NCBI GenBank assembly: GCA_001818495.1
Contig: MHKS01000005.1
Location: 250,038-314,037 of the forward strand
Direction: 5' to 3'
DNA length: 64,000 nucleotides
From: Candidatus Komeilibacteria bacterium RIFOXYD1_FULL_37_29
GTDB lineage: Bacteria; Patescibacteriota; Patescibacteriia; UBA1558; GWA2-36-10
The notes under the pieces were generated by a model. That model made no database searches. It was not told the DNA's origin and was given only the letters and a program-made list of their open reading frames with translations. This document shows, piece after piece, positions 1 through 64,000 of this stretch. Position numbers and translations under genes: made by a program. Each line of letters opens with the position of its first letter. Positions within the stretch are counted from its first letter, which is position 1.

Positions 1-1
1 A

Positions 2-3000
2 GCAACTATCTTTGCTGATAAAGTTTTTGCTCAAGAAGAATTTGGCATCAATGATTTAGCTGATGCTGGGATAGCCTTGGGCACCAGGTCGATTCAAGAG
101 ACCATTGCCGGAATTGTCAATGTATTTTTGGGATTTTTGGGGATACTGGCCACCTTGCTTATTTTGTACGCGGGCTATCTTTGGATGACATCTGCCGGTA
201 ATGCTGAAAAAGTAGCCAAAGCCAAATTATTAATAGCCAGTGCTGTTATTGGCTTGGTGATTATATTGTCGGCTTATGCTATTTCTAGATTTATATTGAG
301 TAGATTATATGAAGAGGCTGGACCAACTGGTCCGGGTGGTGATCCAGGACCTGGTCCGGGTGGATTACCCACTTGTGATGAGCCATTCAATTTAGAAGAT
401 CCTTTGGTCTGCTCTTTAAGTAGAGGTAGTGGACCAGTCGGCAGTGGTTTGACTATCCGCGGTTGGCATTTTGATACTGATAGTGATGGTAATCCTGGCG
501 TTGGTCGAGTAGAAATTGGTGGCGTGGTGGCTGAAGTAGTGGAGTGCGCCGGTTCAGCTATGTGGGATGATAGGCGAGTCAAGGTAAAAATTCCCGATGT
601 TTTAGATCCAGGAAATTATGAAGTTATTTTATATAATGATTTTGTACCAGGTTTAGCCAGTGTAGAAAATCCACATTTTGATTTTACGGTTCTGCCTGGA
701 GTAGCCTCTGTCAATATAGATTGTCTGGTGCCAGATGAAGAAGCTGTTTCAAACCTACCAATTAATGTTCAGATTTTAGGTAATGGTTTTACCGATACTC
801 AAGATAATGTATCTATGACCGCTTGGGTAGCGGGAGCAGAAACGCCAATTGATTTAGCTATTAATTCTTGGTCAGATTTGGAAATCAATGTGGCTGTGCC
901 AGTTGATGCTTTATCTAGTGATATAGTGGTTAGTGTGGGAGCTAGCTTTGACCAAGAATTTTTTAATGTTACTTGCGCTAATGATCCGGAGTGTTCTTCT
1001 GGCTGTTGTAGTGATAATTCTTGCGTTGATTTAGCGATTTGCCAAGGAGCTGATATCCCTGGAGCCAATGCCCCGGTCATACAATCCATATCTCCAGAAG
1101 ATGGAGAAGAAGGAAGTCTCGTTACTATTTTTGGTTATAATTTTGGTAATGACCCGGGGGCAGTTACTTTTGAAGGAGCCCCAGGAGATTTGCCATCGGT
1201 TTTAAGTGGTGGCGTTTGTATTGATGTTTGGACCAATGAATATATTGTGATGGGAGTACCAGCCGGAGCCAACGGAGTTTTAAATGTCGTAATTACTCAA
1301 GCAGCCGGGGCCGGAGGAGAAAGTAGCGATCCTTATCCTGGTTTTGATCGAAATGATATTGTCCGACCAGGTCTTTGTAGTCTTAGCACCGACGAGGGAC
1401 AATACGGCGATGTTTTAGCTATCAGTGGTATAAATTTTGCGGCGACTGACGAAGTTTATTTTGATACAGTCGTTAGTTATGATACCAATATAATTTCAGC
1501 CAACAATGCGACCGCTGAAGTGCCAAATGTAGTTGGTAATCTGGGTGTTAGTTTGCAAACAGTAGCTGATGTGGCTAGTAATTTTTTACCTTTTTCAGCC
1601 TTAGCGATTGGTGGGGGCGGACCAATTATTAGCGAGTTGTCTCCAGACAACGGACCGGTAGATTCTTATGTGACTATTATGGGTTCTAATTTTGGAGATA
1701 ACGTAGGTTTAGTTTTATTTGATCTAGACAATGACCCAGGCAATGGTAATGAAGTACCGGGTAGTTTTGATTTTCCGGTAGTTTGTGGTGATTATTGGTT
1801 TGACAATTATATTATTGTCAAAGTGCCGGCTGGTCCTTGGGTAATTGGTAATGATTATCCAATCAGAGTGCAAAGAAATCCCGACGGTGCTTTGAGTAAT
1901 GATTTTGATTTTACTATTACTGATGTTGAGCCGGGACCACAGATTTGTTCAGTCAGCCCAGACAATGGTCCAATAGGAAATTTGGTAACTATTTCGGGAG
2001 AAAATTTTGGACCAAATTTAGGTAACGTTTTATTTTATAATTCCGTACCAGCCGGAGCTATTGCTAATTGGAGCTCTAATCAGGTTTTTGGAGTAGAGAT
2101 TCCAGTCGGAGCAGTCACTGGCCCTTTGATAGTTAGAGATTCAGCCGGCAATGATAGCAACGGAGTAGCTTTTAGTGTTGGCGCTTGTAGCAATGACTTG
2201 CAATGCGGTGCGGATGTTTGTTGTCCTGGGGAAAATGGTAATTATTGTGCCGCATCCTGCGATATAGTTTTAAATGCTTGTGAATATACCTGGGAAGTTA
2301 GTACCCAAGCGGATCCTTTTGAACTTCATTATAACTATAGTTGTGTTAGTGGTCTTCAATCTCCAACTCCTTGGCCTGATGAGCATGAAGGCGTTGGTGC
2401 CGATGGATTTTTGGCTCCCCAATCATCTCTTGATGCTTTTATTGATACCAATATTTCCGCTTTATTTACTCGCAATGTGGAAGATGTAGATTTTAATACA
2501 AATAATGTAGAGGTGTGGGAGTGTGATGACGGCGCAGTATTTAATCCGGCTACTTGTACGGTTGAAATTTTTGACAATGATGGAATTTTGGAAATTATCA
2601 ATCACAATAGTGACCGAGAAGGTTTTACTTTTAATCCAGCTAATAATTTATTAGCCAATCATTGGTATCAAGTTCGTTTGGGAACATTTAATGCCGAAGT
2701 GGGGGCTGATAGCTGGACACCTGATCCAGTAAATGATGCTTGGCATTTTAAAACTAGGGACAGTGATGTAATGTGCGAGGTTTCTACAGTGGCTGTTACC
2801 CCACAGAGCCCACAGGCCAACATGTATCCTAGTCGAGAAAAGACTTTTACTGCTTCGCCTTTGGCTGATAATTGTAATATCTGCGGTGGAGATTATGATT
2901 GGCAGTGGTCTTTGGGTCCTGACCCAGCGCCGATAGCAGATTATGCTACTATTGTTGGGCCATTTATTAACATGAGTGTTAATCAGGGTTACACTAGGAT

Positions 3001-6000
3001 AGAAGGTGGTCCAATGTCCACACAGTTAGTCACTGATCCAAATCATATTACTTTAATAGCTGAGAATTCTAATTATGGAATATCCGGTGAGTCTTATCCA
3101 ATTATCTTGGCGCCAATTTTAAGAGTAGAAGATAATGTGCCATCTTGTAGTGACTCTTGTACCAATGTAGCAGTCTGGGCAGATTTTAATACAGTGTTGA
3201 GTGGACCATTAAATATAAATGATTTTGCTATCTATCAATGTCTGGATGCTGATTGTAGTGGCTGGGACATTGGTACAAATTATACTAATAATTTAGACTC
3301 TTACGAAGTGCCGGGTGATGGAGTATATCGGGTGGATATTTTGCACGATCCTTTACCAGCCAATGAAAACTATATTGTTATTATTGATGAAACAGTCACC
3401 AATGTTCATGGTTATCCATTGGGATTGGATTATACTTGGGATTTTGGTGTTAGTGATACTAATTGTAGCATCACGGGCGCAGATATTTTGCCAGATAATT
3501 ATACAGCCAACTCTTTAAGCAATATTAATTATCGGGGCTATGCTTTGGCCAATGCTGGCTCTTGCGGTACCCAAGCTATCCAATGTGAAAATTGTCTTTG
3601 GAATTGGAGCAGTAGTAATCCAGCTATCGCTACTATTTTACCAGGCGGAGCAGGAGAACGGACAGTGCCGGCTACGCCAATAGCCAATGGCAATACTAAT
3701 ATAAATTTGGAAATTGATGGTACTCTCTTGGGACTTGGCTCAGCCAACAACAGCACACCTTTGACAGTAGATGTAGCTGGAGCAGATGTAGATTTTACCG
3801 AATTATCCGTTGATAATTATTTCCCCAATTGTGGCGCTTGTACCAATTCTATTGCCGAAGTTTGGTTTAATTCCAATTTGCAATTAGCTACGGTTAATAA
3901 TAATAGCGTCAGAATTTTTGATATTACCGACGGAGTTTATGATAATTCTGGTGTAACAGTTATTGCTAATAGGCATGTGATTTTAGATCATGGGCTATTT
4001 GATTTAGGACATGATTATCGAATTGAAGTAACCGACACAGTTTTAAATAGTAGTAACGATAATATTTTAGGCGGTTGGCAATCGCCAGTGATTACTATTG
4101 AAAATGATGGTTGTCTAGCTGATGCAGCCTGGGTTGATCCAGTGGTGGCTACCGCTGGCGCCAGTGATGCTATAGCTTATCGGGCTGTCACTACGTATGA
4201 TTCTCCAACTTGCGGACCAGCGCCGGTTGATTGTGACAGCTGTACCTTTGATTGGTTAAACAACGCTTTGGGTAGTTTCAATCAAACTGATGTTCAGTAT
4301 CCTATTTTTATGACCTTGGCTAATGTCAATGATGGTGATAGTGCTGTGATGACTTTAAATGTTTGGGAAGGCGCCAACGTTTTGCCAGTCACTGACGGAA
4401 CATTAAATATAGATCTTAGTATTGATGGTGGTAATTCTTTAAATATTATAGATAGTTGGCCGGATTGTGACGGTGCTTGTGATAATTCTCAGGTGGGAGT
4501 CAGGTTTAATACAGCTATAGACGAAACTACTTTGGGCGGTCAATATTCTATCACCGATGTTACCATTGGGGCAGTAGTAACTAGTGGCTATACACTTACC
4601 GGAGGGGACAGAACTTTGATTATAGAACATTTACCTTTGGTTTTGGGTCATGATTATGCGGTGCTGGTTAGTCAGGGCATCGCCAATGTTGATGGTAATT
4701 CTTTGCCAGGGCCGTTTAGTTTTGATTTTACAGTTGGTGAGGCAGAATGTCAGATTACCTCAGTCAATGTTGAGCCGGCTAGTACTACAGCTGTAGCTAG
4801 CCAGGGCATTACTTATAATGTAGAAACTTTGGCCAATACTGTGGCTTGCGGTAATTTGCCAGTTTATTGTGATAGTTGTACTTACAGTTGGTCTGATTTA
4901 CCTGACTTGGGAGCTTTTAATAATGCTACTTTACAAAATCCAATTTTTACCACGTCTCCAGCAGTGGTTAATGGTGATATCATCACTATTGAAGCTGATG
5001 TAGTAGACCAAGGAACTTTGTTTGAAGACAGTGGACAAATAAATATAGTGATTGGTCCAGCAATAAATCCAACGGTTAACTTAATAGGATTTTTCCCGCC
5101 AGATGAAATCTTAATGTGTATCAATGCCGTCCCATATTTCGAATTTGATATTAGTAATGGTGATTTGGATAGGCAGAGTTTGATAGACCAGGCGATTTTC
5201 TTAGAGATAGATGGCACACCAGTTAGTTTTTCAGTGAGATTTTTAGAGTTAAATCCAGGCATTTTATCAGCTATTTACGAGCCAGCTAATGTTTTGGATA
5301 GGGGTACCATTTATTTTTTCGGTTTTATTAACTTAGGACAAGTCAGAGCCGAAGGTGGTGGGCCAGTGGGTGTCAATTTACCAGAACCTTTAAATAATCA
5401 TCTAGGTAATCTCGGCAGATTTTTAATGACCTTAGATGAGGAGTGTCCTATTCAGCATGTAGAAATTTATCCGGCAGCAGATTCTTTTACTTGTATAGAT
5501 AACAATGGTTGTGATGATGATGAGGGGGCTATGATCGGTAACCAGCATTTATACCAGAGTGTAGTCTATGATATTCAAAATAATATACTAGGACAAGCTC
5601 TTTCTACTTATGCTTGGTCCTCTAGTGATAATAATATAGTTGACCCAGAAAGTTTGAATGATCCGGAAATTTTAGGCACAGCTGGGGAAAATGGTATTGC
5701 CCATTTGAATTTAGAAGTTTTCCTAAATACTGATCCAGCTGATGTTTTTAATACTAATAATACAGTGGAGGTAAATACCTGTCAGAATCCTTGGCCAAAT
5801 TTGGCTACTTATCCCTGGAATGACAATACTTTGCCGGATATGAATTTCTCCACTTATTATTGTGAAGAATATGGAATACCAGGCGAAACGATTTTGCCAC
5901 ATATGGATATTCCAAATATTATAAATTCTCCAGATCCCAATGTCATTAGAGAATACATTACTACGATTGAATATCCAATGGCTTTAAATGGGGCTAGTTC

Positions 6001-9000
6001 TTATCTTGGTTCTTTGGCTTATAATGAAAAATCAAACGATGATTCTTGGGCCAAAAAGTTAGTAGCTTTATTTAAACCAGTCAGGGCTAACAGCCAAGGT
6101 AATCCGACAGTTGATATTATCGCTTTTAGAGTCATGAATAATTCAGAGCATCTTTCTATAATCGATTGGTATACCAAAAATGCTCCCAATCCAGAAGGTG
6201 GACAAACTATAACTATCAACGGTTACGAAGCCATGCAAGTCGGCGCTTCAATCTATATAGCGGCCACCAATATTGAAGGTGGAACAATTTATACCAATGT
6301 CTATATAATTGCTCATAATATTGGAGCCAATGCTACGACTTTAGAAATTTATAATCAGTTAGTTGAAAATTTCAAATTAAATGTTAATATTGGTACTACT
6401 TTGGCTGGTACCTGTAATGGTCAGACATCTTTATCGTGTTCTAGTGATTTTGACTGCCCAAATTATTGTGATAATTTTGCTGATAATAATCAGGCCGATT
6501 GTCTAGCCAGTGGCTCAAATTGGCTACCTGATAGTTGTGATGCCTCACTTCTAAAATTGCGTCGGGATACCAAGCGTCTCAGTGATTTGGTTAATATCAA
6601 TGAAGCTGTTTTAGCTTACGGAGAAATGCATAAAGCTTGTGCTAACAACAGCTTGATTTCTTGTCAAAATTCTTCCAATTGTCCGAGCGGGGCAGCTTGT
6701 GTGCCATATTATCCACCTTTAAATTCTGGAACGTATCTAAATGGATCTTCCAATACTCGCTGGCCGTCCTGGCAAGAAACTTTGTCCGGCACTTTGGGCT
6801 ATTCTTTGCCAGAAGATCCAATCAATTTATTTAATGGTTGTAATGATCCTTATAATCCTGAGACTTGTTGGGATGAACAGGCTTTGGAATTTATCTGTCC
6901 AGCCAATTCTTTGGTCTATATGTATAACATCGGGGGCATTGGACAGTCTTACTATTTGGGGGCAAAATTTGAATTTGATATGCAAAATCCTGCCCCGCCA
7001 GTTACTTTTGTTAATAATTTAAATAATCCAGTCACTATGGATTTGGATATCAATACTCCATATTGTGATGCTATTGTGTTAAATCCTCCGGGAGCTTCAG
7101 CTAGCCCCTATTGTGGTAACGGTGTGATTGATAATGATTACTGTACTGAGCCTGTTTATAATAATCAGGCCGCTTGTCTAGCCGCTGGTGCAGATTGGAT
7201 TGTCAGTGAAGAGTGTGATAACGAATTTTGGAGATTTGCTTGTTCAGAGTCTCCGCCAACTGCTAATCCAGCTATACCAACAGTCGGCAACCATGAATGG
7301 TGGAGAGAGCAGACCATTGGTTGTAATCCTCCTGGAACTATCAATAGTACCGGAGAATTGATTGAATGTACTTGGTATAGACCAAGTCCGCCAATTATTG
7401 CCTCTCAATGTGGCGGTTATTGCGGTGATGGAACTCGCCAGCCTTATTATGAAAGATGTGATGGAGGCTTACCAGCTGAACCTTATCATTGTGCTGAGGC
7501 CGGAGTAAACCCATATTGTGCCGATTGTCAGGTGCTTTGTAACAATGGCACAAATATTTATCCAGCTGCTTTATGTGGTGATGGTATTTGGTCACAACCA
7601 ACAGAACAATGTGATCCAACAGCCAACCCAAACGGTAATGCTGGTTGGGATTGTACGGATGGCGGTAACATTGGTTGTAGTAATAGTTGTCAAAGAACTT
7701 GTACAGTAGGTACTCCTTATCCAGGACTTTGTGGTGATGGTTCTTTTAATCCATTAAATGAAGAATGTGATTATTCTAACTACAGTGCACCACTACCAAT
7801 AAATTCTAGCGCCATAGCTAGTTACAGCTGTACTTTATTTTGTGAGATGAATGGTGAATTTTGTGGTGATGGTGTAGCTCAGTATGAATATCAAGAACTA
7901 TGTGATTGGAATGGAGGATCTTATACCAGTCCCACACCATTATTTTCTGATGAATTTCATCAATATGGTTGTCGGGAAAATGGTTTTTATACAGCTTTAA
8001 ATGGAGCAGACTATGGTGCTTGTACAGCTACTTTGGACGGTTGGTGCGGTGACGGTAATATTCAGGACGGTGTAACATTCCCAGATTATGGAGAAGAGTG
8101 TGATCCGGGAGCACCTTGGGATGAAATAGATCAAAACCCTCCACCACCACTGCCGGAAAATAGTAGTATCAACAATCAGTATTCTTGTGATATTGATTGT
8201 GTGGGCAGAATCGGTGGCTATTGTGGCGATAATGCGGCCAATGAACCATTTGAAATTTGTGACGGCTCAGATTATCCAACCAGGCCAATACCATTTTTCT
8301 CTGGACCAAACAATACTTATGCCTGTGATGCTGATTGTAGTGGTGGGGCAGTAGGTGGTGGCTGGTGTGGCGATGGTACCAAAAATAGCAATTATTACGA
8401 AGCCTGTGATTGGGGTATTGAGGGTGCTCAAGATGCAGACAATTATCCATGGCCCCGGGGAGCTAGCTTGAGTAATTTCTCCAGTGAAATGAATCAGTAT
8501 GTTTGTAGCTCCTGTGTAAATTTTGGTGGCTATTGCGGTAACGGTGTAGTGGATGGTGCTTGCACAGTCAATTGTACTGATTGCGATCAAAATAATAATA
8601 ATTGTCAGAGCTCAGTTGGCTGCACTGCCTTTCAGTGTACCTCCAAGAGTGGCACTTTCTTCCCTTATGAGCAGTGCGATAGCGGTTATGACCCGGCCTA
8701 TTTGGTCAATAAAAATGTCGATATTGTTTACATATTTGATACTTCTGGATCTATGAGTGGAGCGGCTGCCCAATTATGTCAATCTACTGCTACAGTAGTT
8801 AACACCTTAAATACTGAGCATCCAGATATAAATTATCGTATTACTATTTTCCCAATGGGCGATGGCGACGGTACAGATGGAGTGGGTTATGAACTGACAG
8901 CTACGGAAACTGATAATATTCAATATTTTTTTGAGTTAGAAAACGGAGAAGGTACTACAGAACCATGGTACGATGAAGTTTTCGATGCCTTGTATTCCAA

Positions 9001-10813
9001 TTGTCCGCAACTGGTCAATCCGGTTACGGGAGCCACTGTTGATCCAAAAATTAGATATCGTAGCTTATACGATGACGCTACCAACGATATTGATGACCCA
9101 GTTGATATCTATGCCGGTGATACAGTTAATGAATTTTGTCCAGCATATGATGCTACAGAGAATTGGGGTTATGATGTCAAGAGAATAGCCGAGGATTATA
9201 ATTGGCTAGAGGGTTATCATAGAATTATTGTACCGGTCAGCAATGAACACGCTGTTTGTGGAGGACAAGGGGGTGCCAGCGCCAACGAAAATTTTGTTGA
9301 GGTTGATGGAATTTATGATATTTTAGCTGAAGCAGTTAGAGCGGCTAAAATTGATCCATCTAATCCAGTCTTTATAAACCCAGTTTTATGGGGAGCTTCG
9401 GGTATTACGACCATTGGTAGCGCCATTGCTGATGCTACTGGTGGACAATTTACTAGCAATACAGCTGGCTGGGAAGTCCAAACCCTTCAAGTAATCAACT
9501 CTACTATTTGTGATGGCGTCGGCGGTGGTGCTGACGGCAATGATCCAGACGGTCATATGGATTGTGTTTTAGACGACACCTGGGTTCCAGCTGAACCGCC
9601 ACCAGCTCCACCTTGTCGTGTCGAAGGACAATCTTGTAGTTTTATTCCTTGTTGTGCTGGACCGGGACTATTTTGTAATGCTTCTCAAGTTTGTGAAGCG
9701 CCAGCTATACCGCCACCAATGATTACTAGTCCACTGACTGCTAGTGGAGCACCTAGTCAGCCATTTACTTATACTATCACCGCCACCAACAATCCCACTT
9801 CATATGGCGCGGCCAATTTACCAGCTGGTTTATCAATCAATACCACTACTGGCGTGATATCGGGCAGTACGGCTGTTTTGGGAACACGCCTAGTCACTAT
9901 CACGGCTACCAATGCTACTGCAACAGACAGCGAAACCCTCAATCTGACTATTGCCGCAGTCCCTGTTATTACTAGCCCCCTAGCTGCCACCGGAACAGCT
10001 AATCAGCCGTTTACTTATACTATTACCGCTACCAATAATCCTACTAGCTTTAACGCTGAGCCATTCTTACCTCAAGGATTATCTATAAATTTAGCCACCG
10101 GAGTAATTTCTGGTGCTACAGCGACTGTGGGGGTACACAATATTACTATTAGTGCCAGCAATAATATCGGTAGTGATTCAGAAACTTTGGTTATTACTAT
10201 TTTGGCGCCTATACCAGTTATTACTTCTCCTTTGACGGCTACTGTGCCAGTTGGCCAGGCTTTTACCTATACTATTACCGCTAGTGGTAACCCTACCAGT
10301 TTTAATGCCGTTGGTTTACCAGCCGGGCTATCTGTAAATACTACTAGTGGTGTAATATCAGGTACGCCAACCATCGCCGGAACCTACAATGTTACTATTA
10401 GCGCTACCAACGGCAGTGGCACCGGTTCAGCTACTTTGGTTTTGACTGTGACGTTAAGCGCGCCAGTCATTACTAGCGCCAATACAGCCACAGCCACACT
10501 AACCAGGTTTTTCGGTTATTTGATTACTGCTACCAACAGTCCAAGCACCTTTAATGCCGTTGGTTTACCAGCCGGACTATCTATTGATACTAATACTGGT
10601 GTAATATCAGGTATTCCGACAGCTACTGGTGTTTACAGTGTCACTATTAGTGCCACTAATGCCGCTGGTACTGGTACTAGCGTATTAACTATTACGGTTA
10701 ATAATTGTAGTGGTGCTAATCAAGCTTGTAGCGCTACTCAACTTTGTTGTTCAGGAACATCTTGTAGTGGTGGTACTTGTTCAATTGTTTCTGATCGAGA
10801 AAGCTCGTTCTAA
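2..10813 (+). CDS. giant surface/adhesin-like protein, 5' end outside window (>3,578 aa): pilin-like double-TM anchor, IPT/TIG-like and Ig-like domains, Cys-rich CGDG..ECD repeat field, vWA domain, four tandem He_PIG-like Ig repeats
   Basis: One uninterrupted frame. It stays open from nt 2 up to the TTG at 77 (ATIFADKVFAQEEFGINDLADAGIAL...), so the true start is probably upstream of the window. Motifs read in the translation: TM-SAGNAEKVAKAK-TM hairpin, G/P linker, repeated SP(E/D)(D/N)GxxGxxVTIxGxNFG, repeated (Y/L/W/F)CGDG...(E/Q)CD, DIVYIFDTSGSMSG (DxSxS MIDAS, nt 8738-8752), and 4x ~82-aa PFTYTITATNNPTSF..LPAGLSINTTTGVISG units. Confidence 0.9.
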   Translation, partial: ATIFADKVFAQEEFGINDLADAGIALGTRSIQETIAGIVNVFLGFLGILATLLILYAGYLWMTSAGNAEKVAKAKLLIASAVIGLVIILSAYAISRFILSRLYEEAGPTGPGGDPGPGPGGLPTCDEPFNLEDPLVCSLSRGSGPVGSGLTIRGWHFDTDSDGNPGVGRVEIGGVVAEVVECAGSAMWDDRRVKVKIPDVLDPGNYEVILYNDFVPGLASVENPHFDFTVLPGVASVNIDCLVPDEEAVSNLPINVQILGNGFTDTQDNVSMTAWVAGAETPIDLAINSWSDLEINVAVPVDALSSDIVVSVGASFDQEFFNVTCANDPECSSGCCSDNSCVDLAICQGADIPGANAPVIQSISPEDGEEGSLVTIFGYNFGNDPGAVTFEGAPGDLPSVLSGGVCIDVWTNEYIVMGVPAGANGVLNVVITQAAGAGGESSDPYPGFDRNDIVRPGLCSLSTDEGQYGDVLAISGINFAATDEVYFDTVVSYDTNIISANNATAEVPNVVGNLGVSLQTVADVASNFLPFSALAIGGGGPIISELSPDNGPVDSYVTIMGSNFGDNVGLVLFDLDNDPGNGNEVPGSFDFPVVCGDYWFDNYIIVKVPAGPWVIGNDYPIRVQRNPDGALSNDFDFTITDVEPGPQICSVSPDNGPIGNLVTISGENFGPNLGNVLFYNSVPAGAIANWSSNQVFGVEIPVGAVTGPLIVRDSAGNDSNGVAFSVGACSNDLQCGADVCCPGENGNYCAASCDIVLNACEYTWEVSTQADPFELHYNYSCVSGLQSPTPWPDEHEGVGADGFLAPQSSLDAFIDTNISALFTRNVEDVDFNTNNVEVWECDDGAVFNPATCTVEIFDNDGILEIINHNSDREGFTFNPANNLLANHWYQVRLGTFNAEVGADSWTPDPVNDAWHFKTRDSDVMCEVSTVAVTPQSPQANMYPSREKTFTASPLADNCNICGGDYDWQWSLGPDPAPIADYATIVGPFINMSVNQGYTRIEGGPMSTQLVTDPNHITLIAENSNYGISGESYPIILAPILRVEDNVPSCSDSCTNVAVWADFNTVLSGPLNINDFAIYQCLDADCSGWDIGTNYTNNLDSYEVPGDGVYRVDILHDPLPANENYIVIIDETVTNVHGYPLGLDYTWDFGVSDTNCSITGADILPDNYTANSLSNINYRGYALANAGSCGTQAIQCENCLWNWSSSNPAIATILPGGAGERTVPATPIANGNTNINLEIDGTLLGLGSANNSTPLTVDVAGADVDFTELSVDNYFPNCGACTNSIAEVWFNSNLQLATVNNNSVRIFDITDGVYDNSGVTVIANRHVILDHGLFDLGHDYRIEVTDTVLNSSNDNILGGWQSPVITIENDGCLADAAWVDPVVATAGASDAIAYRAVTTYDSPTCGPAPVDCDSCTFDWLNNALGSFNQTDVQYPIFMTLANVNDGDSAVMTLNVWEGANVLPVTDGTLNIDLSIDGGNSLNIIDSWPDCDGACDNSQVGVRFNTAIDETTLGGQYSITDVTIGAVVTSGYTLTGGDRTLIIEHLPLVLGHDYAVLVSQGIANVDGNSLPGPFSFDFTVGEAECQITSVNVEPASTTAVASQGITYNVETLANTVACGNLPVYCDSCTYSWSDLPDLGAFNNATLQNPIFTTSPAVVNGDIITIEADVVDQGTLFEDSGQINIVIGPAINPTVNLIGFFPPDEILMCINAVPYFEFDISNGDLDRQSLIDQAIFLEIDGTPVSFSVRFLELNPGILSAIYEPANVLDRGTIYFFGFINLGQVRAEGGGPVGVNLPEPLNNHLGNLGRFLMTLDEECPIQHVEIYPAADSFTCIDNNGCDDDEGAMIGNQHLYQSVVYDIQNNILGQALSTYAWSSSDNNIVDPESLNDPEILGTAGENGIAHLNLEVFLNTDPADVFNTNNTVEVNTCQNPWPNLATYPWNDNTLPDMNFSTYYCEEYGIPGETILPHMDIPNIINSPDPNVIREYITTIEYPMALNGASSYLGSLAYNEKSNDDSWAKKLVALFKPVRANSQGNPTVDIIAFRVMNNSEHLSIIDWYTKNAPNPEGGQTITINGYEAMQVGASIYIAATNIEGGTIYTNVYIIAHNIGANATTLEIYNQLVENFKLNVNIGTTLAGTCNGQTSLSCSSDFDCPNYCDNFADNNQADCLASGSNWLPDSCDASLLKLRRDTKRLSDLVNINEAVLAYGEMHKACANNSLISCQNSSNCPSGAACVPYYPPLNSGTYLNGSSNTRWPSWQETLSGTLGYSLPEDPINLFNGCNDPYNPETCWDEQALEFICPANSLVYMYNIGGIGQSYYLGAKFEFDMQNPAPPVTFVNNLNNPVTMDLDINTPYCDAIVLNPPGASASPYCGNGVIDNDYCTEPVYNNQAACLAAGADWIVSEECDNEFWRFACSESPPTANPAIPTVGNHEWWREQTIGCNPPGTINSTGELIECTWYRPSPPIIASQCGGYCGDGTRQPYYERCDGGLPAEPYHCAEAGVNPYCADCQVLCNNGTNIYPAALCGDGIWSQPTEQCDPTANPNGNAGWDCTDGGNIGCSNSCQRTCTVGTPYPGLCGDGSFNPLNEECDYSNYSAPLPINSSAIASYSCTLFCEMNGEFCGDGVAQYEYQELCDWNGGSYTSPTPLFSDEFHQYGCRENGFYTALNGADYGACTATLDGWCGDGNIQDGVTFPDYGEECDPGAPWDEIDQNPPPPLPENSSINNQYSCDIDCVGRIGGYCGDNAANEPFEICDGSDYPTRPIPFFSGPNNTYACDADCSGGAVGGGWCGDGTKNSNYYEACDWGIEGAQDADNYPWPRGASLSNFSSEMNQYVCSSCVNFGGYCGNGVVDGACTVNCTDCDQNNNNCQSSVGCTAFQCTSKSGTFFPYEQCDSGYDPAYLVNKNVDIVYIFDTSGSMSGAAAQLCQSTATVVNTLNTEHPDINYRITIFPMGDGDGTDGVGYELTATETDNIQYFFELENGEGTTEPWYDEVFDALYSNCPQLVNPVTGATVDPKIRYRSLYDDATNDIDDPVDIYAGDTVNEFCPAYDATENWGYDVKRIAEDYNWLEGYHRIIVPVSNEHAVCGGQGGASANENFVEVDGIYDILAEAVRAAKIDPSNPVFINPVLWGASGITTIGSAIADATGGQFTSNTAGWEVQTLQVINSTICDGVGGGADGNDPDGHMDCVLDDTWVPAEPPPAPPCRVEGQSCSFIPCCAGPGLFCNASQVCEAPAIPPPMITSPLTASGAPSQPFTYTITATNNPTSYGAANLPAGLSINTTTGVISGSTAVLGTRLVTITATNATATDSETLNLTIAAVPVITSPLAATGTANQPFTYTITATNNPTSFNAEPFLPQGLSINLATGVISGATATVGVHNITISASNNIGSDSETLVITILAPIPVITSPLTATVPVGQAFTYTITASGNPTSFNAVGLPAGLSVNTTSGVISGTPTIAGTYNVTISATNGSGTGSATLVLTVTLSAPVITSANTATATLTRFFGYLITATNSPSTFNAVGLPAGLSIDTNTGVISGIPTATGVYSVTISATNAAGTGTSVLTITVNNCSGANQACSATQLCCSGTSCSGGTCSIVSDRESSF

Positions 10814-10834
10814 TATTAAGCTTTAATAATATTT

Positions 10835-11731
10835 ATGTTTGATGACTTAAAACAAGACAGTCCAATAAAATCAACTGCTCCCAATGGAGCGTCCAATACG
10901 AACAACTCGACAGTTCGTCAACCCCAAAGAGCGACTGGTATTGATGATATGTTTGATGATGTGGATCCGGTAGCTAGTGCAAGTAGCGGTGGACCAGTTG
11001 ATCCCAACAAACCTAGTGCTGTAAAGTCGGGTAAGATTAAGGTAGTTTCTCAAACCAACTTACCTACCAGCGCCCAGGCGGCTTCTCAGGTGGCTAGCTA
11101 TCCAGTTATACCACAGCCAGTTCGACCATCTAGCATGCCCACTATGTCACTAGATGATTCTATGGTTGTGACCGACGGAAGATCCAATGGCGTTATGAGA
11201 AAAATAATTATTACTTTTTTAGTCATTGTTCTTTTGGCCTTGGTCGGCGGGGGAGTTTATTATTTCTTTTTAAGAACTAATGGTTTGGACAATAACGCTC
11301 AGCCAAACGATAATGCCAATAATAATGTGGCTAATGAAAATAATAATCAAGTGGATGTATTTAATGAATCCGACCAAGAGCCGACAATCAATGAAGATGA
11401 ATTGGATGATGATTTTGATGGACTGAGCAATGGTTTAGAAAAGACCTATGGCACCAATCCTTTGGAAGTAGATAGTGATAATGACGGAGTTTTTGATCAA
11501 GATGAGGTCGAAACCCACAAGACTGATCCCTTAGCTGATGATAGTGATAGCGACGGACTTAGTGATTATCAGGAAATTATTATTTATAAGTCCGATCCCA
11601 ATGATCCCGATACAGATGGAGACACATTTTTAGACGGTGTGGAGGTGCTAAATGGTTATAATCCACTAGGTGCTGGTAAATTGGAAGAGGCTACTTCTAC
11701 TAGTAATTTAAATACTAACAATACTTTATAA
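10835..11731 (+). CDS. single-pass membrane protein with N-rich linker and thrombospondin type-3-like (DxDxDGxxDxxE) Ca-binding repeats
   Basis: 298-aa ORF starting 22 nt after the giant gene. TM segment IIITFLVIVLLALVGGGVYYFFL. Repeats DSDNDGVFDQDE / DDSDSDGLSDYQE / DPDTDGDTFLDGVE. Confidence 0.75.
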   Translation: MFDDLKQDSPIKSTAPNGASNTNNSTVRQPQRATGIDDMFDDVDPVASASSGGPVDPNKPSAVKSGKIKVVSQTNLPTSAQAASQVASYPVIPQPVRPSSMPTMSLDDSMVVTDGRSNGVMRKIIITFLVIVLLALVGGGVYYFFLRTNGLDNNAQPNDNANNNVANENNNQVDVFNESDQEPTINEDELDDDFDGLSNGLEKTYGTNPLEVDSDNDGVFDQDEVETHKTDPLADDSDSDGLSDYQEIIIYKSDPNDPDTDGDTFLDGVEVLNGYNPLGAGKLEEATSTSNLNTNNTL

Positions 11732-11735
11732 AATT

Positions 11736-12854
11736 ATGTTTAATGATCAGAATGTAAATAATCATTCGAGTGGCTTTGGTCGGGGCGATAATAACGGTTT
11801 TGGTAAAAAAAATAGCGCAGCTTTGGGCAATATTTTAGGTGTACAGAAAGAGGTGGTTAATGTCCATGCTATGCCATCCAAGTTTGTCACCACCACTCAG
11901 CGAACCGGCCATTTAACTACTGCTAGTGGAGCCAAAGGATCGGGGCGCAAATTATTATTAATTACTATTTCCTTGATTTTAGTAATCATTGTAGTAATTG
12001 GGGGAATTATGTATTTTGTTAATGGTGGAAAAGAAAAACTCAATTTTAGCCAACTATTTGGTCAAAATTTAGATTCTAATAATGTAGCCAATGAAAGTGT
12101 CAATCAGAATATAAATGACAACACAAACGACAACACCAATGAAGTAGTCAATGACAATACCAATCAGAATATAAACGACAACACCAACGACAACACCAAT
12201 GAAGTAGTCAATGACAATACCAATCAGAATATAAATGACAACACAAACGACAACACCAACGAAACTCCAAATTATCAGCCCGCTGTTGATACAGATGGAG
12301 ACGGTTTAACTACTGAAGAAGAATTGGTCTTTGGCACCAATCCGGATTTGGAGGACACCGATAAAGATGGTTATAAAGATGGACAAGAAATAACTAGTCT
12401 TTATAATCCTTTAGTACCAGCCCAAGATTTATTTTCTTCGGGCCTAGTTAAAAAATTTATTTCCTCCAATTATGGTTATACATTTTTTAGACCCAACACT
12501 TGGACAGCCAAGGTGGTCGGTACAGTTAGTAATATTATTATTTTGCCGGATTCTGAATCTGGTGAATCATTTAATATTGAAATAACGACTAATCCAGAAA
12601 ATAAAACACTTAGCCAGTTATTAGATGAAACGGGTAGTGTTTTTGTTGACGCTGAAAATTATAGTCTAGCTGGAGCACCGGCCTATCGTTCATTAGATGG
12701 CCGTAAAGTATCGGCTATCAGTAACGGTTTTTTATTCGTTATTTCTCACAATGTTAGTGGTTTAGGTGAAGTTAGTTTTGATAATATTTTTGAGATGATG
12801 TTAAAAAGTTTTACCTGGACGGAAATAGAGAGCCCCGATGTCAATGAATTATAA
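11736..12854 (+). CDS. paralogous single-pass membrane protein with NDNTN tandem repeats, TSP3-like repeats and a C-terminal globular domain
   Basis: 372-aa ORF with the same architecture as the preceding gene: disordered N-terminus, TM LLLITISLILVIIVVIGGIMYFV, N/D/T-rich repeats, DTDGDGLTTEEE / DTDKDGYKDGQE. Confidence 0.75.
   Translation: MFNDQNVNNHSSGFGRGDNNGFGKKNSAALGNILGVQKEVVNVHAMPSKFVTTTQRTGHLTTASGAKGSGRKLLLITISLILVIIVVIGGIMYFVNGGKEKLNFSQLFGQNLDSNNVANESVNQNINDNTNDNTNEVVNDNTNQNINDNTNDNTNEVVNDNTNQNINDNTNDNTNETPNYQPAVDTDGDGLTTEEELVFGTNPDLEDTDKDGYKDGQEITSLYNPLVPAQDLFSSGLVKKFISSNYGYTFFRPNTWTAKVVGTVSNIIILPDSESGESFNIEITTNPENKTLSQLLDETGSVFVDAENYSLAGAPAYRSLDGRKVSAISNGFLFVISHNVSGLGEVSFDNIFEMMLKSFTWTEIESPDVNEL
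12101..12259. repeat. 60-bp tandem repeat, about 2.7 copies, in-frame (NQNINDNTNDNTNEVVNDNT)
   Basis: Units start at 12101, 12161 and 12221 (caatcagaatataaa[t/c]gacaaca[c/]...). Units differ at only a few positions. Confidence 0.9.
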
Positions 12855-13260
12855 GTTATTAAATTTGAATAAAGCCGGTCAGGTGGCTGATTTTTCTTGG
12901 TTGGGTAATCTGGAAAAGATAGTGAGAAATAAGTTTAAATTAAAAAAACAAATATCCATTGCTCTAATTGGAGAAAGGGAAATTAAAAATTTAAATCGTT
13001 TTTATCGGAAGAAAAATAAAATTACGGATGTCCTATCTTTTGGGGTAGCCAATGATTATATTTTAGGGGAAGTATTAATCTGTACCGATCAGGCGCGTCG
13101 GCAGGCTAAAACAAAAAAACAGACTTATCGAGCTGAATTACAGCTTCTGACAATTCATGGAATTTTACATCTTTTGGGTTATGATCATGAAAAGAGTATC
13201 AAAGAGCAAGTTCGTCAGGAGACCACGGAGAACAAAATATTAGTTGATTTAAATACATAA
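12838..13260 (+). CDS. ybeY: rRNA maturation endoribonuclease YbeY
   Basis: 140 aa with the metal-binding motif HGILHLLGYDHE near the C-terminus. Overlaps the upstream gene by 17 nt. Confidence 0.85.
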   Translation: MSMNYKLLNLNKAGQVADFSWLGNLEKIVRNKFKLKKQISIALIGEREIKNLNRFYRKKNKITDVLSFGVANDYILGEVLICTDQARRQAKTKKQTYRAELQLLTIHGILHLLGYDHEKSIKEQVRQETTENKILVDLNT

Positions 13261-13262
13261 TA

Positions 13263-13604
13263 ATGAATTGGAATTTTTATAGAAATTTTAGATTTGCTTT
13301 TCGGGGCCTTAAAAATGTTTTTTATACAGAAAAAACTTTTCGTTTGCATACCTTGATTGCTCTTTTAGTCATTGCCTATTCTTGGTATCAGGGACTGGAA
13401 AAGATTTATTGGGTAGTAGTTTTGATGATTATTGCACTGGTTATGTCTTTGGAAATTTTTAATTCAGCCATTGAGAGACTAGTAGACATGTTGGCTCCGC
13501 GTACCCACAATTTTGCCAAAGAAATCAAAGATCTTTTGGCCGCTATGGTGCTTTTGGTCTCACTTTTTGCCGCGGCCATCGGTTTTATTGTATTTCTATG
13601 GTAG
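13263..13604 (+). CDS. dgkA: diacylglycerol/undecaprenol kinase family protein
   Basis: 113 aa, three hydrophobic segments, and the DAGK_prokar-type motif SLEIFNSAIERLVD. Confidence 0.75.
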   Translation: MNWNFYRNFRFAFRGLKNVFYTEKTFRLHTLIALLVIAYSWYQGLEKIYWVVVLMIIALVMSLEIFNSAIERLVDMLAPRTHNFAKEIKDLLAAMVLLVSLFAAAIGFIVFLW

Positions 13605-13699
13605 TTTATAAATAATTTGTATATTGAGAGTAAAAAAGGGTCTAATCAATTTGGCAAATATAGATAATTTAGTTATAATTAATAATCATAAGACATAAA

Positions 13700-14950
13700 A
13701 TGGTCAGTAACAGGGACATCATTACCGGTTTGGATATCGGCACTAACGCGATTAGGATAGTCATGGGGCAAAGAATGCCCGAGGGCCGTCTTAAGATTAT
13801 TGGTGCGGCTGACACTCCCTCGGAAGGGATTATTAGGGGTAGTATAAATTCTATCGAAGAGGCTGTTTCAGTCATATCCGAGACTATAGAAAAATGTGAA
13901 CGCATGACCGGCATGCGGATTGATAAGATTGTGGTGGGTATTTCTGGTTCACACATTAAAACTATTAGTAGTAAAGGTGTGGTAGCGGTGGCCAAGGCCA
14001 ATGAACAGGTAGAAGACTCAGATGTCGAGAGAGCTTTGGAGGTGGCAGAAAATACCACCACTTTGCCAAATTATGAGATACTACATGTTTTGCCAATTAG
14101 TTACAATTTGGATGATCAAAAGAACATTCGCGAGCCCCAAGGGATGAGTGGCGTGCGTTTGGAAGTAGAAACTCAAGTAGTGCTGGCTTTGTCTTCGCAG
14201 GTCAAAAATATGACCAAAGTTATTTATCGAACGGGAGTAGATATTGAGTTTATAGTTTTTTCTATTTTAGCTACAGCCGAAGCAGTTTTGACTGTCAAGC
14301 AAAAAGAATTGGGTGTGGCTGTAGTCAATATTGGTTCAGCCACCACTTCTTTGGCTGTTTTTGAAGAAGGCAATATTTTACACACCGCAGTTTTACCCGT
14401 TGGTGCTGGACATATCACCAACGATTTAGCGATTGGTCTGAAAACATCAGTGGAAGTAGCCGAGTCTGTCAAGATAGACCACGGTCAAGCCATTGATGAT
14501 GGAATTTCCAAAAGAGATGAAGTGGATTTACACAAATATTCCGAGGAAGAAAAGAAGGGTTCTTATGTTTATAAAAAAGACATTGTTGATATTGCTCAGG
14601 CCAGACTCGAAGAAATATTTTCTTTGGTTAAAGACGAGCTTAAAGCCATTGATCGCGATGGTAAATTGCCGGGCGGTATAATACTGACTGGTGGCGGAGC
14701 CAAGATGCCAATGATCGTTGATCTAGCTAAAGATGTTTTAGAACTGCCAGTTTTTTTGGGCATGCCAGTTGACAGCCATTTTCCCATTGATAAATTAAAC
14801 GATACAGAATATACTACAGCTCTCGGCTTGGTGCTGTGGGCCAATAAAAATATGGAAGGTGGCCGAGGTATCTTGGGTAATATATCCGCAATTTCCCAAA
14901 GTACCGATAGAATGAAACGTTGGTTCAAATCACTTTGGCCATCATCTTAA
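13700..14950 (+). CDS. ftsA: cell division protein FtsA
   Basis: 416 aa. Actin-like ATPase motifs (GLDIGTNAIRIV, VVNIGSATTSLAVF, ILTGGGAKMP). Lies directly upstream of ftsZ. Confidence 0.9.
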   Translation: MVSNRDIITGLDIGTNAIRIVMGQRMPEGRLKIIGAADTPSEGIIRGSINSIEEAVSVISETIEKCERMTGMRIDKIVVGISGSHIKTISSKGVVAVAKANEQVEDSDVERALEVAENTTTLPNYEILHVLPISYNLDDQKNIREPQGMSGVRLEVETQVVLALSSQVKNMTKVIYRTGVDIEFIVFSILATAEAVLTVKQKELGVAVVNIGSATTSLAVFEEGNILHTAVLPVGAGHITNDLAIGLKTSVEVAESVKIDHGQAIDDGISKRDEVDLHKYSEEEKKGSYVYKKDIVDIAQARLEEIFSLVKDELKAIDRDGKLPGGIILTGGGAKMPMIVDLAKDVLELPVFLGMPVDSHFPIDKLNDTEYTTALGLVLWANKNMEGGRGILGNISAISQSTDRMKRWFKSLWPSS

Positions 14951-14977
14951 AAATTATATTTATTTAAATTTAAAATA

Positions 14978-16159
14978 ATGGTAAAAAAGAATATCAAAGA
15001 AGTTATGCCGCCGATAGAGACTTTTGCTAATATCAAAGTAATTGGTGTTGGTGGTTCTGGTGGATCAGCTGTCAATCGTATGGTTGCTTCCAAAATTAGA
15101 GGAGTTGATTTTATTGCTGTAAATACCGATGCCCAGGCTTTACATAGTTCTATTGCTCCTCGCAAAATTCATATTGGTAAAACTACCACCAAAGGATTGG
15201 GGGCTGGCATGGATCCAGATTTGGGCCTAAAGAGTGCCGAAGAAAATGAGCAGGATATCATGGAACATATTGCTGGAGCCGATATGGTGTTTATTACTTG
15301 CGGTTTGGGAGGGGGAACTGGTACTGGGGCGGCACCACTAATTGCTGATTTGGCTAGAGAAGCTGGAGCACTGACTGTCGCGGTAGTGACCAAACCATTT
15401 ACTTTTGAAGGGGTCCAAAGAAAAGCCATTGCTGAAAGAGGACTAGAAAGACTGATTGATAAAGTCGATACTATTATTACCATTCCCAATGATCGCTTAC
15501 TGCAAATTATTGATAAAAAAACTTCATTGCTTGAAGCTTTCTCTATTGTTGATGAGGTTTTAAAACAGGGTGTCCAGGGAATTTCGGAGGTCATTACTGT
15601 TCCGGGACTGGTCAATGTAGACTTTGCCGATGTCAAAGCGATTATGAGTTCAGCCGGTAGCGCTTTGATGGGCATTGGTACAGCTAGTGGTGAAAACAGA
15701 GCTCGGGATGCTGCTAAAGCTGCTATTGATAGTCCGCTTTTGGAGCTATCAATAAATGGCGCCACTGGTGTGCTATTTACTATTTCTGGTGCTAGCGATT
15801 TGACTATGTATGAGGTCAATGAAGCAGCCGAGGTGATTACTGGTAGCTGTGATCCAGAAGCAAAAATAATTTTTGGTACAGTGATTGATGAGGCCTTGGG
15901 TGATAAAGTAAAGGTAACGGTTATTGCCACCGGCTTTAAGGGCAATGATAATATGACTGTAAAGTCCAATGTTTCTTCTAGCCACAGTATGAGTCATCCG
16001 GAAAATTTTGCCAAAAAATCTGAAGAAAGAAAAATGAAGCAGGCTTTTGAAAAAGAAAGAGATGATAGAGTAGAAGAAGTAGTGGATGTGCCAAAAACTC
16101 AAAAAGAAGAAGAACTTGATATACCGGCATTTTTACGAAAAAAACTAAGGAACAGATAA
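14978..16159 (+). CDS. ftsZ: cell division GTPase FtsZ
   Basis: Tubulin signature GGGTGTGAAP, an N-terminal IKVIGVGGSGGSAVNRM motif, and the C-terminal DIPAFLRKK peptide. Confidence 0.97.
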   Translation: MVKKNIKEVMPPIETFANIKVIGVGGSGGSAVNRMVASKIRGVDFIAVNTDAQALHSSIAPRKIHIGKTTTKGLGAGMDPDLGLKSAEENEQDIMEHIAGADMVFITCGLGGGTGTGAAPLIADLAREAGALTVAVVTKPFTFEGVQRKAIAERGLERLIDKVDTIITIPNDRLLQIIDKKTSLLEAFSIVDEVLKQGVQGISEVITVPGLVNVDFADVKAIMSSAGSALMGIGTASGENRARDAAKAAIDSPLLELSINGATGVLFTISGASDLTMYEVNEAAEVITGSCDPEAKIIFGTVIDEALGDKVKVTVIATGFKGNDNMTVKSNVSSSHSMSHPENFAKKSEERKMKQAFEKERDDRVEEVVDVPKTQKEEELDIPAFLRKKLRNR

Positions 16160-16160
16160 A

Positions 16161-16233
16161 ATGAATCCCGTTAGAAATTCAAATTGTATTACTAATGGGA
16201 TAATATAAACAAGTATAAATTTCTAACGGGATG
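16161..16233 (+). promoter_or_regulatory. perfect 15-bp inverted repeat (atcccgttagaaatt / aatttctaacgggat) abutting the nrdR start codon; the left arm lies inside a mini-ORF MNPVRNS...
   Basis: Left arm 16165-16179, right arm 16218-16232; nrdR ATG at 16231. An ATG at 16161 opens atg aat ccc gtt aga aat tca... (15 codons). Confidence 0.5.
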
Positions 16234-16704
16234 AACTGTCCGGTTTGTGCTAATAAAGATACTAAAGTAGTAGACTCTCGTCTGGGTGGCGAGGGTTTTA
16301 GTATTCGCCGTCGTCGTTTATGTGCCAAATGTAGTTTTCGTTTTTCTACAGTGGAAAAGATGGAAATCTTGGATTTGACCGTGATCAAACGCGATGGTCG
16401 TCGGGAAAATTATAATAAAGAAAAATTAATCAGAGGTCTTAGAACATCTTTAGAAAAAAGACAGTATTTGGAGGATGATTTTTATAAATTGATCAACGAG
16501 ATTGAAAAAGATATTCAAAAAGACGCTAAAAACGAGATAACTTCTAAAAAAATTGGTGAAATAGTCATGAAGCAGCTGAAATCTTTTGATCAGGTGGCTT
16601 ATATCCGCTATGCTTCAGTTTATCGGTCTTTTAAAGATGTCCAGACATTTCAAAAAGAACTCAATCAACTACTGAGAAAAAAGAAAATCAGGCCTCGCTT
16701 GTAG
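16231..16704 (+). CDS. nrdR: transcriptional repressor NrdR
   Basis: Canonical N-terminus MNCPVCANKDTKVVDSRLGGEGFSIRRRRLCAKCSFRFSTVE (zinc ribbon) followed by an ATP-cone region. Confidence 0.95.
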   Translation: MNCPVCANKDTKVVDSRLGGEGFSIRRRRLCAKCSFRFSTVEKMEILDLTVIKRDGRRENYNKEKLIRGLRTSLEKRQYLEDDFYKLINEIEKDIQKDAKNEITSKKIGEIVMKQLKSFDQVAYIRYASVYRSFKDVQTFQKELNQLLRKKKIRPRL

Positions 16705-16716
16705 GCTACGGTCGAG

Positions 16717-16751
16717 GGAAAATAGTTATCCACTTGTGGGCTATTTTTTTT
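16717..16751 (+). terminator. putative intrinsic terminator after nrdR
   Basis: Imperfect hairpin gaaaatag..ccac/gtgg..ctatttt followed by a T8 run (16743-16750). Confidence 0.5.
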
Positions 16752-16779
16752 CATGTTAAGATCATATTACTTTGACAAT

Positions 16780-16952
16780 TCAATCAGGGAAGTGAGGTGT
16801 GAATCCTCTACAGTCCTAGCTACGGTAAGCTCCATGCAAGTATTATGGGGACAAGTCCGATACCTGAGATATTTGCTTTCTCCTAAGGAGAGAAGAGCTA
16901 AATTTATTAACCAATAACTTTAACTCTGCTTTTCTTAGGGCAGAGATTTTTT
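16780..16952 (+). promoter_or_regulatory. cobalamin (B12) riboswitch-like leader with terminator expression platform
   Basis: aatcaGGGAAgtgaGGTGtgAATCCtctaCAGtCCtaGCtACgGTaagc (16783-16830) matches the conserved cobalamin-aptamer core (GGGAA..GGTG..AATCC..GC.G.CC..AC.GT). A B12-box-like agtccgatacctg lies at 16854-16866. Terminator hairpin ctctgc/gcagag plus T-run at 16924-16952. Confidence 0.6.
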
Positions 16953-16978
16953 GTATATAATTTATAATTTAAAATATT

Positions 16979-17065
16979 ATGAACCCCGTTAGAAATTCAT
17001 AAAATATAGCGGGGGAATAAAGAGTAAATATAATATTATGAAAGTTACTAAAATTTTTAACGGGG
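16979..17065 (+). promoter_or_regulatory. second copy of the start-codon-flanking hairpin plus MNPVRNS mini-ORF
   Basis: atg aac ccc gtt aga aat tca taa at 16979-17002. Left arm ccccgttagaaatt (16984-16997) pairs with aatttttaacgggg (17052-17065; 14 bp, one G.U). The loop contains the ATG at 17038. Confidence 0.5.
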
Positions 17066-18837
17066 CGAAAAAAATTATTCTTATTATTTTGGCCATAATT
17101 ACTTTGGTTATTCCCAGTTTGATTTTGGCAGACAATAATACCACCATTAGTTATTTAAAAGGACAAAATCAAAATGCCTGGATTAGTCAGGCTCTTACGG
17201 CTGCTTCAGTAGAAGAAGTGGATATTTCCTATCTAGACTATCAAACTACTGACTTGATGACAGCTGCTAAAAATATTTTGGTTTTAGCCGCTGTAAAATC
17301 TCCGGAAACAGTCAAAATAAATCAGCTAGTAGAAGTTATAGTTACTAGCAAAAATAATGGCCAATTTGGTTCAGTAGATTTATTAAATGATGATTTTTGG
17401 GCTATTTTAGCTTTGGCCTCAGTCAAGCATTTAGATAATACTCAAGATGTTAAAAATTTTATTTTAGAGCACCAAAACAGCGACGGTGGTTGGAGTTGGG
17501 CCAAAAATGGCGCCTCTGATAGCAACGACACAGCCGCCGCTATTATGGCTTTACTTGATTGGGGACTTACTAGCTCATCAACCGAGATCACCAGAGCTTT
17601 GGGTTATTTAAAGAGCGTTCAAAATGATGATGGTGGTTTTGCTTATGATATAGGTAGTCTATCTGATGGAGCTTCGACCGCTTGGATTATGGCGTCTTTA
17701 AATAAAGCAGAGATTAGCGCTAGTAGTTGGCAAAAAAATAATAATAACCCCGTAGCTTTTTTAGAAAATCTTAGACAAGATGACGGGTCATTTTTGTGGA
17801 TGCCGTCTGATGACCACGGTTCTAGTATGGTCACAGCTTATGCTTTATTAGCCCTAAGTGGCCAGAGCTATCCAGTAAATTATATAGACATAGGTACAGA
17901 AGACGAAGAACCGATTTCTGGTCATAGTTTGCGGATTGAAGGGCCAGAGGGCACTATTTGTTTGGCTAGTGGCTTACAGGCCCAAACAGTTTTGGATTTA
18001 TTGGAATTGGGCGCTGAGGTCTGTGATTTTGAATATGTGCTTCAAGACAGCTCTTATGGTACTTATGTTTCGGCTATTGGTGGCTTGAGTGGTCAGGGGA
18101 TGAATGGCTGGCAATATTTTGTCGATTGGCAACCGGCTATGGTAGCGGCTCCTGATTATATTTTAGAGGGTCATCAGGGTGTCTTGTGGGCTTATGGTGG
18201 TTGGCCTTTTTATCCGGTCAGAGTAGAAATAAATAATACCCGTTTTCAAACCGGAGATACTTTGCTAGCTAGTTTCAATTATTATGATGGAGAAAAGTGG
18301 CTACCGCTTGCCAGTCAAGCTGTGATTTTTGGTAGCGATACCTATCAAACAGATAATTTGGGTAAATTTATTTTTACTTTAAACACGGACGGCATTTGGC
18401 CGCTATTTTCTCAACAGTCCGATCAGTATGTTAGAAGTAATCGGGAGTATATTATTGTTGGTAGTGGAGTGTCTAAAGTAGTGGACTTATCAGTCAAAAT
18501 AGAATCTGGTAGTGGTGGAGTAGGTGATAATACTATTGCTTTTAGTATTGATAAATCTAGCATTGATTTTGGTACCTTAAAACCCGGCCAAGCAGCTGAC
18601 ACTATTGTTTCGCTGGTTAATACCGGCAATGTGGATATTCATATTGAAGCCAGTGTCTTGGGTGATCAGCTTTTTCAAAATTTTACTAGCTTAGATCAGA
18701 ATTTATGGGAAGATTATAATATAGCTTTGTCTAGCAGTGCTTCTCGTCCAGTCAATGTCGGATTGTCTGTCCCTACTACTTTTAATACCCCTGGTCAAAA
18801 GGCCGGTCAATTGATTTTTTGGGCCACTAGTCAATAA
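17038..18837 (+). CDS. secreted/membrane-anchored transcobalamin-like protein: prenyltransferase-like alpha/alpha-toroid repeats + DUF4430 (transcobalamin-like C-terminal) domain + Ig-like C-terminal domain; candidate B12-capture protein
   Basis: N-terminal signal/TM KKIILIILAIITLVIPSLILA. Toroid repeats SDGGWSW, DDGGFAY, DDGSFLW. DUF4430-like block SLRIEGPEGTI...TVLDLL...SSYGTYVSAIGGL..GMNGWQYFVDWQPA..APDYILEGHQGVLWAYG. Preceded by the cobalamin-riboswitch-like leader. Confidence 0.6.
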   Translation: MKVTKIFNGAKKIILIILAIITLVIPSLILADNNTTISYLKGQNQNAWISQALTAASVEEVDISYLDYQTTDLMTAAKNILVLAAVKSPETVKINQLVEVIVTSKNNGQFGSVDLLNDDFWAILALASVKHLDNTQDVKNFILEHQNSDGGWSWAKNGASDSNDTAAAIMALLDWGLTSSSTEITRALGYLKSVQNDDGGFAYDIGSLSDGASTAWIMASLNKAEISASSWQKNNNNPVAFLENLRQDDGSFLWMPSDDHGSSMVTAYALLALSGQSYPVNYIDIGTEDEEPISGHSLRIEGPEGTICLASGLQAQTVLDLLELGAEVCDFEYVLQDSSYGTYVSAIGGLSGQGMNGWQYFVDWQPAMVAAPDYILEGHQGVLWAYGGWPFYPVRVEINNTRFQTGDTLLASFNYYDGEKWLPLASQAVIFGSDTYQTDNLGKFIFTLNTDGIWPLFSQQSDQYVRSNREYIIVGSGVSKVVDLSVKIESGSGGVGDNTIAFSIDKSSIDFGTLKPGQAADTIVSLVNTGNVDIHIEASVLGDQLFQNFTSLDQNLWEDYNIALSSSASRPVNVGLSVPTTFNTPGQKAGQLIFWATSQ

Positions 18838-18839
18838 AT

Positions 18840-19406
18840 ATGCTAAAAATTTTCTCAGTTCTATTAGTCGTGTTGTTTGGACTACCTCTCACAGTCCAAG
18901 CCGTTGGTTTGTCTGTTTCGCCGTCTTCTCTGGATATTTTTTATCCGGATGTTTTAACACAAAAAATAAAAATACAAAATATTTCTAGTGAGCCTATAAA
19001 AATCTATGTGCGGGCTGATGATTTTTCAAAAGAGATTAGCTTAGAACCGTCGGAGTTTAATTTGTTACCCCAAGAGATTGCTCTGGTAAATATTTCAGCT
19101 GATTTTAAGCATTTATCAGCCGGTGTTAGAAAAACCAATATTTCTGTTTTGTCCCAAGCTCTAGATAAAAAGAGTTTCAATGCTATCTCTGGTATCAAGG
19201 TGCCAGTCAGTATTTATGTTACGGAAAGTTATTTCAAGTGGTCAGGACCAGCTGTCTTTGTCGTAGTGTTTTTGGGCTTGGGAGTTATTTTTATGCTTTG
19301 GTATTTATTGGTTTATATTTTCCGGCTTAAACCCAAGAAAAATAAATTAGCGGGTTTTAACTTTTTGTTACATCATAAGCGGAAAAAGTGGTATAAATGG
19401 TGGTAA
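18840..19406 (+). CDS. signal-peptide protein with Ig-like/PapD-like body and C-terminal TM anchor (hypothetical)
   Basis: 188 aa. Signal peptide ends ...LPLTVQA. C-terminal TM AVFVVVFLGLGVIFMLWYLLVYIF plus a basic tail. Starts 3 nt after the upstream stop, so probably co-transcribed. Confidence 0.6.
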   Translation: MLKIFSVLLVVLFGLPLTVQAVGLSVSPSSLDIFYPDVLTQKIKIQNISSEPIKIYVRADDFSKEISLEPSEFNLLPQEIALVNISADFKHLSAGVRKTNISVLSQALDKKSFNAISGIKVPVSIYVTESYFKWSGPAVFVVVFLGLGVIFMLWYLLVYIFRLKPKKNKLAGFNFLLHHKRKKWYKWW

Positions 19407-19428
19407 TTTGTTATGATATTTGGAGTAG

Positions 19429-19596
19429 GGAGAGGTAGCAGATCCCGCGTAGCGGGACCCCGCTTTGCGGGGGTGGTTTAGAAATAGTAAGTTGATAATT
19501 TCATTTAGTTTTGGAGAGGTGGCAGCTCCCGCGCAGCGGGACCCCGCTTTGCGGGGGTGGTTTAGAAATAGTAAGTTGATAATTTCATTTAGTTTT
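19429..19596. repeat. two tandem 84-bp units, each beginning with the first 8-9 nt of the downstream tRNA-Ser and carrying twin GC-rich hairpins
   Basis: Units 19429-19512 and 19513-19596 (ggagaggt[a/g]gcag[a/c]tcccgcg[t/c]agcgggaccccgctttgcgggggtggtttagaaatagtaagttgataatttcatttagtttt). Three differences between units. Confidence 0.9.
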
Positions 19597-19686
19597 GGAG
19601 AGGTGCTAGAGTGGTTGAATAGGGTGCTCTCGAAAAGCACTAGTCCTGAAAGGGACTCGGGGGTTCAAATCCCTCCCTCTCCGCCA
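19597..19686 (+). tRNA. tRNA-Ser (anticodon CGA), class II with long variable arm, CCA encoded
   Basis: Hand-folded cloverleaf. Acceptor GGAGAGG/CCTCTCC; D stem CTA/TAG; anticodon stem GTGCT/AGCAC with loop CTCGAAA; variable-arm hairpin AGTCC/GGACT; T arm GGGGG-TTCAAAT-CCCTC; discriminator G plus CCA. Confidence 0.9.
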
Positions 19687-20051
19687 TCCTTCGCTAAAGC
19701 TACGGAATGACTAGCCATATGTTATATTATACTTACATTTTATTAAGCTCAAAATCTCATATTTTTTATTTTGGTTCAACGAATAATTTAAAAAATAGAT
19801 TGGAGCTGCATAATAGCGGCAAGGTAACATCAACTAAATCGCATATACCTTGGAAATTAGTTTGGTATTGTGTATTTGAAACGGAAAAACAGGCAAGAGA
19901 TTTTGAGCTTTATTTAAAAACAGGGTCAGGAAAATCTTTTGCTTATAAAAGACTTATTTCCGTGGCTTTAGAGAAGGATTTCAGGGAAGGGAGAATAGGT
20001 AGTCCGAAGCGGAAGCCTTAGCTTTTGCGAAGGATACCTCCCTCTCCGCCA
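19687..20051 (+). mobile_element. 365-bp GIY-YIG gene cassette bounded by 14-bp inverted repeats and a 15-bp duplication of the tRNA-Ser 3' end
   Basis: cctccctctccgcca occurs at 19672-19686 (tRNA 3' end) and again at 20037-20051. IR-L tccttcgctaaagc is at 19687-19700 and IR-R gcttttgcgaagga at 20021-20034 (1 mismatch). Confidence 0.55.
19707..20021 (+). CDS. small GIY-YIG (URI-domain) nuclease family protein
   Basis: YYTYILL...IFYFGSTNNLKNRLELHN...E...K matches the GIY...YIG...R...E layout of COG2827-type proteins. The start may instead be the ATG at 19719. Confidence 0.8.
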   Translation: MTSHMLYYTYILLSSKSHIFYFGSTNNLKNRLELHNSGKVTSTKSHIPWKLVWYCVFETEKQARDFELYLKTGSGKSFAYKRLISVALEKDFREGRIGSPKRKP

Positions 20052-20158
20052 GATTACCAAGTTTGAACCCAAGCAAAATAAGGGTTTTGTGCTATTGAAA
20101 AGCCGGTGTCCGAATAAGGTGCTGATTTTTTAAAATCCTTATCAAATGAGTAAATTTT

Positions 20159-20167
20159 TGGTAAAAT
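20159..20167 (+). promoter_or_regulatory. extended -10 promoter element (tggtaaaat) upstream of mod
   Basis: A TGn-TAAAAT element 24 nt upstream of the ATG at 20191. The same TGnTAnAAT style recurs at other operon starts in this window. Confidence 0.4.
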
Positions 20168-20190
20168 AGAGTTAATAAGAATAGAATTAT

Positions 20191-22020
20191 ATGTCTAAAA
20201 AAATTGATTACGACAACTGGTCAAAAGATGAGATAATCAAGGAGATTAGGCGAATCAAAGAAACTACATACGGACTTGTGTGGCATCGCGACTTACCTGA
20301 GGAAAAAATTGATATTCTTATAAACCCAGATGCTCGGACTCCAAATGAAATGTTCCCTAACGAAATGGCGGGCAAGCCATTTCCAGTTTTGAAAGAGGCA
20401 AAAACAAAAACAATTGAGACTGATAAAAATAAGCCGACAAATATTTTGATTGAGGGTGATAATTATCATTCTCTTGCCGTTTTGAATTTTACTCATCAAG
20501 AAGCAATTGATTTGATTTACATTGATCCGCCTTACAATACTGGCCACAACGATTTTGTTTACAATGATAAAATTAAAAGCGGTTATGTTGTTAAAGATGA
20601 TCCATTTAGGCATAGTAAATGGATTTCTTTCATGGAAAAAAGGTTAAAACTCGCAAAAAATTTATTGAAATCGTCGGGTGTTATTTTTATTAGTATTGAC
20701 GACAATGAATTTGCTCCATTAAAAATGCTGTGTGACGAGATTTTTGATGAAAGTAATTTCATCTCTATGTTGTCAATTGAAAATAATCCTAAGGGACGGA
20801 AAAACTCCGATTTTATATCTATTTGTAATGATTATTGTCTTATATACGCTAAAGACAAAGGTAAAAGTTATTTTGTTGAAAATATTCCCAAACAAGCTGA
20901 CGACTTAACGATTGATGATAATGGAGACTATGTACACAATAGCGGCAAACGGGTCCTTGTTGGAGAAAATAAATTTAATCCGCTTGTAGAAGATTTTGAA
21001 TCAGCTAAGCATTATAGTGTTTATTACAATCAGACTGATAATAAAATTAAAATAGAGGTGGAAAAAAATATTCACGAGGCAAACAAAGATTTATTAAAAA
21101 ACGGATATAAAAGATACTATTCTTATTTTGGAGACAGATTTGTCTTGAATACTTATACAAAATCAAAAATCATAGAGCTTTTCGAAGATGAGGCTCTCGA
21201 ATTCAAAAATGGGAGTATATATGAAAAAAATTTCAGCACAACAATTAGACTAAAAAGTCTTGTTATCAATAAAAAATATGAGGCAGTAATAAATAATGAA
21301 AAAGCAGAATATCAAATAGATGTTAAAACGACTTCAGCGAAGACTGAATTAAAGGATATTTTCAACACTGACCAAATTCCATTTGATAACCCCAAGAATA
21401 TTGGTTTGATAAAATTATTGGTAACATTATTTGAAAATAAATCAATAACTATTTTAGATTTTTTTGCAGGATCGGGAACGACCGGGCATGCAGTCCTTGG
21501 TCAAAATAAAGAAGATGGAGGAAATCGACAATTTATTCTGTGCACGAATAATGAAAATAATATATGCACTGATATCTGCTATCCCCGTCTTGGAAAAGTT
21601 ATAAAGGGATATAAAAATTCAAGAAATGAAAAAATTGATGGTTTGGGTGGAAACCTGAGATATTTTACTGCTTATGACTTTGTAGAAGCTAAGGAAACAG
21701 ATAGAAACAAAAGAAAACTAGTAAACCAATCAACAGAAATGCTTTGCATTAAGGAAAATGCTTTTGAGCTTGTGCAAGAAGTTGAAGATTATAAAATCTT
21801 CAAGAATCATGATAAATATTTGGGAATTATTTTTCATGAAGATTCTATATCGGACTATGTCAAAGCAATAAAAAAGATAAAAGGACACTTTAATACTTAT
21901 ACATTTTCAATGACGGATGATCCTCACAAAGAGGAATTTACTGATGTTGCGGACAAAGTAACTCTTTGTGCAATTCCAGAAATGATTTTGAAAGTATATC
22001 ATGAGATTTTCAAGGAATAA
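20191..22020 (+). CDS. mod: Type III restriction-modification DNA methyltransferase (Mod, beta-class N6A/N4C)
   Basis: 609 aa. Catalytic IDPPYNTG sits near the N-terminus (nt 20524-20535) and the SAM-binding FFAGSGTTGHAV near the C-terminus, with a variable middle region (TRD). Followed directly by a res-like helicase-nuclease gene. Confidence 0.85.
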   Translation: MSKKIDYDNWSKDEIIKEIRRIKETTYGLVWHRDLPEEKIDILINPDARTPNEMFPNEMAGKPFPVLKEAKTKTIETDKNKPTNILIEGDNYHSLAVLNFTHQEAIDLIYIDPPYNTGHNDFVYNDKIKSGYVVKDDPFRHSKWISFMEKRLKLAKNLLKSSGVIFISIDDNEFAPLKMLCDEIFDESNFISMLSIENNPKGRKNSDFISICNDYCLIYAKDKGKSYFVENIPKQADDLTIDDNGDYVHNSGKRVLVGENKFNPLVEDFESAKHYSVYYNQTDNKIKIEVEKNIHEANKDLLKNGYKRYYSYFGDRFVLNTYTKSKIIELFEDEALEFKNGSIYEKNFSTTIRLKSLVINKKYEAVINNEKAEYQIDVKTTSAKTELKDIFNTDQIPFDNPKNIGLIKLLVTLFENKSITILDFFAGSGTTGHAVLGQNKEDGGNRQFILCTNNENNICTDICYPRLGKVIKGYKNSRNEKIDGLGGNLRYFTAYDFVEAKETDRNKRKLVNQSTEMLCIKENAFELVQEVEDYKIFKNHDKYLGIIFHEDSISDYVKAIKKIKGHFNTYTFSMTDDPHKEEFTDVADKVTLCAIPEMILKVYHEIFKE

Positions 22021-22024
22021 TTAT

Positions 22025-24262
22025 ATGTCATGGATTAATTTTAAAAATTATCAAGAAACTGCAATCGATGAAATACGCGACAAGATTAATGCCCTGCTCA
22101 AAAAAGAGGGTAATAGACTTTGCGTATTCAAAGCTCCGACTGGTTCGGGGAAAACTTTAATGATGGCGGAATGGATGATGAGGTTTTGTGACCCATATTC
22201 GCGAATTGATGGGAAAACTTTTTCTTTTGTATGGATAGCAGTAAATAAATTACATGATCAAAGCCATGACAGTTTAAAAAAGTTTTATGAGCTCAAAGGA
22301 GCGGGGCTTCGTTGTTCATATTTTCACGAACTTGAGGATAGAAAAATAAAACAGAACGAGATTTTATTTTTGAATTGGGCAAGTATCAATAATGAAGACA
22401 AGATTATTGTTCGCGCGAATGAAAGAGATAATAATCTCTCAACAATAATTGATCGGACCAAAGATGCCAGTCGGACAATTATTTTGATTATCGACGAAAG
22501 CCACCATACCGCAAAAAGTAAAAATTCAAAGGCTTTAATAAAAAATATTGACCCTAAAATTACGATCGAGGTTTCTGCTACACCAGAAATTTTTGATTTT
22601 GATGAGCGGGTAACCATTGATATTGAGGATGTACGAAGCGAGGAAATGATAAAGAAAGAAATTGTAGTGAACCCTGGCTTCAAAAATTACACAGTTGATC
22701 CAAAAAAGAACGATCAAACAGCAGACGAATTAATCTTGAAGTCTGCTTTGCAAAAAAGGATTGATTTGCGAAAAAAATTAGAAAAAGATGGTTCAAATGT
22801 CAATCCCTTATTACTTATTCAATTACCGGATACAAAAAAAGGAGTTCCTGATAAAAAAGAGGAGATTGAAACACTTCTTGCTAAATTTGGCTATACAACA
22901 AAAAATGGAAAGTTGGCTGTCTATCTTTCTGAAAAAGATAACAAAATAAATCTTGCTAATATTGAGAAAAATGAAAACGAAGTGGAGGTAATGATGTTCA
23001 AGCAAGCGATTGCACTTGGTTGGGATTGTCCAAGAGCTACAATTCTTGTGCTTTTCCGTCAATGGAAAGATGAAACGATAACATTCTCAATCCAAACATT
23101 GGGAAGAATCATGCGTATGCCTGAGCAAAAACATTATAAAGATCAAGAGTTGAATATTGCTTATCTTTATACTAGTTTACAAGACATTAATACTCGTATT
23201 TTGAAAGGTGCTTCGTCGGGAATAAAATCTCTTACGAGTTATCGCAATGAGAAATATAAAAATATTGACCTAATTTCATATCACTCAAAACGATTCCGTG
23301 AGGAAACTCGTTTGTCTTCTGATTTTGTGAAAATTTTTATCGAAGCCGCTAAAAAAACAAATTTAAAAGATGTTTCGCTAAAAGTCGGGATTGTGAAAAC
23401 AACAATGATCAAAGATGGACGCGTGGAAAATGCGGATAAAGAAATAACAAAGATTGAAAGTGATACTTTTTCTATACCCAAAACAGAGACGGAGCTGCAA
23501 TATACTTTTGATATGTTTGTGCTTGATAATCTTGATCCGTTTGAACATGAAGCCCGTTCTATAAAACGCATAAACGATTCAATTTATACTTTCTTTGGCG
23601 CACGACGCAAAGAAGATGAATGGCCTAAAATACAAGCCACGATACTTTCGTATGAAAAGAATCGCCAAGCTGTAATTGATGCTATTAATCTAGCAAAAGA
23701 TTTATATAAAACCGAAGTTGGAAAAGGCAAAAAAGAACTGATACAAAATGATGAGCCGTGGAATGTGCCAGAAGCTATTAATTTTGATCCGTCATTTGTA
23801 GAGCAAAATTATAAAAAATCTATAATGCAACCATATTACGCTCGTTCTCGGGATGGAGAAAACGGACGATTGTTTGAGGACAGTGAAATTGAAAATGATT
23901 TTATTAAATACCTAGAAAAAGCACAGAAAGTTGTTTGGTGGTTCAGAAATGGGAAACAAGACGGATCATTTTTTGCTGTCCCGCACATTGAACACGGACA
24001 AGAAAAGCCGTTTTATGTTGATTTTATAGTTATGATGAAAAATGGAACTGTTGGGCTTTTTGATACAAAATCAGGATATACTGCCGAACTAGCAAAATCT
24101 CGCTCTGATGGACTTGTAAAATATATTAATGAGCAGAAAAAGAAAAAAATTACTGGCGGAATTGTGAGATACGAAAAGAAAAGTTGGCTATATTTTACTA
24201 ACAAAGAATATAAATATAATCCGAATGATATAAAGGATTGGGAATTTTTGGATTTGAATTAA
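22025..24262 (+). CDS. res: Type III restriction enzyme Res subunit (SF2 helicase + PD-(D/E)xK nuclease)
   Basis: Helicase motifs FKAPTGSGKT, IIDESHH and QTLGRIMR. C-terminal nuclease-like FYVDFIV...GLFDTKSG. The ATG at 22025 has an aagga SD-like element; the alternative start at 22001 overlaps mod. Confidence 0.85.
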   Translation: MSWINFKNYQETAIDEIRDKINALLKKEGNRLCVFKAPTGSGKTLMMAEWMMRFCDPYSRIDGKTFSFVWIAVNKLHDQSHDSLKKFYELKGAGLRCSYFHELEDRKIKQNEILFLNWASINNEDKIIVRANERDNNLSTIIDRTKDASRTIILIIDESHHTAKSKNSKALIKNIDPKITIEVSATPEIFDFDERVTIDIEDVRSEEMIKKEIVVNPGFKNYTVDPKKNDQTADELILKSALQKRIDLRKKLEKDGSNVNPLLLIQLPDTKKGVPDKKEEIETLLAKFGYTTKNGKLAVYLSEKDNKINLANIEKNENEVEVMMFKQAIALGWDCPRATILVLFRQWKDETITFSIQTLGRIMRMPEQKHYKDQELNIAYLYTSLQDINTRILKGASSGIKSLTSYRNEKYKNIDLISYHSKRFREETRLSSDFVKIFIEAAKKTNLKDVSLKVGIVKTTMIKDGRVENADKEITKIESDTFSIPKTETELQYTFDMFVLDNLDPFEHEARSIKRINDSIYTFFGARRKEDEWPKIQATILSYEKNRQAVIDAINLAKDLYKTEVGKGKKELIQNDEPWNVPEAINFDPSFVEQNYKKSIMQPYYARSRDGENGRLFEDSEIENDFIKYLEKAQKVVWWFRNGKQDGSFFAVPHIEHGQEKPFYVDFIVMMKNGTVGLFDTKSGYTAELAKSRSDGLVKYINEQKKKKITGGIVRYEKKSWLYFTNKEYKYNPNDIKDWEFLDLN

Positions 24263-24265
24263 ATT

Positions 24266-25450
24266 ATGGCATTAGAATCAGAAAAATTGGAAGAAAAAAT
24301 AGTTGATAATTATTTTACTGATACTCTATATAGTAGTCGGGAATTTAAGGGTGGAGTAGGTAAATTTTTTACAATAGTATCTCAGGATGAAAATGATATC
24401 CCAAATGTAGTTGATGTTGAGCATTCGTATCCTATACGCAATAAAATAAAGACAACGCTGACATTTATCAAAAAAGAAAACGAAATTACAGCCATTTCCT
24501 TTAAGCGTTTTAAATATTATAAAAAAGAACATTGGGTTGAACAACCAGAAGAACAGATTACTTTTTCATACAGTCTTTTTAAAAAAATTATTGGGTATTT
24601 ACAGTTACTATCAGAATTAAATTTGTCGGCTATTAGTGAGCGAAGAATTGCTTTAGCCGATGACACATTACCGAATATTGACGATGAAACAAAAAAGAAG
24701 ATTAAAACATTGCTTTTACGCAAAGATGGGCAAAAAATTATTGAGGAATTAATAAATAGCGGAATAATTACATCAACCGATATTGTAAATATCGGGTATC
24801 GAAAAAAACAACTTGATGTTTTTGAGAAGCTCCTGACACAACCCGATTATTTTGCAACCTATATAACTGAAAGTAAAATTACAGATACTCGTCATGAGTC
24901 TGTTTGGCAACATTTCTTCCATTCTAATGATTGGATTTTTGGATATGGACTAGATTATCGCTTTCTTGGCATCCTGCAAAAAGAAGCTCATATTTCAAAT
25001 ACAGACGTCGCAGGAAAAGGGGCTGTTATAAATGATTTTCTACTCGGGTGCAATAAATTCACCGTTTTGGTTGAATTAAAAAAACACGACACACCATTAT
25101 TTGGAAAAGACAAAAACCGGTCAAACTCTTGGACACTTTCAGATGATTTAATATCTGGTCTATCTCAAATATTAGAGCAAAAAGCTAGTTGGCAGGTTTC
25201 GGCCGAGACAAATGCAAGTGGAAATTTTGACGATAAGGGTAATTTGATAAAACAAAAAACTATCGATCCAAAAAGTATCTTAGTTATCGGATCAACAAAG
25301 CAATTTGATGGTGATGATAAAGAAAATCAAATTAAAGCAAAAACCTTTGAACTTTTTAGACGAGATTCAAGAAATATAGAAATTCTTACTTATGACGAAC
25401 TGTATGAGAGAGCGAAGTTTATTGTTGAACATAAACAGAAAGACAACTAG
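24266..25450 (+). CDS. DUF4263 / Shedu (SduA)-like PD-(D/E)xK nuclease-domain protein
   Basis: 394 aa. The C-terminal half reads WQHFFHSNDWIFGYGLDY...VINDFLLGC..FTVLVELKKHDTPLF...ILVIG...FELFRRDSRNIEILTYDELYERAKF, the layout I associate with DUF4263. Starts 4 nt after the res stop. Confidence 0.6.
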   Translation: MALESEKLEEKIVDNYFTDTLYSSREFKGGVGKFFTIVSQDENDIPNVVDVEHSYPIRNKIKTTLTFIKKENEITAISFKRFKYYKKEHWVEQPEEQITFSYSLFKKIIGYLQLLSELNLSAISERRIALADDTLPNIDDETKKKIKTLLLRKDGQKIIEELINSGIITSTDIVNIGYRKKQLDVFEKLLTQPDYFATYITESKITDTRHESVWQHFFHSNDWIFGYGLDYRFLGILQKEAHISNTDVAGKGAVINDFLLGCNKFTVLVELKKHDTPLFGKDKNRSNSWTLSDDLISGLSQILEQKASWQVSAETNASGNFDDKGNLIKQKTIDPKSILVIGSTKQFDGDDKENQIKAKTFELFRRDSRNIEILTYDELYERAKFIVEHKQKDN

Positions 25451-25793
25451 GTTTAAATAGAATAATCCACCTCATTTTTGCTCTTATCTGATTTTAGCTT
25501 CGGTGTCTCAAACCATTCTGGATGAACCTTGAACATAGCCCTTAATTCGCGTATACTTTTATCAATATCCTTAAATTTGAACCACTTTTTTGGTTCAAAC
25601 TTCGGGACATCGCCACCGCCACTCGATTCGCATTTTGCTTCGCAAAAAGCTCACTCGTGATCTACGGTGCTAAAGCACCTTCGACCATTCTAATTCTAGA
25701 ATCGAGTGTATTGAGCGAGCGTAGCGAGTCGAAAGGCACGCGCTATCGTGCTAGCATAAGTGTATTAAAAAATTTCTATATAGTTATTAAAAT

Positions 25794-26387
25794 ATGGATC
25801 AACAAACAATCAATACATACAACAGGATGTCACAAGAGTATGATGATGAAACAGCTGATTTTTGGGAGCGATTTCCTCGAACATTTCTTGATAAATTTAT
25901 TAAGCTATCCGGTAATAAAATACTTGATGTTGGGAGCGGACCAGGTAGAGATGGTTTGATACTTCAACAGGCCGGTAAAAATGTTGTCTGTGTGGATGCT
26001 TCTGCAGCAATGGTGAAATTGTCTTCAGACAGAGGTTTAAACTCTATAGTAGCCAGTTTCGACAATTTACCATTTGAAAATAATTCATTTGACGGCGTAT
26101 GGTCATATACTGCTCTTTTACATATTCCCAAAAAATCTATCGATACCCCTCTTCAAGAGATTTTTCGTATTATCAAACCTTCAGGTATTTTTGCTCTTGG
26201 TCTGATTGAAGGGGACACAGAAGGATACAAAGAAAGCTCTGAAGTGACTATGCCTCGTTGGTTTAGTTTCTATCAGAAAGACGAAGTTGAAAATTTATGC
26301 CAAAAGCACGGATTTGAGCTGGTTTACTTTGAGACTTTTAAACCAGGGTCCAAGCCCTATTTGAATTTTATTTTTCGAAAAATATAA
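25794..26387 (+). CDS. class I SAM-dependent methyltransferase
   Basis: 197 aa with motif I ILDVGSGPGRDG and post-I/II motifs (VVCVDAS, FDGVWSYTALLHI). Confidence 0.8.
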   Translation: MDQQTINTYNRMSQEYDDETADFWERFPRTFLDKFIKLSGNKILDVGSGPGRDGLILQQAGKNVVCVDASAAMVKLSSDRGLNSIVASFDNLPFENNSFDGVWSYTALLHIPKKSIDTPLQEIFRIIKPSGIFALGLIEGDTEGYKESSEVTMPRWFSFYQKDEVENLCQKHGFELVYFETFKPGSKPYLNFIFRKI

Positions 26388-26416
26388 TACTACTAGAACA
26401 TTTTTATCTATCTCAA

Positions 26417-26666
26417 TTTTCACTGTCTTTTCAGGCAGTTTTTTGGTATAATCAAAGCATTAATTAATAAAAATATTATGATTGACGAAGAAATAAAGCA
26501 AATTATTCAGGAAAATAAGGACACTTTGGCTAATATTGATAAAAGGATTGGTCGGATTGAGAAAAATTTTATTTGGAGTTCAATTTTTGGTTTTATAAAG
26601 ATTGTTATTATTGTAGCACCGATTGTTTTTGGTATTATTTATTTTACGCCATTTTTGAAAGATTTA
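26417..26666 (+). repeat. left copy of a ~250-bp direct repeat (promoter + 5' part of a small TM-protein gene)
   Basis: Aligns with 33400-33649 at a fixed offset of 6,983 nt. I count about 9 mismatches, and the first ~104 nt are identical. Contains tggtataat (26444-26452). Confidence 0.9.
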
Positions 26667-26690
26667 AATAAATTGGGTATTATTACATAA
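26478..26690 (+). CDS. small TM protein, truncated paralog of the 33461-33811 gene
   Basis: 70 aa. MIDEEIKQIIQENK..NIDKRIGRIEKNFIWSSIFGF.KIVII is nearly identical to the N-terminus of the downstream paralog and diverges after FTPFLKD. Confidence 0.6.
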   Translation: MIDEEIKQIIQENKDTLANIDKRIGRIEKNFIWSSIFGFIKIVIIVAPIVFGIIYFTPFLKDLNKLGIIT

Positions 26691-26707
26691 TTAAGAAATG
26701 GTAGTAT

Positions 26708-28426
26708 ATGAAAAAGTCAAAAGTCATATTAGGGATTACTGCCTTTAATCATGATTCTTCGGCGTGCTTAATTTATCAAGGTAGAGTAATTGCATTTTGT
26801 GAGGAGGAAAGATTCAATGGCATAAAACATACCGGAGATTTTCCGATAAAATCAATTTTATTTTGTTTAGAAAAAGCTGGTTTGTCATTAAATGATGTGA
26901 CTGATGTAGCTTTTTATTTTAATATTAAAAAATGTTTATTGAGTTATATAAAGAACAATAATCCACTCTATTATATTATTCATCCATCTTTATTTAAGAG
27001 GAAAAGATTTTATTATGAAATTATTTGGTTATTTAGTTTTATAAACAAAATTAATTCAATTAAAAAACTCCTTAATAATTATAAGATAAAGATTACTTAT
27101 GTAGATCATCATATGGCGCACGCTTGGTATGGGTATTTTTCTTCAAATTTTAAAAATTGCACGGTAGTTTCTAATGACAGCGTAGGCGAGAGTGTGAGTA
27201 GTTTAGCCGTAAAGATACAGAGAGAAGATAAAAAAATTATTTTTGGTAAGACATTCAGTCAAACAGACCCTCACTCTATTGGGTATTTGTATGGTGCTAT
27301 AACTGAATTTTTAGGATTCAAAAGAGGTCAAGACGAAGGAAAGGTTATGGCTATGGCGGCTTTAGGGAAAGATAAATATGTAAAATATTTTGATGACTTG
27401 ATTAGATATTTACCTAATGGGGAATTTAGAATAAGTAAGGAGTTGATTTCCTTACGTAATTTTCAGCCAAAATCACAAAGATTAAGCAATGATTTTTTAA
27501 AAAAATTTGGATATTATCGTCAACCCCAAGAACCATTTATCCAAAAGCATTATGATATTGCTTATGCAATACAAGGGGTAACGGAAAAAATTTTATATCA
27601 CCAATTAAAATATATTAATGATGATAATATAGTCATTACTGGTGGTATTGCTCAAAATAGTGTAGCCAACGGGAAACTCAACAATTTTTTTTATAAAAGA
27701 AATATATTTATTCCTCCGATTCCTAATGATGCCGGGTGTGGTATTGGCGCGGCGCTTTCTTTATATTATAAGTATTATGAAGATTTACCAGAGTTTGTGG
27801 ATACTGCGTTTTTAGGCCCAGAATTTTCTGATCATAAAATCATTAAAACATTAGAAAATAATAAAATAAATTTTAAAATTATAAAAAATCAGACGGAATT
27901 CATTATTAATGAGCTTTTGAAAAATAAGATTATCGCTATATATAGAAATGAGATGGAGTGTGGTCCTAGGGCATTAGGTAATAGGAGTATAATAGCCAAT
28001 CCAATTGATCCGGCGATGAAGAATTACATCAATGAAAAAATAAAACACCGTGAATTTTTTCAGCCATACGGCGGGTTGATTATTGATAAAAATGTTAAAG
28101 AAGTATTTGATTATAAGAATAAAAATATTTCCGGACCATATATGTCTTTTGTTTATCCAATTAAAGATAAATGGTTAAAAATGTTTCCATCTTTGGTTCA
28201 TTTTGATAAAACTTCTAGAATTCAAATAATAAAGAAGGAACAAAATTTTTTATATAGTCTCTTGGAAGAATTTTATAAAAAAACAGGTGTCCCCGTAATT
28301 ATAAATACTTCCCTTAATTTAAGAGGGCAGCCTATGGCAAGAAGCCATCAAGATGCTTTAAACACATTTTATAATTCGGGGATTCATTATATTTTATTTA
28401 ATAACAGTATTCTAGTTTCAAAATGA
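26708..28426 (+). CDS. NodU/CmcH/TobZ-family O-carbamoyltransferase
   Basis: 572 aa. N-terminal ILGITAFNHDSSACLIYQGRVIAFCEEERFNGIKH, VDHHMAHAWYGYF, and C-terminal domain ECGPRALGNRSIIANP. Confidence 0.85.
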   Translation: MKKSKVILGITAFNHDSSACLIYQGRVIAFCEEERFNGIKHTGDFPIKSILFCLEKAGLSLNDVTDVAFYFNIKKCLLSYIKNNNPLYYIIHPSLFKRKRFYYEIIWLFSFINKINSIKKLLNNYKIKITYVDHHMAHAWYGYFSSNFKNCTVVSNDSVGESVSSLAVKIQREDKKIIFGKTFSQTDPHSIGYLYGAITEFLGFKRGQDEGKVMAMAALGKDKYVKYFDDLIRYLPNGEFRISKELISLRNFQPKSQRLSNDFLKKFGYYRQPQEPFIQKHYDIAYAIQGVTEKILYHQLKYINDDNIVITGGIAQNSVANGKLNNFFYKRNIFIPPIPNDAGCGIGAALSLYYKYYEDLPEFVDTAFLGPEFSDHKIIKTLENNKINFKIIKNQTEFIINELLKNKIIAIYRNEMECGPRALGNRSIIANPIDPAMKNYINEKIKHREFFQPYGGLIIDKNVKEVFDYKNKNISGPYMSFVYPIKDKWLKMFPSLVHFDKTSRIQIIKKEQNFLYSLLEEFYKKTGVPVIINTSLNLRGQPMARSHQDALNTFYNSGIHYILFNNSILVSK

Positions 28427-29247
28427 TTAAAGATTTTCAAAAGATAGAGTTTTTAAAATCACTTTACAGTGATAAAGACTTAATATCGTTTCGTGGCAAT
28501 TTTTTAAAAAATAATTCCAACCGTAAATTCTCATTAAGATCTTTTATTATTAAACTTTTGCCGATGCTAAAGGATAAAAAAATATTAGACATTGGTTGCG
28601 GAGACGGGTCATTCCTCAATAAATTACATACGGTATATCCTCAAAATAAATATTTTGGTTTGGATGTAGTAGATAATGCTAAATGCCATAAATTGAAATT
28701 TCTTGACTACAAAATTTATGATGGTAAATCCAGGGTTTATTATACGGAAAAATTTGATGTGATATTTTGTATGCACACTGTTTATCATATCGAAGATTTA
28801 TTCACTTTTTTTACAACGATGAAAGACTATTTAAAGCCCCATGGCATTATTATCATTACTACGAAGTCTAAATTGACTTTTCCTAAAATAGAATCAATCT
28901 TTTTAAAGATTGTCGGTAAGCTTGACTTAAAAAAATATTTAAAAATTAGCAAACACAGAGAGGAATCAAAATTTTGTTTGGAGAACGGATTAAACAGATT
29001 AAAAAAACACTTCGCTAGGCGGTCATTTAGTATAAATGAGTATGTTTTAGAAACGCAGGTTTTTGTTAATGACAAAAAAGATCTTTTGAAATATGTTTTT
29101 TCTACAAATAGATATAATATTTTGAAAGATACTTTAAACAAAAAAATTGTTGAAAAATATACAAAACTTTGGTTTGAAGAAATTGATAAAGATCAGATAT
29201 TCATTGATAAATATACGGAGGCTGTTTATTTAATAAAAAAATTATGA
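28423..29247 (+). CDS. class I SAM-dependent methyltransferase
   Basis: 274 aa with ILDIGCGDGSF motif I, YFGLDVV and FDVIFCMHTVYHIEDL. ATGA overlap with the carbamoyltransferase stop. Confidence 0.75.
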   Translation: MIKDFQKIEFLKSLYSDKDLISFRGNFLKNNSNRKFSLRSFIIKLLPMLKDKKILDIGCGDGSFLNKLHTVYPQNKYFGLDVVDNAKCHKLKFLDYKIYDGKSRVYYTEKFDVIFCMHTVYHIEDLFTFFTTMKDYLKPHGIIIITTKSKLTFPKIESIFLKIVGKLDLKKYLKISKHREESKFCLENGLNRLKKHFARRSFSINEYVLETQVFVNDKKDLLKYVFSTNRYNILKDTLNKKIVEKYTKLWFEEIDKDQIFIDKYTEAVYLIKKL

Positions 29248-30311
29248 AAATAGGTTATAGTTGCTGGGGATTTTTGGGTAACGGAATAAAGGATACACCG
29301 GATGGCGGGAGGAGTCACCGGTTGACTTTATTGAAAGAATTAATCCGTCAAGGAGTTGAAATAGTAATGTTGCAAAAGAATAGAGACCTCATTGAAGGCA
29401 ATCAAAGTTTTTCACGAAAGAATTTAATATTTAGTGGTGAGTTACCGGAAATAGATGCTCTATTTGTAGAATATAGATGGAAGATAGTAGGAAGGAATTA
29501 TAAGGTGAGAAAAAATAATCCAGCCTATACTCCGGATTTCGATAGACAGAGTGAATTAATTAATTTTTATAATAATAGAAATATTCCTATTATTATTTGG
29601 GATAAAGATCAGAAACTTGGTAAGAATGAAATAAAAGGCATTAAAAATTTGATTGTATTTGAACCTGCTTTAAAGCCAAGGTTTAATAGAAAAAGTTTAT
29701 TGTTTCCGATGGACAATCATAGAACAAAAATTGTCCTCAAATTGATAGGTAAGTATAAAAAAAATATTAAGAGCTCCAAGTTGTGTTACATTGGAAATCA
29801 ATATGAGAGAGATGGTAGTTTTAAAGAGTTTATTAATAAGCCAGCCAGTATGCTCGATACCAAAACACCAGTATTTGGTAATTGGAACAAATATCCAGAA
29901 AAGTATAAGCAAAATATGCAAAAATTTTCCAATGTTGAATTTAAAGGTAGGGTGCAGTTTAATAAAGTTAATAATATTTATAAAAAATCTTTTTCTACAG
30001 TTCTTATCGCGCCACGGAGATATTATATCACGGGTCATTTTACACAAAGATTATTTGAGGCAATGTGGGGCTTATGCATTCCTTTTACCCCGCAGCAATA
30101 TCATGGATGGCAGGGTTTAATAATAAAAGATTTTATAATTAGATCTGGCAAAGATTTAATAAATAAGATAAAAAAATTAGAAACAACGCCCGATTCAGAT
30201 ATAAGGAGAATGTTTGATAGACAGTTTGAGAAACTTAATTTATTTAATGCCAGTAAACAAGCCAGTATAATTATAAACGAAATCAATAATCATAATGGTA
30301 GACTCGGGTAA
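29244..30311 (+). CDS. hypothetical protein, possibly GT-B-fold (CgeB/DUF3880-like) glycosyltransferase
   Basis: 355 aa. The C-terminal half (YIGNQYERD...VEFKGRV...YKKSFSTVLIAPRRYYITGHFTQRLFEAMWGLCIPF) resembles the donor-binding half of GT-B enzymes. The assignment is by eye only. ATGA overlap with the upstream gene. Confidence 0.3.
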   Translation: MKIGYSCWGFLGNGIKDTPDGGRSHRLTLLKELIRQGVEIVMLQKNRDLIEGNQSFSRKNLIFSGELPEIDALFVEYRWKIVGRNYKVRKNNPAYTPDFDRQSELINFYNNRNIPIIIWDKDQKLGKNEIKGIKNLIVFEPALKPRFNRKSLLFPMDNHRTKIVLKLIGKYKKNIKSSKLCYIGNQYERDGSFKEFINKPASMLDTKTPVFGNWNKYPEKYKQNMQKFSNVEFKGRVQFNKVNNIYKKSFSTVLIAPRRYYITGHFTQRLFEAMWGLCIPFTPQQYHGWQGLIIKDFIIRSGKDLINKIKKLETTPDSDIRRMFDRQFEKLNLFNASKQASIIINEINNHNGRLG

Positions 30312-31074
30312 TAAAAATAAATCTTTAGAAATTGTAATTGATTCTAAACACTATATTAAAAAAAGATATTCTGATATCCAACGTTTTTTTTGTGAATTAA
30401 AATATCTTAAATATTTTAAAGATGAAGATATCAATGTTCCTTTTATATATAAATTTGATAAAATCCAAAAAACAATAATAATAGATAAAATAAAGGGGAA
30501 AATCGGCGATTCATTAAATAATAGAGACACAAAACTATGCATTGATGTGCTTGTCAAAATAATTTTTATTTTTGGTTTGGAAAAGAAAAATAATAATGAA
30601 ATTGATAGGTATATTTCAAAAGTCAGGTCAAATATAATATGGTGGTGTGAAAATAATAATTATATAGTAGAAAAAGAAAAATTAAATATTTTACTTCAAA
30701 AGTTAAGAAAAGTGTGTTATATATCTTTATTCAAAGATGCCAAACCATCTAATTGGATTTTTCAAAAAGATAAAATATACGCAATAGACTTTGATTATGT
30801 AAAAAAATCATTTTTTTTAGCAGATTTAGCACAACTTTTAAGTTATATTTCATTAAGGAAAAAAATAAGTTATATTTTCTTTGTAAATTATTATCTAAAG
30901 CAAATATTCCCAAAAATGAAGGATTATGATAAATTTTATATACCTTTTAAATTAGCGCTTGTTAATTCCAACATTGCTTCTGAACTTCACAGAGAGAATT
31001 TAGGAGCCTATGTAAAAAGGGGTTTTGCCAAACAAAACAGGTTTATTTTGAGTGAATTTAAGATAATATTATAA
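30295..31074 (+). CDS. protein-kinase-like fold kinase (APH/Bud32/LPS-kinase-like)
   Basis: 259 aa. Catalytic-loop-like FKDAKPSNWIF followed by IYAIDFDYV (DFG-equivalent). Overlaps the upstream gene by 17 nt. Confidence 0.5.
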   Translation: MVDSGNKNKSLEIVIDSKHYIKKRYSDIQRFFCELKYLKYFKDEDINVPFIYKFDKIQKTIIIDKIKGKIGDSLNNRDTKLCIDVLVKIIFIFGLEKKNNNEIDRYISKVRSNIIWWCENNNYIVEKEKLNILLQKLRKVCYISLFKDAKPSNWIFQKDKIYAIDFDYVKKSFFLADLAQLLSYISLRKKISYIFFVNYYLKQIFPKMKDYDKFYIPFKLALVNSNIASELHRENLGAYVKRGFAKQNRFILSEFKIIL

Positions 31075-31955
31075 TGTCAATATCAATAACCGCCAAATCA
31101 GCTAATGAAGCATTCATTAAAATAGCTGATAAATTGTATAATAATCCGGAATATGTTTCTAGTCCTCGAAGCTGGGAAACAAGGGAGTTATTAGGGGCTT
31201 TTATTGTTATCAACAATCCCTATGATCGTTTTATAAATAATGTTCATAGGAAGATTTCTTTAAAGTATCTTATTGGTGAATGGTTATGGTATGAGCGAGG
31301 ATCCAATTCTTTAAATGAAATTAATTATTATGCAAAATTTTGGAGCAGTATTTCGGATGATAAAATAACTGCCAATTCAGCTTATGGTCATAGAATTTTA
31401 GGGATCAATAAGTTCGTGATTATTAATCAATGGAAGTGGGCCAAACGGCAAATAATAAAAGATAAGGAAACAAGGAGAGCCATCATTTTTATTGGATTGC
31501 CAAGTGATATGAAAAACGAAACGAAAGATTTTCCTTGCACTATGTCACTCCAGTTTTTAATAAGAAATAATGAGTTACATTTAATTTGCAATATGAGGAG
31601 CAATGATTTAGTATTGGGTTTTACTTATGATGTAGCTACCTTTACTTTATATCAAGAAAAAATGTTGTTGGAGTTGAAAAAATATTATCCAAAATTAAAG
31701 ATAGGTAAATATTTTCATATGGTAGGCAGTTTACACGTATATAAGAAAAACTATGAGATGATAAAAAAAGTGATAAATGATCAGGACAATAATTTGAAAA
31801 TTACCATGCCTCGCATGGGTGATTTAAAAGAAATAAAAAAACTCCAGTATAACGAGAGTATTATAAGAGAAAATAAAAATAAAAAGTTTAAAAAAATTGA
31901 AGATAGATTCTGTATCTGGTGTCAGAATATTTTATTAAATAAAATTAAATACTAA
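31074..31955 (+). CDS. thymidylate synthase (ThyA) superfamily enzyme with Asp at the Asn177-equivalent position; candidate deoxycytidylate/cytidylate C5-hydroxymethylase or methylase
   Basis: Hand alignment to E. coli ThyA. GEWLWYERG ~ ELLWFLQG; TRRAIIF ~ SRRIIVSAW; FPCTMSLQF ~ APCHAFFQF (Cys codon 31536-31538); MRSNDLVLGFTYDVATF ~ QRSCDVFLGLPFNIASY (Asp codon 31629-31631 replaces Asn177); GSLHVY ~ GDTHLY. TAATG overlap with the upstream gene. Confidence 0.7.
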   Translation: MSISITAKSANEAFIKIADKLYNNPEYVSSPRSWETRELLGAFIVINNPYDRFINNVHRKISLKYLIGEWLWYERGSNSLNEINYYAKFWSSISDDKITANSAYGHRILGINKFVIINQWKWAKRQIIKDKETRRAIIFIGLPSDMKNETKDFPCTMSLQFLIRNNELHLICNMRSNDLVLGFTYDVATFTLYQEKMLLELKKYYPKLKIGKYFHMVGSLHVYKKNYEMIKKVINDQDNNLKITMPRMGDLKEIKKLQYNESIIRENKNKKFKKIEDRFCIWCQNILLNKIKY

Positions 31956-31956
31956 A

Positions 31957-32628
31957 ATGAAAGGCATAATTATAGACGGAGTTGTTTCTTCTGGTAAAAC
32001 GTCTATCTTAAAACATCTTCATCGTCTGATTTCAGAACAAAACCCTACTTCAACCAAGTTTTTTATTAGTGAACACTATACTGAGAGAATGTTGGAGCAT
32101 TTGAAAGATAAAGGTGAATTAGACGGTAGCCATATAAAAGCCCACGTTGATCAGTTAATCCATACTTTAGCTTCTTTTCAGTCTATGTTGGATAATTCTA
32201 AGTTTCGTGATAACCCGAAAGGAGCAGATTTGTTTGTTACTTTAGAAAGATTTATTCTAACCCATTTGTCCTCAGTGGACATAGGAGATAAATATAGTCT
32301 TGATGAAGTCAAAGCTCATTTTGAAATTTTAAACAAGCTAGGAGTAAAACAAGTAGCTTTAATAATTCCCGAATCAAGACTAAAAGAAAATATCATGTCG
32401 ACTCTGCAATATCGAAATGACGCCTGGTTGGATTATTTGTATTCTAGGGGTGGAGAAAAAGAAATTATAGAATATTATATCAATTGGCAGAATAATTTTT
32501 TAGAGTATATCAACAAATTTAAAGATATAATAGATACCTTAGTCATCGAAGTAAAAGATCAAGACTATCTTCAATATAGTAATACTATTTTTAATAGTTG
32601 TATTAAATCAGATATTCTCTCAAAATAA
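31957..32628 (+). CDS. P-loop kinase, (deoxy)nucleoside/nucleotide-kinase-like
   Basis: 223 aa. Walker A IIIDGVVSSGKTS at the N-terminus and a possible ERS-like LERF motif. Starts 2 nt after the ThyA-like stop. Confidence 0.4.
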   Translation: MKGIIIDGVVSSGKTSILKHLHRLISEQNPTSTKFFISEHYTERMLEHLKDKGELDGSHIKAHVDQLIHTLASFQSMLDNSKFRDNPKGADLFVTLERFILTHLSSVDIGDKYSLDEVKAHFEILNKLGVKQVALIIPESRLKENIMSTLQYRNDAWLDYLYSRGGEKEIIEYYINWQNNFLEYINKFKDIIDTLVIEVKDQDYLQYSNTIFNSCIKSDILSK

Positions 32629-33114
32629 ATGTTTTTTAATTTTATGTTTTTTATACTTTACCCCGGCTAAATCAAAGAGTTTTTTAGAAACGATAAAATT
32701 ATTCGCATCTTTGTCTGATCTATCATCTTGATAGATTATATTTTTTATGCCGCTTTGGATAATAATTTTTGCACACTCATTGCAGGGGAAGAGTAAACAG
32801 TAAAGTTTTGCATTTTCGGCTGATTGATTAGTATTTAAAATGGCATTTACTTCAGCGTGAACAACATACGGATATTTTGTATTTAAGATATTTTTTTTGT
32901 TATGCCCGTAATTATTACTCCAAGAAAAATGCCCTTCCTTAATACCTCTAGGCCAACCGTTGTAGCCAACTCCTAAAACAACATTATTTTTATCAACCAC
33001 GACAGCTCCGGTTTGAGTTGATGGGTCTTTTGATCTCTGAGCTATAACTTGAGCCATTAGCATAAATGTTTCATCCCACGATAAATAGTTTTTTCTAGCT
33101 TTTATATTATCCAT
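32620..33114 (-). CDS. dCMP deaminase (ComEB/Cd family)
   Basis: 164 aa. Zinc motifs VHAEVNAI and PCNECAKII, with N-terminal SWDETFMLMAQVIAQRSKDPSTQTGAVVV. Convergent with the operon, with a 9-nt 3' overlap. Confidence 0.9.
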   Translation of the reverse strand: MDNIKARKNYLSWDETFMLMAQVIAQRSKDPSTQTGAVVVDKNNVVLGVGYNGWPRGIKEGHFSWSNNYGHNKKNILNTKYPYVVHAEVNAILNTNQSAENAKLYCLLFPCNECAKIIIQSGIKNIIYQDDRSDKDANNFIVSKKLFDLAGVKYKKHKIKKHLF

Positions 33115-33399
33115 TTTTGTAGGTTAGATCACTTTATAAGAATATAATACCCCATACTTATCTTAAAAGTCAAAGATTATAACTATTATTTTTATGTCGA
33201 AACTAGTCAACAAACTAAAACCGAGAAAAATTTTTGGTTGTCAGAAAGAAGCTTGAATAATATAGGCAAGAAAGAGAGTTTTATTATAATGCTCGGAGGA
33301 GATATGTGAAATATTATGAACCAAACATTTAATTCGCAATGATTACTGGTTGTTCTATATAAAAAGATAGAGCCGTTAGTGTTAGTTGACGATTTCTGT

Positions 33400-33649
33400 T
33401 TTTCACTGTCTTTTCAGGCAGTTTTTTGGTATAATCAAAGCATTAATTAATAAAAATATTATGATTGACGAAGAAATAAAGCAAATTATTCAGGAAAATA
33501 AGGAAACTTTAGCTAATATTGATAAAAGAATTGGTCGGATTGAGAAAAATTTTATTTGGAGTTCAATTTTTGGTTTTGTAAAGATTGTTATTATTTTAGG
33601 GCCGATTATTTTTGGTATTATTTATTTTACGCCATTTTTAAAAGATTTT
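33400..33649 (+). repeat. right copy of the ~250-bp direct repeat
   Basis: See the left copy. Contains tggtataat at 33427-33435 and the ATG at 33461. Confidence 0.9.
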
Positions 33650-33811
33650 ATTCGTATTTATGAACCATTTTTCAAGAATCTACCGATTACTTTACAAAAT
33701 TTAAACAATCCTTCTTCGGACTCAAATATTCCAACTGGCGCTCAGGCTGGGTTAGAAAATTTTTGTGATCCACAAGTTCGCGAGGCCATGATCGATAGTC
33801 TTTGTAAATAA
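33461..33811 (+). CDS. small TM protein (full-length paralog), hypothetical
   Basis: ATG at 33461 corresponds to the start of the left-copy ORF and sits downstream of the repeated promoter. The ORF-track start at 33386 would place the promoter inside the coding region. Confidence 0.6.
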   Translation: MIDEEIKQIIQENKETLANIDKRIGRIEKNFIWSSIFGFVKIVIILGPIIFGIIYFTPFLKDFIRIYEPFFKNLPITLQNLNNPSSDSNIPTGAQAGLENFCDPQVREAMIDSLCK

Positions 33812-33817
33812 AAAATC

Positions 33818-34903
33818 ATGGAAGAATTACGCAGTAAAATAAAAACTTTATTTTTGGAGATTTCTAAATCTTTGAAAATTTTTGATTTAGAAAATAAAAA
33901 AAGTAAATTGGGAGAACTCAAAAACGAAATGACCAGACCAGACTTTTGGAATGACCAAGAACGAGCCAAAAATATTAGCTGGCAAGCCAGTGTTTTGGAG
34001 AAGGGTATCAATGACTGGCAGAATATAGCCAAGGAAGTAGCCGAGCTTAATGATTTGTCTCAAGATCAGCAGGCTGAGGAGTTATTAAAAGAATTGGAAA
34101 ATAAGTATAATATTCTTTATAATCAATTTACATCTTTGGCCGTTCAACTTTTTCTGCAAGGAAAATATGACGAGCTAGCCGCTATCATCACTGTCAATGC
34201 TGGAGCCGGAGGAGTAGATGCTCAAGACTGGGCGCAAATGATCGAAAGAATGTATTTACGACTAGCTGAGAAAAATAATTGGCAGGTCCATTTGATGTCG
34301 CGTTCAGTCGGCTCGGAAGCAGGGATTAAAAGTGTGATTTTTAAAGTCCAAGGTCCTTATGCTTATGGCTATTTAAAAAACGAAGCTGGAGTACATCGTT
34401 TGGTCCGTTTGTCGCCTTATGATGCTGATCACGCCCGGCATACTTCTTTTGCTATGTTAGAAGTTTTGCCGGAGATAATCAATCCGGAGATAGATATCAA
34501 AGAAGAAGATATCAAAGTTGATACTTTTCGGTCTTCTGGTAATGGCGGTCAGTCGGTCAATACTACTGATTCGGCTGTGCGGGTGACACATCTACCAACG
34601 GGAATTTCCGCTGGCTGTCAAAACGAGAGATCACAGATACAAAATAAAAAGCAAGCTCTCAGTCATCTCTACGCCAAATTGCAAAAATATTATGAGGCCG
34701 AGCAAGAAGACGAAAGAAAAATGATAAAGGGAGAATATACCGAAGCGGCTTGGGGCAATCAAATTCGCTCTTATGTTATTCATCCGTATAAAATGGTCAA
34801 AGACCATCGGACAAATTTTCAGTCCAAAGATCCAGACAGGGTCTTAGGTGGAGATTTAATGCCATTTATTAAGGCCAATTTGGAAAAAAATGTAGTGGCC
34901 TAA
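33818..34903 (+). CDS. prfB: peptide chain release factor 2, encoded without the programmed +1 frameshift
   Basis: 361 aa. HRLVRLSPYDADHARHTSFAMLEVLPE (RF2 SPF-region, here SPY) and SGNGGQSVNTTDSAVRVTHLPTG (GGQ). The N-terminus IFDLENKKSKLGELKNEMTRPDFWND is contiguous in one frame. Confidence 0.9.
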   Translation: MEELRSKIKTLFLEISKSLKIFDLENKKSKLGELKNEMTRPDFWNDQERAKNISWQASVLEKGINDWQNIAKEVAELNDLSQDQQAEELLKELENKYNILYNQFTSLAVQLFLQGKYDELAAIITVNAGAGGVDAQDWAQMIERMYLRLAEKNNWQVHLMSRSVGSEAGIKSVIFKVQGPYAYGYLKNEAGVHRLVRLSPYDADHARHTSFAMLEVLPEIINPEIDIKEEDIKVDTFRSSGNGGQSVNTTDSAVRVTHLPTGISAGCQNERSQIQNKKQALSHLYAKLQKYYEAEQEDERKMIKGEYTEAAWGNQIRSYVIHPYKMVKDHRTNFQSKDPDRVLGGDLMPFIKANLEKNVVA

Positions 34904-34928
34904 ACAATTTTGTGCTATAATAGACTAT

Positions 34929-36407
34929 ATGTTTGAGCATTTGGGTCCAGCACCAGAAGTAGGAATGTATAGACCAGGACCAAAATACAAATTGTATTTG
35001 AGTCTGCTTTTTTTGGCTATCTTAGGATTTATTTTCTCGGCTGCTATTAGCCGTGGGCCCAGCTCTCGGGCTATGGAGCCGGAGATTTTATCATCCGAGG
35101 TGTTAGTTGACAGTAGTGATAAAAAAATTGTTTCTAGCGCCAAAAATTTTCCGATTTTTGATTTTGTAGTCGAGGTTGATAATGCCAATACCTCTCTTTA
35201 TAAGCTAAATATTTTAGTAGAAGGTATTTATGATTTGAATTTACTCAAAGATTTAAAGTTGTTTCATGAAAATGTCCAACTCGGTCAAATAGAGCAAATA
35301 GACAGCACTGGTAAAATATATTTTGATTTAAAAGAGTACCAGCTACCAGTGGGTCAGAATAGGTTTTCTTTATTTTTTAGCAGTGGCGATAGTCTCAAAG
35401 ACAGTCCAGTTTTAAAGTTTAGTATTCCCACCAAAGATGACATCTTTCTTATTAGCTCTGGTCAAGTTTTTAGACCACGGGCTGATTTTCCTGTTAGTAG
35501 CGGGCTCATTTCTATTTCTGATCAGGGGCAAATCATGGCTTCTAACAGTTATATTATTGATGATTTTATTGTTGATTCAGAGGTGCCTCAACCGGTTTCA
35601 TCTTTTGAGCTTAGGTCTATTGGTGAAAAAGCTGATTTAAAACAAATAATATTATCCTATCAAAATTTAAGTGACGGGGCTGATACAAAGGCAGATTTCT
35701 TTTTATCTTTAGAGGGAGCACCCATTGCTCAAGCGTCATCTCAAGATGGCCAGATTATTTTTGATATTAAAAAAGGTATACTGCTAGAAGAGTTGTCTAG
35801 AAAAATATTTGAGTTGCACACCTTTGCTTTACCAGAGGGAAGCTATCAGTTTTCTTTAGACAATGTTTCTGCTCAAGGTGTCTGGTCCGGAGCTGACATT
35901 GCACTGCCAGCGCCAATTGCTTTAAGCCAAGTGGAAGCTAGAGCCTATTTTATGCAGTTTCAAGCCAAGGAGTTGGATCAGCGATTAACAGAGGGTTGGA
36001 ATAAAATTTATAATTTACAAATTAGCGCCAGAGGGGCTAAGACACTTTATTTAAATAAATTTACTTGGAGTATTGCCCCACAAAATTTGGATATAACCGC
36101 TTTGGAAATTTGGTACAGTGGTCAGCCCTATATTGCCGATATCATCTTTGAAGACGGCCAAGTAATTGTTAAAACAGACGGTCAAGATCCTTTGCCGATT
36201 GGTCAAGAGCCAACTGAATTATTACTTTTAGCCAAGGTAGAAAATATCAAAAACAAAGCCAAAATAGAGGCCTTTATTTTACCAGATGATAGTCCACTTG
36301 ATCAGGAAAATATTTTTGGCCATATTATCTGGTCAGATGGGCAAGATTTTTATAACGGTTATAAAATGCCATATTTACCGCTTCAGCCGAGTATCTTAAA
36401 CAATTAA
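34929..36407 (+). CDS. membrane-anchored hypothetical protein
   Basis: 492 aa. TM LYLSLLFLAILGFIFSAAI. No recognisable motif. tgctataat at 34913-34921 ends 8 nt before the ATG, so the transcript may be leaderless. Confidence 0.6.
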   Translation: MFEHLGPAPEVGMYRPGPKYKLYLSLLFLAILGFIFSAAISRGPSSRAMEPEILSSEVLVDSSDKKIVSSAKNFPIFDFVVEVDNANTSLYKLNILVEGIYDLNLLKDLKLFHENVQLGQIEQIDSTGKIYFDLKEYQLPVGQNRFSLFFSSGDSLKDSPVLKFSIPTKDDIFLISSGQVFRPRADFPVSSGLISISDQGQIMASNSYIIDDFIVDSEVPQPVSSFELRSIGEKADLKQIILSYQNLSDGADTKADFFLSLEGAPIAQASSQDGQIIFDIKKGILLEELSRKIFELHTFALPEGSYQFSLDNVSAQGVWSGADIALPAPIALSQVEARAYFMQFQAKELDQRLTEGWNKIYNLQISARGAKTLYLNKFTWSIAPQNLDITALEIWYSGQPYIADIIFEDGQVIVKTDGQDPLPIGQEPTELLLLAKVENIKNKAKIEAFILPDDSPLDQENIFGHIIWSDGQDFYNGYKMPYLPLQPSILNN

Positions 36408-36432
36408 ATCCTGCCTTAGAGCAGGATTTTTT
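36406..36432 (+). terminator. intrinsic terminator
   Basis: aaatcctgc-cttaga-gcaggattt followed by a T-run. Confidence 0.8.
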
Positions 36433-36488
36433 GACAAAGATGTTTTTCTTTGTTTAAATATAGCCAAGAAAAGTAAAAAGCGGTTTTG

Positions 36489-37799
36489 ATGAGCAAAAGC
36501 AAAATATTTTTGTTGGTTAGTTTTATTTTTTTAGCTGGTAATTTTTTTTGGTTGTTATATTTTGAAGATAGGGGAAACCATAATTTTAATTATGGTTCTT
36601 TTTATAGTTTCACCGCCCAGGTAGTCAGAGTTGATAAAAAAATTAATGGTTATAATATTGTGGTCCGTCCCGAAGGACTGGCCGATTTTTTCGGTCAGAT
36701 TTTGTTGTATACGCCACTTTACCCGGAGTATTATTATGGCGATATTTTGCAAATCTCCGGCAAGATTTATCAGCCGGAAAAACTAGCTGGCGACGATGGT
36801 CAGGTTTTTGCTTATGATAAATATCTCGCCAAAGATAATATTTTTGGCACCAGCTTCCGGCCGATTTTAAAAAAAATTGGTCAGTCAAAAAATCTGACTT
36901 TTTATGTTTATCAGGCCAGGCATTATTTTTGGCAAAACCTCAATGATTATTTGAGAGAGCCAGCTTCGGCTTTGGCCAAGGCCATGTTTTTGTCTCCTCA
37001 GCGGGAAATCAGCCCAGAGCTTTGGGATGTTTTTGCCAAAGTCGGCGTCAGTCATATGATCTCTATTTCCGGTTCGCATATGGTGATTATTATTTGGTTG
37101 TTGCAGTCTTTTTTGATTGCCGTGGGGTTTAGCAGAAAATCAGCTTGGTGGTGGCTGGTGATTTTTTTGTTGTTTTATTTATATTTGATTGGTTTTATCA
37201 GTCCGGCGGTACGCTCGGCCGCCATGGCTATCATTTTATTGTCCGGGCCATTTGTGGGTCGTCAGACTGATTCAGTTTATAGTCTGTTTTTGGTGGCCGA
37301 TATTTTGGTAGCTTTAAATCCTTTTATTATTTTATATGATATTGGTTTTCAGTTGTCTTTTTTGGCGGTTTTGGGATTGGTGTATTATGCTAGATTTTTT
37401 AATAAAATTTTGATTTTTATTCCTAGTAAATTCAAATTGCGCGAAGTCTTGGCCATGACTTTGGCCTCACAAGTGTTTACTTGGCCAATTACTGTTTATA
37501 ATTTTGGTATATTTTCCATTGTGGCTCCTTTGGCCAATTTTTTGATTCTGCCACTACTTCCAGCAGTTTTAGTTTTGTCCATGGCTTTAAGTGTCTGTGG
37601 CTTTTGGCCGTTTTTAGCCGAGCTTATCTCCTGGTCATTATTTTTGCTTTTAAAAATCATTGTCTTGATCAGTCAGCTGTTATCGCAAGTGTCTTATGCT
37701 TCTGTTTATATCAAAGGTTTTGATATTTGGTCTTTGTTTTTGTCTTTATTTTTTATAGGTGTTATTACTTGGATTTTAAAGCCACGGTCTTATGAATAA
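36489..37799 (+). CDS. comEC: ComEC/Rec2 DNA-uptake channel, membrane (Competence) domain only
   Basis: Polytopic membrane protein with the Competence-domain motif FAKVGVSHMISISGSHM. The ATG at 36489 is preferred over the TTG at 36486. Confidence 0.8.
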   Translation: MSKSKIFLLVSFIFLAGNFFWLLYFEDRGNHNFNYGSFYSFTAQVVRVDKKINGYNIVVRPEGLADFFGQILLYTPLYPEYYYGDILQISGKIYQPEKLAGDDGQVFAYDKYLAKDNIFGTSFRPILKKIGQSKNLTFYVYQARHYFWQNLNDYLREPASALAKAMFLSPQREISPELWDVFAKVGVSHMISISGSHMVIIIWLLQSFLIAVGFSRKSAWWWLVIFLLFYLYLIGFISPAVRSAAMAIILLSGPFVGRQTDSVYSLFLVADILVALNPFIILYDIGFQLSFLAVLGLVYYARFFNKILIFIPSKFKLREVLAMTLASQVFTWPITVYNFGIFSIVAPLANFLILPLLPAVLVLSMALSVCGFWPFLAELISWSLFLLLKIIVLISQLLSQVSYASVYIKGFDIWSLFLSLFFIGVITWILKPRSYE

Positions 37800-38586
37800 A
37801 ATAATATTATTAATACTGGTTATTGGTGGAATTTTATTTTTTTCTTTATATTACGAAAAAAAACAACTTGAGATATATTTTTTAGATGTTGGCCAAGGCG
37901 ATGCTATTTTAATTCGTAGCCCCCAGGGACAAAATATACTGATTGATGGCGGTCCAGACAACCAATTGCTCTCCGAGCTTGGCCAAGTCCTGCCTTGGTG
38001 GGAAAGGCAAATTGATTATGTGATCGTTAGCCATTATCATGATGATCATTTGACCGGACTGATAGAATTGTTAAATAAGTACAAGATTAAAAATGTTTTA
38101 GTGACCGCTCATCAACCTGATGATTTTTTATATCAGGTTTGGGCAGATAAATTGTTAGCAAAAAATATTAAGCCAACAGTAGTTAAAGCCGGTGATAGTT
38201 TTGTTGCCTCTGATGGTCTCTCCTGGCAAGTTATTTTAGCTGACTCAGAGCATGAGGATTATAATGAGAATTCTTTGGTTATTAGACTGACTTATCATAA
38301 TAAAAGTTTTTTATTGACCGGAGATTTGGGCAAAGTCGGGGAGGATAAAATTTTATCTGCTGGCTTAGCCATTGATGCTGATTATCTCAAAGTCGGCCAT
38401 CACGGCAGCAAGTATTCTTCTTCGGCCGAGTTTTTAGAAGTAGTCAGTCCAGAGATTTGTATTATACAATCGGGAAAAGATAATAAGTTTGGTCATCCGC
38501 ATCTGGAGACACTCAAAAGATTGTCAGCGGTGGGTTGTCAGATTATGAACACCCAAGATTTGGGCACAATTAGCTTTAATTTTTAG
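37792..38586 (+). CDS. ComEC-type metallo-beta-lactamase domain protein (separate ORF with its own TM anchor)
   Basis: 264 aa. N-terminal TM, then DVGQGDAILI, SHYHDDHLTG and VGHHGSKYSS (MBL motifs). The start overlaps the comEC stop by 8 nt. Confidence 0.8.
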   Translation: MNKIILLILVIGGILFFSLYYEKKQLEIYFLDVGQGDAILIRSPQGQNILIDGGPDNQLLSELGQVLPWWERQIDYVIVSHYHDDHLTGLIELLNKYKIKNVLVTAHQPDDFLYQVWADKLLAKNIKPTVVKAGDSFVASDGLSWQVILADSEHEDYNENSLVIRLTYHNKSFLLTGDLGKVGEDKILSAGLAIDADYLKVGHHGSKYSSSAEFLEVVSPEICIIQSGKDNKFGHPHLETLKRLSAVGCQIMNTQDLGTISFNF

Positions 38587-38696
38587 GGTTGTTATATTTA
38601 TTTTTTGGTATTATAATTTAACAAAGTCCACATATAGTATGTGGATTGTCGTACATATCAACCGATGCTTTATAAGCATCAGCAAGGAGTTTCTAT

Positions 38697-38798
38697 TATG
38701 AAACGCTTGAATCCACTTCGTATGAAGTGGCAAGAAGGTTTAGGCGGCAACAAGATCGAGAAGAACAAGGTCGTATCTGACCCGACAGACGGCCGCTA
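38697..38798 (+). CDS. candidate 33-aa small protein (MKRLNPLRMKWQEGLGGNKIEKNKVVSDPTDGR)
   Basis: Strong aaggag SD 8 nt upstream of the ATG, which is unusual in this window. Upstream -10-like tattataat at 38609-38617, two leader hairpins, and an intrinsic terminator downstream. Confidence 0.35.
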
Positions 38799-38821
38799 AC
38801 CAAGAAGGTCGCCGGTTCGCA

Positions 38822-38861
38822 GGGGGTCCAAAGTGTAGTCTTTGGCCCCCTTATTTATTTT
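38822..38861 (+). terminator. intrinsic terminator
   Basis: gggggtccaaag / ctttggccccc hairpin followed by ttatttatttt. Confidence 0.75.
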
Positions 38862-38862
38862 C

Positions 38863-38891
38863 TTGATTTTTGTATAGATTTGACCTATAAT
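38863..38891 (+). promoter_or_regulatory. sigma70-type promoter for the response-regulator gene
   Basis: -35 ttgatt (38863-38868), 17-nt spacer, -10 tataat (38886-38891). Confidence 0.5.
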
Positions 38892-38921
38892 AAAGGCACT
38901 AAATCATTAAATTTTTGCTTT

Positions 38922-39308
38922 ATGGCCAGTGATAAGAAAATTAAAATTTTACTCATCGAAGACGAGGAAATGCTCGCCAATATGTACGAGGTCAAGTTTA
39001 AAAACGAAGGTTTTGACTTGGAAAAAGCTTTAGATGGAGCTGAGGGTTTGGCTAAAGCCAAGGCCAATGTGCCAGATTTTATATTGTTGGATATTATTAT
39101 GCCAAAAATGGACGGCTTTTCAGTCTTGAAAGCTCTCAAAGATGATCCAGCTACCAAAAATGTGCCAGTTATTTTACTGACCAATCTTGGTCAGGAAGAA
39201 GATGTTGAAAAGGGTAAAGAATTGGGAGCAGTTGGTTATTTGGTTAAGGCCAATATTACTCCTTCCGAAGTAGTGGCCGAAGTAAAGAAAAAGCTTGGCA
39301 AAAAATAA
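38922..39308 (+). CDS. receiver-domain-only response regulator (CheY-like)
   Basis: KILLIEDEE...DFILLDIIMPKMDGFSVLKALK...PVILLTNLG...K. The ATG at 38922 is preferred because the TTG at 38880 lies inside the promoter. Confidence 0.85.
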   Translation: MASDKKIKILLIEDEEMLANMYEVKFKNEGFDLEKALDGAEGLAKAKANVPDFILLDIIMPKMDGFSVLKALKDDPATKNVPVILLTNLGQEEDVEKGKELGAVGYLVKANITPSEVVAEVKKKLGKK

Positions 39309-39381
39309 AATTTTTGTTAGTATATAGCCACCGCACCTCGCTTCGGCGGGGTGAGTTTAAATAATTAATAGTTTACGGAGT

Positions 39382-39960
39382 ATGAATTTTAAAGAGGAAA
39401 AAACATTTGTGATGATCAAGCCGGACGGTGTCCGCAAGAATCTGATTGGCGAAATTATTGCTCGTTTTGAACAACGCGATTTAAAAATAGTAGCTTTGGA
39501 AATGTTTCAGCCAACTGTTGCCCAGATTGATGAGCATTATCCCAAGGATAAGGCTTGGATCGCTCGCTTGGGTCAAAAAACTTTAAGTACTTATGAAAAA
39601 TACGGAGTTGATCCGATTAAAGAGCTGGGTACTGACAATGATTTTGAAATTGGTCAGATGGTCCGCAAGTGGTTGGTTGATTATATGACCTCTGCTCCTT
39701 TGGTTAGAATGGTGGTCCAAGGTATTCATGCGGTTGATATGGTTCGTAAAATTTGCGGTGTCACTATTCCCAATATGGCTGACATGGGTACTATTCGTGG
39801 TGATTTTTCCTCTGATTCTCCTTCAGTAGCTAATAGTGAAAAAAGAGCAGTAATGAATTTGATCCATGCGTCTGAAACTCCGCAAGAAGCTGAACACGAA
39901 ATGAAACATTGGTTTGGAAGCAGAAAGGTTATATTCAATTACGAGCGTTACCAAGATTAA
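39382..39960 (+). CDS. ndk: nucleoside diphosphate kinase (long form)
   Basis: KTFVMIKPDGVRKNLIGEIIARFEQRDLKIVALEM, RGDFS, and NLIHASE (catalytic His). Confidence 0.9.
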   Translation: MNFKEEKTFVMIKPDGVRKNLIGEIIARFEQRDLKIVALEMFQPTVAQIDEHYPKDKAWIARLGQKTLSTYEKYGVDPIKELGTDNDFEIGQMVRKWLVDYMTSAPLVRMVVQGIHAVDMVRKICGVTIPNMADMGTIRGDFSSDSPSVANSEKRAVMNLIHASETPQEAEHEMKHWFGSRKVIFNYERYQD

Positions 39961-39965
39961 AAATT

Positions 39966-39993
39966 AAAAAGAGCTAGGTTTAGCTCTTTTTTT
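39966..39993 (+). terminator. intrinsic terminator after ndk
   Basis: aaaaagagcta-ggtt-tagctcttttt plus a T-run. Confidence 0.8.
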
Positions 39994-40037
39994 GTTTTAG
40001 TTTGCTAGGATATTTTTCCGGTGTTATAATGGCTTTG

Positions 40038-40268
40038 TAGCCTCTTCTTTTAAAAATATGTAACTCTACAACAATTGCTATCGGTGTTTTATATTAGCTT
40101 AGACCTTGGTCTTATGTTTGCGAACACCACCCTTTTAAATAGGGGTTATACATATAGGAAAGAATGCTACTTAGTCAATTTTATCAGTAACCAATCAAAC
40201 ATGCTGACATGTGACTAGCAAAAAGGTGTTTTATAAGTTTTGCACTATACAAACGCCTTTTTGTTTTG
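40038..40268 (+). ncRNA. candidate ~230-nt non-coding RNA (orphan promoter-to-terminator unit), identity unknown
   Basis: Near-consensus promoter: -35 ttgcta 40002-40007, 18-nt spacer, extended -10 tgttataat 40023-40031. A 12-bp terminator stem (40221-40232 / 40252-40263) plus T-run. No ORF with a start context in between; internal pairings include cggtgtt/gaacacc. Confidence 0.3.
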
Positions 40269-40291
40269 GTTTAAAAAATATTTTTGTCAAT

Positions 40292-40351
40292 AAAAAAATC
40301 CAGTTGCCCTTAGTTGCTATATAAACATTAATTAGCAGGAGCCACTGGATT
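40292..40351 (-). terminator. putative terminator of rpmB
   Basis: Imperfect long hairpin closed by atccagt/actggat, followed on the minus strand by T7. Confidence 0.5.
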
Positions 40352-40362
40352 AAATAATAAAA

Positions 40363-40554
40363 TTATTTTGAAGTTTGTTTTTTCTTTAATTTGTTGAGAG
40401 TCTTTAAACAAGAAGTGCAAATAGTCATTCTAGCACCACCCAATTTTTTGGATTGCAAGTTGATTTTCATGGTTCGGCGGCTGGCCATATTGGAATGGCT
40501 GCGTGAATTACCACTTACTTTCCCTCGGTTACAGATATCACATACTTTGGCCAT
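40363..40554 (-). CDS. rpmB: 50S ribosomal protein L28
   Basis: MAKVCDICNRGKVSGNSRSHSNMASRRTMKINLQ matches the L28 N-terminal pattern. Confidence 0.85.
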   Translation of the reverse strand: MAKVCDICNRGKVSGNSRSHSNMASRRTMKINLQSKKLGGARMTICTSCLKTLNKLKKKQTSK

Positions 40555-40638
40555 ATGCTTGAATTTCTAATTAATTAAGCTATAATTATTAATACGACGT
40601 AGAATAATTTAGCATAAAAGTAACTTTTTGTCAAAGCT

Positions 40639-41268
40639 ATGTTAATATCAACTTTGTTTTCCGAGCCATCTCTATTTTTAATTGTTATATTGTCTATTAT
40701 TTATGCCTTAACGGTTCATGAGTTTTCTCATGCTCTAGCCGCCACTTATTTGGGGGATAATACAGCCAAATATAGCGGTCGGCTAAATTTAAATCCCTTA
40801 TCTCATCTGGAGATCTTTGGTACTTTGATGTTACTTTTTGCCGGCTTTGGCTGGGGTAAACCAGTGCCGGTCAATCCTTTTAATCTTCGTTTTAAACGAT
40901 GGGGGGAGGCCATAGTTTCTTTGGCTGGTCCGGTTTCAAATTTTATATCGGCGGCCATTTTTGTTGCTTTGGCTAGTTTACTGGTCAGATTTATGCCAGC
41001 TGGTAGTTTATTGTTTGATTTCTTGTTTTATTTGATTTTTATCAATTTTGTTTTAGGAGTTTTTAATCTTATTCCTATTCCGCCACTAGATGGCTCCAAG
41101 GTTCTTTTTGCCATATTGCCCGCCAATTTTGAAGGTTTTAAGCGTAGTTTTTCTGTTAATGGACCATGGGTACTGCTCGGTTTGATATTTTTGGATAATT
41201 TTGTTGGTGTCAACATTTTTGGTCATATTTTTCAGTTTTTCATAAATATAATATATTTGCTATTCTAA
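40639..41268 (+). CDS. M50-family (site-2 protease-like) zinc metalloprotease
   Basis: Polytopic membrane protein with HEFSHALAA (HExxH) and NLIPIPPLDGSKV. Confidence 0.85.
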   Translation: MLISTLFSEPSLFLIVILSIIYALTVHEFSHALAATYLGDNTAKYSGRLNLNPLSHLEIFGTLMLLFAGFGWGKPVPVNPFNLRFKRWGEAIVSLAGPVSNFISAAIFVALASLLVRFMPAGSLLFDFLFYLIFINFVLGVFNLIPIPPLDGSKVLFAILPANFEGFKRSFSVNGPWVLLGLIFLDNFVGVNIFGHIFQFFINIIYLLF

Positions 41269-41297
41269 AATTTATTCAAATCTTAGCTAAAGACCAG

Positions 41298-41330
41298 ATT
41301 TGCCAAGATTATTTTGGCAAATTTTTATTT
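41298..41330 (+). terminator. intrinsic terminator
   Basis: atttgccaa / ttggcaaat hairpin plus a T-run. Confidence 0.7.
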
Positions 41331-41346
41331 AAATAGTAGACAATCC

Positions 41347-41375
41347 TTGACTTTGTTAATTTTTTATGCTATTTT
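41347..41375 (+). promoter_or_regulatory. candidate str-operon promoter
   Basis: -35 ttgact (41347-41352), 17-nt spacer, TG-extended -10 tgctatttt (41367-41375). Confidence 0.4.
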
Positions 41376-41452
41376 ATTGGGGACTTTTCTTTGGAAACAA
41401 TGGGTTGTTTTTGGAGAAAAATTAGTCGCATTTTTATTTTTTTTAATACAAT

Positions 41453-41890
41453 ATGCCAACAGTCAATCAATTATTGAGACATCCTAGAAGAAAACAGAAA
41501 GCCAAGAGTTCTACACCGGCTTTACATACTGTTTTAAATAGCTTAAGAAGAAGAAAAAGAGAGCTTCCCGAAGGTGCTCCTTTTAAGCGTGGTGTTTGCA
41601 TTAAGGTAACTACCAGCACCCCCAAAAAACCGAACTCTGCTCTTCGTAAAATTGCTAGGGTTAGATTATCGAACGGTATGGAAGTAACTGCTTATATTCC
41701 CGGCGAAGGTCACAACTTACAAGAGCACAGCATTGTGTTAATTCGTGGTGGTAGGGTCAAAGATTTACCTGGTGTCCGTTATCATATTGTCCGTGGTGTT
41801 TATGACACCCAAGGTGTGGCTAGTAGAAAACAGGGCCGATCTTTGTATGGTACTAAAAAGGAAAAAGCTGCCAAAAAAAAAGTAAAATAA
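41453..41890 (+). CDS. rpsL: 30S ribosomal protein S12
   Basis: MPTVNQLLR..., [10 protein letters not shown], and operon context. Confidence 0.97.
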
Positions 41891-41914
41891 TATTTCAATA
41901 AACCTAATCAAATT

Positions 41915-42379
41915 ATGAGAGGAAAAAGAAGTCCCAAGAGAGATATTTTGCCAGATCCTAAATTTCAAAGGATTGACATTGCTAAGTTGATCAACAAAGT
42001 AATGACCAGAGGTAAAAAAACTACCGCCCAAAAAGTTGTTTATGAGGCCTTTGAGTATATTTCTGAGAAAACCAAACAGGATCCGATTGGTATCTATGAC
42101 GCGGCTATTAGAAATGTTTCCCCCAGTCTAGAAGTAAAAGGTAAAAGAATTGGTGGCGCCAATTATCAGGTGCCGATTGTAGTGACTGGTGAAAGAAAAC
42201 TTATTTTAGCTTACCGTTGGATTTTGGAAGCGGCGCGCAGTCGCAAAGGTTCGGCTATGTATAAAAGATTGGGTGATGAGTTGATATCAGCGTCTACCGG
42301 AGAAGGAACAGCTATGAAAAAGCGTGAAGATGTCCAGAAAATGGCTGAATCAAACAAAGCCTTTGCTCACTTTGCTTAA
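41915..42379 (+). CDS. rpsG: 30S ribosomal protein S7
   Basis: Sequence family match (..DPKFQRIDIAKLINKVM..GKK..A..I) and position after rpsL. Confidence 0.95.
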   Translation: MRGKRSPKRDILPDPKFQRIDIAKLINKVMTRGKKTTAQKVVYEAFEYISEKTKQDPIGIYDAAIRNVSPSLEVKGKRIGGANYQVPIVVTGERKLILAYRWILEAARSRKGSAMYKRLGDELISASTGEGTAMKKREDVQKMAESNKAFAHFA

Positions 42380-42463
42380 ATTAAAAATTTTTAAATAAAA
42401 GGCAGACATTGTCTGCATTTTATTTTTAACCCATAAACCAATCCATTAAATCAAAACAATATT

Positions 42464-44560
42464 ATGGCCAGACAACCATTGGAAAAAGTAAGAAATATCG
42501 GAATTATCGCTCACATTGATGCTGGAAAGACCACAGTCACCGAGCGTATACTTTTTTATACTGGTAAAAAACATAAGATTGGAGAAGTGCACGAAGGTAA
42601 GGCTGAAATGGACTGGATGGAGCAGGAAAAAGAGCGCGGTATTACCATTACCTCGGCCGCTACGACTTGTTTTTGGCCATTACCAGATTGGTTGGGAGGC
42701 GACAAAGCCAACGTCAATATTATTGATACTCCTGGTCACGTGGACTTTACAGTGGAAGTAGAAAGATCATTGCGTGTGCTAGATGGCGGTGTCATTGTCT
42801 TTGACGGTGTAGCTGGTGTGGAACCACAATCAGAAACTGTTTGGCGTCAAGCTGATAAATATCATGTTCCTAGACTGGCCTTTATCAACAAGATGGACAG
42901 AATGGGAGCGGATTTTTATTTTGATATGAAGACCATCTATGAGAGATTGACCAAGCACGCTCATCCAGTACAGTTACCGATTGGAGCCGCTGAAACTTTT
43001 GTTGGTATAGTCAATTTATTGGAACGGGAAGCCTGGTATTATTTGGATGAAGATGGCAAACAATATGAAAAAAGAGATATTCCAGCCGATATGAAAGATA
43101 AGGTAGAGCAGTATCGCTCTCAGCTGATTGAAGCCGTGGTAGAGCACGATGACGTCTTGATGGAAAAATATCTAGCTGGCGAAGAATTAGCTATAAATGA
43201 TATTAAAAAAGTTTTACGTAAAGCTGTTATTAGTAATAAAATAGTGCCGATATTTTGCGGCTCAGCTTTGAAAAACAAAGGAGTCCAATTCTTATTGGAT
43301 GCTATTGTTTCTTATTTGCCGTCACCACTTGATGTACCACCAATTGAAGGTACTGAGCCAAGAAATGAAGAAAATAAAATCAAAGTAAAAATTGGAGATA
43401 ATGAGCCATTTGTTGGCCTAGCTTTTAAAGTAGCTACCGATCCTTATGTCGGACGACTCACTTATGTGCGTGTTTATGCCGGTACCCTAAAATCCGGATC
43501 TTATGTCTATAATGCTAACACCGAAAAGAAAGAAAGAATCGGTCGTATTTTGAGAATGCACGCCAATGCTCGAGAAGAAGTACAGGAAATTTTTAGTGGA
43601 GATATAGTGGCTGTAGTGGGACTAAAAGATACTACCACTGGTCATTCTTTGTGTGATCCAGATCATCCAGTAGTTTTGGAAAGTATGGATTTTCCTGATC
43701 CAGTAATTTTTGTGGCTGTCGAGCCAAAGACCAAAGCTGACCAAGAAAAGATGGGTATGGCCTTAGCCAAATTGACCGAAGAAGATCCTACCTTTACTGT
43801 TAGGTCAGATGAAGAAACCAATCAAACTGTTCTTGGTGGTATGGGAGAATTACATTTGGATATCATTGTCGATCGTATGAAACGAGAGTTTTCTGTTGAG
43901 GCCAATGTCGGTGCTCCACAGGTAGCCTATAAAGAAACTATTATGGGTACGGCTGAAGCGGAAGGAAAATATATCAAACAATCCGGTGGTCGCGGTCAAT
44001 ACGGACATTGTTGGCTTCGTTTAGAGCCACAAGAACGCGGTAAGGGCTTTGAATTTATTGATGAAATTAAAGGTGGAGCTATTCCTCGAGAATATATTCC
44101 AGCTATTCAAAAAGGTGTTAAGGAAACTATGGACAATGGTATTTTGGCTGGTTATCAAATTCAGGATATCAAGGTAGCTGTCTATGATGGATCTTTCCAT
44201 GATGTTGATTCATCTGAAGCTGCTTTTAAAGTAGCTGGCTCTATGGCTTTTAAAGCTGCTTTTAGGTTGGCTAAGCCGGTTATTTTGGAGCCGATTATGA
44301 AAGTAGAAGCTGTTACTCCGGAACAATACATGGGTGATGTAATTGGTGATTTAAATTCCAAGAGAGGACAAGTATCAGAAATGAGTGATCGGGCTGGTGT
44401 CAAAGTAATTGCTGCTGAAGTGCCTTTATCAGAAATGTTTGGTTATGCTACGGCCCTTCGCTCAATGACTCAAGGCAGAGCTAGTTATAGTATGGAATTT
44501 TCCAAATATCAGGAAGTGCCTCGTAGTGTTGCTGAAGCCATCATCAGTAAAAAAGCTTAA
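42464..44560 (+). CDS. fusA: translation elongation factor G
   Basis: [24 protein letters not shown] and NKMD GTPase motifs; 698 aa. Confidence 0.97.
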
Positions 44561-44573
44561 TGATTATAATTTT

Positions 44574-44606
44574 ATCCCGCCGCGTTTGACGCGGCGGGAT
44601 TTTTTT
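44574..44606 (+). terminator. intrinsic terminator after fusA (GC-rich palindrome + T-run)
   Basis: atcccgccgcg-tttga-cgcggcgggat followed by tttttt. A second hairpin (aagaagcg...cgcttctt plus T-run) follows at 44613-44643. Confidence 0.8.
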
Positions 44607-44670
44607 AATTTTAAGAAGCGCCTCAGTGGAGACGCTTCTTTTTACAGGGAGGGAGGGGGAGCAACACAGG

Positions 44671-45114
44671 TTATTCTGTGATATCGTCGACAAGCTTGTG
44701 GTAGCCGACACTGATATGATCCTGATTTGGCAGGTTCCACCAGAAAGCCAGGCCGTAGCGGCCGACTTCGATTAGAGCTTTGTCTATGAGTTCAGGGAAC
44801 TCCATGCGCAGATACAGCTTCATTAAGCTGCGGAGTAGAAAGAGCCGATCTTCCAGCGGAGAAACAAAGTCGTTGTAGAATTCGTTGCTCTCATCTGATT
44901 TGCACGGCAGTTTTTTATGTCTCCTTTTGAGATCTTTGAGTGCCCATTCAGTTTCCTGAATCAGGCGATAGAACTTCTTGATCAGCGGGCTAGCAGTACC
45001 CACTACGACTTGATGGGGACCGATTTTTATGTTCGGCCACAACATTGATTTTTTCAAATCAACTGCCTTTACCTCTTCAATGAGTTCTAGTGCCAGATCT
45101 TTTTCTGCTGTCAA
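44671..45114 (-). CDS. hypothetical protein, compositionally atypical (GC-richer), antisense to the str operon
   Basis: 147-aa ORF. TTG start preceded by a strong aaggagga SD (rare in this window). No family recognised by eye. Confidence 0.55.
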   Translation of the reverse strand: MTAEKDLALELIEEVKAVDLKKSMLWPNIKIGPHQVVVGTASPLIKKFYRLIQETEWALKDLKRRHKKLPCKSDESNEFYNDFVSPLEDRLFLLRSLMKLYLRMEFPELIDKALIEVGRYGLAFWWNLPNQDHISVGYHKLVDDITE

Positions 45115-45461
45115 AATATCCTCCTTGTGAGTGATTGTTAATTCTCTTCCAGTGAGAAGAAATGGAGGCGAAGAGCTAGGGTTTTGACCGTGGTCACCGC
45201 TAACCAGATAAATATACCGAAGTAATCAAGCTAAAGCCCAATTAAATCTGGCTAAGCTTATCTGTTTCGCTGCTCCAATTCTCCTCACTGGAAAAAGTAA
45301 TTGTAAATAACTTTTATAATGATAAATCATAGCATATATTTAAATTATTGTCAATAGTTACTGCTCTTGTTTTTGTTTGACAAAATAAAGCTTTTTGCTA
45401 TAAAATACCAACACTTTCCCCATTGAATGGGGTGCAGTAATTTACCTAAAAGCGTAATAAT

Positions 45462-45836
45462 ATGCCAAATTATAAGCAAATGGAAAGGGTGTTAGATTTA
45501 GCCGCTAAGACTGGCGATAAAGTGATTGTTTTATCAGATCATCATGATCCTTATGTTTTGATGACTATCAAGGAATATGAGGCTCTATTACACGGTCCGT
45601 CTTCAGTCAAAAATTTATCAGAAGATGAATTGCTTAGTAAAATTAACCGCGATATAGCCATTTGGAAAGCCTCCCAGGAGAGTTTAAGTGACTATAGTTT
45701 AGAGGATTTTAAGGTGGATAGCATTAGAAAAGATGAAAAAAAGCCTGAAATATCTAAGAAAAATGCCGATAAGCCTATTGTTGATAAGTCAGTTAATCCA
45801 GAGGAAGATAGGTATTATATTGAGCCAGTAGATTAA
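45462..45836 (+). CDS. hypothetical protein with possible Phd/YefM-like N-terminal region
   Basis: 124 aa. KVIVLSDHHDPYVLMTIKEYEALL resembles antitoxin-type N-termini. The acidic/lysine-rich C-terminal half looks disordered. Weak assignment. Confidence 0.5.
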   Translation: MPNYKQMERVLDLAAKTGDKVIVLSDHHDPYVLMTIKEYEALLHGPSSVKNLSEDELLSKINRDIAIWKASQESLSDYSLEDFKVDSIRKDEKKPEISKKNADKPIVDKSVNPEEDRYYIEPVD

Positions 45837-45893
45837 AATATTGGCTAATATTAGATAAAAGATTTGATAAATCAAAGCGGGTCCCTTAGGGGC

Positions 45894-45922
45894 TTGTCAA
45901 ATTTTTAAAACAGTGCTATAAT
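45894..45922 (+). promoter_or_regulatory. sigma70-type promoter upstream of tuf
   Basis: -35 ttgtca (45894-45899), 17-nt spacer, extended -10 tgctataat (45914-45922). About 110-nt leader with a gaaggag RBS. Confidence 0.55.
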
Positions 45923-46031
45923 CTGTTTGTTTTAAAAAAACAATATATAGATAATTAATAAATAATTTTTAAGATAGCTGGTTTACAAACCCCTGTATTT
46001 AAGGAGGGCTATCACGAAGGAGAAAAATAAA

Positions 46032-47219
46032 ATGGCAAATGTTTTCAAACGTGAAAAGCCGCACGTAAATATTGGCACCATTGGTCATGTAGACCATGGT
46101 AAAACTACTCTCACTGCAGCTATTTTAAAAGTATTATCCGCCGCCGGTGGTGTAGCTCAACAGAAGGACGTTGATCAAATTGATAATGCTCCAGAAGAAA
46201 GAGAACGTGGTATTACTATTGCTACATCTCATGTTGAGTATGAATCAGATAAGAGACACTATGCACACGTTGACTGTCCCGGTCATGCTGACTATGTCAA
46301 AAACATGATTACTGGTGCAGCTCAAATGGATGGTGCTATTTTAGTGGTATCCGCCGCTGATGGTCCAATGCCTCAAACCAGAGAACACATTCTATTAGCT
46401 CGTCAGGTTGGCGTGCCTTATATTGTTGTTTTCTTAAACAAAATGGATCAAGTAGACGATCCAGAATTGGTTGATCTAGTAGAAGAAGAAATCAGAGATT
46501 TACTTAAAAAATACGAATTCCCTGGAGACAAAACTCCAATTATTCGTGGTAGTGCTTTAAAAGCTTTGGAAAATCCAATTGGCGAATATGCCAAACCTAT
46601 TTTAGATCTTATTAAAGCCGTTGATGAATATATTCCTGAACCAAAACGTGATACTGATAAACCATTTTTGATGCCGATTGAAGACATCTTCTCAATTGAA
46701 GGTCGTGGTACTGTAGTAACCGGCCGTATTGACAGAGGTATTGTCAAACTAAACGATGAAGTAGCCTTAGTTGGTATCCATGACACTACTAAAACAGTAG
46801 TGACTGGTATTGAGATGTTTAACAAACAATTGGACGAAGGTAGAGCTGGTGATAATGCTGGACTACTTTTACGCGGTACTAAGAAAGAAGAAGTTGAGCG
46901 CGGTCAAGTTTTGGCCAAGCCAGGTTCTATTACTCCTCATACCGAATTTGAAGCTGAAACTTATGTTTTAAGCAAAGAAGAAGGTGGTCGTCATACCCCA
47001 TTTTTCAAAGGTTATAAACCACAGTTCTATATCCGTACTACAGATATTACTGGTGAAGTAGAACTTCCAGAAGGTACTGAGATGGTTATGCCAGGGGACA
47101 CCATCAATTTAAAAATTAAATTGATTGCTCCAGTCGCCCTTGAAGAGAAATCCAAGTTTGCTATCCGCGAAGGCGGACGCACTGTTGGTGCTGGTGTAGT
47201 AACCAAGATTATCAAATAA
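46032..47219 (+). CDS. tuf: translation elongation factor Tu
   Basis: [34 protein letters not shown]; 395 aa. Confidence 0.98.
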
Positions 47220-47226
47220 ATTTACA

Positions 47227-47259
47227 TTTACCCAGCCGCGTCAAACGCGGCTGGGTAAA
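47227..47259. repeat. GC-rich palindrome after tuf; same stem as the fusA terminator with the loop inverted and no T-run
   Basis: tttacccagccgcg-tcaaa-cgcggctgggtaaa. The core gccgcg-tcaaa-cgcggc is the reverse complement of gccgcg-tttga-cgcggc at 44579-44595. Confidence 0.7.
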
Positions 47260-47300
47260 GGGGTTTAAATAATTTAAGTAAATTAACAATTCACAATTTC

Positions 47301-47630
47301 ATGCCAGTCAAAGCTAAAGAAGATACTCAGTCAAGAATTCGTATCAAGATTAGAGCCTATGATCACAAAATCATTGATCAGTCTACCAAGACTATCATTG
47401 AGACTGTTGATCGTAGTGGAGCTAAGATTATCGGACCCATTCCGCTGCCTACCGAAAAAAAGAAATTCACGGTTCTTCGTTCAACTTTTGTTCACAAAGA
47501 TGCCCGTGATCAGTATGAAATGAGAGTTCACAAAAGACTTTTGGATATTATTGATCCTACTCCGCAAACTGTTGATGCTTTACAGAGCCTCAATTTACCA
47601 GCCGGTGTAGATTTGGAAATAAAAATGTAA
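47301..47630 (+). CDS. rpsJ: 30S ribosomal protein S10
   Basis: [24 protein letters not shown]...GPIPLPT. Confidence 0.97.
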
Positions 47631-47959
47631 TCATTGCTTGTTCATTGGGTAATTAAAAATTCTTTGTTTGTTTAGACAACCCCAATCCCATAATCTATCT
47701 AGATTATTTGCTTGGGAAGTGTATAGATAGATAAAGTTTTGTAAGAAGGATAAAAATAGTAAAATTGTTTAAACACTACTGCTAATCAGGCAGTAGCCAT
47801 AAAGCGAAAAAATTAGCCCGAGGCTAATAGTCGCGATTTTATCCTTAAAAGTATTTTGTCAGTATTTTTGAAGATAGAATCGCGATTTTTTTCACCTACA
47901 TAAATTTATATAAAAAAGGTGATCCCGCTCTGCGGGGTAAAAGAGTAGATTTAAATTAT

Positions 47960-48736
47960 ATGGCCAAGTTTATCTTAGGAAGAAAATTGAATATGACCCA
48001 AAAGTTTTTGGCAGACGGTCGTTTGGTCCCAGTTACAGTAGTAGAAGCTGGTCCTTGTACAGTTGTTCAAGTAAAGAGCAAAGATAAGGAAAAATACACT
48101 TCTATTCAGGTGGGATTTGCCCAAAAACCCCAGGTCAATAAACCACTGGCAGGTCATCTAAAAGGATTGGAAAATTTTAGATACTTGAAAGAATTTAGAT
48201 TAGATAATATTGAGAATTTCACCAAAGGGAAAGTTTTTGATGTTACTAGTTTTTCAGCTGGTGATAATTTGAAAATTACCGCTACATCCAAAGGAAAGGG
48301 TTTTCAAGGCGTGGTAAAAAGACACGGTTTTCACGGTTCTCCAGCTAGTCATGGTCACAAAGACCAGCTTAGAATGTCTGGTTCTGTCGGAGCAACCGAC
48401 CCAGCTAGAGTTTTTAAAGGCACTCGCATGGGTGGACGCATGGGTTCAGATACAGTGACTGTTAACAATCTGGAATTAATCGAAGTAGATGTAGCTAAAA
48501 ATTTGCTTTATATTAAAGGAGCTGTGCCCGGTTCTAGAAATGCTTTGGTAACTATTTGGTCCGATGGTGGTCAAATTGTTTTTGTAGAAAAGCCAAAGGA
48601 AGTGGTAAAAACAGAAGTTGTTAAAGAAGCAGTGGCTGCCAAACCAGCCGGAGAAGTAAAAACCGAACTAGCTGTTGAGCCAAAAGAGCTTGAAAAAAAA
48701 GCAGTCAAACAAGAAGAAAATAAGGAAGAGAAATAA
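47960..48736 (+). CDS. rplC: 50S ribosomal protein L3 (with K/E-rich C-terminal extension)
   Basis: ILGRKLNMTQKF..DGRLVPVTVVEAGPC, FQGVVKRHGF. Confidence 0.95.
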   Translation: MAKFILGRKLNMTQKFLADGRLVPVTVVEAGPCTVVQVKSKDKEKYTSIQVGFAQKPQVNKPLAGHLKGLENFRYLKEFRLDNIENFTKGKVFDVTSFSAGDNLKITATSKGKGFQGVVKRHGFHGSPASHGHKDQLRMSGSVGATDPARVFKGTRMGGRMGSDTVTVNNLELIEVDVAKNLLYIKGAVPGSRNALVTIWSDGGQIVFVEKPKEVVKTEVVKEAVAAKPAGEVKTELAVEPKELEKKAVKQEENKEEK

Positions 48737-48741
48737 ATTAT

Positions 48742-49377
48742 ATGGCAGAGATTAAAGTAAAATTATATGATTTTCAGGGTAAGGAGCTAGGAGAAGAAAT
48801 TCTAGATTCCAAACTTTTTGGTGTAGCCGTTGATCCCCAGATTATCCAGGAAATAGTTGTTTCCCAAAGAAAAAATGCTCGGGAAGTATTGGCTCATACC
48901 AAAGGAAGATCAGAAGTTCGCGGTGGTGGTAAAAAACCATGGAAGCAAAAAGGAACCGGTCGGGCTCGTCATGGTTCTATCCGTTCTCCACTTTGGATTG
49001 GTGGTGGTATTACTTTTGGTCCAACTAGAGAAAGAAATTTTTCTGTCAAAGTTAATAAAAAAGTCAAAAAGAAAGCCATGGCCATGGTCTTATCTGATAA
49101 AGTAGCTAATAGTAAATTAGTTTTAGTAGAATCATACAATCTTCCAGAAGCCAAAACCAAGCTTTTACAAACTGCTTTTACAAAATTACCAAATAAGAAT
49201 AAATCAACTTTGGTAGTTACTAAGAGTGCTGAGGAAAATATTGTCCGAGCTTCAAAAAATTTACCAAAAGTGCATACTATCAATTATGGTAGTTTGAATT
49301 TGGTAGATTTGATGAAAAATGAATATTTGGTTCTTAATAAGGAATTACTTAAAAAAGTAAGCGAACATTATTTATAA
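48742..49377 (+). CDS. rplD: 50S ribosomal protein L4
   Basis: GGGKKPWKQKGTGRARHGSIRSPLWIGGG. Confidence 0.95.
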   Translation: MAEIKVKLYDFQGKELGEEILDSKLFGVAVDPQIIQEIVVSQRKNAREVLAHTKGRSEVRGGGKKPWKQKGTGRARHGSIRSPLWIGGGITFGPTRERNFSVKVNKKVKKKAMAMVLSDKVANSKLVLVESYNLPEAKTKLLQTAFTKLPNKNKSTLVVTKSAEENIVRASKNLPKVHTINYGSLNLVDLMKNEYLVLNKELLKKVSEHYL

Positions 49378-49381
49378 ACAT

Positions 49382-49861
49382 ATGGGTTTGTTCAGTAAAA
49401 AAAATAAAGAAGTAGCTAAGGACACGGTTAGTCAAACCGCTAAAGATTCTGTGTCTAGTCAGGCCAGTAGCCAGCTTAAGGTAGTTGATAAAAAAGTTAA
49501 GGCTTTGAAAAACAGTCAACCCAAAAGTAAAAAAGTTACTGATAAAAAAGATGGCCATAAGTTCGGTGGACAAAATGCCCAAGCGCATCGATTTTTACTT
49601 AGACCAGTTATTTCTGAAAAGGCCACCATTAGTGTCAGCGACGGAAAATATACTTTTGAAGTATCTGGCGATTCTAATAAAGTAGCTATTAAAAAAGCGA
49701 TTGAAGAAATATATGGAGTCAGGCCAATCGGAGTAAATATTATCAACCAATGCGGTAAAAATGTTCGTTTTGGTAGAAAATTTGGACAAACCAAAAATGT
49801 TAAAAAAGCCATTGTTACTCTGAAAAAGGGTGATAGTATAAAACTATACGAGGGTATTTAA
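49382..49861 (+). CDS. rplW: 50S ribosomal protein L23 (with ~65-aa K/S-rich N-terminal extension)
   Basis: The C-terminal ~95 aa are L23-like (LLRPVISEKAT...YTFEV...KKAIEEIYGV...KKAIVTL). Confidence 0.9.
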   Translation: MGLFSKKNKEVAKDTVSQTAKDSVSSQASSQLKVVDKKVKALKNSQPKSKKVTDKKDGHKFGGQNAQAHRFLLRPVISEKATISVSDGKYTFEVSGDSNKVAIKKAIEEIYGVRPIGVNIINQCGKNVRFGRKFGQTKNVKKAIVTLKKGDSIKLYEGI

Positions 49862-49872
49862 TATAGATCTAT

Positions 49873-50721
49873 ATGCCAATTAAAGTTTACAAACCAACCA
49901 CACCAGCTCGCCGTAAAACCAGCGTTTTGATAAATAAAAATTTATCTAAAAAACGTCCGGAGAAATCTTTGGTTATTATTAGAAAAGAACAAGCTGGTCG
50001 TAACAACCAAGGCCGTATTTCTGTCAGACACAAGGGTGGTGGAGAAAAAAGATATATCAGATTGATTGACTTTAAACAATCTAAATTTGATATGCCCGCT
50101 AAAGTAACAGCCGTAGAGTATGACCCAAATAGAAACGCTGATATTGCTTTAGTTGTTTATCCAGACGGTGTAAAGAGTTATATTGTTGCCGCCGAAGGAA
50201 TGGCTGTTGGTCACGAAGTATTGTCTTCCGAGAAAAAAATTGATATTAAAGTTGGCAATCGTTTAGTTTTAAAAAATATTCCTACCGGTACGATTGTTTA
50301 TAATGTAGAAATGGTTCCGGGTAAAGGCGGTCAATTGGCTCGCAGTGCTGGAAATGGTTTAGTGTTGATGGCTATTTATGATGGTAAAGCTCAACTAAAG
50401 ATGCCAAGTGGAGAAATCAGAGTTGTCCCAGAAAATTGTATGGCTTCTATTGGTATGCCTAGCAATTCTGAACACAGAAATATCCGTTATGGTAAAGCTG
50501 GCCGGAAGCGTCATATGGGTATCAGACCAACTGTTCGTGGTAAAGTTATGAACCCGGTCGATCACCCTCATGGTGGTGGAGAAGGTCATAATCCGATTGG
50601 TATGAAACATCCTAAGACCTACAAAGGTAAACCGGCTTATGGTGTCAAAACTAGAAAGAGAAATAAGAGGAGTGATCGGATGATTATCAAACGTCGTTTA
50701 TCTAGAACGGGTAGAAAATAA
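49873..50721 (+). CDS. rplB: 50S ribosomal protein L2
   Basis: [14 protein letters not shown]..., HPHGGGEG. Confidence 0.97.
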
Positions 50722-50741
50722 TTGGTAAATATTTATAAATT

Positions 50742-51026
50742 ATGTCAAGAAGTTTAAAAAAAGGTCCGTTTACAGATCCAAAGTTGCTCAAAAAAGTAGC
50801 CGGTCTAAAACCAGAAAGCGGTTCAGTGATCAAAACTTGGTCACGTTCTTCAGTTATTACACCGGAGATGGTTGGTTTTACTTTTGGAGTGCATAATGGT
50901 CGGATTCATTCCAACGTTTATGTAGTGGAAAACATGGTTGGACATCGTTTGGGAGAATTTGCTCCAACCAGAAAATTTGTTGTTCACGGTGGTAAAATGG
51001 CCAAGAGTCAAACCCAGGAAAGTTAA
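50742..51026 (+). CDS. rpsS: 30S ribosomal protein S19
   Basis: [12 protein letters not shown]...[11 protein letters not shown]. Confidence 0.97.
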
Positions 51027-51049
51027 TTTAGGTAAATTATTTATATTGT

Positions 51050-51571
51050 ATGGTTGAATCAAAAGCACAATTGAAAAATCTTCGCATCTCCTACAAGAAA
51101 GTCGGTTTGGTAGCCGGCGCTATTCGTGGTTTGGATGTCAGTGTTGCTTTGGCTAAACTTCAGATTGTTTTTAAAAAATCTTCTCCAGAAATTGAGAAAT
51201 TGCTTAAATCAGCTGTCGCCAATGCTATTGATAGATACAGTGTTAAAGAAGAGGACTTGAAGATTAAGAGCATTATAGTTAATAAAGCCATGGATCTAAA
51301 GCGTTGGAAACCAGCGGCTTTTGGTCGGGCCCATCCTTTCCGCAAGGCTTCTTGTCATGTAGCCATTATTTTGCAAACCAAAGAAGGAGTCAAAGTTGTG
51401 GCTAAAGAAAAGGTTAAAAAAGTCATAGACACGGTTGATTTGACCAAAACTGATAAGAAATTGGGTTCTCGGGTTGATAGCAAAAAAGTCAATAGTAATA
51501 TAAGCAAGAAAACAGTTAAGGAATCTACGACTGGTGCAGCCAAAGATAAATCTAAAGTAAAAAAGGGTTAA
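51050..51571 (+). CDS. rplV: 50S ribosomal protein L22 (with K-rich C-terminal extension)
   Basis: LRISYKKVGLVAGAIRG...RWKPAAFGRAHPFRK. Confidence 0.93.
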   Translation: MVESKAQLKNLRISYKKVGLVAGAIRGLDVSVALAKLQIVFKKSSPEIEKLLKSAVANAIDRYSVKEEDLKIKSIIVNKAMDLKRWKPAAFGRAHPFRKASCHVAIILQTKEGVKVVAKEKVKKVIDTVDLTKTDKKLGSRVDSKKVNSNISKKTVKESTTGAAKDKSKVKKG

Positions 51572-51575
51572 TTAT

Positions 51576-52367
51576 ATGGGAAAAAAGGTAAATCCAAGAG
51601 TATTTAGATTAGGCTTGAGTGAGAAATGGAGATCTCGCTGGTATTCTGGTAGGGATTTTTCTAAATTTTTACAACAAGATGTTTGTCTCAGAAGGGGTCT
51701 AAATCATGAATTAAAAGAAGCCGGTATTGATCGGATTGAGATTGAAAGAAATAGAGGCGAAATTATTGTCAATATTTTGGCTGCCAAACCAGGTATTATC
51801 ATCGGTCGTGGTGGTAGTGGTATTGAAGATCTAAAGAAAAAGATTAAAAGTAAATATTTAGACAAGGATATTAAGTTGAGTGTTAATATTAGAGAAGTCG
51901 CCATTCCTAATCAATCAGCCAATATCATTGTTGATGCGGTCAGAGTTGATTTGGAAAAGCGTATTCCTTTTAGACGAGTACTGAAGCAAAATGTAGATAA
52001 GGTTATGAAAGCTGGCGCTAAGGGAGTAAAGATTTTGGTTGCCGGTCGTTTAAACGGAGTAGATATTGCCCGTCGTGAAAAAATCGTCCAAGGTAAAATT
52101 CCTCTACAAACTTTAAGATCAAATATTGATTATAGTCGTGGCGTTGCTCAGACTATGTATGGAGTGATTGGTATTAAAGTGTGGGTTTATAAGGGAGAAT
52201 ATTTTACTAAAAAAGAAGAAAAAGAAGCTACCAAGAAACTGGCTCCGGTTAAAAGCGCCAAGCTATTTTCCGGCGATGATATGAAGCGAAGACCAATAGA
52301 AAAACCTAGCACCAGTCGACGTGAAACCGGCACTCGTGTTCATCCTAGAGCAAAAACCAAGAAATAA
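51576..52367 (+). CDS. rpsC: 30S ribosomal protein S3
   Basis: MGKKVNPRVFRLG...KH domain IIGRGGSGIEDLKK. Confidence 0.97.
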   Translation: MGKKVNPRVFRLGLSEKWRSRWYSGRDFSKFLQQDVCLRRGLNHELKEAGIDRIEIERNRGEIIVNILAAKPGIIIGRGGSGIEDLKKKIKSKYLDKDIKLSVNIREVAIPNQSANIIVDAVRVDLEKRIPFRRVLKQNVDKVMKAGAKGVKILVAGRLNGVDIARREKIVQGKIPLQTLRSNIDYSRGVAQTMYGVIGIKVWVYKGEYFTKKEEKEATKKLAPVKSAKLFSGDDMKRRPIEKPSTSRRETGTRVHPRAKTKK

Positions 52368-52397
52368 TATTTCAAATAATTTCCACATAATAAATAT

Positions 52398-52814
52398 ATG
52401 TTAGCACCAAAGAAAGTAAAACATAGAAAATGGCATAGAGGAGATCAAATAAAAGGTAAGGCTACCCGTATGAATAGGGTGAGCTTTGGCGACTATGGTT
52501 TGAAAAGTTTACAGACCGGTTGGATTACTGCTCGTCAAATTGAATCTGCTCGTCGAGCTGTGGTTGGACATATGCAACGCGGTGGGGAAATGTTTATTCG
52601 TATTTTTCCAGATAAGCCTATTACCGCCAAAGGTAGCGAGATGCCGATGGGTAAAGGTAAAGGAGCTGTTGATCATTATGTAGCGACAGTTAAGCCAGGC
52701 ACCATTATGTTGGAAATTGGTGGAGTAGATGCAGAAACCGCTAAGCGTTCTTTACAATTAGCCGGTTACAAATTGCCAGTCAAAACAAAATTGGTCAGCA
52801 AGGAATTATTATAA
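52398..52814 (+). CDS. rplP: 50S ribosomal protein L16
   Basis: MLAPKKVKHRKWHRG...ARQIESARRA. Confidence 0.97.
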   Translation: MLAPKKVKHRKWHRGDQIKGKATRMNRVSFGDYGLKSLQTGWITARQIESARRAVVGHMQRGGEMFIRIFPDKPITAKGSEMPMGKGKGAVDHYVATVKPGTIMLEIGGVDAETAKRSLQLAGYKLPVKTKLVSKELL

Positions 52815-52819
52815 AATAT

Positions 52820-53035
52820 ATGAAAATTTCAGAATTAAGAAAATTAGATATAGAAAAGCTAAACGACACATTGGCAGAATTGCGTAATAAAAATCGTGAG
52901 CTTAGGTTTTCTATTACTAATAATCAATTGAAGAATGTCAGACAGGCCCGAGTAGTTAAAAAGGAGATTGCTAAAATTTTGACAGCTTTAAATGAAAAAA
53001 GAACAGTGGCTGAAGATTTGAAACAAGAAAAATAA
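52820..53035 (+). CDS. rpmC: 50S ribosomal protein L29
   Basis: ELRKL...L..L..ELR.LRF pattern and operon position. Confidence 0.9.
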   Translation: MKISELRKLDIEKLNDTLAELRNKNRELRFSITNNQLKNVRQARVVKKEIAKILTALNEKRTVAEDLKQEK

Positions 53036-53046
53036 TTTGAAATAAG

Positions 53047-53295
53047 ATGGAAAAGACATTAATAAAAAAGAAATTAGAGGGTCAGGTAGTCAGCGATAAG
53101 ATGGATAAAACCGTTGTAGTTTTGGTGACGACCATAAAAACCCACCCTAAGTATGGTAAACAATTCAAGGCATCTAAAAAATACAAAGCTCATGATGAAA
53201 AAAATGAGTATAAAGTAGGTGACCAAGTATTGCTCCAGGCCTGTCGTCCACTATCTAAAGATAAAAGATGGCGAGTAATTAAAAAAGTAAAGTAA
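53047..53295 (+). CDS. rpsQ: 30S ribosomal protein S17
   Basis: [18 protein letters not shown]...HPKYGK...KYKAHDE. Confidence 0.95.
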
Positions 53296-53305
53296 ACATA
53301 CAGAT

Positions 53306-53677
53306 ATGATTCAACACATGTCACTATTAAAAGTCGCAGATAATTCTGGTGCAAAATTGGTAAAATGCATTAGGGTTTTAGGTGGCTATAAAAAAAGATA
53401 TGCTCGTGTTGGCGATTTGATTACGGTAGCTGTCAGAAGCGCCCAGCCTCATAGTGCTGTTAAAAAAGGTCAGGTACTACATGCGGTCATTGTCAGACAA
53501 AGAAAAGAAATTCGTAGAATCAACGGTACTTATATTCGTTTTGACGATAACGCTGTGGTCATTGTGGATAAGAAAAATAAAGAGTTAAAAGGTACTCGTA
53601 TTTTTGGGCCAGTCGCTCGCGAGCTTCGAGCCGCCGGCTATACCAAGCTTATTTCATTAGCCCCAGAAGTTTTATAA
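53306..53677 (+). CDS. rplN: 50S ribosomal protein L14
   Basis: [17 protein letters not shown]... Confidence 0.97.
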
Positions 53678-53681
53678 ACAT

Positions 53682-54008
53682 ATGAACATCAAGATAAAAG
53701 TAAATGATAAAGTACAAGTGCTGTCCGGCAAGGATAAGGGTAAAACTGGTAAAGTTTTACAGATTTTGCCTGGCCTAAACAAAGCAGTGGTTGAAGGTAT
53801 CAATACTATGTACAAGCACATTAAGTCACGTAAAAAAGGGGAGAAGGGCCAAAGAGTTCAATTTAATGGTCCAGTGATTGGCAGTAACTTGATGTTGGTT
53901 TGTCCAAAATGCAACAAACCTAGTCGCTTGGGAGTGAAGATTTCCGAAATGGCCAATAAAAAAACCAAAGTAAGATTTTGTAAAAAATGTAAGGAAGTAA
54001 TTGATTAG
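53682..54008 (+). CDS. rplX: 50S ribosomal protein L24
   Basis: KVNDKVQVLSGKDKGKTGKVLQI (KOW motif) and operon position. Confidence 0.95.
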   Translation: MNIKIKVNDKVQVLSGKDKGKTGKVLQILPGLNKAVVEGINTMYKHIKSRKKGEKGQRVQFNGPVIGSNLMLVCPKCNKPSRLGVKISEMANKKTKVRFCKKCKEVID

Positions 54009-54040
54009 GTTTTACTAGATGTAGTTAAATATATAAAAAT

Positions 54041-54592
54041 ATGAGCAGATTAGCAGACAAATATAAAAAAGATTTAAAGCCTCAATTGGCCAAAACTTTG
54101 GGTTTAAAAAATCTAATGGCCGCTCCCAAAGTAGAAAAAGTGGTACTTAATATTGGTATTGGAAAAGCCACCCAAGACAAACAATGGATTGATTTGGCTA
54201 CTTCTATTTTAGGTCGGATTACCGGTCAAAAAGCCGTTACTACTAAATCTAGAAAATCAATTTCTAATTTTAAAGTACGTAAAGGTATGGTAGTGGGAGC
54301 CAAAGTAACCTTACGCGGTGAGAAGATGTATGATTTTTTGGATAGATTGGTCAATGTCACTATTCCACGATTGCGAGATTTTTTTGGCTTAGATCTTAAA
54401 AAGGGCTTTGACAAGCACGGAAATTATACTATTGGTTTTAAAGAACACATTGTTTTTCCGGAGATTGGTATGGACGATTTGGATAAAATACATGGGTTAG
54501 AACTCACCGTAGTTACTTCTGCTAAAAATGATCAAGATACTTTAGAATTGCTCAAGGTCTTGGGATTTCCTTTTAAAAAAAGTAAAAAATAA
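54041..54592 (+). CDS. rplE: 50S ribosomal protein L5
   Basis: Family match (..[13 protein letters not shown]...FPEI..D) and operon position. Confidence 0.95.
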
Positions 54593-54609
54593 TTGTAAAA
54601 ATTCTTAAT

Positions 54610-54795
54610 ATGGCAACATCAGCACAAATTGCAAAATCAAACAGAACACCAAAGTATTCAACACGAATTACCCGTCGTTGTTGGCGATGTGGCAGACACC
54701 GTTCTTATATGAGAAGATTCGACCTTTGTCGCATTTGTTTTAGGGAGTTAGCTGATAAAGGCGAAATTCCGGGAATTAAAAAATCAAGTTGGTAA
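54610..54795 (+). CDS. rpsN: 30S ribosomal protein S14, type Z (zinc-binding)
   Basis: 61 aa with CWRCGR...CRIC. Confidence 0.95.
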
Positions 54796-54815
54796 TTAAT
54801 TATAATTAAAATATC

Positions 54816-55205
54816 ATGACAGATCCTATTGCAGACATGTTAACAAGAATAAGGAATGCCGCAGCCGTTAAAAAGGTGGAGGTAGTTTTGCCTTATTCAA
54901 AGTTAAAGTTTAATATAGCCAAGATTTTGGAAAAAGAAAGTTATATATCCAAAGTAGAAAAGATCAAGACTGGAAAGTTTGATGAACTTAAAATTGAATT
55001 GAAATACACCAGTCATGGTCCAGCCATTAGGCATATTAAGAGAATTTCTAAACCTGGTCAGAGAATTTATTCTGCTGGAAAAGAATTGCCCCGTGTTTTA
55101 AACGGCTATGGCTTGGCTATCCTTTCTACTTCCAAAGGAATTATGACTAATAAGGAAGCAAAAAGTCAGAATATAGGTGGAGAATTAGTTTGTGAAATTT
55201 GGTAA
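54816..55205 (+). CDS. rpsH: 30S ribosomal protein S8
   Basis: MTDPIADMLTRIRNA... Confidence 0.97.
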   Translation: MTDPIADMLTRIRNAAAVKKVEVVLPYSKLKFNIAKILEKESYISKVEKIKTGKFDELKIELKYTSHGPAIRHIKRISKPGQRIYSAGKELPRVLNGYGLAILSTSKGIMTNKEAKSQNIGGELVCEIW

Positions 55206-55214
55206 TAAAAAATT

Positions 55215-55769
55215 ATGTCAAGAGTTGGAAAAAAACCAATAGAAATACCCAAAGGCGTTGAAGTAAAAATAAACGCCGAAAAAATGGGTTATCAAGTAGG
55301 CATTAAAGGACCGAAAGGATCTTTGAATGTTGCTTTACCACAGGGAGTGGTTGTTGAACAAAAAGATAATCAGCTTGTTTTAAGTGTACAGAATTCTGAA
55401 GATGGGCATGAAAAGGCTCTCTGGGGTCTATCTAGATCATTGATCAACAATGCTGTTTTAGGAGTGACTGGTGGATTTTCTAAAGAATTAGAAATCAACG
55501 GTGTCGGTTTTAAAGTGGCTTTGCAAGGAAAGAAATTGGTATTAAATGTTGGATTTTCTCATCCAGTAGAATATGCTTTACCCGATGGTATCGTGGCGGT
55601 TGTAGAAAAAAATAACATTAAAATATCAGGTATTGATAAGCAGCTATTGGGCCAGGTCACCGCTGAAATCAGGGCTATTAAAAAACCAGAGCCATATAAA
55701 GGTAAAGGTATTAAATATATTGACGAACATATTCGCAGAAAAGCTGGTAAAGTTGTCAAAGCTGCCTAA
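55215..55769 (+). CDS. rplF: 50S ribosomal protein L6
   Basis: MSRVGKKPIEIPKGV... Confidence 0.97.
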   Translation: MSRVGKKPIEIPKGVEVKINAEKMGYQVGIKGPKGSLNVALPQGVVVEQKDNQLVLSVQNSEDGHEKALWGLSRSLINNAVLGVTGGFSKELEINGVGFKVALQGKKLVLNVGFSHPVEYALPDGIVAVVEKNNIKISGIDKQLLGQVTAEIRAIKKPEPYKGKGIKYIDEHIRRKAGKVVKAA

Positions 55770-55789
55770 GTCCATTAATATAAAATATT

Positions 55790-56146
55790 ATGAAGGATAA
55801 AAATAAAGTAAAACTAAGCAATATTATCAGACGACAGCGTCGAACCAGGGCTAAAATTAGTGGTACTGCTGTTCGGCCGAGAGTTTCTGTTTTCAAGAGT
55901 TTGATGCATACTAGCGTTCAAGCGATTGATGATGTAGCCAGAAAGACTTTGGCTGCTATGACTGATAAAACTCTTAAAGTTAAGGGTACCAAATCAGACA
56001 AAGCAGCTGCTTTGGGCGAGGAGTTTGGTAAAAAATTGAAAACTCTTAAGATTGAGGCCATCATTTTTGATAAAGGAGCTTATAAATACCACGGCCGAGT
56101 AAAAGCTTTAGCCGACGGCATTAGAAAAGCAGGTATAAATTTTTAA
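55790..56146 (+). CDS. rplR: 50S ribosomal protein L18
   Basis: RPRVSVFKSLMHTSVQAIDD...YHGRVKALADGIRKAG. Confidence 0.95.
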   Translation: MKDKNKVKLSNIIRRQRRTRAKISGTAVRPRVSVFKSLMHTSVQAIDDVARKTLAAMTDKTLKVKGTKSDKAAALGEEFGKKLKTLKIEAIIFDKGAYKYHGRVKALADGIRKAGINF

Positions 56147-56150
56147 TATT

Positions 56151-56888
56151 ATGGAAGAAAAAAATATAAAAGAAATTGAGCCTAAGGTTTTGGAACAAAG
56201 TAGCGATGATTTACAAGTCATTGATGATTTGGTCAAAACCCCCGCTGATCAAAAAGTTTTTACCAAAGTAAAGGTTAACTTTAGACGGGCTCCTATTAAG
56301 AGACGACAGTCAGATAAACCAAAAGATGATTTTGAACAAAAAGTTTTGGATTTAGCTAGAGTTACTCGTGTGATGGCCGGTGGTAAGAGAATGAAATTTA
56401 GAGCCACTATGGTTATTGGTGATAAAAAAGGTAAAGTTGGTATCGGCATTGCTAAAGGTATGGATGTTTCTATGGCTATTTCTAAAGCAGTGTCTAAAGC
56501 CAGGAAAAATTTGGTGGAAGTACCGATTATTGATGGTACAGTACCTCATCAGGTACGGATCAATGATCATTCAGCTAAACTGATGATTCGTCCAGCTCGT
56601 TCTGGTAGTGGTATCAAAGCTGGTGGTGTAATGCGTATTGTTTTTGAGTTAGCTGGAATCAAGGACGTAGTAGCCAAAATTTTGGGTACCAGTAATAAAG
56701 TAAACAACGCCAAAGCTACTGTTAAGGCTTTAAATTCTTTTATTCCTCAGGCTGTTGAAGCAGCTCGAGCTAGTAAAAAAGCGCCAGCTCAGCCAGCCAC
56801 TTATAGTGCTCATAATCAAAATAGGGGAGCTTTTGTTAGAAAAGATAAACCCACCGGTCACAAAAAAGACCGAGGAGAAAGTAAATAA
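56151..56888 (+). CDS. rpsE: 30S ribosomal protein S5 (with N- and C-terminal extensions)
   Basis: VTRVMAGGKRMKFRATMVIGDKKGKVGIGIAKG. Confidence 0.95.
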   Translation: MEEKNIKEIEPKVLEQSSDDLQVIDDLVKTPADQKVFTKVKVNFRRAPIKRRQSDKPKDDFEQKVLDLARVTRVMAGGKRMKFRATMVIGDKKGKVGIGIAKGMDVSMAISKAVSKARKNLVEVPIIDGTVPHQVRINDHSAKLMIRPARSGSGIKAGGVMRIVFELAGIKDVVAKILGTSNKVNNAKATVKALNSFIPQAVEAARASKKAPAQPATYSAHNQNRGAFVRKDKPTGHKKDRGESK

Positions 56889-56890
56889 AT

Positions 56891-57412
56891 ATGTTGAATC
56901 TACACAGTCTAAAAAAATCAAAAGGAACCAAAAGAAAGAGAGAAAGATTGGGACGCGGTAATGCTACTGGCAGTGGAAATTATTCTACTCGTGGTATGAA
57001 GGGTCAGCGCGCTCGTTCTGGCGGTAAATCTGGTTTGGCTTTACGCAGTATCAGAAGCTATCTTTTGGCTGTACCAAAAGTTAGGGGTTTTAAATCTCTA
57101 AGTATTCCTCGATCAGTTGTTAATGTGGGTGATTTGGAAAAGAATTTCTCTAGCGGTGAGAAAGTTAATATTAGAGCAATGCTTAAGGCCGGATTAATTA
57201 TGACCATTTCTGGCGGCGTTAAAGTATTGTCTTTGGGTAAAATTAGTAAAAATTTAATTGTTGAGGCCAATGCTTTTTCAGCTGAAGCTAAAGGAAAGAT
57301 TGAAGCAGCTGGTGGTAAGGCTATTGTAGTTTACGGTAGTAAGCGGGCCAAAGAATTATCGGCCAAAGCTGGTCAAAAAGATGATCAGGCCACAGCAGAA
57401 ATTAAGGCTTAA
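56891..57412 (+). CDS. rplO: 50S ribosomal protein L15
   Basis: LNLHSL...KRKRERLGRGNATGSGNYSTRGMKGQRARSGG. Starts 3 nt after the rpsE stop, leaving no room for rpmD. Confidence 0.95.
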   Translation: MLNLHSLKKSKGTKRKRERLGRGNATGSGNYSTRGMKGQRARSGGKSGLALRSIRSYLLAVPKVRGFKSLSIPRSVVNVGDLEKNFSSGEKVNIRAMLKAGLIMTISGGVKVLSLGKISKNLIVEANAFSAEAKGKIEAAGGKAIVVYGSKRAKELSAKAGQKDDQATAEIKA

Positions 57413-57429
57413 GAAATAAATAAAAATTT

Positions 57430-58707
57430 ATGTTAGCCAAACTACAACAAATTTTCAAGGCTAAGGATATTAGAAACAATATTCTCTTTGTTTTGGCTCT
57501 CTTGATAGTATTTAGAATAGCCGCTCATATTCCAGTACCAGGAGTTAATGTCATGGATTTGCAGGCATATTTTTCTGGCAATCAGGTTTTAGGATTGTTG
57601 GATTTATTTTCCGGCGGGGCCATGCAAAATTTTTCTATTGTAATGTTGGGAGTTGGTCCTTATATCACTGCTTCCATTATTTTTCAATTATTGGTCATGA
57701 TTGTCCCAAAACTAGAAGCTATGTCTAAAGAGGGAGAATACGGTCGTCAAAAAATCAATCAATATACTAGAATCGCTACTGTGCCCTTGGCCATAATCCA
57801 GGGTTACAGCTTTCTTAAACTTTTATCCAATCAGACTAATGGTCAGTTATTAGCCAATATTACTTCTATGCAACTTATTGCCACTTTACTGATAGTGACC
57901 GCCGGTACTATATTTTTGATGTGGATTGGAGAACTTATTAGCGAACGTCATATTGGAAATGGTGTATCACTTATTATCTTTGCTGGTATTGTCAGCGGTT
58001 TGCCCCAGTCAATTAGAAATACTTTTATATCAGTGGATAATACTATGGTATTAAATTTGGTAATATTTGCCGTGATTGCTTTAATTACCATTGCCGCCAT
58101 TGTGCTTATTACTGAAGGTACTAGAAATATCCCAGTTTCTTATGCTCGGCATGTGGTGGGACAGAAAAATCTGGGTGGAGTCAAAACTCATTTACCACTT
58201 CGTGTTAATCAAGCCGGAGTAATTCCAATTATCTTTGCTATTTCAGTGATTATTTTTCCACCAATGGTAGCCCAGTTTTTTATCCGTTCGCAAGTAAATT
58301 GGATTGCTGATTCTTCCCAATGGATTATTGATATTTTTGCCAATCAAACTTTTTATGCTATTTTTTATTTTTTAATGGTAGTATTTTTTACCTATTTTTA
58401 CACTTCCGTCATTTTCAAACCAACAGAAATAGCTGAAAATCTTCAAAAACAAGGAGGCTTTATTCCAGGCATTAGACCAGGTAAAAATACTTCGGATTAT
58501 TTAAATTTTACTATGAACCGAGTGGTTTTTGCTGGAGCAGTATTTTTGGGTCTCGTCGCCATATTACCGCTTATCGTTGGTCCGGTGACTGGTATTGCTA
58601 CTATCAATATTGGTGGTACTAGTCTGCTCATTACCGTAGCCGTGGTTATTGAAACAGTCAAACAAATTGATGCCCAATTAGTTATGAGAGACTACGAAGG
58701 ATTTTAA
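57430..58707 (+). CDS. secY: preprotein translocase subunit SecY
   Basis: 425-aa polytopic protein with SecY motifs (GVNVMDL, LFSGGA..NFSIVMLGVGPYITASII) and operon position. Confidence 0.97.
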   Translation: MLAKLQQIFKAKDIRNNILFVLALLIVFRIAAHIPVPGVNVMDLQAYFSGNQVLGLLDLFSGGAMQNFSIVMLGVGPYITASIIFQLLVMIVPKLEAMSKEGEYGRQKINQYTRIATVPLAIIQGYSFLKLLSNQTNGQLLANITSMQLIATLLIVTAGTIFLMWIGELISERHIGNGVSLIIFAGIVSGLPQSIRNTFISVDNTMVLNLVIFAVIALITIAAIVLITEGTRNIPVSYARHVVGQKNLGGVKTHLPLRVNQAGVIPIIFAISVIIFPPMVAQFFIRSQVNWIADSSQWIIDIFANQTFYAIFYFLMVVFFTYFYTSVIFKPTEIAENLQKQGGFIPGIRPGKNTSDYLNFTMNRVVFAGAVFLGLVAILPLIVGPVTGIATINIGGTSLLITVAVVIETVKQIDAQLVMRDYEGF

Positions 58708-58727
58708 TTTTTACATTTATTTTTAAT

Positions 58728-58770
58728 CAAAACCCCTTCCAAAATATCTCTGGCGGGGGTTTTGATTTTA
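58728..58770 (+). terminator. putative terminator after secY
   Basis: caaaacccc / ggggttttg stem with a 19-nt loop and a U-rich tail. Confidence 0.5.
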
Positions 58771-58781
58771 AGTAGTTAATT

Positions 58782-58790
58782 TGCTATAAT
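58782..58790 (+). promoter_or_regulatory. extended -10 element (tgctataat) upstream of adk
   Basis: A TGnTATAAT element 25 nt upstream of the ATG at 58815. Confidence 0.4.
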
Positions 58791-58814
58791 CTTATTGACA
58801 ATATAAGGAATAAT

Positions 58815-59465
58815 ATGGCACAACAAATGAAAAGAATAGTACTTTTAGGGCCACAAGCTTCTGGCAAAAGTACTCAATCTAAAGTCATTACGGATTTTTT
58901 AAAAATACCCCTGGTTTCAGCTAGTCATAGTTTACGTAAGATGATAGGGCGTGGTACTGTTTTGGGTAAAAAAATCAAAGAACTGATGGACCAAGGGTCC
59001 TTGGTGCCAGATGATCAGATGATCAGTTTGATTTTGGGAGAGTTGGGCAGTGAATATTGTCTGAATGGTTATTTATTAGATGGTTTTCCTAGAAATATAC
59101 GTCAAGCTCAAGTTTTGGATAGCAGTTGTGGGGTAGATAAGGTTTTTAATATTGAAATATCTGATGAAGAGGCTATTAAGCGCATGGCTGGTAGGCGGAT
59201 GTGTTCCAATGGTCATGTTTTTCATATTAAGTTTAAGCCTTCTGGCAAAGGGGATATTTGTGATATCTGTGACCAAGAGCTTTATCAGCGTGAAGATGAT
59301 AAGGAAGAAATAGTTAAAAAAAGATTGGGTATTTATCGAAGAGACACTTCCAAGTTATTGGATTATTATGATAAGCAAAATAAATTAGTCAGTTTTGATG
59401 GGGAAAAAGATATTAGTGAAGTTTCAGAGGATATTTTAAATTATTTAAAAGCCAATGTTGGATAA
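58815..59465 (+). CDS. adk: adenylate kinase (zinc-lid type)
   Basis: LLGPQASGKSTQ P-loop; lid CSNGHVFH...CDICD. Confidence 0.93.
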   Translation: MAQQMKRIVLLGPQASGKSTQSKVITDFLKIPLVSASHSLRKMIGRGTVLGKKIKELMDQGSLVPDDQMISLILGELGSEYCLNGYLLDGFPRNIRQAQVLDSSCGVDKVFNIEISDEEAIKRMAGRRMCSNGHVFHIKFKPSGKGDICDICDQELYQREDDKEEIVKKRLGIYRRDTSKLLDYYDKQNKLVSFDGEKDISEVSEDILNYLKANVG

Positions 59466-60201
59466 AAAAACTCCCGAGGAAATCAAAATTTTAAGAGAAG
59501 GCGGTAAAAAACTAGGTCAGATTTTGCGTCAGCTTGTTGAAGAGACAGTAGTGGGAAATACCGGTCGAAAATTAAATGACCGGGCGGAAAAATTAATCAA
59601 ACAAGCTGGTGGTGTTCCATCTTTTAAGAATTATCAAGGTTTTCCAGCGGCTTTATGTGTATCGATAAATGATGTGGTAGTGCATGGCATACCGACCGAT
59701 GAATCTTTTCAAGAAGGTGATCTAGTAGGGCTTGATTTGGGTATGCAATACAAAGGCCTTTATACCGATACAGCTATTACCGTAGGGGTTGGTCGGATCA
59801 GTTCAGCCGCTGAAAAGCTTCTTTTTGCTACTAAAAAGTCTTTAGATTTAGCCATTTCTCAACTTAAAGTCGGTGGCTATATTTCTGATATTGGTCAAAC
59901 TATTGAGCAATTTATCAAGCCTTATGGCTATGGGATAGTCAGAGATTTAGCTGGTCATGGTGTTGGTCGGCAGGTGCACGAAAATCCTAGTATCCCCAAT
60001 TATTACATTGGCCGAAATTCAGTAAAAATATTTGATGGTATGGTCATTGCTATTGAGCCAATGTTGATTATAAATAACAATTGGAGAATAAAGATCAAAA
60101 ATAATAAATGGGATGTTGTTTCTCAAGACGGCAGTTTAACCGCTCATTTTGAACATTCGGTCGCTATTACTCAGGATGGGCCAATTATTTTGACAGAATA
60201 A
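59455..60201 (+). CDS. map: type I methionine aminopeptidase
   Basis: Metal ligands in context: GDLVGLDLG, DTAITV, GHGVGRQVHE, IAIEPM, HFEHSV. Confidence 0.95.
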   Translation: MLDKKTPEEIKILREGGKKLGQILRQLVEETVVGNTGRKLNDRAEKLIKQAGGVPSFKNYQGFPAALCVSINDVVVHGIPTDESFQEGDLVGLDLGMQYKGLYTDTAITVGVGRISSAAEKLLFATKKSLDLAISQLKVGGYISDIGQTIEQFIKPYGYGIVRDLAGHGVGRQVHENPSIPNYYIGRNSVKIFDGMVIAIEPMLIINNNWRIKIKNNKWDVVSQDGSLTAHFEHSVAITQDGPIILTE

Positions 60202-60207
60202 ATAATC

Positions 60208-60594
60208 ATGACGAAGAAAAAATTTTTAGGCATTGATTTTGGAGATAAAAGAGTCGGTTTGGCTTTGGCAGAGGACAAAGGACCGGCTCTGCCTTTTAAA
60301 GTGATTCCCAATGATTCCAAATTAGTGGCTTCTTTACAAGAGATTATCAAGCAAGAAAATATCACCGCTGTAGTGGTAGGCTTACCACATAGTTTTTCTG
60401 GCCAAGAAAATGAGCGAATGTTTTTGACTAAAAAATTTGTCGAAATATTACAGCATAATTTGAGTATAGAAGTCTATACTATTGATGAACAATTTACTTC
60501 TAAGCTTTATGAGAAAATGGGTGTGACTAAAGATTTAGACAAACATGCCGCTACCGCTATTTTAGATACTTATTTGATTAAAAATGATTTTTAA
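60208..60594 (+). CDS. ruvX: YqgF/RuvX-family putative pre-16S rRNA nuclease / Holliday-junction resolvase-like protein
   Basis: FLGIDFGDKRVGLALAE N-terminus; 128 aa. Confidence 0.85.
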   Translation: MTKKKFLGIDFGDKRVGLALAEDKGPALPFKVIPNDSKLVASLQEIIKQENITAVVVGLPHSFSGQENERMFLTKKFVEILQHNLSIEVYTIDEQFTSKLYEKMGVTKDLDKHAATAILDTYLIKNDF

Positions 60595-61654
60595 TATTCC
60601 CAAATTTATTTTTGTTTTTATCTTGGCTCTAGTTTTATCTGGGGTCTTGGTAAAATTGGTCATGATTTTAGCGCGCCGTTTAAAGATTTTAGATTATCCC
60701 AATACTGATCGAAAGATTCATCAAAAACCCATACCGCTTTTAGGGGGCTTGGCTATCTACGGAGCTTTCTTACTAACGGTGTTTATTTTATGGCAACAGA
60801 AGCTACTACTAGATGGCCGAGTAGATTTGTCTATCATTGTCTGGTTTTTGCTAGCAGGCCTGGTTTTAATGATTAATGGCTATTTGGATGATAAATACTC
60901 CTTAGCCCCTAAAATAAGCATTGGGGGGCCTATTTTGGCCTCTCTGATAGTGATTGTCGGGGGTTTAAAGATTGCGTACATTACTAATCCGAGTGGTGGG
61001 GTATTATATCTAGATGGTTTGTTTAATTGGGATTTTATTGGGTTGGCTATTACATTTTTGTGGCTGATGGGGATTACTTATACTACCAAACTTTTAGATG
61101 GTATTGACGGCCTGACTTCCAGTATTGGACTGATTGCTAGCTTGGTTATCTTTGGCGTTAGTATGAGTTGGGATGTAGCTGGCTCAAGTACTTCTCTTTT
61201 ATCTTTAGCTTTGGCTGGTTCTATTCTTGGTTTTTTGATTTTTAATTGGCATCCCGCTAAGATATTTTTGGGAGAAGCTGGTAGTACATTTATTGGTTTT
61301 GCTCTCGGTGTTTTATCGATTATTTCTGGTTCTAAAATAGCTACAGCTCTTTTAGTTATGGGGCTACCGGTTTTGGATATTTTTTGGGTAATTATAAAAA
61401 GAATTAAGCGCGGTCAGGTTTTTTGGCATAGCGATCAGGAACACTTACATTTTCGACTGTTAAAAAGCGGGTTTTCCCAAAAACAGATTGTTTTATTTCT
61501 CAGCGCCGTTTCTTTGTCATTTGGAATAATTTCCATATTCTTTACTACTAAAATTAAAATCAGTGCTTTACTTATTGTAATAATTTTAATGATTATATTA
61601 AGTAGTTGGATAAATTATCGTTTAAGAGAACAAGATGAAAAAACAAAAATTTAA
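60584..61654 (+). CDS. glycosyltransferase family 4 polyprenyl-phosphate sugar-1-phosphate transferase (WecA/TagO/MraY-like)
   Basis: Polytopic membrane protein with INGYLDDKYSLAPK and TKLLDGIDGLTS motifs. Confidence 0.8.
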   Translation: MIFNIPKFIFVFILALVLSGVLVKLVMILARRLKILDYPNTDRKIHQKPIPLLGGLAIYGAFLLTVFILWQQKLLLDGRVDLSIIVWFLLAGLVLMINGYLDDKYSLAPKISIGGPILASLIVIVGGLKIAYITNPSGGVLYLDGLFNWDFIGLAITFLWLMGITYTTKLLDGIDGLTSSIGLIASLVIFGVSMSWDVAGSSTSLLSLALAGSILGFLIFNWHPAKIFLGEAGSTFIGFALGVLSIISGSKIATALLVMGLPVLDIFWVIIKRIKRGQVFWHSDQEHLHFRLLKSGFSQKQIVLFLSAVSLSFGIISIFFTTKIKISALLIVIILMIILSSWINYRLREQDEKTKI

Positions 61655-62099
61655 ATTAGTTATCTTGATAGCCGTCTTGGGCCTATTGACTATTGCTTAT
61701 TACAGTTTTGCTTATTTTAATAATAAGCCAACGGTGACTATCAATGGCCATGTCTTTGAGGTTGATGTGGCCGAAGAGGCTGATGATATAGAAAGAGGTT
61801 TGTCTGGGCGTAAAGATTTGGCTGATGACCAGGCTATGCTTTTTATTTTTCCTAGGAAGCAGGAATTAGCTTTTTGGATGCATGGCATGAATTTTAATGT
61901 TGATCTTTTATGGATAGATGGTAATAAGGTATTAGATTATGAAAAAAATATGCCAGCTCCAGGTGATAATACAGCCATTAGAGATTTGCCTAGATTTTTT
62001 CCGTCTCAGCCAGTTGATAAGGTTTTGGAAATAAAAGCCGGGCTGATTGATTTATTGGGTATAAAAATAGGGGACTCAGTTGATATAAATATTGACTAG
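61635..62099 (+). CDS. DUF192 family protein
   Basis: N-terminal TM, then ERGLSGRKDLADDQAMLFIF and FWMHGMNFNVDLLWID. Confidence 0.7.
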   Translation: MKKQKFKLVILIAVLGLLTIAYYSFAYFNNKPTVTINGHVFEVDVAEEADDIERGLSGRKDLADDQAMLFIFPRKQELAFWMHGMNFNVDLLWIDGNKVLDYEKNMPAPGDNTAIRDLPRFFPSQPVDKVLEIKAGLIDLLGIKIGDSVDINID

Positions 62100-62130
62100 T
62101 GTTAATTTATCAGGTAAGAGGTTTAAATAT

Positions 62131-62448
62131 ATGACAGCAGAGCGTTGGCAGGAGATAAAATTTCATATTAAGGAAAATTTTGGCATAGAAGACGAGTATG
62201 AAGAAGATTTAGATCCGGGGTTGGCTGAAGTTATACAATTTACCGGACCGCGGGGAAAAATGTTGGCCCGTTTTGTTACTCGGCCAAAATTATTGGATAA
62301 AAAGACTAGTTTTTCCAATCGAGTTGGCTCAAATGTCAAGGTGGATTATGTTTATTCGCCTGATGAGACAGCCTCTCATGTGGAAATGTATAGTTGGTCA
62401 GAACAGAAAGATGATTGGGTAAAACTGGATTCGGAGTCTTTATTGTAA
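62131..62448 (+). CDS. hypothetical protein
   Basis: The ATG at 62131 is preceded by a taagagg SD-like element. The ORF-track TTG at 62092 overlaps the DUF192 gene. Confidence 0.5.
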   Translation: MTAERWQEIKFHIKENFGIEDEYEEDLDPGLAEVIQFTGPRGKMLARFVTRPKLLDKKTSFSNRVGSNVKVDYVYSPDETASHVEMYSWSEQKDDWVKLDSESLL

Positions 62449-62461
62449 GTATTTAATAAGT

Positions 62462-62872
62462 ATGCAACAGACAAAACGTGTTTTAATGTTGATCCTAGCT
62501 TTTGCGGGGCTTGGTTTAGTGGCTGTATTTTTTACTCATGAAGCAGCTAAGCCGAGTGAATTAGTTTCTATGGAAAATTATGTTATTCATGTCGAACCGT
62601 GGATTAGTCAAGCCCACCGCGATCAATCTCTGGCCAATATAACAGTCGTAAGAGATAATTTTTTAAATTTTAAAGGTTCTGATCATTCTATGGGGGCAAC
62701 CCATCTAGCTCTATTTTTAGCTTTTGATGCTTGGCAGAGATTTTTAATAACTGGTGATAATAATAATATAAATCAGTCCCTCAAACATTTTTCTGTAGCC
62801 AAGGATTTGTTACCGGAACTGAGAGTAGAAATAGAAAATTTGGAAAATTTATTAAGACAAAAAAATGCTTAA
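62462..62872 (+). CDS. hypothetical membrane-anchored protein
   Basis: 136 aa with N-terminal TM VLMLILAFAGLGLVAVFF. Confidence 0.55.
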   Translation: MQQTKRVLMLILAFAGLGLVAVFFTHEAAKPSELVSMENYVIHVEPWISQAHRDQSLANITVVRDNFLNFKGSDHSMGATHLALFLAFDAWQRFLITGDNNNINQSLKHFSVAKDLLPELRVEIENLENLLRQKNA

Positions 62873-63590
62873 ATACTTAACAATTTTTATCAGCTCACTG
62901 TTACTGCTAGCTGGATTTTGGTCTTTATTTTATAGTCAAAAAAATATACATTATTGGTTAGTGGCCATAGCGGTGGCGGTGATTTTATTGTCTGGGCGTA
63001 TTTTATCCCGAAATAGATTTTTTCGTTTTAAGATATTGTGGCTCAATCTTATTTTTGTTTACATATCTCAGTTATTATTTCTTTTACTCTTGATTTCTGA
63101 AGAATGGCGATATCTTTTATCTCTGGTTTTGTCTTTATTATGGATGTTGATTTGGTGGCTCTTGGCCAAGTATTTTGAAAATATAGATAATATAGAAAAT
63201 AGCAATTATTTGGTAGTTAATAAGTTTTTTTATTATTTAGCTTTTTGGTTTTTAGCCACTAGTTTGTATTCCTTAGTTATTTTTATACACTTTCCCTTGC
63301 TTTATGCTTATTTGATCTGTATTGTTTTTACATTTTTTTGGTTAGTTGATATTGTCCGATATCAGGATAATTTTAGTTGGGTTAATCTAATTTTTTCCCT
63401 ATTTATTTTAAGCCAAATTTTGGTGGCAGTTTATTTATTGCCAGTTAGTTTTTATGTGGCTGGTACTATTGCAACTTTATGGTTTTTCTTTATAATAGAT
63501 AATACGGCCAATACTTTGAGGTCTTTTAAGCTATACTTAGGCCTATTTTTATTGATAACGATACTTTTATTAACTACTTCTATAATATAA
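62865..63590 (+). CDS. hypothetical polytopic membrane protein
   Basis: 241 aa with about 6-7 hydrophobic segments. Overlaps the upstream gene by 8 nt. Confidence 0.6.
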   Translation: MLKYLTIFISSLLLLAGFWSLFYSQKNIHYWLVAIAVAVILLSGRILSRNRFFRFKILWLNLIFVYISQLLFLLLLISEEWRYLLSLVLSLLWMLIWWLLAKYFENIDNIENSNYLVVNKFFYYLAFWFLATSLYSLVIFIHFPLLYAYLICIVFTFFWLVDIVRYQDNFSWVNLIFSLFILSQILVAVYLLPVSFYVAGTIATLWFFFIIDNTANTLRSFKLYLGLFLLITILLLTTSII

Positions 63591-63655
63591 TAAAATATAC
63601 GTGCTCGGTTAGAAATTTGTGGTAATAACCGGGCTAACAATTAATTTGATACTTT

Positions 63656-64000
63656 ATGCTTGATAATAAAATTTCTAATAGGACAGAAGATAGACACAAA
63701 CATTTTGAAAGGCCCACTACACAGCGGCCACCGTCCATGTTTAACCTGACTTTATGGGCTATTTTTGTCAGTCTAGCGGCTGGTTTTGGGGGTTATTTAT
63801 TGGCCAATTATATACTGCCGAGCAGTAATACCAATTATTTTAGCGTCGATAATTTAGGTCGAAATATCAATGTTGATATTGATCAACCTATGGTAGATAT
63901 TGGTAATCAACATCAAAAAAGCATAGCGGGAGTTTATAAAAAAGTAGCTACGGCTACTAGTATTGGCCAGACTATTTTTTCCCAAGAAGATTTTTTGGGA
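63656..64000 (+). CDS. membrane-anchored hypothetical protein, 3' end outside window
   Basis: ATG at 63656. I read 115 stop-free codons to the window edge, including TM LTLWAIFVSLAAGFGGYLLANYIL. Absent from the ORF track because it has no stop. Confidence 0.55.
   Translation, partial: MLDNKISNRTEDRHKHFERPTTQRPPSMFNLTLWAIFVSLAAGFGGYLLANYILPSSNTNYFSVDNLGRNINVDIDQPMVDIGNQHQKSIAGVYKKVATATSIGQTIFSQEDFLG

Follow-up and report, generated by a model that had tools for sequence, protein, structure and literature searches.

A giant gene of a Komeilibacteria bacterium joins a VirB2-like hairpin to a modular ectodomain and encodes a candidate fibrillar surface adhesin

Introduction

The CPR bacteria (Patescibacteria) account for a large fraction of bacterial diversity and presumably live attached to other cells. 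In the only species so far tested, their T4SS with its VirB2-like pilins proved essential, and a 2025 survey did not find the PrgB-type adhesin in CPR. What a giant gene of such a bacterium might contribute to the cell surface is the question raised by a 64,000-nt stretch of DNA (the window) from Candidatus Komeilibacteria (class ABY1), a groundwater member of the CPR whose genome measures 0.9 Mb. An earlier note, made from the sequence alone, saw in the product a giant modular surface protein and a plausible host-attachment adhesin of an episymbiotic small-genome bacterium; the host is indeed a small-genome CPR bacterium, and the assignments of TIG, Big_5 and He_PIG domains described below support the modular protein. 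In databases the protein and its relatives are named only "hypothetical", "Ig-like" or "IPT/TIG domain-containing".

Results

The reading frame extends 14 codons beyond the window

2..10813, + strand: giant ORF (ORF scan and nucleotide identity across five assemblies)
2..31, + strand: C-terminal end of the Sec signal peptide, ..ATIFADKVFA/QEEFG, with the slash at the putative cleavage site (AxA-like motif and full-length ortholog N-termini)

Within the window an open frame of 3,603 codons leads from nt 2 to the stop codon at 10811-10813 and takes up 16.9% of the length, which agrees with the earlier estimate of about 17%. Public contigs reaching past the window edge give a full-length product of 3,617 aa, so that only 14 codons, encoding part of the Sec signal peptide, are missing from the window. 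The observation that the gene runs off the 5′ edge is thus correct for the window, but it is not a property of the gene. The first listed start codon is TTG 77, which the earlier note had doubted; the orthologs align through the residues upstream of it, and by these alignments TTG-77 is not the start, the true one lying 14 codons outside the window. The last 10 residues of the signal peptide are inside the window, while in orthologs, whose N-termini begin MKK...A.A/QEEFGINDL, it is complete (for comparison, MKKVFSLLISNL..ANKAFA/QEEFG). The AxA-like motif and these full-length N-termini suggest the putative cleavage site. The window portion of the protein has a mass of ~381 kDa, a pI of ~4.05 and 133 Cys, and the gene takes up 1.2% of the 0.9-Mb genome.

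A long ORF could also arise by misassembly, by chimeric repeat collapse or in a decaying pseudogene, and one ENA assembly (L004) divides the gene into products of 744 aa and 2,799 aa. This explanation is effectively refuted by five other assemblies obtained with different pipelines (NCBI, JGI, Logan, ENA), whose nucleotide sequence is 100% identical along stretches of as much as 9,979 nt, by the lack of DNA-level tandem repeats within the gene, and by the collinear orthologs in Patescibacteria, 2.4-3.5 kaa long, which retain the open frame in many genomes at 30-67% identity.

The N-terminus is a VirB2-like hairpin

83..295, + strand: T4SS_pilin (VirB2-like) domain (PF18895, NF045849, hydropathy and charge, ortholog identity)
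98-193, + strand: TM1 of the hairpin, aa 33-64 (hydropathy)
188-226, + strand: basic loop TSAGNAEKVAKAK, net +2 (charge count)
209-307, + strand: TM2 of the hairpin, aa 70-102 (hydropathy)
311..370, + strand: flexible Gly/Pro-rich linker C-terminal to the hairpin (sequence)

The earlier note described two TM helices around TSAGNAEKVAKAK and related them to the TrbC/VirB2-type pilin-like domains common in CPR, and both statements were upheld. Hydropathy found exactly two TM-grade segments in the whole protein (aa 33-64 and 70-102), with a loop of net charge +2 between them and an N-segment of net charge -4. The Pfam T4SS_pilin model PF18895 scored 39.4 bits in the segment search (35.9 with the whole protein) against a gathering cut-off of 26.6, and NCBIfam NF045849 scored 42.3 with the N-terminal 460 aa (39 with the whole protein) against a cut-off of 40, while TrbC (PF04956), of the same clan as PF18895, reached only E 0.019 in the Pfam search, under its cut-off. 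In these scores, and in having a signal peptide and a pair of hydrophobic helices with a short basic loop between them, the N-terminal ~95 residues resemble the VirB2-like T4SS pilins of Patescibacteria (PF18895), which include the essential array of Ca. Southlakia epibionticum, and the Mycoplasma ICE Mbov_0395 family (NF045849). The known VirB2-like pilins are, however, small (about 70-150 aa), stand-alone and usually arrayed beside virB4, whereas this protein of 3,617 aa has a ~3,500-aa ectodomain and is encoded in a housekeeping cassette. Its closest relatives by N-terminus are pilin+Big_5/TIG fusions of 290-770 aa, many of them partial.

The protein has no C-terminal anchor or sorting motif, as had been noted earlier: it ends in ...CSGGTCSIVSDRESSF, with no hydrophobic segment past aa 102 and none of the features of sortase, PEP-CTERM or other C-terminal sorting classes. 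In lacking an LPXTG/sortase signal it differs from the vWA tips of sortase pili (RrgA, SpaC, PitA) and of type V pili (Mfa5).

No part of the protein is more conserved than the hairpin (79-89% identity among orthologs vs 55-67% for the whole protein). The conservation extends to the N-segment, predicted to be extracellular, and the hairpin is 60-70% identical to that of a neighboring ~540-aa paralog. Such conservation, far beyond the needs of a simple anchor, points to specific protein contacts. It also favors the view that the protein is a modular VirB2-type pilin, whose hairpin would be extracted from the membrane by the VirB4-type T4SS of the genome and built into a pilus-like fiber displaying adhesive modules. 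The giant protein would then sit at the tip or serve as a minor subunit, the major one being either the ~540-aa paralog or small pilins from other loci. In F and T pili both pilin termini are on the outside of the filament, so that a C-terminal fusion is geometrically possible. On the other hand, a homopolymer with a 380-kDa extension on each subunit is sterically implausible, and a pilus of PF18895 proteins is not known from any CPR bacterium. Two relatives (P0087 and P0099) carry a vWA-like ectodomain N-terminal to the hairpin. This arrangement agrees with a hairpin whose two ends are both extracellular, and a generic anchor would account for it equally well.

The ectodomain is a series of Ig-like and Cys-rich modules

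392..2134, + strand: six IPT/TIG Ig-like domains, aa 131-211, 237-313, 354-433, 454-513, 537-625 and 643-711 (Pfam TIG, internal profile, internal repeats)
974..1042, + strand: six-Cys knot-like linker 1, C..C..CC..C..C (sequence)
2186-2260, 9614-9694 and 10706-10780, + strand: further six-Cys knot-like linkers (sequence)
2441..5101, + strand: four tandem modules, each Big_5 plus an Ig-like domain with CxxC..W.W, aa 814-1700, period ~215 aa (Pfam, internal profiles, repeats, signatures)
5102..5773, + strand: apparent fifth, divergent module, aa 1701-1924 (ortholog alignment)
5774..6421, + strand: conserved domain, QNPWP...; VDIIAFRVM..NFKLN (ortholog alignment)
6422..7411, + strand: conserved Cys-rich region, LKLRRDTKRL...NFEYD... 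(ortholog alignment)
7415..8611, + strand: four-Cys repeat array CG[DN][GN]-x-E.CD (internal repeats, motif, internal profile)
9716..10702, + strand: four He_PIG Ig-like repeats, 83-aa period (Pfam, internal repeats, internal profile)

The data showed about 20 Ig-like domains in total. Where the earlier note saw at least four IPT/TIG-like modules, the internal profile detected six, with Pfam TIG scores of 48.2 and 71.1 bits against a cut-off of 20.9. The CxxC..W.W modules it described also proved real, each of the four following a Big_5 domain (25.0-30.5 bits vs a cut-off of 23.6, four copies; 4+4 copies with internal profiles), and so did the four He_PIG repeats, which scored 151 bits against a cut-off of 24 and share 50-67% mutual identity. 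The He_PIG tail is lineage-specific and missing in most orthologs, and the number of repeat modules, like the C-terminal tail, differs from ortholog to ortholog. For the six-Cys linkers Pfam gave weak similarity to Toxin_16/Dickkopf_N and nothing stronger.

The array between the conserved regions and the distal domains contains nine copies of the CG[DN][GN]..E.CD motif, including one at aa 2371, of which the internal profile detected seven. The earlier count of about nine therefore stands, but the assignment to the Myxococcus type does not, as neither TIGR02232 nor DUF4215 matched at E<=1 in NCBIfam and Pfam searches of segments covering aa 2161-3340. The likeness to the Myxococcus cysteine-rich repeat family is limited to the CGDG..E.CD half-motif, and the C2-C3 spacing is longer.

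Residues ~1700-2470, on which the earlier note was silent, are conserved and unannotated. The apparent fifth module (aa 1701-1924) gave no match in Pfam and PDB searches, the domain at 5774..6421 none in Pfam, NCBIfam or PDB profiles, and the region at 6422..7411, with 62 invariant columns among 9 orthologs, none in PDB-profile and family searches. Most orthologs have an additional insert of ~110 aa, FN3-like by eye, within the region matching 5774..6421. The ~550 residues of aa 1925-2470, with no assignable fold, could have another, non-adhesive activity.

The distal end contains a divergent vWA-like domain

8714..9571, + strand: divergent vWA/integrin beta-I-like domain with an insertion of ~100 aa
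8738-8752, + strand: DxSxS of this domain, DTSGS, aa 2913-2917 (sequence)
9158-9160, + strand: conserved Glu, ENWG (alignment with relatives)
9242-9244, + strand: Asn3081, fifth MIDAS position (alignment with relatives)

A vWA domain with an intact DxSxS MIDAS had been proposed for this region. Both the DTSGS motif and the conserved Glu of ENWG are in place, but the fifth ligand is Asn3081 in all six assemblies, while it is Asp in most aligned relatives, and metal binding may be altered by this substitution. No Pfam or NCBIfam VWA family matched the protein at E<=1, phmmer against PDB gave no match for the domain, and TIGR03788 reached just 11 bits, a faint match confined to its vWA start. Among the families put forward in the earlier note, T4SS_pilin, TIG and He_PIG thus scored over their cut-offs, but VWA and TIGR02232 had no match. 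The predicted model has the Rossmann-like alpha/beta fold of vWA domains, at moderate confidence (mean pLDDT 53, core 65-78), and its fold matches include 7b7p, 9no5 and 9das. The best whole-domain profile match was integrin beta-6 (E 3.8e-4), with a sequence identity of only 10-13%. In the alignment, the metal-ligand positions (DxSxS, Glu and Asp) correspond to those of the integrin beta-subunit beta-I (beta-A) domain, and both have large insertions in the vWA core; the differences, besides the low identity, are the change of Asp to Asn and the absence of a hybrid or PSI domain context. The domain is a member of a separate bacterial subfamily (MDTSGSM..ALC / E.WG / IPxSDEGP), which is mostly missed by Pfam VWA models.

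The gene lies in a fixed chromosomal cassette

10835..11731, + strand: downstream partner 1, which spans the membrane once and has extracellular TSP3 Ca-binding repeats
11736..12854, + strand: downstream partner 2, which also spans the membrane once and has one TSP3 repeat and a tandem repeat rich in N/D

The giant gene is one of two pilin-fusion genes that form a conserved pair inside a fixed chromosomal cassette, which comprises genes for an S26 peptidase, hisS, rpsU, yqeY, the ~540-aa pilin+Big_5 paralog, the giant protein and two TSP3 proteins, followed by ybeY, dgkA, ftsA and ftsZ. The cassette is conserved in six related loci (L007, L008, L010, L011, L012 and L014). Partner 1 begins 21 nt past the giant stop codon, a position kept in L011 and L012; the second gene after it has a faint TSP3_bac match in L011 and no Pfam match in L012.

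The fixed position beside ftsA/ftsZ and ybeY could equally reflect an envelope or housekeeping role. The small and giant hairpin Ig-repeat proteins, together with the TSP3 proteins, might form an S-layer-type scaffold, a constitutive coat serving integrity or division and not cell binding. The vertically inherited cassette at its housekeeping site beside ybeY, dgkA, ftsA and ftsZ is consistent with such a coat, as are the very acidic giant protein with its Ca-binding TSP3 partners and the membrane-anchored S-layer proteins with Ig-like domains predicted in Patescibacteria (10.1101/2024.05.28.596244). We consider it improbable, however, since a distal vWA/MIDAS-type domain with He_PIG repeats is typical of adhesin tips and not of lattice formers, since variable module numbers and C-terminal tails are expected for adhesins under diversifying pressure, and since 3.6 kaa is far above the typical size of S-layer proteins.

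The genomic context also bears on the modular-pilin view. The genome carrying the giant gene was scored VirB4-positive, with VirB4 encoded elsewhere in the genome (Table S1 of PMC12102498), VirB2-like pilin arrays are essential in a cultivated Saccharibacterium, and a PrgB-type adhesin was not found in CPR. Against it, a scan of window ORFs from 10.8 to 63.6 kb revealed no T4SS genes, and neither virB4 nor other T4SS genes were present in the ±10-kb flanks of the six related loci, the flank of L007 being covered by ORF list and pilin HMM only.

Discussion

We propose, with a probability of roughly 0.6, that this giant protein of an ultra-small CPR bacterium is a fibrillar adhesin, anchored at the cell surface by its hairpin. 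An adhesin function is plausible from its domains, since the adhesin-type TIG, Big_5 and He_PIG assignments were confirmed, and the tight spacing between the giant and TSP3 genes also supports the proposal. The Sec signal peptide would be removed by cleavage after VFA, and the VirB2-type hairpin would enter the membrane with both ends extracellular and the basic loop cytoplasmic. TM2 would then restart export, so that the remaining ~3,500 residues cross and form an acidic, disulfide-rich stalk of roughly 100 nm if extended, composed of six TIG domains, about five Big_5+Ig modules, two conserved domains of unassigned fold and nine Cys repeats. At its far end the integrin-like vWA domain, putatively metal-dependent, and the four He_PIG repeats may engage a ligand on some other cell or surface. 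Together with the adjacent ~540-aa pilin+Big_5 paralog and the pair of TSP3 membrane proteins, the giant protein would make up an envelope module passed on by vertical descent.

A long tandem Ig stalk, acidic or Ca-associated, with a vWA domain near the far end, is also found in LapA and related RTX adhesins and in the Aeromonas large adhesion protein (9no5 and 9das among the fold matches). The protein described here differs from them in its predicted Sec export, the monoderm-type CPR cell, the N-terminal helical hairpin and the absence of RTX repeats. The LapA-type adhesins are T1SS substrates of diderms, and an N-terminal plug holds them in the outer-membrane pore.

The logic of an N-terminal pilin "carrier" with adhesive "effector" modules is known from the modular type IV pilins, such as S. 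sanguinis PilB, which has a vWA domain, and PilC (PMC8179133). The effector modules reported for these pilins include vWA and PF05345 (He_PIG), and the most extreme multi-domain type IV pilin cited in that survey has 860 aa, vs 3,617 aa here (PMC8179133). This precedent, and the PilB structure 7b7p among the fold matches of the vWA-like domain, speak for the modular-pilin view, in which the giant protein would be the conjugative-pilus counterpart of modular type IV pilins like PilB. The type IV pilins (IPR012902), however, have a single N-terminal helix and use the T4P machinery, whereas here the hairpin is of VirB2 type and the protein is a candidate fiber subunit. Taken with the evidence above, we hold the modular-pilin view to be possible, if on the unlikely side. 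Its more specific form, that ABY1 Patescibacteria build a new type of surface fiber from VirB2-type hairpins bearing their own ectodomains, with the ~540-aa protein as main subunit, the 2.4-3.6-kaa protein as adhesive minor or tip subunit, and extraction and polymerization possibly by the chromosomal VirB4 system, is a speculative proposal that we regard as unlikely. If the fiber reading were true, this would be the first modular conjugative-type pilin, and it would supply the adhesin so far missing for the essential CPR T4SS.

The covalent joining of a VirB2-like hairpin to a classical adhesin ectodomain in a lineage-wide cassette provides a concrete attachment candidate and a testable connection between adhesion and "pilin" genes. 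The analysis also exposes a bacterial integrin-beta-like vWA subfamily that is mostly missed by Pfam, and ~550 conserved residues without a known fold. The giant protein is a conserved, unstudied candidate for the attachment of CPR bacteria to other cells.

The reading frame and its start

The reading frame of the giant gene was open from nt 2 to the stop at 10811-10813 of the forward strand (3,603 codons, 16.9% of the window), as the earlier note had described, and the portion of the protein encoded in the window has a mass of ~381 kDa, a very acidic pI of ~4.05 and 133 cysteines. The 298-aa neighbour gene was found on 23 public contigs, and on those which reach far enough the product upstream of it is 3,617 aa long, with precomputed T4SS_pilin, Big_5 and He_PIG matches. 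Therefore, only 14 codons of the giant gene are located outside the window, which means that the gene does run off the 5′ edge, with its start outside, but by a very short stretch. The nucleotide sequence was recovered with 100% identity, across as many as 9,979 nt, in NCBI, two JGI samples, Logan and ENA assemblies, and one further ENA assembly contained a frameshifted variant. Because no DNA tandem repeats are present within the gene, its recent repeat expansion or misassembly was rejected; the ORF is real and not an assembly artefact. The antisense ORFs of 81-126 aa within the gene were treated as chance occurrences.

The residues upstream of the first listed start codon, TTG 77, are conserved in the orthologs from loci L007, L008 and L010, hence TTG 77 is not the start, as had been suspected from the open frame. 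The orthologs with recovered N-termini begin with MKKVFSLLISNLVLALTFANKAFA directly followed by QEEFGINDLADAG..., and the window starts with ...ATIFADKVFA directly followed by QEEFGINDLADAG. This N-terminus was found in L007 (a Komeilibacteria MAG; 55-59% identity), L008 (60% identity, collinear with the giant over aa 1-3281) and L010 (67%). By this comparison, the 14 residues lacking in the window open a Sec signal peptide of ~24 aa, the cleavage site of which is inferred. The first 53 nt of the window had no exact DNA match in metagenome contigs.

Gene neighbourhood

The host belongs to the class ABY1 and has a genome of 904 kb with 837 CDSs, and the giant gene makes up 1.2% of this genome. 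The order of genes around it was common to six related loci (L007, L008, L010, L011, L012 and the Magasanikbacteria locus L014), down to ~30% identity: S26 signal peptidase, hisS, rpsU, yqeY, a T4SS_pilin+Big_5 protein of 527-769 aa, a giant T4SS_pilin protein of 2,412-3,478 aa, TSP3 membrane proteins, ybeY, dgkA, ftsA and ftsZ. The same order in all six loci suggests that the giant is half of a vertically inherited pilin-fusion gene pair, and the conservation of synteny down to 30% identity led us to reject the location of the gene on a mobile island. Judging from these loci, the gene of the small paralog, a ~540-aa pilin+Big_5 protein, must lie just upstream of the window. The pilin-domain HMM detected no second hairpin in the window, and no T4SS genes were found there. 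The S26 type I signal peptidase gene is always three genes upstream of the pair in L008, L010, L011, L012 and L014. Signal peptidase I is the enzyme that processes VirB2-type propilins; nevertheless, the S26 gene may be linked to the pair by coincidence.

The rest of the window contains housekeeping genes (ybeY, dgkA, ftsA, ftsZ, nrdR, prfA, comEC, rpsL/G, fusA, tuf, a ribosomal protein cluster, secY, adk and a mraY-like gene) and one variable island, as well as several other features:

Features downstream of the giant gene (window coordinates)
10835-11731 and 11736-12854: TSP3 genes, encoding single-pass membrane proteins with a disordered cytoplasmic N-terminus and extracellular Ca-binding repeats
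12101-12263: 60-nt tandem repeat in the second TSP3 gene, encoding N/D-rich units
16745-16885 (+): cobalamin riboswitch RF00174 (34.4 bits versus gathering score 31.5)
17038-18837: ORF of 599 aa directly downstream of the riboswitch, with a prenyltransferase/squalene-cyclase-like toroid, DUF4430 and a Cep192_D4-like Ig domain
19597-33800: tRNA gene (19597-19683) and, after it, the variable island, with a GIY-YIG gene
20191-22020 and 22001-24262: island DNA methylase and ResIII helicase, resembling a type III R-M system
24266-25450: island Shedu SduA_C defence gene
26-33 kb: island low-GC block (27-30%) with a carbamoyltransferase, SAM methyltransferases and a ThyA-like gene
34929-36407: ORF of 492 aa between prfA and comEC, with no Pfam match

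The position after the giant is held by a TSP3 protein also in the distant loci L011 and L012. The 599-aa product may be a B12-regulated, B12-binding surface protein in an organism of minimal metabolism. The syntenic L011 locus lacks the entire island between nrdR and prfA, and contains at the position of the 492-aa ORF one of 487 aa, likewise without a Pfam match.

The N-terminal hairpin

The N-terminus of the giant was matched by the Pfam model T4SS_pilin (PF18895; aa 28-98, 39.4 bits, cut-off 26.6) and by the NCBIfam model of the Mycoplasma-ICE Mbov_0395 pilin-like conjugal transfer protein (42.3 bits versus cut-off 40), and its match to TrbC was weak (E 0.019). By hydropathy, the protein has TM-grade segments at aa 33-64 and 70-102 and no others; they lie on either side of TSAGNAEKVAKAK (net charge +2), an N-segment of charge -4 precedes them, and no hydrophobic segment is present at the C-terminus. 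These data agree with the pilin-like N-terminal TM hairpin and the absence of a C-terminal anchor proposed in the earlier note. Across nine aligned giants, conservation was highest in the first 100 residues (mean identity 0.66 versus 0.22-0.56 elsewhere). Orthologs that share 55-67% identity overall are 79-89% identical in the hairpin domain, and this domain is 60-70% identical to that of the small paralog.

In the literature searched, PF18895 proteins are small VirB2-like pilins, often arrayed near virB4. The giant, with 3,617 aa and a cassette lacking T4SS genes, shares the HMM match and topology of this family but neither its small stand-alone size nor its T4SS-gene linkage. Two observations speak for an assembled pilin and not a mere anchor: the unusual conservation of the hairpin, and the scoring of the host genome as VirB4 present in Table S1 (Quinonero-Coronel et al. 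2025; PMC12102498). The giant would then be a modular pilin of the VirB2 type, comparable to the modular type IV pilins described in PMC8179133. On the other hand, a plain anchor is favoured over an assembled pilin by the constant lack of T4SS genes in the cassette and by the steric burden that the ectodomain would impose. The anchor is also favoured by other ectodomains which carry hairpins at the opposite end: in the short relatives P0087 and P0099 a vWA-like domain is N-terminal and the T4SS_pilin hairpin C-terminal, which is the order expected if both hairpin ends are extracellular. We consider an assembled pilin rather unlikely.

Domains of the ectodomain

Residues were numbered according to the translation of nt 2-10810. 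The following features were distinguished after the hairpin:

Features of the giant ectodomain (forward strand)
directly after the hairpin: Gly/Pro linker
aa 131-711: six TIG modules
aa 814-1700: four two-domain modules, Big_5 plus an Ig-like domain with CxxC..W.W strings
aa 1701-1924: what looks like a fifth, divergent Big_5/Ig module
aa 1925-2140 and 2141-2470: conserved regions (~550 residues)
aa 2186-2215 (nt 6557-6646, within the conserved region nt 6422-7411): segment with LKLRRDTKRLSDLV.. and LLKLRRDTKRLSDLVNINEAVLAYG
aa 2371-2870: nine CG[DN][GN]..E.CD repeats
aa 2905-3190: vWA-like domain
aa 3239-3567: four He_PIG repeats (151 bits)
linkers: four copies of a small six-Cys knot

Thus, the TIG modules outnumber the minimum of four counted before, the previously listed CxxC..W.W strings fall within the Ig-like domains paired with Big_5, and the estimates of about nine cysteine repeats and of four He_PIG repeats were accurate. 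The cysteine repeats, for which a resemblance to the Myxococcus-type repeat had been noted, were matched by neither TIGR02232 nor DUF4215. The two conserved regions had no Pfam, NCBIfam or PDB-profile match, and searches with aa 1701-2420, 2401-2884, 2140-2470 and 2028-2135 gave no PDB match with phmmer or profiles, and none in Pfam or NCBIfam. Residues 2186-2215 may resemble the helix at the start of the globular head in type IV pilins and pseudopilins, a likeness that was not supported by Pfam, NCBIfam or PDB-profile searches.

The number of Big_5/Ig modules varies between orthologs, as do an FN3-like-looking insert and the C-terminal tail. This insert of ~110 aa, which looks FN3-like by eye, is located in the central conserved domain of most orthologous giants (P0033-P0042), at aa ~2030 (nt ~6090), and is absent from the giant and L008. 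The He_PIG tail is present in the giant and L008 (precomputed match) and absent from most other orthologs, which terminate at the vWA domain or a Cys knot.

Neither a Pfam VWA model nor a PDB sequence matched the vWA region directly, and a word-indexed search with it gave no match, apparently since giants are missed by the indexed database. An exhaustive HMMER search returned 63 relatives. About 10 of them, either fragments or giants (2.7-3.4 kaa), share the N-terminal hairpin, and about 50 are shorter proteins with the common motifs MDTSGSM..ALC, E.WG, IPxSDEGP, VSPI and TGG; Pfam VWA matches only 4 of 41 shorter relatives. Among PDB entries, the profile of the family alignment (A2) best matched the beta-I domains of integrin beta-6, over the full length (E 3.8e-4), and the I domains of integrin alpha-L, and the DxSxS, Glu and Asp of the alignment coincide with the integrin metal ligands. 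These matches point to a divergent vWA domain, integrin-beta-like and with an insertion of ~100 aa, for which the structure model is of moderate confidence; a single-sequence AF2 prediction for the region had a pLDDT of 39 and could not be used. The claim of a vWA domain with an intact DxSxS MIDAS is partly upheld, by the intact DTSGS and the integrin-type profile, but Pfam does not recognise the domain, and the fifth ligand position holds Asn3081 across all assemblies of the species and Asp in most aligned relatives. The relatives P0047-P0099 form a bacterial integrin-beta-like vWA subfamily mostly missed by Pfam VWA, some members of which have cohesin/dockerin, collagen or FG-GAP domains. 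We regard the giant as having a predicted vWA fold unrecognised by Pfam VWA models, and as not a TIGR02232 member.

Proposed role of the giant protein

The giant is classed, on its sequence, as a putative combination of a VirB2-like pilin domain with a giant Ig/vWA adhesin. No description of giant pilin fusions was found in the literature searched, which states that a PrgB-like adhesin was undetected in CPR; databases label such fusions as hypothetical, Ig-like or IPT/TIG domain-containing proteins. A role as an S-layer or envelope scaffold is improbable, and the best-supported reading, with a probability of roughly 0.6, is that the giant is a Sec-exported fibrillar adhesin. The hairpin would anchor it with both termini outside the cell. 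From there a long disulfide-rich stalk of Ig-like domains would extend, for which a length of ~100 nm was estimated from the globular domains, the Cys repeats and a total of ~20 Ig-like domains, and the distal end of this stalk would carry the integrin-like vWA and the He_PIG domains. In L014 (19558-22310) a separate protein of 2,060 aa, with Pfam VWA and many BACON domains, is encoded after the giant pilin-fusion (2,412 aa), so that an adjacent gene may supply the vWA function in some lineages. The small paralog and both TSP3 proteins would act jointly with the giant adhesin.

Follow-up and report, generated by a model that had tools for sequence, protein, structure and literature searches.

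Results

Inverted repeats at the starts of nrdR and the DUF4430 gene

In the window, by which we mean the whole 64,000-nucleotide stretch that was analysed, nrdR lies downstream of ftsZ and is followed by a cobalamin riboswitch (aptamer 16745-16885, terminator 16924-16945) and the riboswitch-controlled gene for a DUF4430/prenyltransferase-like protein. The starts of nrdR and of the DUF4430 gene each carry a pair of inverted repeats, yCCCGTTAGAAATT / AATTTCTAACGGGr, of 14-15 bp, perfect or near-perfect. These two copies are 818 nt apart, the second being downstream of the riboswitch terminator, and have in common a 21-mer, atgaa[t/c]cccgttagaaattca, which starts at 16161 and 16979. The arms of copy 1 (16165-16179 and 16218-16232) are 15 nt long, 100% complementary and separated by 38 nt, and those of copy 2 (16984-16997 and 17052-17065) have a single G.T position and enclose an ATG at 17038. 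The parts of these copies, and of a third, decayed copy that the sequence-only reading of this DNA had overlooked, are as follows.

16161-16208, plus strand: copy 1 mini-ORF (MNPVRNSNCITNGII, then stop), consisting of the original nrdR start (ATG 16161-16163), left repeat and loop
16162-16165, plus strand: copy 1 left target-site duplication TGAA, the same as 16232-16235
16166-16179, plus strand: copy 1 left terminal inverted repeat TCCCGTTAGAAATT, T/A-ended type
16180-16217, plus strand: copy 1 loop, 38 nt, with internal box TAATGGGA at 16193-16200
16218-16231, plus strand: copy 1 right terminal inverted repeat AATTTCTAACGGGA, whose last base, A, forms the nrdR ATG (16231-16233) with the duplicated TG
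16232-16235, plus strand: copy 1 right target-site duplication TGAA, in nrdR codons 1-2
16979-17002, plus strand: copy 2 mini-ORF (MNPVRNS, then stop), consisting of the original start codon of the DUF4430/prenyltransferase-like gene and the left repeat
16980-16983, plus strand: copy 2 left target-site duplication TGAA, its right counterpart being CGAA (one change)
16984-16997, plus strand: copy 2 left terminal inverted repeat CCCCGTTAGAAATT, C/G-ended type
16998-17051, plus strand: copy 2 loop, 54 nt; box TAGCGGGG at 17007-17014; ATG 17038-17040 as replacement start, sharing the frame of the right repeat and the gene
17052-17065, plus strand: copy 2 right terminal inverted repeat AATTTTTAACGGGG, translated in the new N-terminus (..K I F N G..)
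17066-17069, plus strand: copy 2 right target-site duplication, now CGAA, still TGAA in the related locus L131
63604-63617, plus strand: copy 3 (decayed) left repeat CTCGGTTAGAAATT
63670-63683, plus strand: copy 3 (decayed) right repeat AATTTCTAATAGGA, read as ..K I S N R.. of the ORF from ATG 63656

The sequence-only reading had described a long stem whose 5' arm is overlapped by a mini-ORF and which reaches into the start region of the following gene. This anatomy was read correctly, and the complementary arms at both gene starts were confirmed. The predicted RNA stems have energies of -22.9 kcal/mol (z = -3.9) and -18.1 kcal/mol (z = -2.95), and the copy 1 box can pair with the outermost 8 nt of the left repeat, one position being G.T. 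Copy 3 has arms 52 nt apart with 2 mismatches per arm and the ATG of the downstream ORF (63656) between them; no mini-ORF and no stable predicted stem (z = -0.44) were found there. The 13-mer CCCGTTAGAAATT occurs in the window three times exactly and once with one mismatch, while about 0.002 exact occurrences are expected (128 kb, both strands) and shuffled sequence gave 2.4 matches even with two mismatches permitted. The sequence ttagaaattca upstream of rpmB (about 40557-40567, minus strand), which had been proposed as a relative, was rejected as a further copy: the 11-mer stands alone, lacks both the CCCG and a second arm, and its 10-nt core with at most one mismatch occurs at chance frequency in the window (17 found, 13.8 expected). 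Rfam searches with gathering and E-value thresholds returned only the cobalamin riboswitch and sub-threshold microRNA hairpin matches. In line with the earlier remark that it was not recognised as a described motif, the repeat pair matches no Rfam family and was found in no paper of the literature searched.

Empty and filled sites in related genomes

In two close relatives, L129 and L130, the order ftsA-ftsZ-nrdR-riboswitch-DUF4430 is kept and both elements are absent. The empty nrdR site of these loci reads ftsZ stop, 1-3 nt and ATGAA(C/T)TG.., and the empty DUF4430 site reads ..ATGAAAAAA(A/T)TTATTCTT. At nrdR, L129 has ...gataaT followed by ATGAACTGTCCGG, and the window has ...gataaA followed by ATGAA, the element and TGAACTGTCCGG. 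At the DUF4430 gene, the empty orthologues read ...aataacATGAAAAAAATTATTCTT (MKKIIL...), and subtraction of the element and one duplication from the window sequence leaves ATGAAAAAAATTATTCTT. At both genes, the empty site is exactly the filled site minus the element and one copy of the duplication. The proteins differ accordingly at their N-termini, DUF4430 beginning MKKIIL.. without the element versus MKITKISNGVKK.. with it; more generally, orthologues with the element begin M(K/Q)ITKISNG(V/A/G)KK... and those without it MKK....

The absence of the module from L129 and L130 bears on two regulatory interpretations. The module had been taken to control nrdR and the DUF4430 gene, yet the orthologues in L129 and L130 lack it and keep the cobalamin riboswitch and terminator. 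Copy 2 as expression platform of the riboswitch was rejected likewise, the terminator stem and leader remaining where copy 2 is missing. L131 has both elements, with loops homologous to those of the window, and L132 and L133 have decayed copies.

The repeat pair in other genomes

The repeat pair was found in at least 119 genome loci, distributed among Patescibacteria, Planctomycetota, Omnitrophica, KSB1, Elusimicrobia and other phyla. The repeats are 14 bp long, with a conserved outer part, yCCCGTTAG, and an inner part that is variable but matched between the arms; short elements measure 59-87 bp (66-82 bp for the window copies). Among the matches listed, 4-nt direct repeats flank 74 of 117 copies, against 12.9 in a shuffled control. 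This test was run with k = 4 and the boundary at the 14-bp repeat, and other registers gave about 0. The identical duplications among the matches listed are TGAA/TTCA in 44 copies and mostly TNNA in the remainder, and 37% of the short copies listed are without an identical duplication.

A bias of the motif toward start codons had been expected, and it proved to be strong. The base preceding the left TGAA is A in 40, G in 4, T in 1 and C in 0 of the matches listed (background A 27%; p = 6e-18), and among these matches the left TGAA with its preceding base is always a start codon. Such near-exclusivity exceeds a simple preference for TGAA and needs either strong selection or a targeting step. 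Position 9 of tRNA-Pro is occupied in 8 loci. Among the matches listed, loop and downstream ORF point the same way in 56 cases and opposite ways in 5 (p = 6e-12), and the internal box (at most 2 mismatches) is present in 62 of 95 copies in the sense direction and in 5 of 95 in the antisense control; substitutions in the box have an ordinary transition:transversion ratio (26:12). Six viral matches represent one chance match inside a coding region without CCC/GGG ends, and carriage by phage was rejected.

The start codon available after insertion differs with the type of repeat. In 19 of the 25 T/A-ended copies among the matches listed, the ATG formed at the junction is the first in-frame ATG of the downstream gene, whereas an in-frame ATG in the loop is found in 35 of 59 C/G-ended versus 2 of 25 T/A-ended copies (matches listed; Fisher p = 9e-6). 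An open frame coming from upstream runs through the element in 7 of 90 copies listed.

These data bear on the proposal that the module is a dedicated cis-regulatory RNA, in which an upstream ORF and a sequestering hairpin co-regulate nrdR and the B12-related gene. Two copies only 818 nt apart, at nrdR and at a riboswitch-controlled gene, and with stable predicted stems, speak for it. However, the repeat pair stands in front of at least 95 genes that are unrelated to one another and come from many phyla, housekeeping genes among them, with 114 Pfam families of which none occurs in more than two genes; it is therefore not a module common to ribonucleotide-reduction and cobalamin genes. Target-site duplications flank it, and it is missing at orthologous loci that keep the riboswitch. 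An upstream-ORF or leader-peptide attenuator was rejected for want of functional coherence (the 114 families among the 95 downstream genes, matches listed) and of conservation at orthologous loci (L129 and L130). NrdR boxes, which are tandem 16-bp palindromes of the type acaCwAtATaTwGtgt, have no counterpart here; as an NrdR operator the repeat was rejected because it is unrelated in sequence, non-palindromic, variable in spacing and situated at genes without nrd function. We regard a dedicated cis-regulatory RNA for nrdR and the B12-related gene as very improbable. The mini-ORF exists in copies 1 and 2, as had been said, but its standing as a regulatory peptide falls away, since a duplicated start codon joined to the left repeat explains the ORF.

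The single G.U of copy 2 had been offered as a sign that pairing is preserved in RNA. Counted on the sense strand, the arm mismatches comprise 7 G.U, 12 A.C and 18 others; there is thus no G.U bias, and the G.U of copy 2 is no evidence for RNA-level selection. By these wobble counts, no such selection on the long stem was seen, which also weighs against a cis-regulatory RNA. Symmetric variants of the arms do occur, and they are equally expected for transposon ends.

Least probable of the explanations considered is a pair of DNA-level sites, either operators whose arms bind a transcription factor or the ends of a recombinase-invertible promoter segment. The AT-rich segments between the inverted arms do contain -10-like hexamers, but a promoter scan was negative in both loops, and the arm spacing of the short forms is continuous from 31 to 60 nt and beyond, which is incompatible with a fixed protein geometry. 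A segment of 31-54 bp is too short to invert, and neither idea predicts direct-repeat flanks or empty sites.

A longer element with the same termini encodes a GIY-YIG nuclease

Repeat pairs separated by 250-280 nt enclose a GIY-YIG nuclease gene of 85-98 aa, intact or degraded, in about 62-75 of 88 cases. These long forms are 280-306 bp, have the same termini and are filled by one gene, that of an approximately 88-aa nuclease of the UPF0213/SLX1 type (84-98 aa, catalytic domain only). The nuclease ATG is 14-35 nt from the start of the long element, the stop is a TAA within the right repeat in 28 of 55 long forms, and the 4-nt duplication is identical in 29 of 55. All 40 aligned ORFs matched PF01541 and kept the catalytic Y, Y, R, H and E residues; the long form thus has the GIY-YIG catalytic domain with its conserved Y, Y, R, H/Y, E and N. 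The predicted fold (pLDDT 95) best matches UPF0213 BH0048 and SLX1 rather than I-TevI (Foldseek E = 4e-5 to 4e-4 for UPF0213/SLX1, about 2 for I-TevI). The family, which in places carries the wrong annotation "excinuclease ABC subunit C", has about 4,400 clusters (50% identity) that reach E <= 1e-10. The long element of L233 has its nuclease ORF beginning at the host ATGAA, and the host TspO gene begins at the rebuilt start, in which the A precedes the duplicated TG. Indirect evidence of transposition comes from five pairs of long elements whose interiors share 85% identity or more and whose flanks are unrelated.

The association of the nuclease with the repeats was also seen from the protein side. 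When family members were picked by a protein search blind to DNA, 5 of 5 had yC(C/A)CGTTAGA...TCTAACG(G/T)Gr termini, and proteins with only 48-67% identity retain identical outer termini. No long form with these termini was found in the 64-kb window. The GIY-YIG gene in the window (19719-19985) is unlikely to encode the cognate enzyme, its own 20-nt repeats being unrelated. Short and long forms have only termini and duplication length in common, and an origin of the short forms by internal deletion of the long forms was rejected, there being no similarity past the termini. Known insertion-sequence families (DDE, HUH, serine or tyrosine recombinase) were also rejected, because the sole ORF between the repeats is GIY-YIG. 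The IS91-type gene at L036 is itself an insertion target.

Because the long forms with the same termini encode the nuclease, the window copies would be gene-less derivatives of a small nuclease-encoding element, and we infer that the GIY-YIG protein moves both forms. More tentatively, and with rather less assurance than for the mobility of the family itself, we propose that the long forms may be autonomous transposable elements and that their only protein, the approximately 88-aa SLX1/UPF0213-like nuclease, may be the transposase. A less probable alternative is that another transposase, or gene conversion of the homing type, moves the repeats and that the GIY-YIG gene is a passenger or accessory nuclease. 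In favour of this alternative, the protein has no separate DNA-binding domain, and the repeated use of tRNA-Pro position 9 is homing-like. GIY-YIG enzymes serve in homing or repair and are not known to act as transposases. A survey of the superfamily lists no transposases (PMC1564403), which likewise favours a passenger. Against it, the ORF occupies the interval between the repeats exactly, its end lying within the right one, the outer termini are kept in spite of the divergence of the proteins, and they were present in every family member of the unbiased search. Furthermore, in 0.9 Mb of loci, unpaired arms and arms far apart had no transposase gene next to them other than the IS91-type gene at L036; the ORFs there are RibD, peptidases and the like.

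Conservation of the window copies

The arms of both window copies are nearly unchanged in L131, where the DUF4430 protein is only 62% identical. This conservation, unlike what a purely selfish relic would show, suggests constraint after insertion, by exaptation or repeated homogenisation. An exapted regulator would be an element of mobile origin that is now retained because the stem and mini-ORF, with pairing between the left repeat and the box, tune translation. Such a view adds a selected function to the mobile-element reading, and the two are compatible; an example would be initiation dependent on ribosome traffic from the native ribosome-binding site. Besides the conservation of the arms next to a diverged protein, it is favoured by the predicted stability of the stems, by the orientation of the loop and the sense-strand conservation of the box (matches listed), and by a G-to-A change in the left arm of L131 that breaks the pairing with the right arm and perfects the match to the box TAATGGGA. 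The arm mismatches, however, have no G.U bias on the sense strand, several copies (CA-ended types) have a G-to-A change at the terminus that gives a better start codon and costs a base pair, and the transition:transversion ratio of the box is ordinary. The module is also absent from the close relatives L129 and L130 and has decayed in L132, L133 and window copy 3. Taken with these observations, exaptation appears unlikely, though less so than the passenger alternative.

Discussion

It is very likely, judging from the sequences, that each window copy belongs, as a non-autonomous and MITE-like form, to a family of tiny mobile elements that is very widespread. The copies have terminal inverted repeats, a duplication of fixed length and presence or absence at orthologous sites; the short forms are too small for a mobility protein, and a larger element with the same termini encodes a nuclease. 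We infer the mobility of the family from these hallmarks and from the empty sites. The two intact window copies are probably old and immobile. No description of such an element was found in the literature, which was searched by sequence and by concept, and the smallest known insertion sequences are about 0.6-0.7 kb.

How the gene that is hit could stay in use can be envisaged from the structure of the junctions. Insertion strands the native start codon, and ATGAA with the left repeat then reads MNPVRN..., giving the mini-ORF; in long elements, the nuclease ORF starts where the mini-ORF of the short copies starts. For nrdR, a new ATG is made from the A that ends the right repeat and the duplicated TG. 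The DUF4430 gene instead uses the loop ATG, from which the frame continues through the right repeat, so that the product gains about 10 residues (MKVTKIFNGA) before the old MKKIIL signal peptide. A ribosome travelling from the native ribosome-binding site through the mini-ORF may open the mRNA stem and stop just upstream of the new start. Translational coupling of this kind, with the mini-ORF melting the stem, is a possible way for the host gene to stay translated; what is kept would be host expression by coupling, not regulation by B12 or dNTPs. As for the nuclease, it probably acts on a hairpin or cruciform formed by the repeats, as SLX1-type nucleases do on branched DNA.

The Correia elements of Neisseria are bacterial MITEs of 100-155 bp that alter the 5' ends of genes. 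Like them, the elements described here are small and present in many copies, have terminal inverted repeats and a short target-site duplication, are co-transcribed with neighbours and create an expression signal at the junction of repeat and duplication. Unlike them, they are 59-87 bp with a 4-bp, T-first duplication, lie exactly on start codons (or the 5' end of tRNA-Pro), which get rebuilt, have identical termini in several phyla, and have a partner element that encodes a GIY-YIG nuclease and not a DDE transposase. The palindromic elements of Rickettsia and the 'byp' elements of Magnusiomyces mitochondria are short palindromic mobile insertions tolerated in or at coding sequences, and there, as here, flanking direct repeats matter to the read-out of the host gene. 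In contrast, only a minority of the present copies is translated through (7/90, matches listed), and ribosome hopping is not indicated, the host gene restarting at a rebuilt or supplied start codon.

GIY-YIG homing genes such as those of I-TevI and the phage Seg proteins resemble the long form in being selfish genes with the nuclease as sole product and recurrent target sites. The element protein differs in being a bare catalytic domain of approximately 88 aa with no DNA-binding module and a fold nearer UPF0213/SLX1, and the long form differs in being bounded by inverted repeats and a 4-bp duplication and in having gene-less derivatives. Its best matches in sequence and fold are UPF0213 BH0048 (1zg2), EF2693 (1ywl) and the SLX1 nuclease domain, none of which is known to be linked to inverted repeats or mobility. 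By analogy, the cutting of branched DNA by SLX1 suggests how an inverted-repeat element might be recognised. Translational control by leader peptides is exemplified by the erm and cat leaders, and T4 gene 38 has a split ribosome-binding site; in these systems, too, a hairpin hides the start of the next gene or sets its spacing, and one of its arms is overlapped by a short ORF. In the present elements, by contrast, the peptide and stem arise incidentally from the duplication of a start codon and from the end of a transposon, and there is no ligand, no stalling signal and no functional coherence among the host genes.

For the window itself, these findings remove a regulon of nrdR and B12 that was tempting but wrong, and they correct the annotation: a transposon is the source of the 71-nt gap between ftsZ and nrdR and of the first 10 residues of the DUF4430 protein. 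The reading would also account for numerous N-terminal extensions (..KISNGVK..) and short upstream ORFs in these genomes. The family would be a very large one of minimal mobile elements in the ultra-small genomes of Patescibacteria and in other phyla, adapted, if the reading is true, like its gene-less derivatives, to landing on the first bases of genes (the ATG of ORFs, position 9 of tRNA-Pro). The nuclease would then borrow the expression signals of the host gene, and the 5' end of that gene would be rebuilt from the repeat terminus and the duplication; the elements would be a case, occurring in nature, of insertions mending the gene that they enter. If the long forms are autonomous, no self-mobilising DNA element described so far would be as small; their length is under half that of the smallest known insertion sequences, and their enzyme would belong to a class outside the recognised prokaryotic transposases. 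If the nuclease is indeed the mobility enzyme, it would represent a new transposition chemistry, set a lower size limit for autonomous elements, and, as a compact enzyme specific for sequence or structure, might be of practical use.

Repeat pairs at gene starts

The order of features in the window is ftsA, ftsZ, nrdR, a cobalamin riboswitch, a hairpin and a DUF4430 gene, with repeat pairs at the starts of nrdR (copy 1, 16162-16235) and the DUF4430 gene (copy 2, 16980-17069).

Features of the window locus and of the third repeat pair
16165-16179 / 16218-16232, arms of copy 1 (15 nt, perfectly complementary, 38 nt apart)
16231-16704, nrdR (Zn-ribbon_NrdR and ATP-cone domains)
16745-16885, cobalamin riboswitch
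16924-16945, terminator-like hairpin
16984-16997 / 17052-17065, arms of copy 2 (complementary apart from a single G.T position)
17038-18837, secreted protein of 599 aa (prenyltransferase-like and DUF4430 domains)
63604-63617 / 63670-63683, arms of a third, weaker pair, with the ATG (63656) of the next ORF between them

Both pairs reported in the sequence-only reading were recovered. The 13-mer CCCGTTAGAAATT has three exact and one single-mismatch occurrence in the window, far more than chance, and the predicted RNA stems are stable (copy 1, -22.9 kcal/mol, z = -3.9; copy 2, -18.1 kcal/mol, z = -2.95). The ttagaaattca that had been related to them (40557-40567, minus strand), 5 nt upstream of the rpmB ATG, is an isolated 11-mer consisting of the left repeat's inner portion followed by CA; it lacks the CCCG and a partner arm, was not counted as a copy, and probably reflects chance or a purine-rich ribosome-binding region.

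The riboswitch, terminator and prenyltransferase-like/DUF4430 gene are followed by a membrane protein of ~187 aa (window 16745-18837; loci L126-L133). This riboswitch-DUF4430-membrane protein unit is kept beside ftsA-ftsZ-nrdR in several Patescibacteria, and may represent a B12-capture system.

A scan of one genome per species for exact matches to CGTTAGAAATT-N30-60-AATTTYTAACG returned at least 119 loci, where by our own estimate ~0.3-4 would be expected by chance. The matches listed belong to Patescibacteria of many classes, Pirellulales, Sedimentisphaerales, Phycisphaerae, Omnitrophica, KSB1, Elusimicrobia and a few others, and no Rfam family matches the module. Downstream of 95 of these copies we counted 114 Pfam families, each seen at most twice, among them gyrase A, pol III delta', Mur ligase, FtsK, pyruvate kinase and pilins. 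Because the downstream genes are so diverse, the proposed link of the module to ribonucleotide reduction and B12 was removed.

Insertion hallmarks and empty sites

All copies among the matches listed have 14-bp terminal repeats, yCCCGTTAGAAATT. Just outside the arms, 4-nt direct repeats are identical in 74 of 117 copies listed, compared with 12.9 in a shuffled-partner control; other boundaries or lengths gave about zero identical copies. The duplicated tetramer is TGAA or TTCA in 44 copies and mostly TAAA, TTTA, TCAA, TAGA and similar in the remainder. In the variant arms that occur elsewhere within these loci, both sides show the matching change (GACAT, GAGAT, GAAGT, GAAAC, CAC...), and the conserved portion is therefore the outer yCCCGTTAG.

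The NrdR of the window is encoded identically in GCA_001818445.1. Homologues of the DUF4430 protein (55-67% identity) fall into two N-terminal groups, one beginning MKK(I/L/F)IL... and the other M(K/Q)ITKISNG(V/A/G)KK..., the latter resembling the window's MKVTKIFNGAKKIIL. The DNA of syntenic ftsA-ftsZ-nrdR-riboswitch-DUF4430 loci from relatives (L129-L133) was compared with the window.

Empty and filled sites at the two gene starts
L129 and L130, ftsZ-nrdR junction: ftsZ stop, 1-3 nt, ATGAA(C/T)TG(T/C)CC; element absent
L129 and L130, DUF4430 gene start: ...ATGAAAAAA(A/T)TTATTCTT; element absent
Window, ftsZ-nrdR junction: taaA ATGAA[66-bp element]TGAACTGTCC
Window, DUF4430 gene start: ATGAA[82-bp element]CGAAAAAAATTATTCTT
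L131, both sites: element present, loops recognisably homologous to those of the window
L132 and L133, DUF4430 gene start: decayed copies

At nrdR and the DUF4430 gene alike, removing the element and one copy of the duplication from the window restores the empty-site sequence, indicating that the mini-ORF (MNPVRNS in copy 2) is the original start codon followed by the left repeat. The anatomy of an upstream ORF and a stem holds, but a regulatory module for nrdR and a B12-linked gene is not supported, given the unrelated downstream genes and the absence of the element at L129 and L130.

Start codons are rebuilt or supplied by the element

Among the copies listed, the left TGAA is preceded by A in 40, by G in 4, by T in 1 and by C in none (background A, 27%; p = 6e-18); the TGAA duplication always lies within a start codon. 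Within the loop, 3-13 nt past the left repeat, part of the right terminus recurs (TAACGGGG or nearly so); it is complementary to the left repeat's outer half. This internal box occurs in the sense orientation in 62 of 95 copies (antisense control, 5 of 95), and the loop is oriented along the downstream gene in 56 cases and against it in 5.

Two designs provide the host gene with a start. In T...A-ended elements the terminal A and the duplicated TG form an ATG (19 of 25), as in the nrdR copy. In C...G-ended elements the junction would yield only GTG, and 35 of 59 carry a loop ATG that reads in frame through the right repeat into the gene, compared with just 2 of 25 T...A elements (p = 9e-6). 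The DUF4430 gene and the ORF at 63656 have this second design, whose N-termini read M-x(1-8)-ISNG(V)-K.... In four copies the terminal G is changed to A on the right arm alone, giving a better start codon at the cost of one base pair. At two pilin-like genes (L017 and L068) the loop ATG and right repeat supply the leader, MPSKRKFLTG directly before the FTLIE motif at L017; the insertion has in this way come to form the prepilin leader peptide.

The start-codon niche would reflect selection, with the nuclease described below expressed from host signals and the host unharmed, possibly together with some targeting.

Pairing in RNA

Oriented by the downstream gene, mismatches in imperfect arms are G.U in 7 cases, A.C in 12 and other in 18. 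Since there is no sense-strand G.U bias, the G.U of copy 2, which had been read as a sign of pairing at the RNA level, is uninformative. Most substitutions in the internal box are A>G or C>T and would retain wobble pairs; the transition:transversion ratio of 26:12 is an ordinary one.

That the element has been exapted as a translational module is compatible with a mobile origin and is a live rival. The arm mismatches give no sign of pairing being kept on the transcript, but the L131 nrdR copy (1210-1290, compared with window 16161-16235) has a G>A change in the left arm, TCCCATTAG, which breaks the match to the right arm and pairs perfectly with the internal box TAATGGGA, and the arms are nearly unchanged between the window and L131 although the adjacent protein is just 62% identical. 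For these two reasons we retain exaptation; the L131 change, a single case, hints that the hairpin of left arm and box may matter. Translational coupling through the mini-ORF is plausible from the sequence: translation of the stranded mini-ORF would open the stem, and ribosomes would pass to the new start a few to ~40 nt downstream.

A long form encodes a GIY-YIG nuclease

In the loci examined, neither the space between distant arms nor the surroundings of unpaired arms contained a conventional transposase. In L036, a Bacteroidales MAG, two CCACGTTAGAAATT arms 265 nt apart surround an 88-aa GIY-YIG ORF. Scanning metagenomes for canonical arms spaced 250-280 nt apart returned 89 loci, 88 of which were scored; in ~62-75 of these the interval is a single ORF of 85-98 aa with the GIY-YIG signature, and some are degraded. 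These long forms (280-306 bp) share the termini of the gene-less short form. The nuclease ORF opens with an ATG 14-35 nt into the element and in 28 of 55 stops at the TAA within AATTTCTAACGGGG; the 4-nt duplications are identical in 29 of 55. The proteins are 48-67% identical to one another, retain the catalytic Tyr, Tyr, Arg, His and Glu, and all match PF01541. In five pairs of long elements the interiors share at least 85% identity but the flanks on both sides are unrelated.

As an unbiased control, five family members were picked from a protein search by source name only. All five nuclease genes are bounded by yC(C/A)CGTTAGA...TCTAACG(G/T)Gr, with inner arms that vary between elements and match within each (GAAATT, GAGGCC, GAAGTT, GAGAC). 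At L233 the nuclease ORF begins at the host ATGAA (MNHVRENIMWYTY...) and the host TspO gene at the rebuilt right-end A|TG; this ORF is the full-length counterpart of the MNPVRNS mini-ORF.

At E <= 1e-10 the family comprises 7,842 of 8,000 scored clusters in a 90%-identity collection and 4,401 representatives in a 50%-identity library, under source names including "GIY-YIG nuclease family protein", "putative endonuclease" and "excinuclease ABC subunit C". Five proteins (P0244, P0254, P0271, P0289 and P0339) have 200-655 aa or two matched stretches despite a full-length match to the ~86-aa profile, probably because gene calls run from host genes through the element or because copies are in tandem. 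In a confident structure model (pLDDT 95) the fold most resembles UPF0213 BH0048 and the nuclease domain of the branched-DNA endonuclease SLX1; I-TevI is a distant match. The GIY-YIG protein would move both forms, perhaps by cutting a hairpin or cruciform formed by the repeats.

Other targets and related elements

Eight long elements from metagenomes (L144, L155, L158, L165, L180, L185, L193 and L208), mostly with G...C-ended arms, occupy position 9 of tRNA-Pro genes, which between them have three different anticodons. The right terminus ...AACGGGC and the duplication (TGTA or TGTG) rebuild the tRNA 5' end, and ARAGORN predicts an intact tRNA-Pro beginning within the repeat. Copies thus survive, at start codons and tRNA-Pro genes alike, where terminus and duplication restore the 5' end of the target. 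In L036 (3642-5160), an IS91-family (Y2) transposase gene carries two CAC-variant elements as insertions, one short and one with a GIY-YIG gene.

A second kind of small GIY-YIG element occupies 19686-20035 of the window.

Features of the second small element
19686-20035, 20-nt inverted repeats ATCCTTCGCTAAAGCTACGG / CCTTAGCTTTTGCGAAGGAT, 90% complementary, 310 nt apart
19719-19985, GIY-YIG ORF of 89 aa between these repeats

Its ORF is 41% identical to that between the CCACGTTAGAAATT arms in L036. The element directly follows tRNA-Ser(cga) (19597-19686), whose 3' end flanks it as a direct repeat (19669-19686 / 20034-20051). This suggests that inverted repeats around a bare GIY-YIG gene are a general architecture with several terminus types. 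Directly 5' of tRNA-Ser are two tandem 84-nt units (19429-19596; 96% identical); the opening 8 nt of each are those of the tRNA (GGAGAGGT), and each bears two GC-rich hairpins. These units may belong to a further family of small insertions, one that duplicates a tRNA 5' end.

The literature searched, which is incomplete in coverage, yielded no account of elements of this kind; an earlier one may exist. The element family is widespread, and the window contains three of its copies: two old, intact ones that lack the gene, and a third that has decayed. The most interesting reading, to which we give about even odds, is that the family represents a new type of minimal transposable element, one based on GIY-YIG.

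Follow-up and report, generated by a model that had tools for sequence, protein, structure and literature searches.

The 3' ends of tRNA genes are classical att sites, where islands and prophages that carry tyrosine integrases insert and bring a direct repeat that regenerates the tRNA. A different kind of occupant is seen in the GIY-YIG genes of the phage T4 Seg/Mob group (including SegB in the T4 tRNA gene cluster) and of the I-TevI type, each a single selfish gene at a conserved host site; the Seg/Mob genes behave as free-standing homing endonuclease genes, for which occupied and empty sites are found and the host gene is preserved. To our knowledge GIY-YIG enzymes act as hydrolytic nucleases and do not carry out strand transfer, homing by break repair yields neither inverted palindromic ends nor a 14-nt target duplication, and genes for homing endonucleases lack both inverted-repeat ends and covarying palindromes. 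Among other GIY-YIG proteins, SLX1 cuts branched and stem-loop DNA, and the UPF0213/COG2827 proteins form a large family for which we know of no assigned role and of no report of a mobile context. The IS200/IS605 elements, which move by single-strand 'peel and paste', use an HUH/Y1 transposase; their ends are non-inverted and on one strand, and they leave the target unduplicated. Casposons are Cas1-integrase transposons of 8–20 kb that encode Cas1 and PolB, have terminal inverted repeats and a 14–15-bp duplication, and target a tRNA 3' end with a segment of the T-psi-C loop taking part in recognition (PMC5137440). In CPR bacteria, small GIY-YIG ORFs have been described in non-intron insertions of rRNA genes (PMC11270868).

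The locus described here, in a 64-kb stretch of a Komeilibacteria contig (the window), is a 365-bp insert behind an intact tRNA-Ser gene, and its sole gene encodes a 100-aa GIY-YIG nuclease (Table 1). Like the tRNA-targeting islands and prophages it occupies a tRNA 3' end and leaves the tRNA restored by a direct repeat, whereas it has no integrase, is 0.35 kb in size and carries a repeat copied from the tRNA at hand in place of a fixed att core. With the free-standing GIY-YIG genes it shares a single, apparently selfish gene at a conserved host site, the occurrence of occupied and empty sites, and the preservation of the host gene. Unlike the I-TevI-type enzymes, however, its protein has a single Pfam domain and consists of a catalytic core of ~85 aa and a tail, with no Zn-finger, NUMOD or HTH module, and the cassette is bounded by inverted palindromic ends and a target duplication of 14 nt. 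Terminal inverted repeats, a 14–15-bp duplication and the tRNA 3' end as target are held in common with casposons (PMC5137440), but at ~350 bp the cassette encodes only the GIY-YIG protein and has no room for Cas1 or PolB, and its duplication lies wholly inside the tRNA whereas that of A. boonei overlaps the tRNA by 5 bp (PMC5137440). The resemblance to IS200/IS605 lies in very small size, subterminal imperfect palindromes with conserved mismatches, and short pairing between the element and its flank or cleavage site; the cassette differs in having ends that are inverted copies, a 14-nt duplication, and a hydrolytic nuclease in place of an HUH Y1 TnpA. The rRNA-gene ORFs, which we compare by description, come from the same radiation and also lie in stable-RNA genes outside introns, although that study concerns rRNA genes only, does not use the term tRNA, and gives no end structures or duplications for these ORFs (PMC11270868).

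The insert behind the tRNA-Ser gene

The last 15 nt of the tRNA gene, CCTCCCTCTCCGCCA, occur exactly twice in the window (19672–19686 and 20037–20051), compared with a chance expectation of 0.07 matches when up to two mismatches are allowed. This confirms the recurrence that the initial annotation had noticed, and the tRNA calls by ARAGORN and Rfam agree with it. The direct repeat can be extended to 17 of 18 positions (ATCCCTCC.. versus ATACCTCC..). Inverted repeats are likewise present at the positions first given for them, TCCTTCGCTAAAGC (19687–19700) and GCTTTTGCGAAGGA (20021–20034) being complementary at 13 of 14 positions and extendable to 20 nt at 90% (19686–19705 with 20016–20035). The description of the ends as 14-bp inverted repeats holds only in part, as the repeats are real but the ends are more elaborate, consisting of imperfect palindromes with a third copy (R1) inside the ORF. 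The only sizeable ORF between the repeats is the GIY-YIG gene, as had been proposed; an in-frame ATG upstream, at 19707, gives an alternative product of 104 aa. An Rfam 15 scan of the cassette region has the tRNA as its sole match.

Table 1. Features of the cassette and its surroundings, in window coordinates
Feature	Position	Strand	Basis or description
Separate small insertion at the tRNA 5' end, two tandem 84-nt units	19429-19596	+	Repeat analysis
tRNA-Ser(CGA), intact, CCA encoded; target gene	19597-19686	+	ARAGORN; Rfam tRNA, 52.1 bits, E=8e-10
Direct repeat copy 1	19672-19686	+	T-stem 3' strand (4/5 nt), acceptor 3' strand, G73, CCA; within functional tRNA
Left-end imperfect palindrome (LE)	19683-19711	+	Alignment of 40 cassettes; pair counts
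GIY-YIG nuclease gene, 100 aa + stop	19719-20021	+	Pfam PF01541; family consensus and deposited protein P0001 both start at 19719
R1, internal inverted copy of left end, inside ORF	19956-19979	+	Encodes ..ISVALEKD..
Right-end imperfect palindrome (R2/RE)	19998-20038	+	GGTA(G)TCCGAAGC, variable loop, GCGAAGGATACC
Direct repeat copy 2, displaced tRNA 3' end	20037-20051	+	Exact repeat of copy 1
Conserved right flank, outside cassette	20052-20175	+	blastn, 82-97% identity to L081-L092 over 35-143 nt

Reading inwards from the tRNA, LE is composed of G73-C74-C75-A76 of the tRNA and TCCTTCGC, a loop TAAA, GCTACGGA, a bulged A and then T-G-A-C. Its core (19686–19708) is the left terminal inverted repeat; the mismatches T.C and C.T are conserved, and in the window the partner of C74 is an A, which is a further mismatch. 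R1 matches the reverse complement of LE at 20 of 24 positions. At the other side, R2/RE encodes the C-terminal GSPKRKP, contains the stop codon (20019–20021), and has as its last two bases the first CC of repeat copy 2. Each end palindrome takes in 2–4 nt of the duplicated tRNA sequence.

Beyond repeat copy 2 comes the sequence that at uninterrupted loci lies directly 3' of the tRNA (in L090, of the last repeat copy). Twelve metagenomic loci (L081–L092) have ...CCTCCCTCTCCGCCA followed at once by GATTACCAAG, the right flank of the window, and in 11 of the 12 CCTCCCTCTCCGCCA closes an intact tRNA-Ser. At the remaining locus, L090, it is the last of three tandem tRNA-3'-end repeats downstream of an intact tRNA-Ser(GCT), and further insertions are present there that lack an ORF and have 18-nt repeats of that tRNA 3' end. 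The conserved right flank recurs after several different tRNA-Ser genes of other metagenomes. Because such uninterrupted junctions exist we regard the cassette as an insertion, and the earlier prediction that its precise loss would leave an intact tRNA is borne out by the uninterrupted tRNA-Ser and window right flank of these loci. The tRNA-Ser 3' end with this flank is occupied in the window and in the near-identical strain L093, which has the same cassette at the same site, and is unoccupied in L081–L092, these being analogous and not orthologous sites. An orthologous empty allele was not found in related species, which lack the tRNA; the empty sites that were found are the analogous junctions.

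The synteny around homologues of the 599-aa left-flank gene is conserved in related species, and there the tRNA, the cassette and the neighbouring island are missing together. Because the tRNA-Ser too is absent from the orthologous locus, the whole stretch of ~19.43–33.4 kb is extra, and the proposal that the cassette forms the left edge of the accessory region has to be abandoned. No integrase domain was found in the cassette or in ten ORFs scanned between 20.2 and 32.6 kb, and the tRNA 3' end does not recur a third time at the right (far) edge of the island. Both the window cassette and that at L071 have a tRNA on one side and a type III R-M island on the other; a general link to R-M islands is not supported, the type III Mod/Res genes being common only to L071. 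The interval from tRNA to ORF is free of promoter-like sites, and the terminator scan meets its first terminator-like site, a hairpin with a T run at 20104–20124, beyond repeat copy 2. Counts of 4/20 versus 9/52 lend no support to a −10 element belonging to the cassette where no tRNA lies upstream.

On the other side of the tRNA is the separate small insertion listed in Table 1. Each of its 84-nt units starts with the first 9 nt of the tRNA (GGAGAGGTR) and continues with twin GC hairpins and an AT-rich tail, and the units are missing from L093, where the tRNA directly follows ..GGAGTAG. Similar twin hairpins adjoin a 5'-side GIY-YIG ORF in L085, and a second GIY-YIG family, to which L011, L026 and L085 belong, is seen at tRNA 5' ends with duplications of 9–24 nt.

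Related cassettes in other CPR genomes

The family is patchily distributed, with 466 matches among 185,579 species genomes. At 53 of 80 related loci in other CPR genomes a same-strand tRNA lies upstream, ending ~25–100 nt before the ORF (median 42 nt), and several tRNA species are involved, as had been anticipated for GIY-YIG genes abutting tRNA 3' ends elsewhere; the search for the inverted-repeat sequences outside the window was also positive, the end sequences being conserved family-wide. The upstream tRNAs are Gln (21), Ser (17), Asn (10), Trp, Tyr and others, at least eight tRNA species in all, and mostly have a G73 discriminator (Gln, Ser, Asn, Trp). At 39 of the 53 loci an exact repeat, at least 13 nt long, of the 3' end of the locus's own tRNA closely follows the ORF, compared with 3 of 436 control windows of the same loci. 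The duplication is 13–20 nt long and most commonly 14 nt, which corresponds to the 3' strands of T-stem and acceptor together with the discriminator and C74. In eight variants of tRNA-Gln(CTG) the repeat matches its own acceptor-stem variant each time. The segment that is duplicated comes from the target and varies from tRNA to tRNA. Adjacency to tRNAs, duplication of the locus's own tRNA, conserved ends and uninterrupted junctions together support the initial idea of a small mobile or homing-type cassette at the tRNA 3' end.

There are exceptions to this pattern. Mismatched or chimeric repeats are present at L013, L058, L065 and L075, and at about 12 loci a tRNA is missing on the left and the tRNA piece to the right does not match, an arrangement which is not predicted by a simple target-duplication model. 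An Rfam scan of the left flanks of 11 other loci gave no match. For the left flanks that lack a tRNA, L029 and L040 suggest homologous coding sequence on the reverse strand, and the remaining loci give this no support.

A genome usually has one or two copies, and most tRNAs are cassette-free. Among the incomplete genomes surveyed, two MAGs have two copies each (L026/L071 and L066/L073); L066 and L073 lie at two tRNA-Gln genes of one MAG and are each other's best match at 85%. The ORF and both ends always occur together in the 40 aligned cassettes. The copy at L071 is degenerate, with stop codons, yet it retains a perfect 16-nt repeat, and solo left ends are seen at L052 and L012. About 12 of the 80 loci are at contig ends. 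In the protein clustering the tRNA types are intermixed and clustering by type is not resolved, so that a separate ancient lineage for each tRNA type finds no support. We read the degenerate copy, the solo left ends, the paired copies at L066/L073 and this intermixing as signs of mobility and decay. Divergence between cassettes of different species is ancient, with synonymous sites saturated, and no near-identical copies were seen in unrelated genomes; neither were relatives found in viral contigs, so that a phage vector is not indicated. The cassettes may have been resident vertically over a long time, or domesticated, rather than having spread horizontally in recent times. We found no description of this cassette in the full-text searchable literature, where this widespread family of tiny tRNA-end insertions in CPR bacteria seems to have gone undescribed.

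The cassette ends and the encoded nuclease

Both ends of the cassette are conserved imperfect palindromes with compensatory base changes. Their anatomy is conserved in the 40 aligned cassettes, and their covariation score is 0.21–0.24, compared with at most 0.09 for slid controls, and is reached by none of 500 shuffles. In LE an internal T-N-G-C/T pairs with N73-C74-N75-A76 of the tRNA, and both the discriminator and the first base after C74 covary with bases internal to the element: the N75:N' pairs are AU (15), CG (14), UA (9) and UG (1), with none unpaired, and those of the discriminator with column 85 are GC (31), AU (3) and GU (2). For R1, 89–90% of cells pair family-wide, with compensatory changes at synonymous codon positions. 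The covarying pairs of R2/RE are CG 30/AU 9, GC 31/AU 8, CG 30/UA 6/AU 2 and AT 29/GC 6/CG 5, and its G.A and A.G mismatches are invariant (40/40). As G.T and A.C mismatches are equally frequent (31 and 31), this comparison has no asymmetry that would identify the strand and so distinguish an RNA from a DNA structure, and single-sequence DNA folding of the window palindromes is no better than that of shuffled sequence. The ends may function as hairpins, RNA structures or duplex palindromes.

The Pfam GIY-YIG match of the protein is strong (E=1.5e-16; 60.9 bits against a cut-off of 22.6). The catalytic residues of GIY-YIG enzymes are the Tyr of GIY, the Tyr of YIG, an Arg and a metal-binding Glu; Y6, Y17, R27, H31 and E63 are invariant in 24 family members, and by analogy with I-TevI numbering we take these as consistent with the catalytic motifs. 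An AlphaFold2 model (pLDDT 85.8) predicts the GIY-YIG beta-beta-alpha-beta-alpha core (strands 3–10, 16–21 and 45–53; helices 24–32 and 56–67), and past the core only one long helix and a disordered tail. All Foldseek matches to the model are GIY-YIG proteins, the best being UPF0213 BH0048 and SLX1, with BH0048, Slx1 and HIGLE filling ranks 1–12; the Slx1 match has 30–37% identity over ~70 residues at an rmsd of ~2 Å, while I-TevI is a marginal structural match only (E ~2). A sequence search of the PDB gave 1ZG2 at E=0.002, and NCBIfam has no family match. Judged from sequence and model, the closest relatives of the cassette protein are SLX1/UPF0213, structure-specific nucleases, and not I-TevI. 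It differs from SLX1 in having neither a RING/PHD domain nor an SLX4 partner, and from SLX1 and the UPF0213 (YhbQ/BH0048-type) proteins in a family-specific C-terminal tail encoded by the element's own palindromes. The ability of SLX1 to cut branched and stem-loop DNA fits the palindromic ends of the cassette. The protein is under strong purifying selection, with a median pN of 0.17 against a pS of 0.75 (saturated) and a dN/dS of ~0.13 in unsaturated pairs.

Alternative explanations and a proposed mechanism

On balance we think it probable that 19685/19687–20036 is one copy of a family of selfish insertion cassettes of ~350–450 bp, found in CPR bacteria (Patescibacteria), whose GIY-YIG nuclease targets tRNA 3' ends. 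The best of the other explanations is a classical free-standing homing endonuclease gene that introduces a double-strand break into cassette-free alleles at its own tRNA locus and is copied in through flank homology, the tRNA fragment being carried along after one founding event per tRNA type. A single nuclease ORF at a highly conserved host site, in occupied and unoccupied states, is what such a gene would present, and the aberrant repeats at L013, L058, L065 and L075 and the foreign tRNA pieces on the right suggest that the right copy can travel with the cassette. We nevertheless consider this explanation unlikely: the repeat tracks each locus's own tRNA despite acceptor-stem differences within an isoacceptor, as in the eight Gln(CTG) variants; at least eight tRNA species are used, and clustering of the proteins does not keep the types apart; an I-TevI-like DNA-binding domain is lacking from the protein; and the cassette has inverted-repeat ends and covarying palindromes.

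It is less probable still that an old insertion has been kept for its function as a tRNA-linked gene. The left hairpin would then sequester NCCA, by the same logic as the UGGN:NCCA pairing of T-boxes, and the nuclease would serve to process tRNA 3' ends, to control tRNA quality, or to protect tRNA genes by cutting integrating DNA that carries copies of tRNA 3' ends (attP). The very strong purifying selection with saturated synonymous sites, the low copy number of one or two per genome, the exact maintenance of the downstream copy despite the age of the cassettes, the pairing of T-N-G-C/T to N73-C74-N75-A76 with its discriminator covariation, and the location of the window and L071 cassettes, with a tRNA on one side and a type III R-M island on the other, can all be read in this way. 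However, the distribution is patchy (466 matches among 185,579 species genomes), some copies are degenerate and solo ends occur, the cassettes occupy many kinds of tRNA gene and leave most tRNAs free, and the strand asymmetry expected of an RNA structure is absent. Mobility would still be compatible with a domesticated gene.

Movement in trans by a site-specific recombinase, either an island integrase or an attC/dif-like system, with the repeat as att core and the GIY-YIG gene as cargo of a non-autonomous cassette, seems very improbable to us. This proposal would require the att core to pre-exist on the element, yet the repeat varies with tRNA species and with species-level variant; the ten ORFs scanned at 20.2–32.6 kb have no integrase domain, the far end of the island has no third core copy, and the right palindrome is embedded in an ORF that always occurs together with both ends. 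It has in its favour the classical att location at a tRNA 3' end, the island beside the cassette at the window tRNA-Ser, the ORF-less insertions of L090 with their 18-nt repeats of the same tRNA 3' end, and the likeness of palindromes with conserved mismatches to folded recombination sites. A chance repeat or decayed second tRNA as origin of copy 2, for which there is only the general fact that short repeats arise by chance, can practically be dismissed given the expectation of 0.07, the same architecture at 39/53 loci versus 3/436 controls, a copy that is consistently 13–16 nt long and adjoins the conserved right end ..GGATA, and nothing tRNA-like before copy 2 (ARAGORN, Rfam).

To return to the selfish insertion cassette, each copy consists of a left imperfect palindrome, a stand-alone SLX1/UPF0213-type gene of ~100 aa and a right imperfect palindrome overlapping the gene end, and lies immediately after C74–A76 of a tRNA gene, flanked by a duplication of 13–16 nt that comprises the 3' strands of T-stem and acceptor, the discriminator and C74. 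As the tRNA 3' end is duplicated, an intact tRNA is always kept upstream. We propose the following mechanism. The ORF would probably be expressed by read-through from the tRNA promoter and its transcript released by tRNA 3' processing. The nuclease may recognize the T-arm/acceptor part of the tRNA gene, as duplex or as folded single strand, and be positioned by the palindromic ends through pairing of 2–4 nt to N73-C74(-C75-A76) and C61-C62. Cuts ~14 nt apart would be followed by host repair synthesis that copies the cassette from a donor into the break, giving rise to the duplication, and occupied sites would no longer be contiguous targets. The 14-nt stagger and the pasting step are conjectural, because GIY-YIG enzymes have no known strand-transfer activity and no activity is known for the cassette protein.

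By the criteria for insertion sequences, terminal inverted repeats are present and the target duplication is mostly 14 nt, while no known transposase class (DDE, HUH, Ser/Tyr recombinase or Cas1) is encoded, the sole ORF being the GIY-YIG gene with no NCBIfam match. More tentatively, and with distinctly less confidence than in the selfish insertion cassette, we suggest a new class of prokaryotic transposable element in which a ~100-aa SLX1-like GIY-YIG nuclease is the sole protein and folding palindromic ends choose the cuts by pairing over 2–4 nt with N73-C74-C75-A76 and C61-C62, so that the 14-nt duplication equals the 3' strand of the acceptor and T-arm; with the mirror-image GIY-YIG family at tRNA 5' ends it might form a guild of minimal tRNA-unit parasites in CPR bacteria.

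If the GIY-YIG protein drives insertion, the cassette would be the smallest autonomous DNA element with a defined target known to us and the first among IS-like elements to rely on a GIY-YIG nuclease, and an enzyme that cuts at a fixed distance from the T-arm could serve as a reagent. The finding is relevant to the recognition of tRNA genes, which are classical landing pads for islands and phages, as the duplicated segment is set by tRNA architecture (T-loop to C74) and not by sequence. For CPR genomes, in which hundreds of 'GIY-YIG nuclease family proteins' of this kind are filed as ordinary genes, the cassettes matter for annotation, and also for assembly because several copies lie at contig ends. 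A role for the protein in driving insertion would furthermore provide a function for part of the large UPF0213/COG2827 family.

The cassette and its target

Re-analysis of the sequence recovers every detail of the cassette reported in the initial annotation, namely the repeat of the tRNA 3' end, the inverted repeats and the lone GIY-YIG gene, and its reading as a very small mobile element targeting a tRNA 3' end is correct and part of a family-wide phenomenon. For the 15-nt repeat 0.07 matches are expected by chance with two mismatches allowed; the inverted repeats directly inside its two copies are complementary at 13 of 14 positions, and the GIY-YIG ORF is the only real ORF between them. A deposited protein from Candidatus Komeilibacteria RIFOXYC1_FULL_37_11 (CPR/Patescibacteria) matches its product at 100% identity, and the product has hundreds of relatives (72-88% identity) in many CPR phyla.

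Features of the cassette, its surroundings and related loci
Feature	Locus	Position	Strand	Remarks
Single 3578-aa ORF	window	77-10813		fills first 10.7 kb
Two tandem 84-nt units	window	19429-19596		directly upstream of tRNA-Ser
Extra block as a whole	window	~19430-33400		tRNA-Ser, cassette, defence/modification genes; absent from syntenic loci
tRNA-Ser(CGA)	window	19597-19686	+	ARAGORN and Rfam; sole tRNA gene of 64-kb window
Inverted repeats, extended form	window	19686-19705 with 20016-20035		20 nt, 90%
GIY-YIG ORF	window	19719-20021		in-frame ATG upstream at 19707; PF01541, E=1.5e-16
Direct repeat, copy 2	window	20037-20051		CCTCCCTCTCCGCCA, last 15 nt of tRNA-Ser(CGA); no third occurrence in window
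Type III R-M Mod	window	20191-22020
Type III R-M Res	window	22001-24262
Shedu SduA	window	24266-25450
Second-family GIY-YIG ORF	L011	2426-2902
Second-family GIY-YIG ORF	L026	2623-2889
Second-family GIY-YIG ORF	L008	2723-2917
Second-family GIY-YIG ORF	L085	2993-3265
Second-family GIY-YIG ORF	L088	4439-4615
Second-family GIY-YIG ORF	L083	2-181

With one genome scanned for each species, 466 encoding loci emerged, the best 80 of which were analysed. GIY-YIG genes abutting tRNA 3' ends, proposed earlier as a check in related genomes, are common among them: 53 of the 80 have a same-strand tRNA before the ORF, the upstream sequence being sufficient to judge this in only about 70, with a median distance of 42 nt from tRNA end to ORF. 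These tRNAs are Gln (21), Ser (17) and Asn (10), plus Trp, Tyr and a few doubtful cases. Just past the ORF, 39 of the 53 loci carry an exact 13-20-nt copy of their own tRNA's 3' end (most commonly 14 nt), compared with 3 of 436 control windows of equal size from the same loci. The copy always begins at the first base of the T-stem 3' strand, spans the acceptor 3' strand and discriminator, and ends at C74 or sometimes A76. Because it tracks the local tRNA even when acceptor stems vary among species within one isoacceptor, the segment is a target-derived duplication and not a fixed attachment core. The downstream copy often retains C-CA, whereas the functional upstream tRNA reads C-AA, C-TA or C-CA before TCCTTC, which places the cassette termini at N-ATCC...GGATA.

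Further insights into the ends come from an alignment of 40 complete cassettes. The left-end palindrome (LE) is imperfect, [N73 C74] N A TCC(T)T(C)GC - TAAA - GC(T)A(C)GGA (A) T N' G C/T, with T.C and C.T mismatches that are invariant (40/40). The pair N75:N' is A-U in 15 cases, C-G in 14, U-A in 9 and never unpaired, and the tRNA discriminator covaries with its paired element-internal base (GC 31, AU 3, GU 2); N73-C74-N75-A76 thus finds its pairing partner in the internal T-N'-G-C/T, by the same logic as the UGGN:NCCA contact of T-boxes. Targets are almost exclusively G73 tRNAs, the element pairing with N73-C74. The right-end palindrome (R2), which overlaps the last codons and stop of the ORF, is a mirror image of LE, GGTA(G)TCCGAAGC - variable loop - GCG(A/T)AGGATACC, in which pairs covary and the G.A and A.G mismatches never change; the downstream repeat offers its first CC (C61, C62) for pairing with the outer GG of R2. 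A third copy (R1) inside the ORF encodes the conserved SVAL(A/E)KD and is complementary to LE across 22 nt, loop included, with compensatory changes at synonymous codon positions. Covariation scores are 0.21-0.24, against at most 0.09 in slid controls, and lie above all 500 shuffles. The palindromes show no strand asymmetry of mismatch types, and those of the window fold no better than shuffled sequence; the ends may work as duplex binding sites or in folded form, as DNA hairpins, cruciforms or RNA structures. The spacer from LE to ORF holds tandem repeats of ~27-30 nt in some loci (four in L036, 2871-3000; three in L054, 75-211; also L024 and L041), and in L030, L032 and L040 a recurrent ~40-nt insertion (..TATCCGTCGCTACTACGTAGCTATGGAATAG..) lies within the left palindrome.

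Insertion and the surrounding accessory region

The cassette is an insertion. When public metagenomes were scanned with the junction of repeat copy 2 and right flank, 12 loci (L081-L092) were found, 11 of them with an intact tRNA-Ser joined directly to GATTACCAAGTTTGAAC.., so that uninterrupted sites analogous to the window's do occur; in the twelfth, L090, the tRNA 3' end is repeated three times in tandem and the junction follows the final repeat. Since L082 (tRNA-Ser(CGA)) and L089 are 82-89% identical to window 20034-20175 and share no other sequence with it, exactly 365 bp, the cassette plus one repeat copy, set the window apart from the uninterrupted arrangement. A near-identical strain (L093; flanking protein 99% identical) has the same cassette in the same place. 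No orthologous empty site for the window's tRNA-Ser was found among syntenic relatives, which lack the tRNA too.

These more distant relatives (L094, L096, L097) keep the order YbeY-DAGK-FtsA-FtsZ-NrdR-590aa-187aa-117aa-PrfA-..-ComEC, without tRNA-Ser, cassette or the low-GC block at 20-33 kb. The joint absence indicates that the accessory region begins upstream of the tRNA, and not at the cassette, which had been taken as its left edge. Within the block, which holds type III Mod/Res, Shedu SduA, methyltransferases, a carbamoyltransferase and a ThyA-like gene, GC falls from ~0.39 to 0.27-0.33. The ten ORFs scanned between 20.2 and 32.6 kb gave no integrase domain, and a search at the right edge of window ~19430-33400 gave no third tRNA 3' end copy.

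In L081-L092, 35-143 nt after tRNA-Ser (window 20052-20175) are conserved at 82-97%, following tRNA-Ser of differing anticodon (CGA, GCT, GGA) on unrelated metagenome contigs, with LexA-like or different restriction-modification genes beyond; a family of defence islands landing at tRNA-Ser may have this stretch as its common arm. L090 (88-562) has tRNA-Ser(GCT), two ORF-less insertions of ~155-170 nt, each ending with the 18-nt repeat CGAATCCCTCCCTCTCCG as further small insertions duplicating the tRNA 3' end, and then the arm. L071 (1-3328) has type III Mod/Res, with 38-49% identity to those of the window, after a degenerate cassette at tRNA-Gln.

At the 5' end of the window's tRNA-Ser, each 84-nt unit consists of the tRNA's first 9 nt (GGAGAGGTR), twin GC hairpins (TCCCGCGTAGCGGGA, CCCCGCTTTGCGGGG) and an AT-rich tail. 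The arrangement resembles an ORF-less insertion of 75 nt, in two copies, that duplicated 9 nt of its target; L093 has neither unit. A second GIY-YIG family (~88 aa) mirrors the 3'-end cassette, its ORFs stopping within a few nt of a tRNA 5' end or reading into the tRNA. In L011 and L085 the tRNA-Ser 5' end supplies the codons for the C-terminal ..IHGEVA*, copies of the tRNA 5' end measure 12 nt in L026 (TGCGGGATCGTC, upstream of the ORF) and 24 nt in L085, and GIY-YIG genes flank the tRNA on both sides in L011, L026 and L008.

The nuclease, its proposed part in movement, and known systems

Across the family, the residues that fit the GIY-YIG catalytic motifs do not vary. In the AlphaFold2 model (pLDDT 85.8) the GIY-YIG core is followed by a single long C-terminal helix and a basic tail that is disordered, and neither this model nor structure comparison revealed a DNA-binding domain in the 100-aa protein. 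Among solved structures it comes closest to BH0048, an uncharacterised member of UPF0213, and to SLX1, a structure-specific nuclease (30-37% identity over ~70 residues); I-TevI matches only marginally. Between cassettes of different species median pS is 0.75 (saturated) and pN 0.17, with dN/dS ~0.13 in unsaturated pairs, so the gene is functional and old. Clustering at 50% reduces the tight family to a handful of representatives, and the larger surrounding set of ~80-125-aa relatives forms 495 clusters at E<=1e-10. As the window has no promoter-like site between tRNA and ORF, and its first terminator-like site lies past the downstream repeat, the tRNA promoter most likely drives the ORF, whose transcript would be freed by tRNA 3' processing.

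The 14 duplicated nt coincide exactly with the unbroken 3' strand of the acceptor/T-arm helix and two further bases, which suggests a target measured from the T-loop, by analogy with the casposon target at the tRNA 3' end and its T-loop-linked recognition (PMC5137440). The data show the insertion, the duplication, the conserved ends and the selection on the protein. Beyond them, we conjecture that the nuclease, aided by the palindromic ends, would cut the tRNA gene ~14 nt apart, at 60|61 and 74|75, and that both overhangs would prime repair synthesis copying a donor cassette, producing the duplication. Cutting and pasting are conjecture because, to our knowledge, no GIY-YIG enzyme carries out strand transfer.

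The chief alternative is ordinary homing, in which break repair installs the cassette and the tRNA piece on its right travels along. This alternative is favoured by loci with mismatched repeats and by ~12 loci without a left tRNA (L003, L004, L010, L012, L024, L029, L040, L047, L068, L072, L074), where the right-hand piece is foreign and unmatched to the left flank. These flanks have ~6 nt of tRNA 3' end and GTTC at a fixed -29 (-24 in true tRNAs); those of L010 and L015 have a fold resembling an acceptor-plus-T-arm minihelix, and L010 and L012 are 98-99% identical in the element and only ~79% in the 29-nt flank. The cassette could also have been domesticated, for a part in tRNA 3' end biology or in protecting tRNA genes from elements that integrate there.

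Several loci bear on movement and decay. One MAG has two copies at two tRNA-Gln genes that are mutual best matches (85%), and tRNA types are intermixed in protein clustering. The L071 cassette has in-frame stop codons yet a perfect 16-nt repeat; solo left ends occur in L052 and L012, and the order RE-14 nt-LE in L052 resembles a tandem or circle junction. Cassettes lie at contig ends in ~12 of 80 loci, and no relative was found in viral contigs. LOOT RNA scores above the Rfam gathering score in L024 (2670-2790, minus strand; 84 bits) and L047 (4611-4737, minus strand; 72 bits), and a group I intron match in L003 (1110-1323, plus strand; 49.4 bits, just under the gathering score of 50) adjoins another small GIY-YIG ORF (826-1089).

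The cassette shares single-gene economy with free-standing GIY-YIG homing endonucleases, inverted ends and a fixed duplication with insertion sequences, a 14-15-bp duplication at the tRNA T-arm with casposons, and palindromic, mismatch-bearing ends with IS200/IS605, and departs from each of these families in a defining respect. We found no published description of it in the literature searched, whose coverage stopped short of subscription journals; the nearest report concerns CPR rRNA genes with GIY-YIG ORFs in insertions that are not introns, and does not mention tRNA (PMC11270868). We rate the cassette as a nuclease-borne selfish insertion, which would become a new class should the nuclease prove to be what mobilises it.
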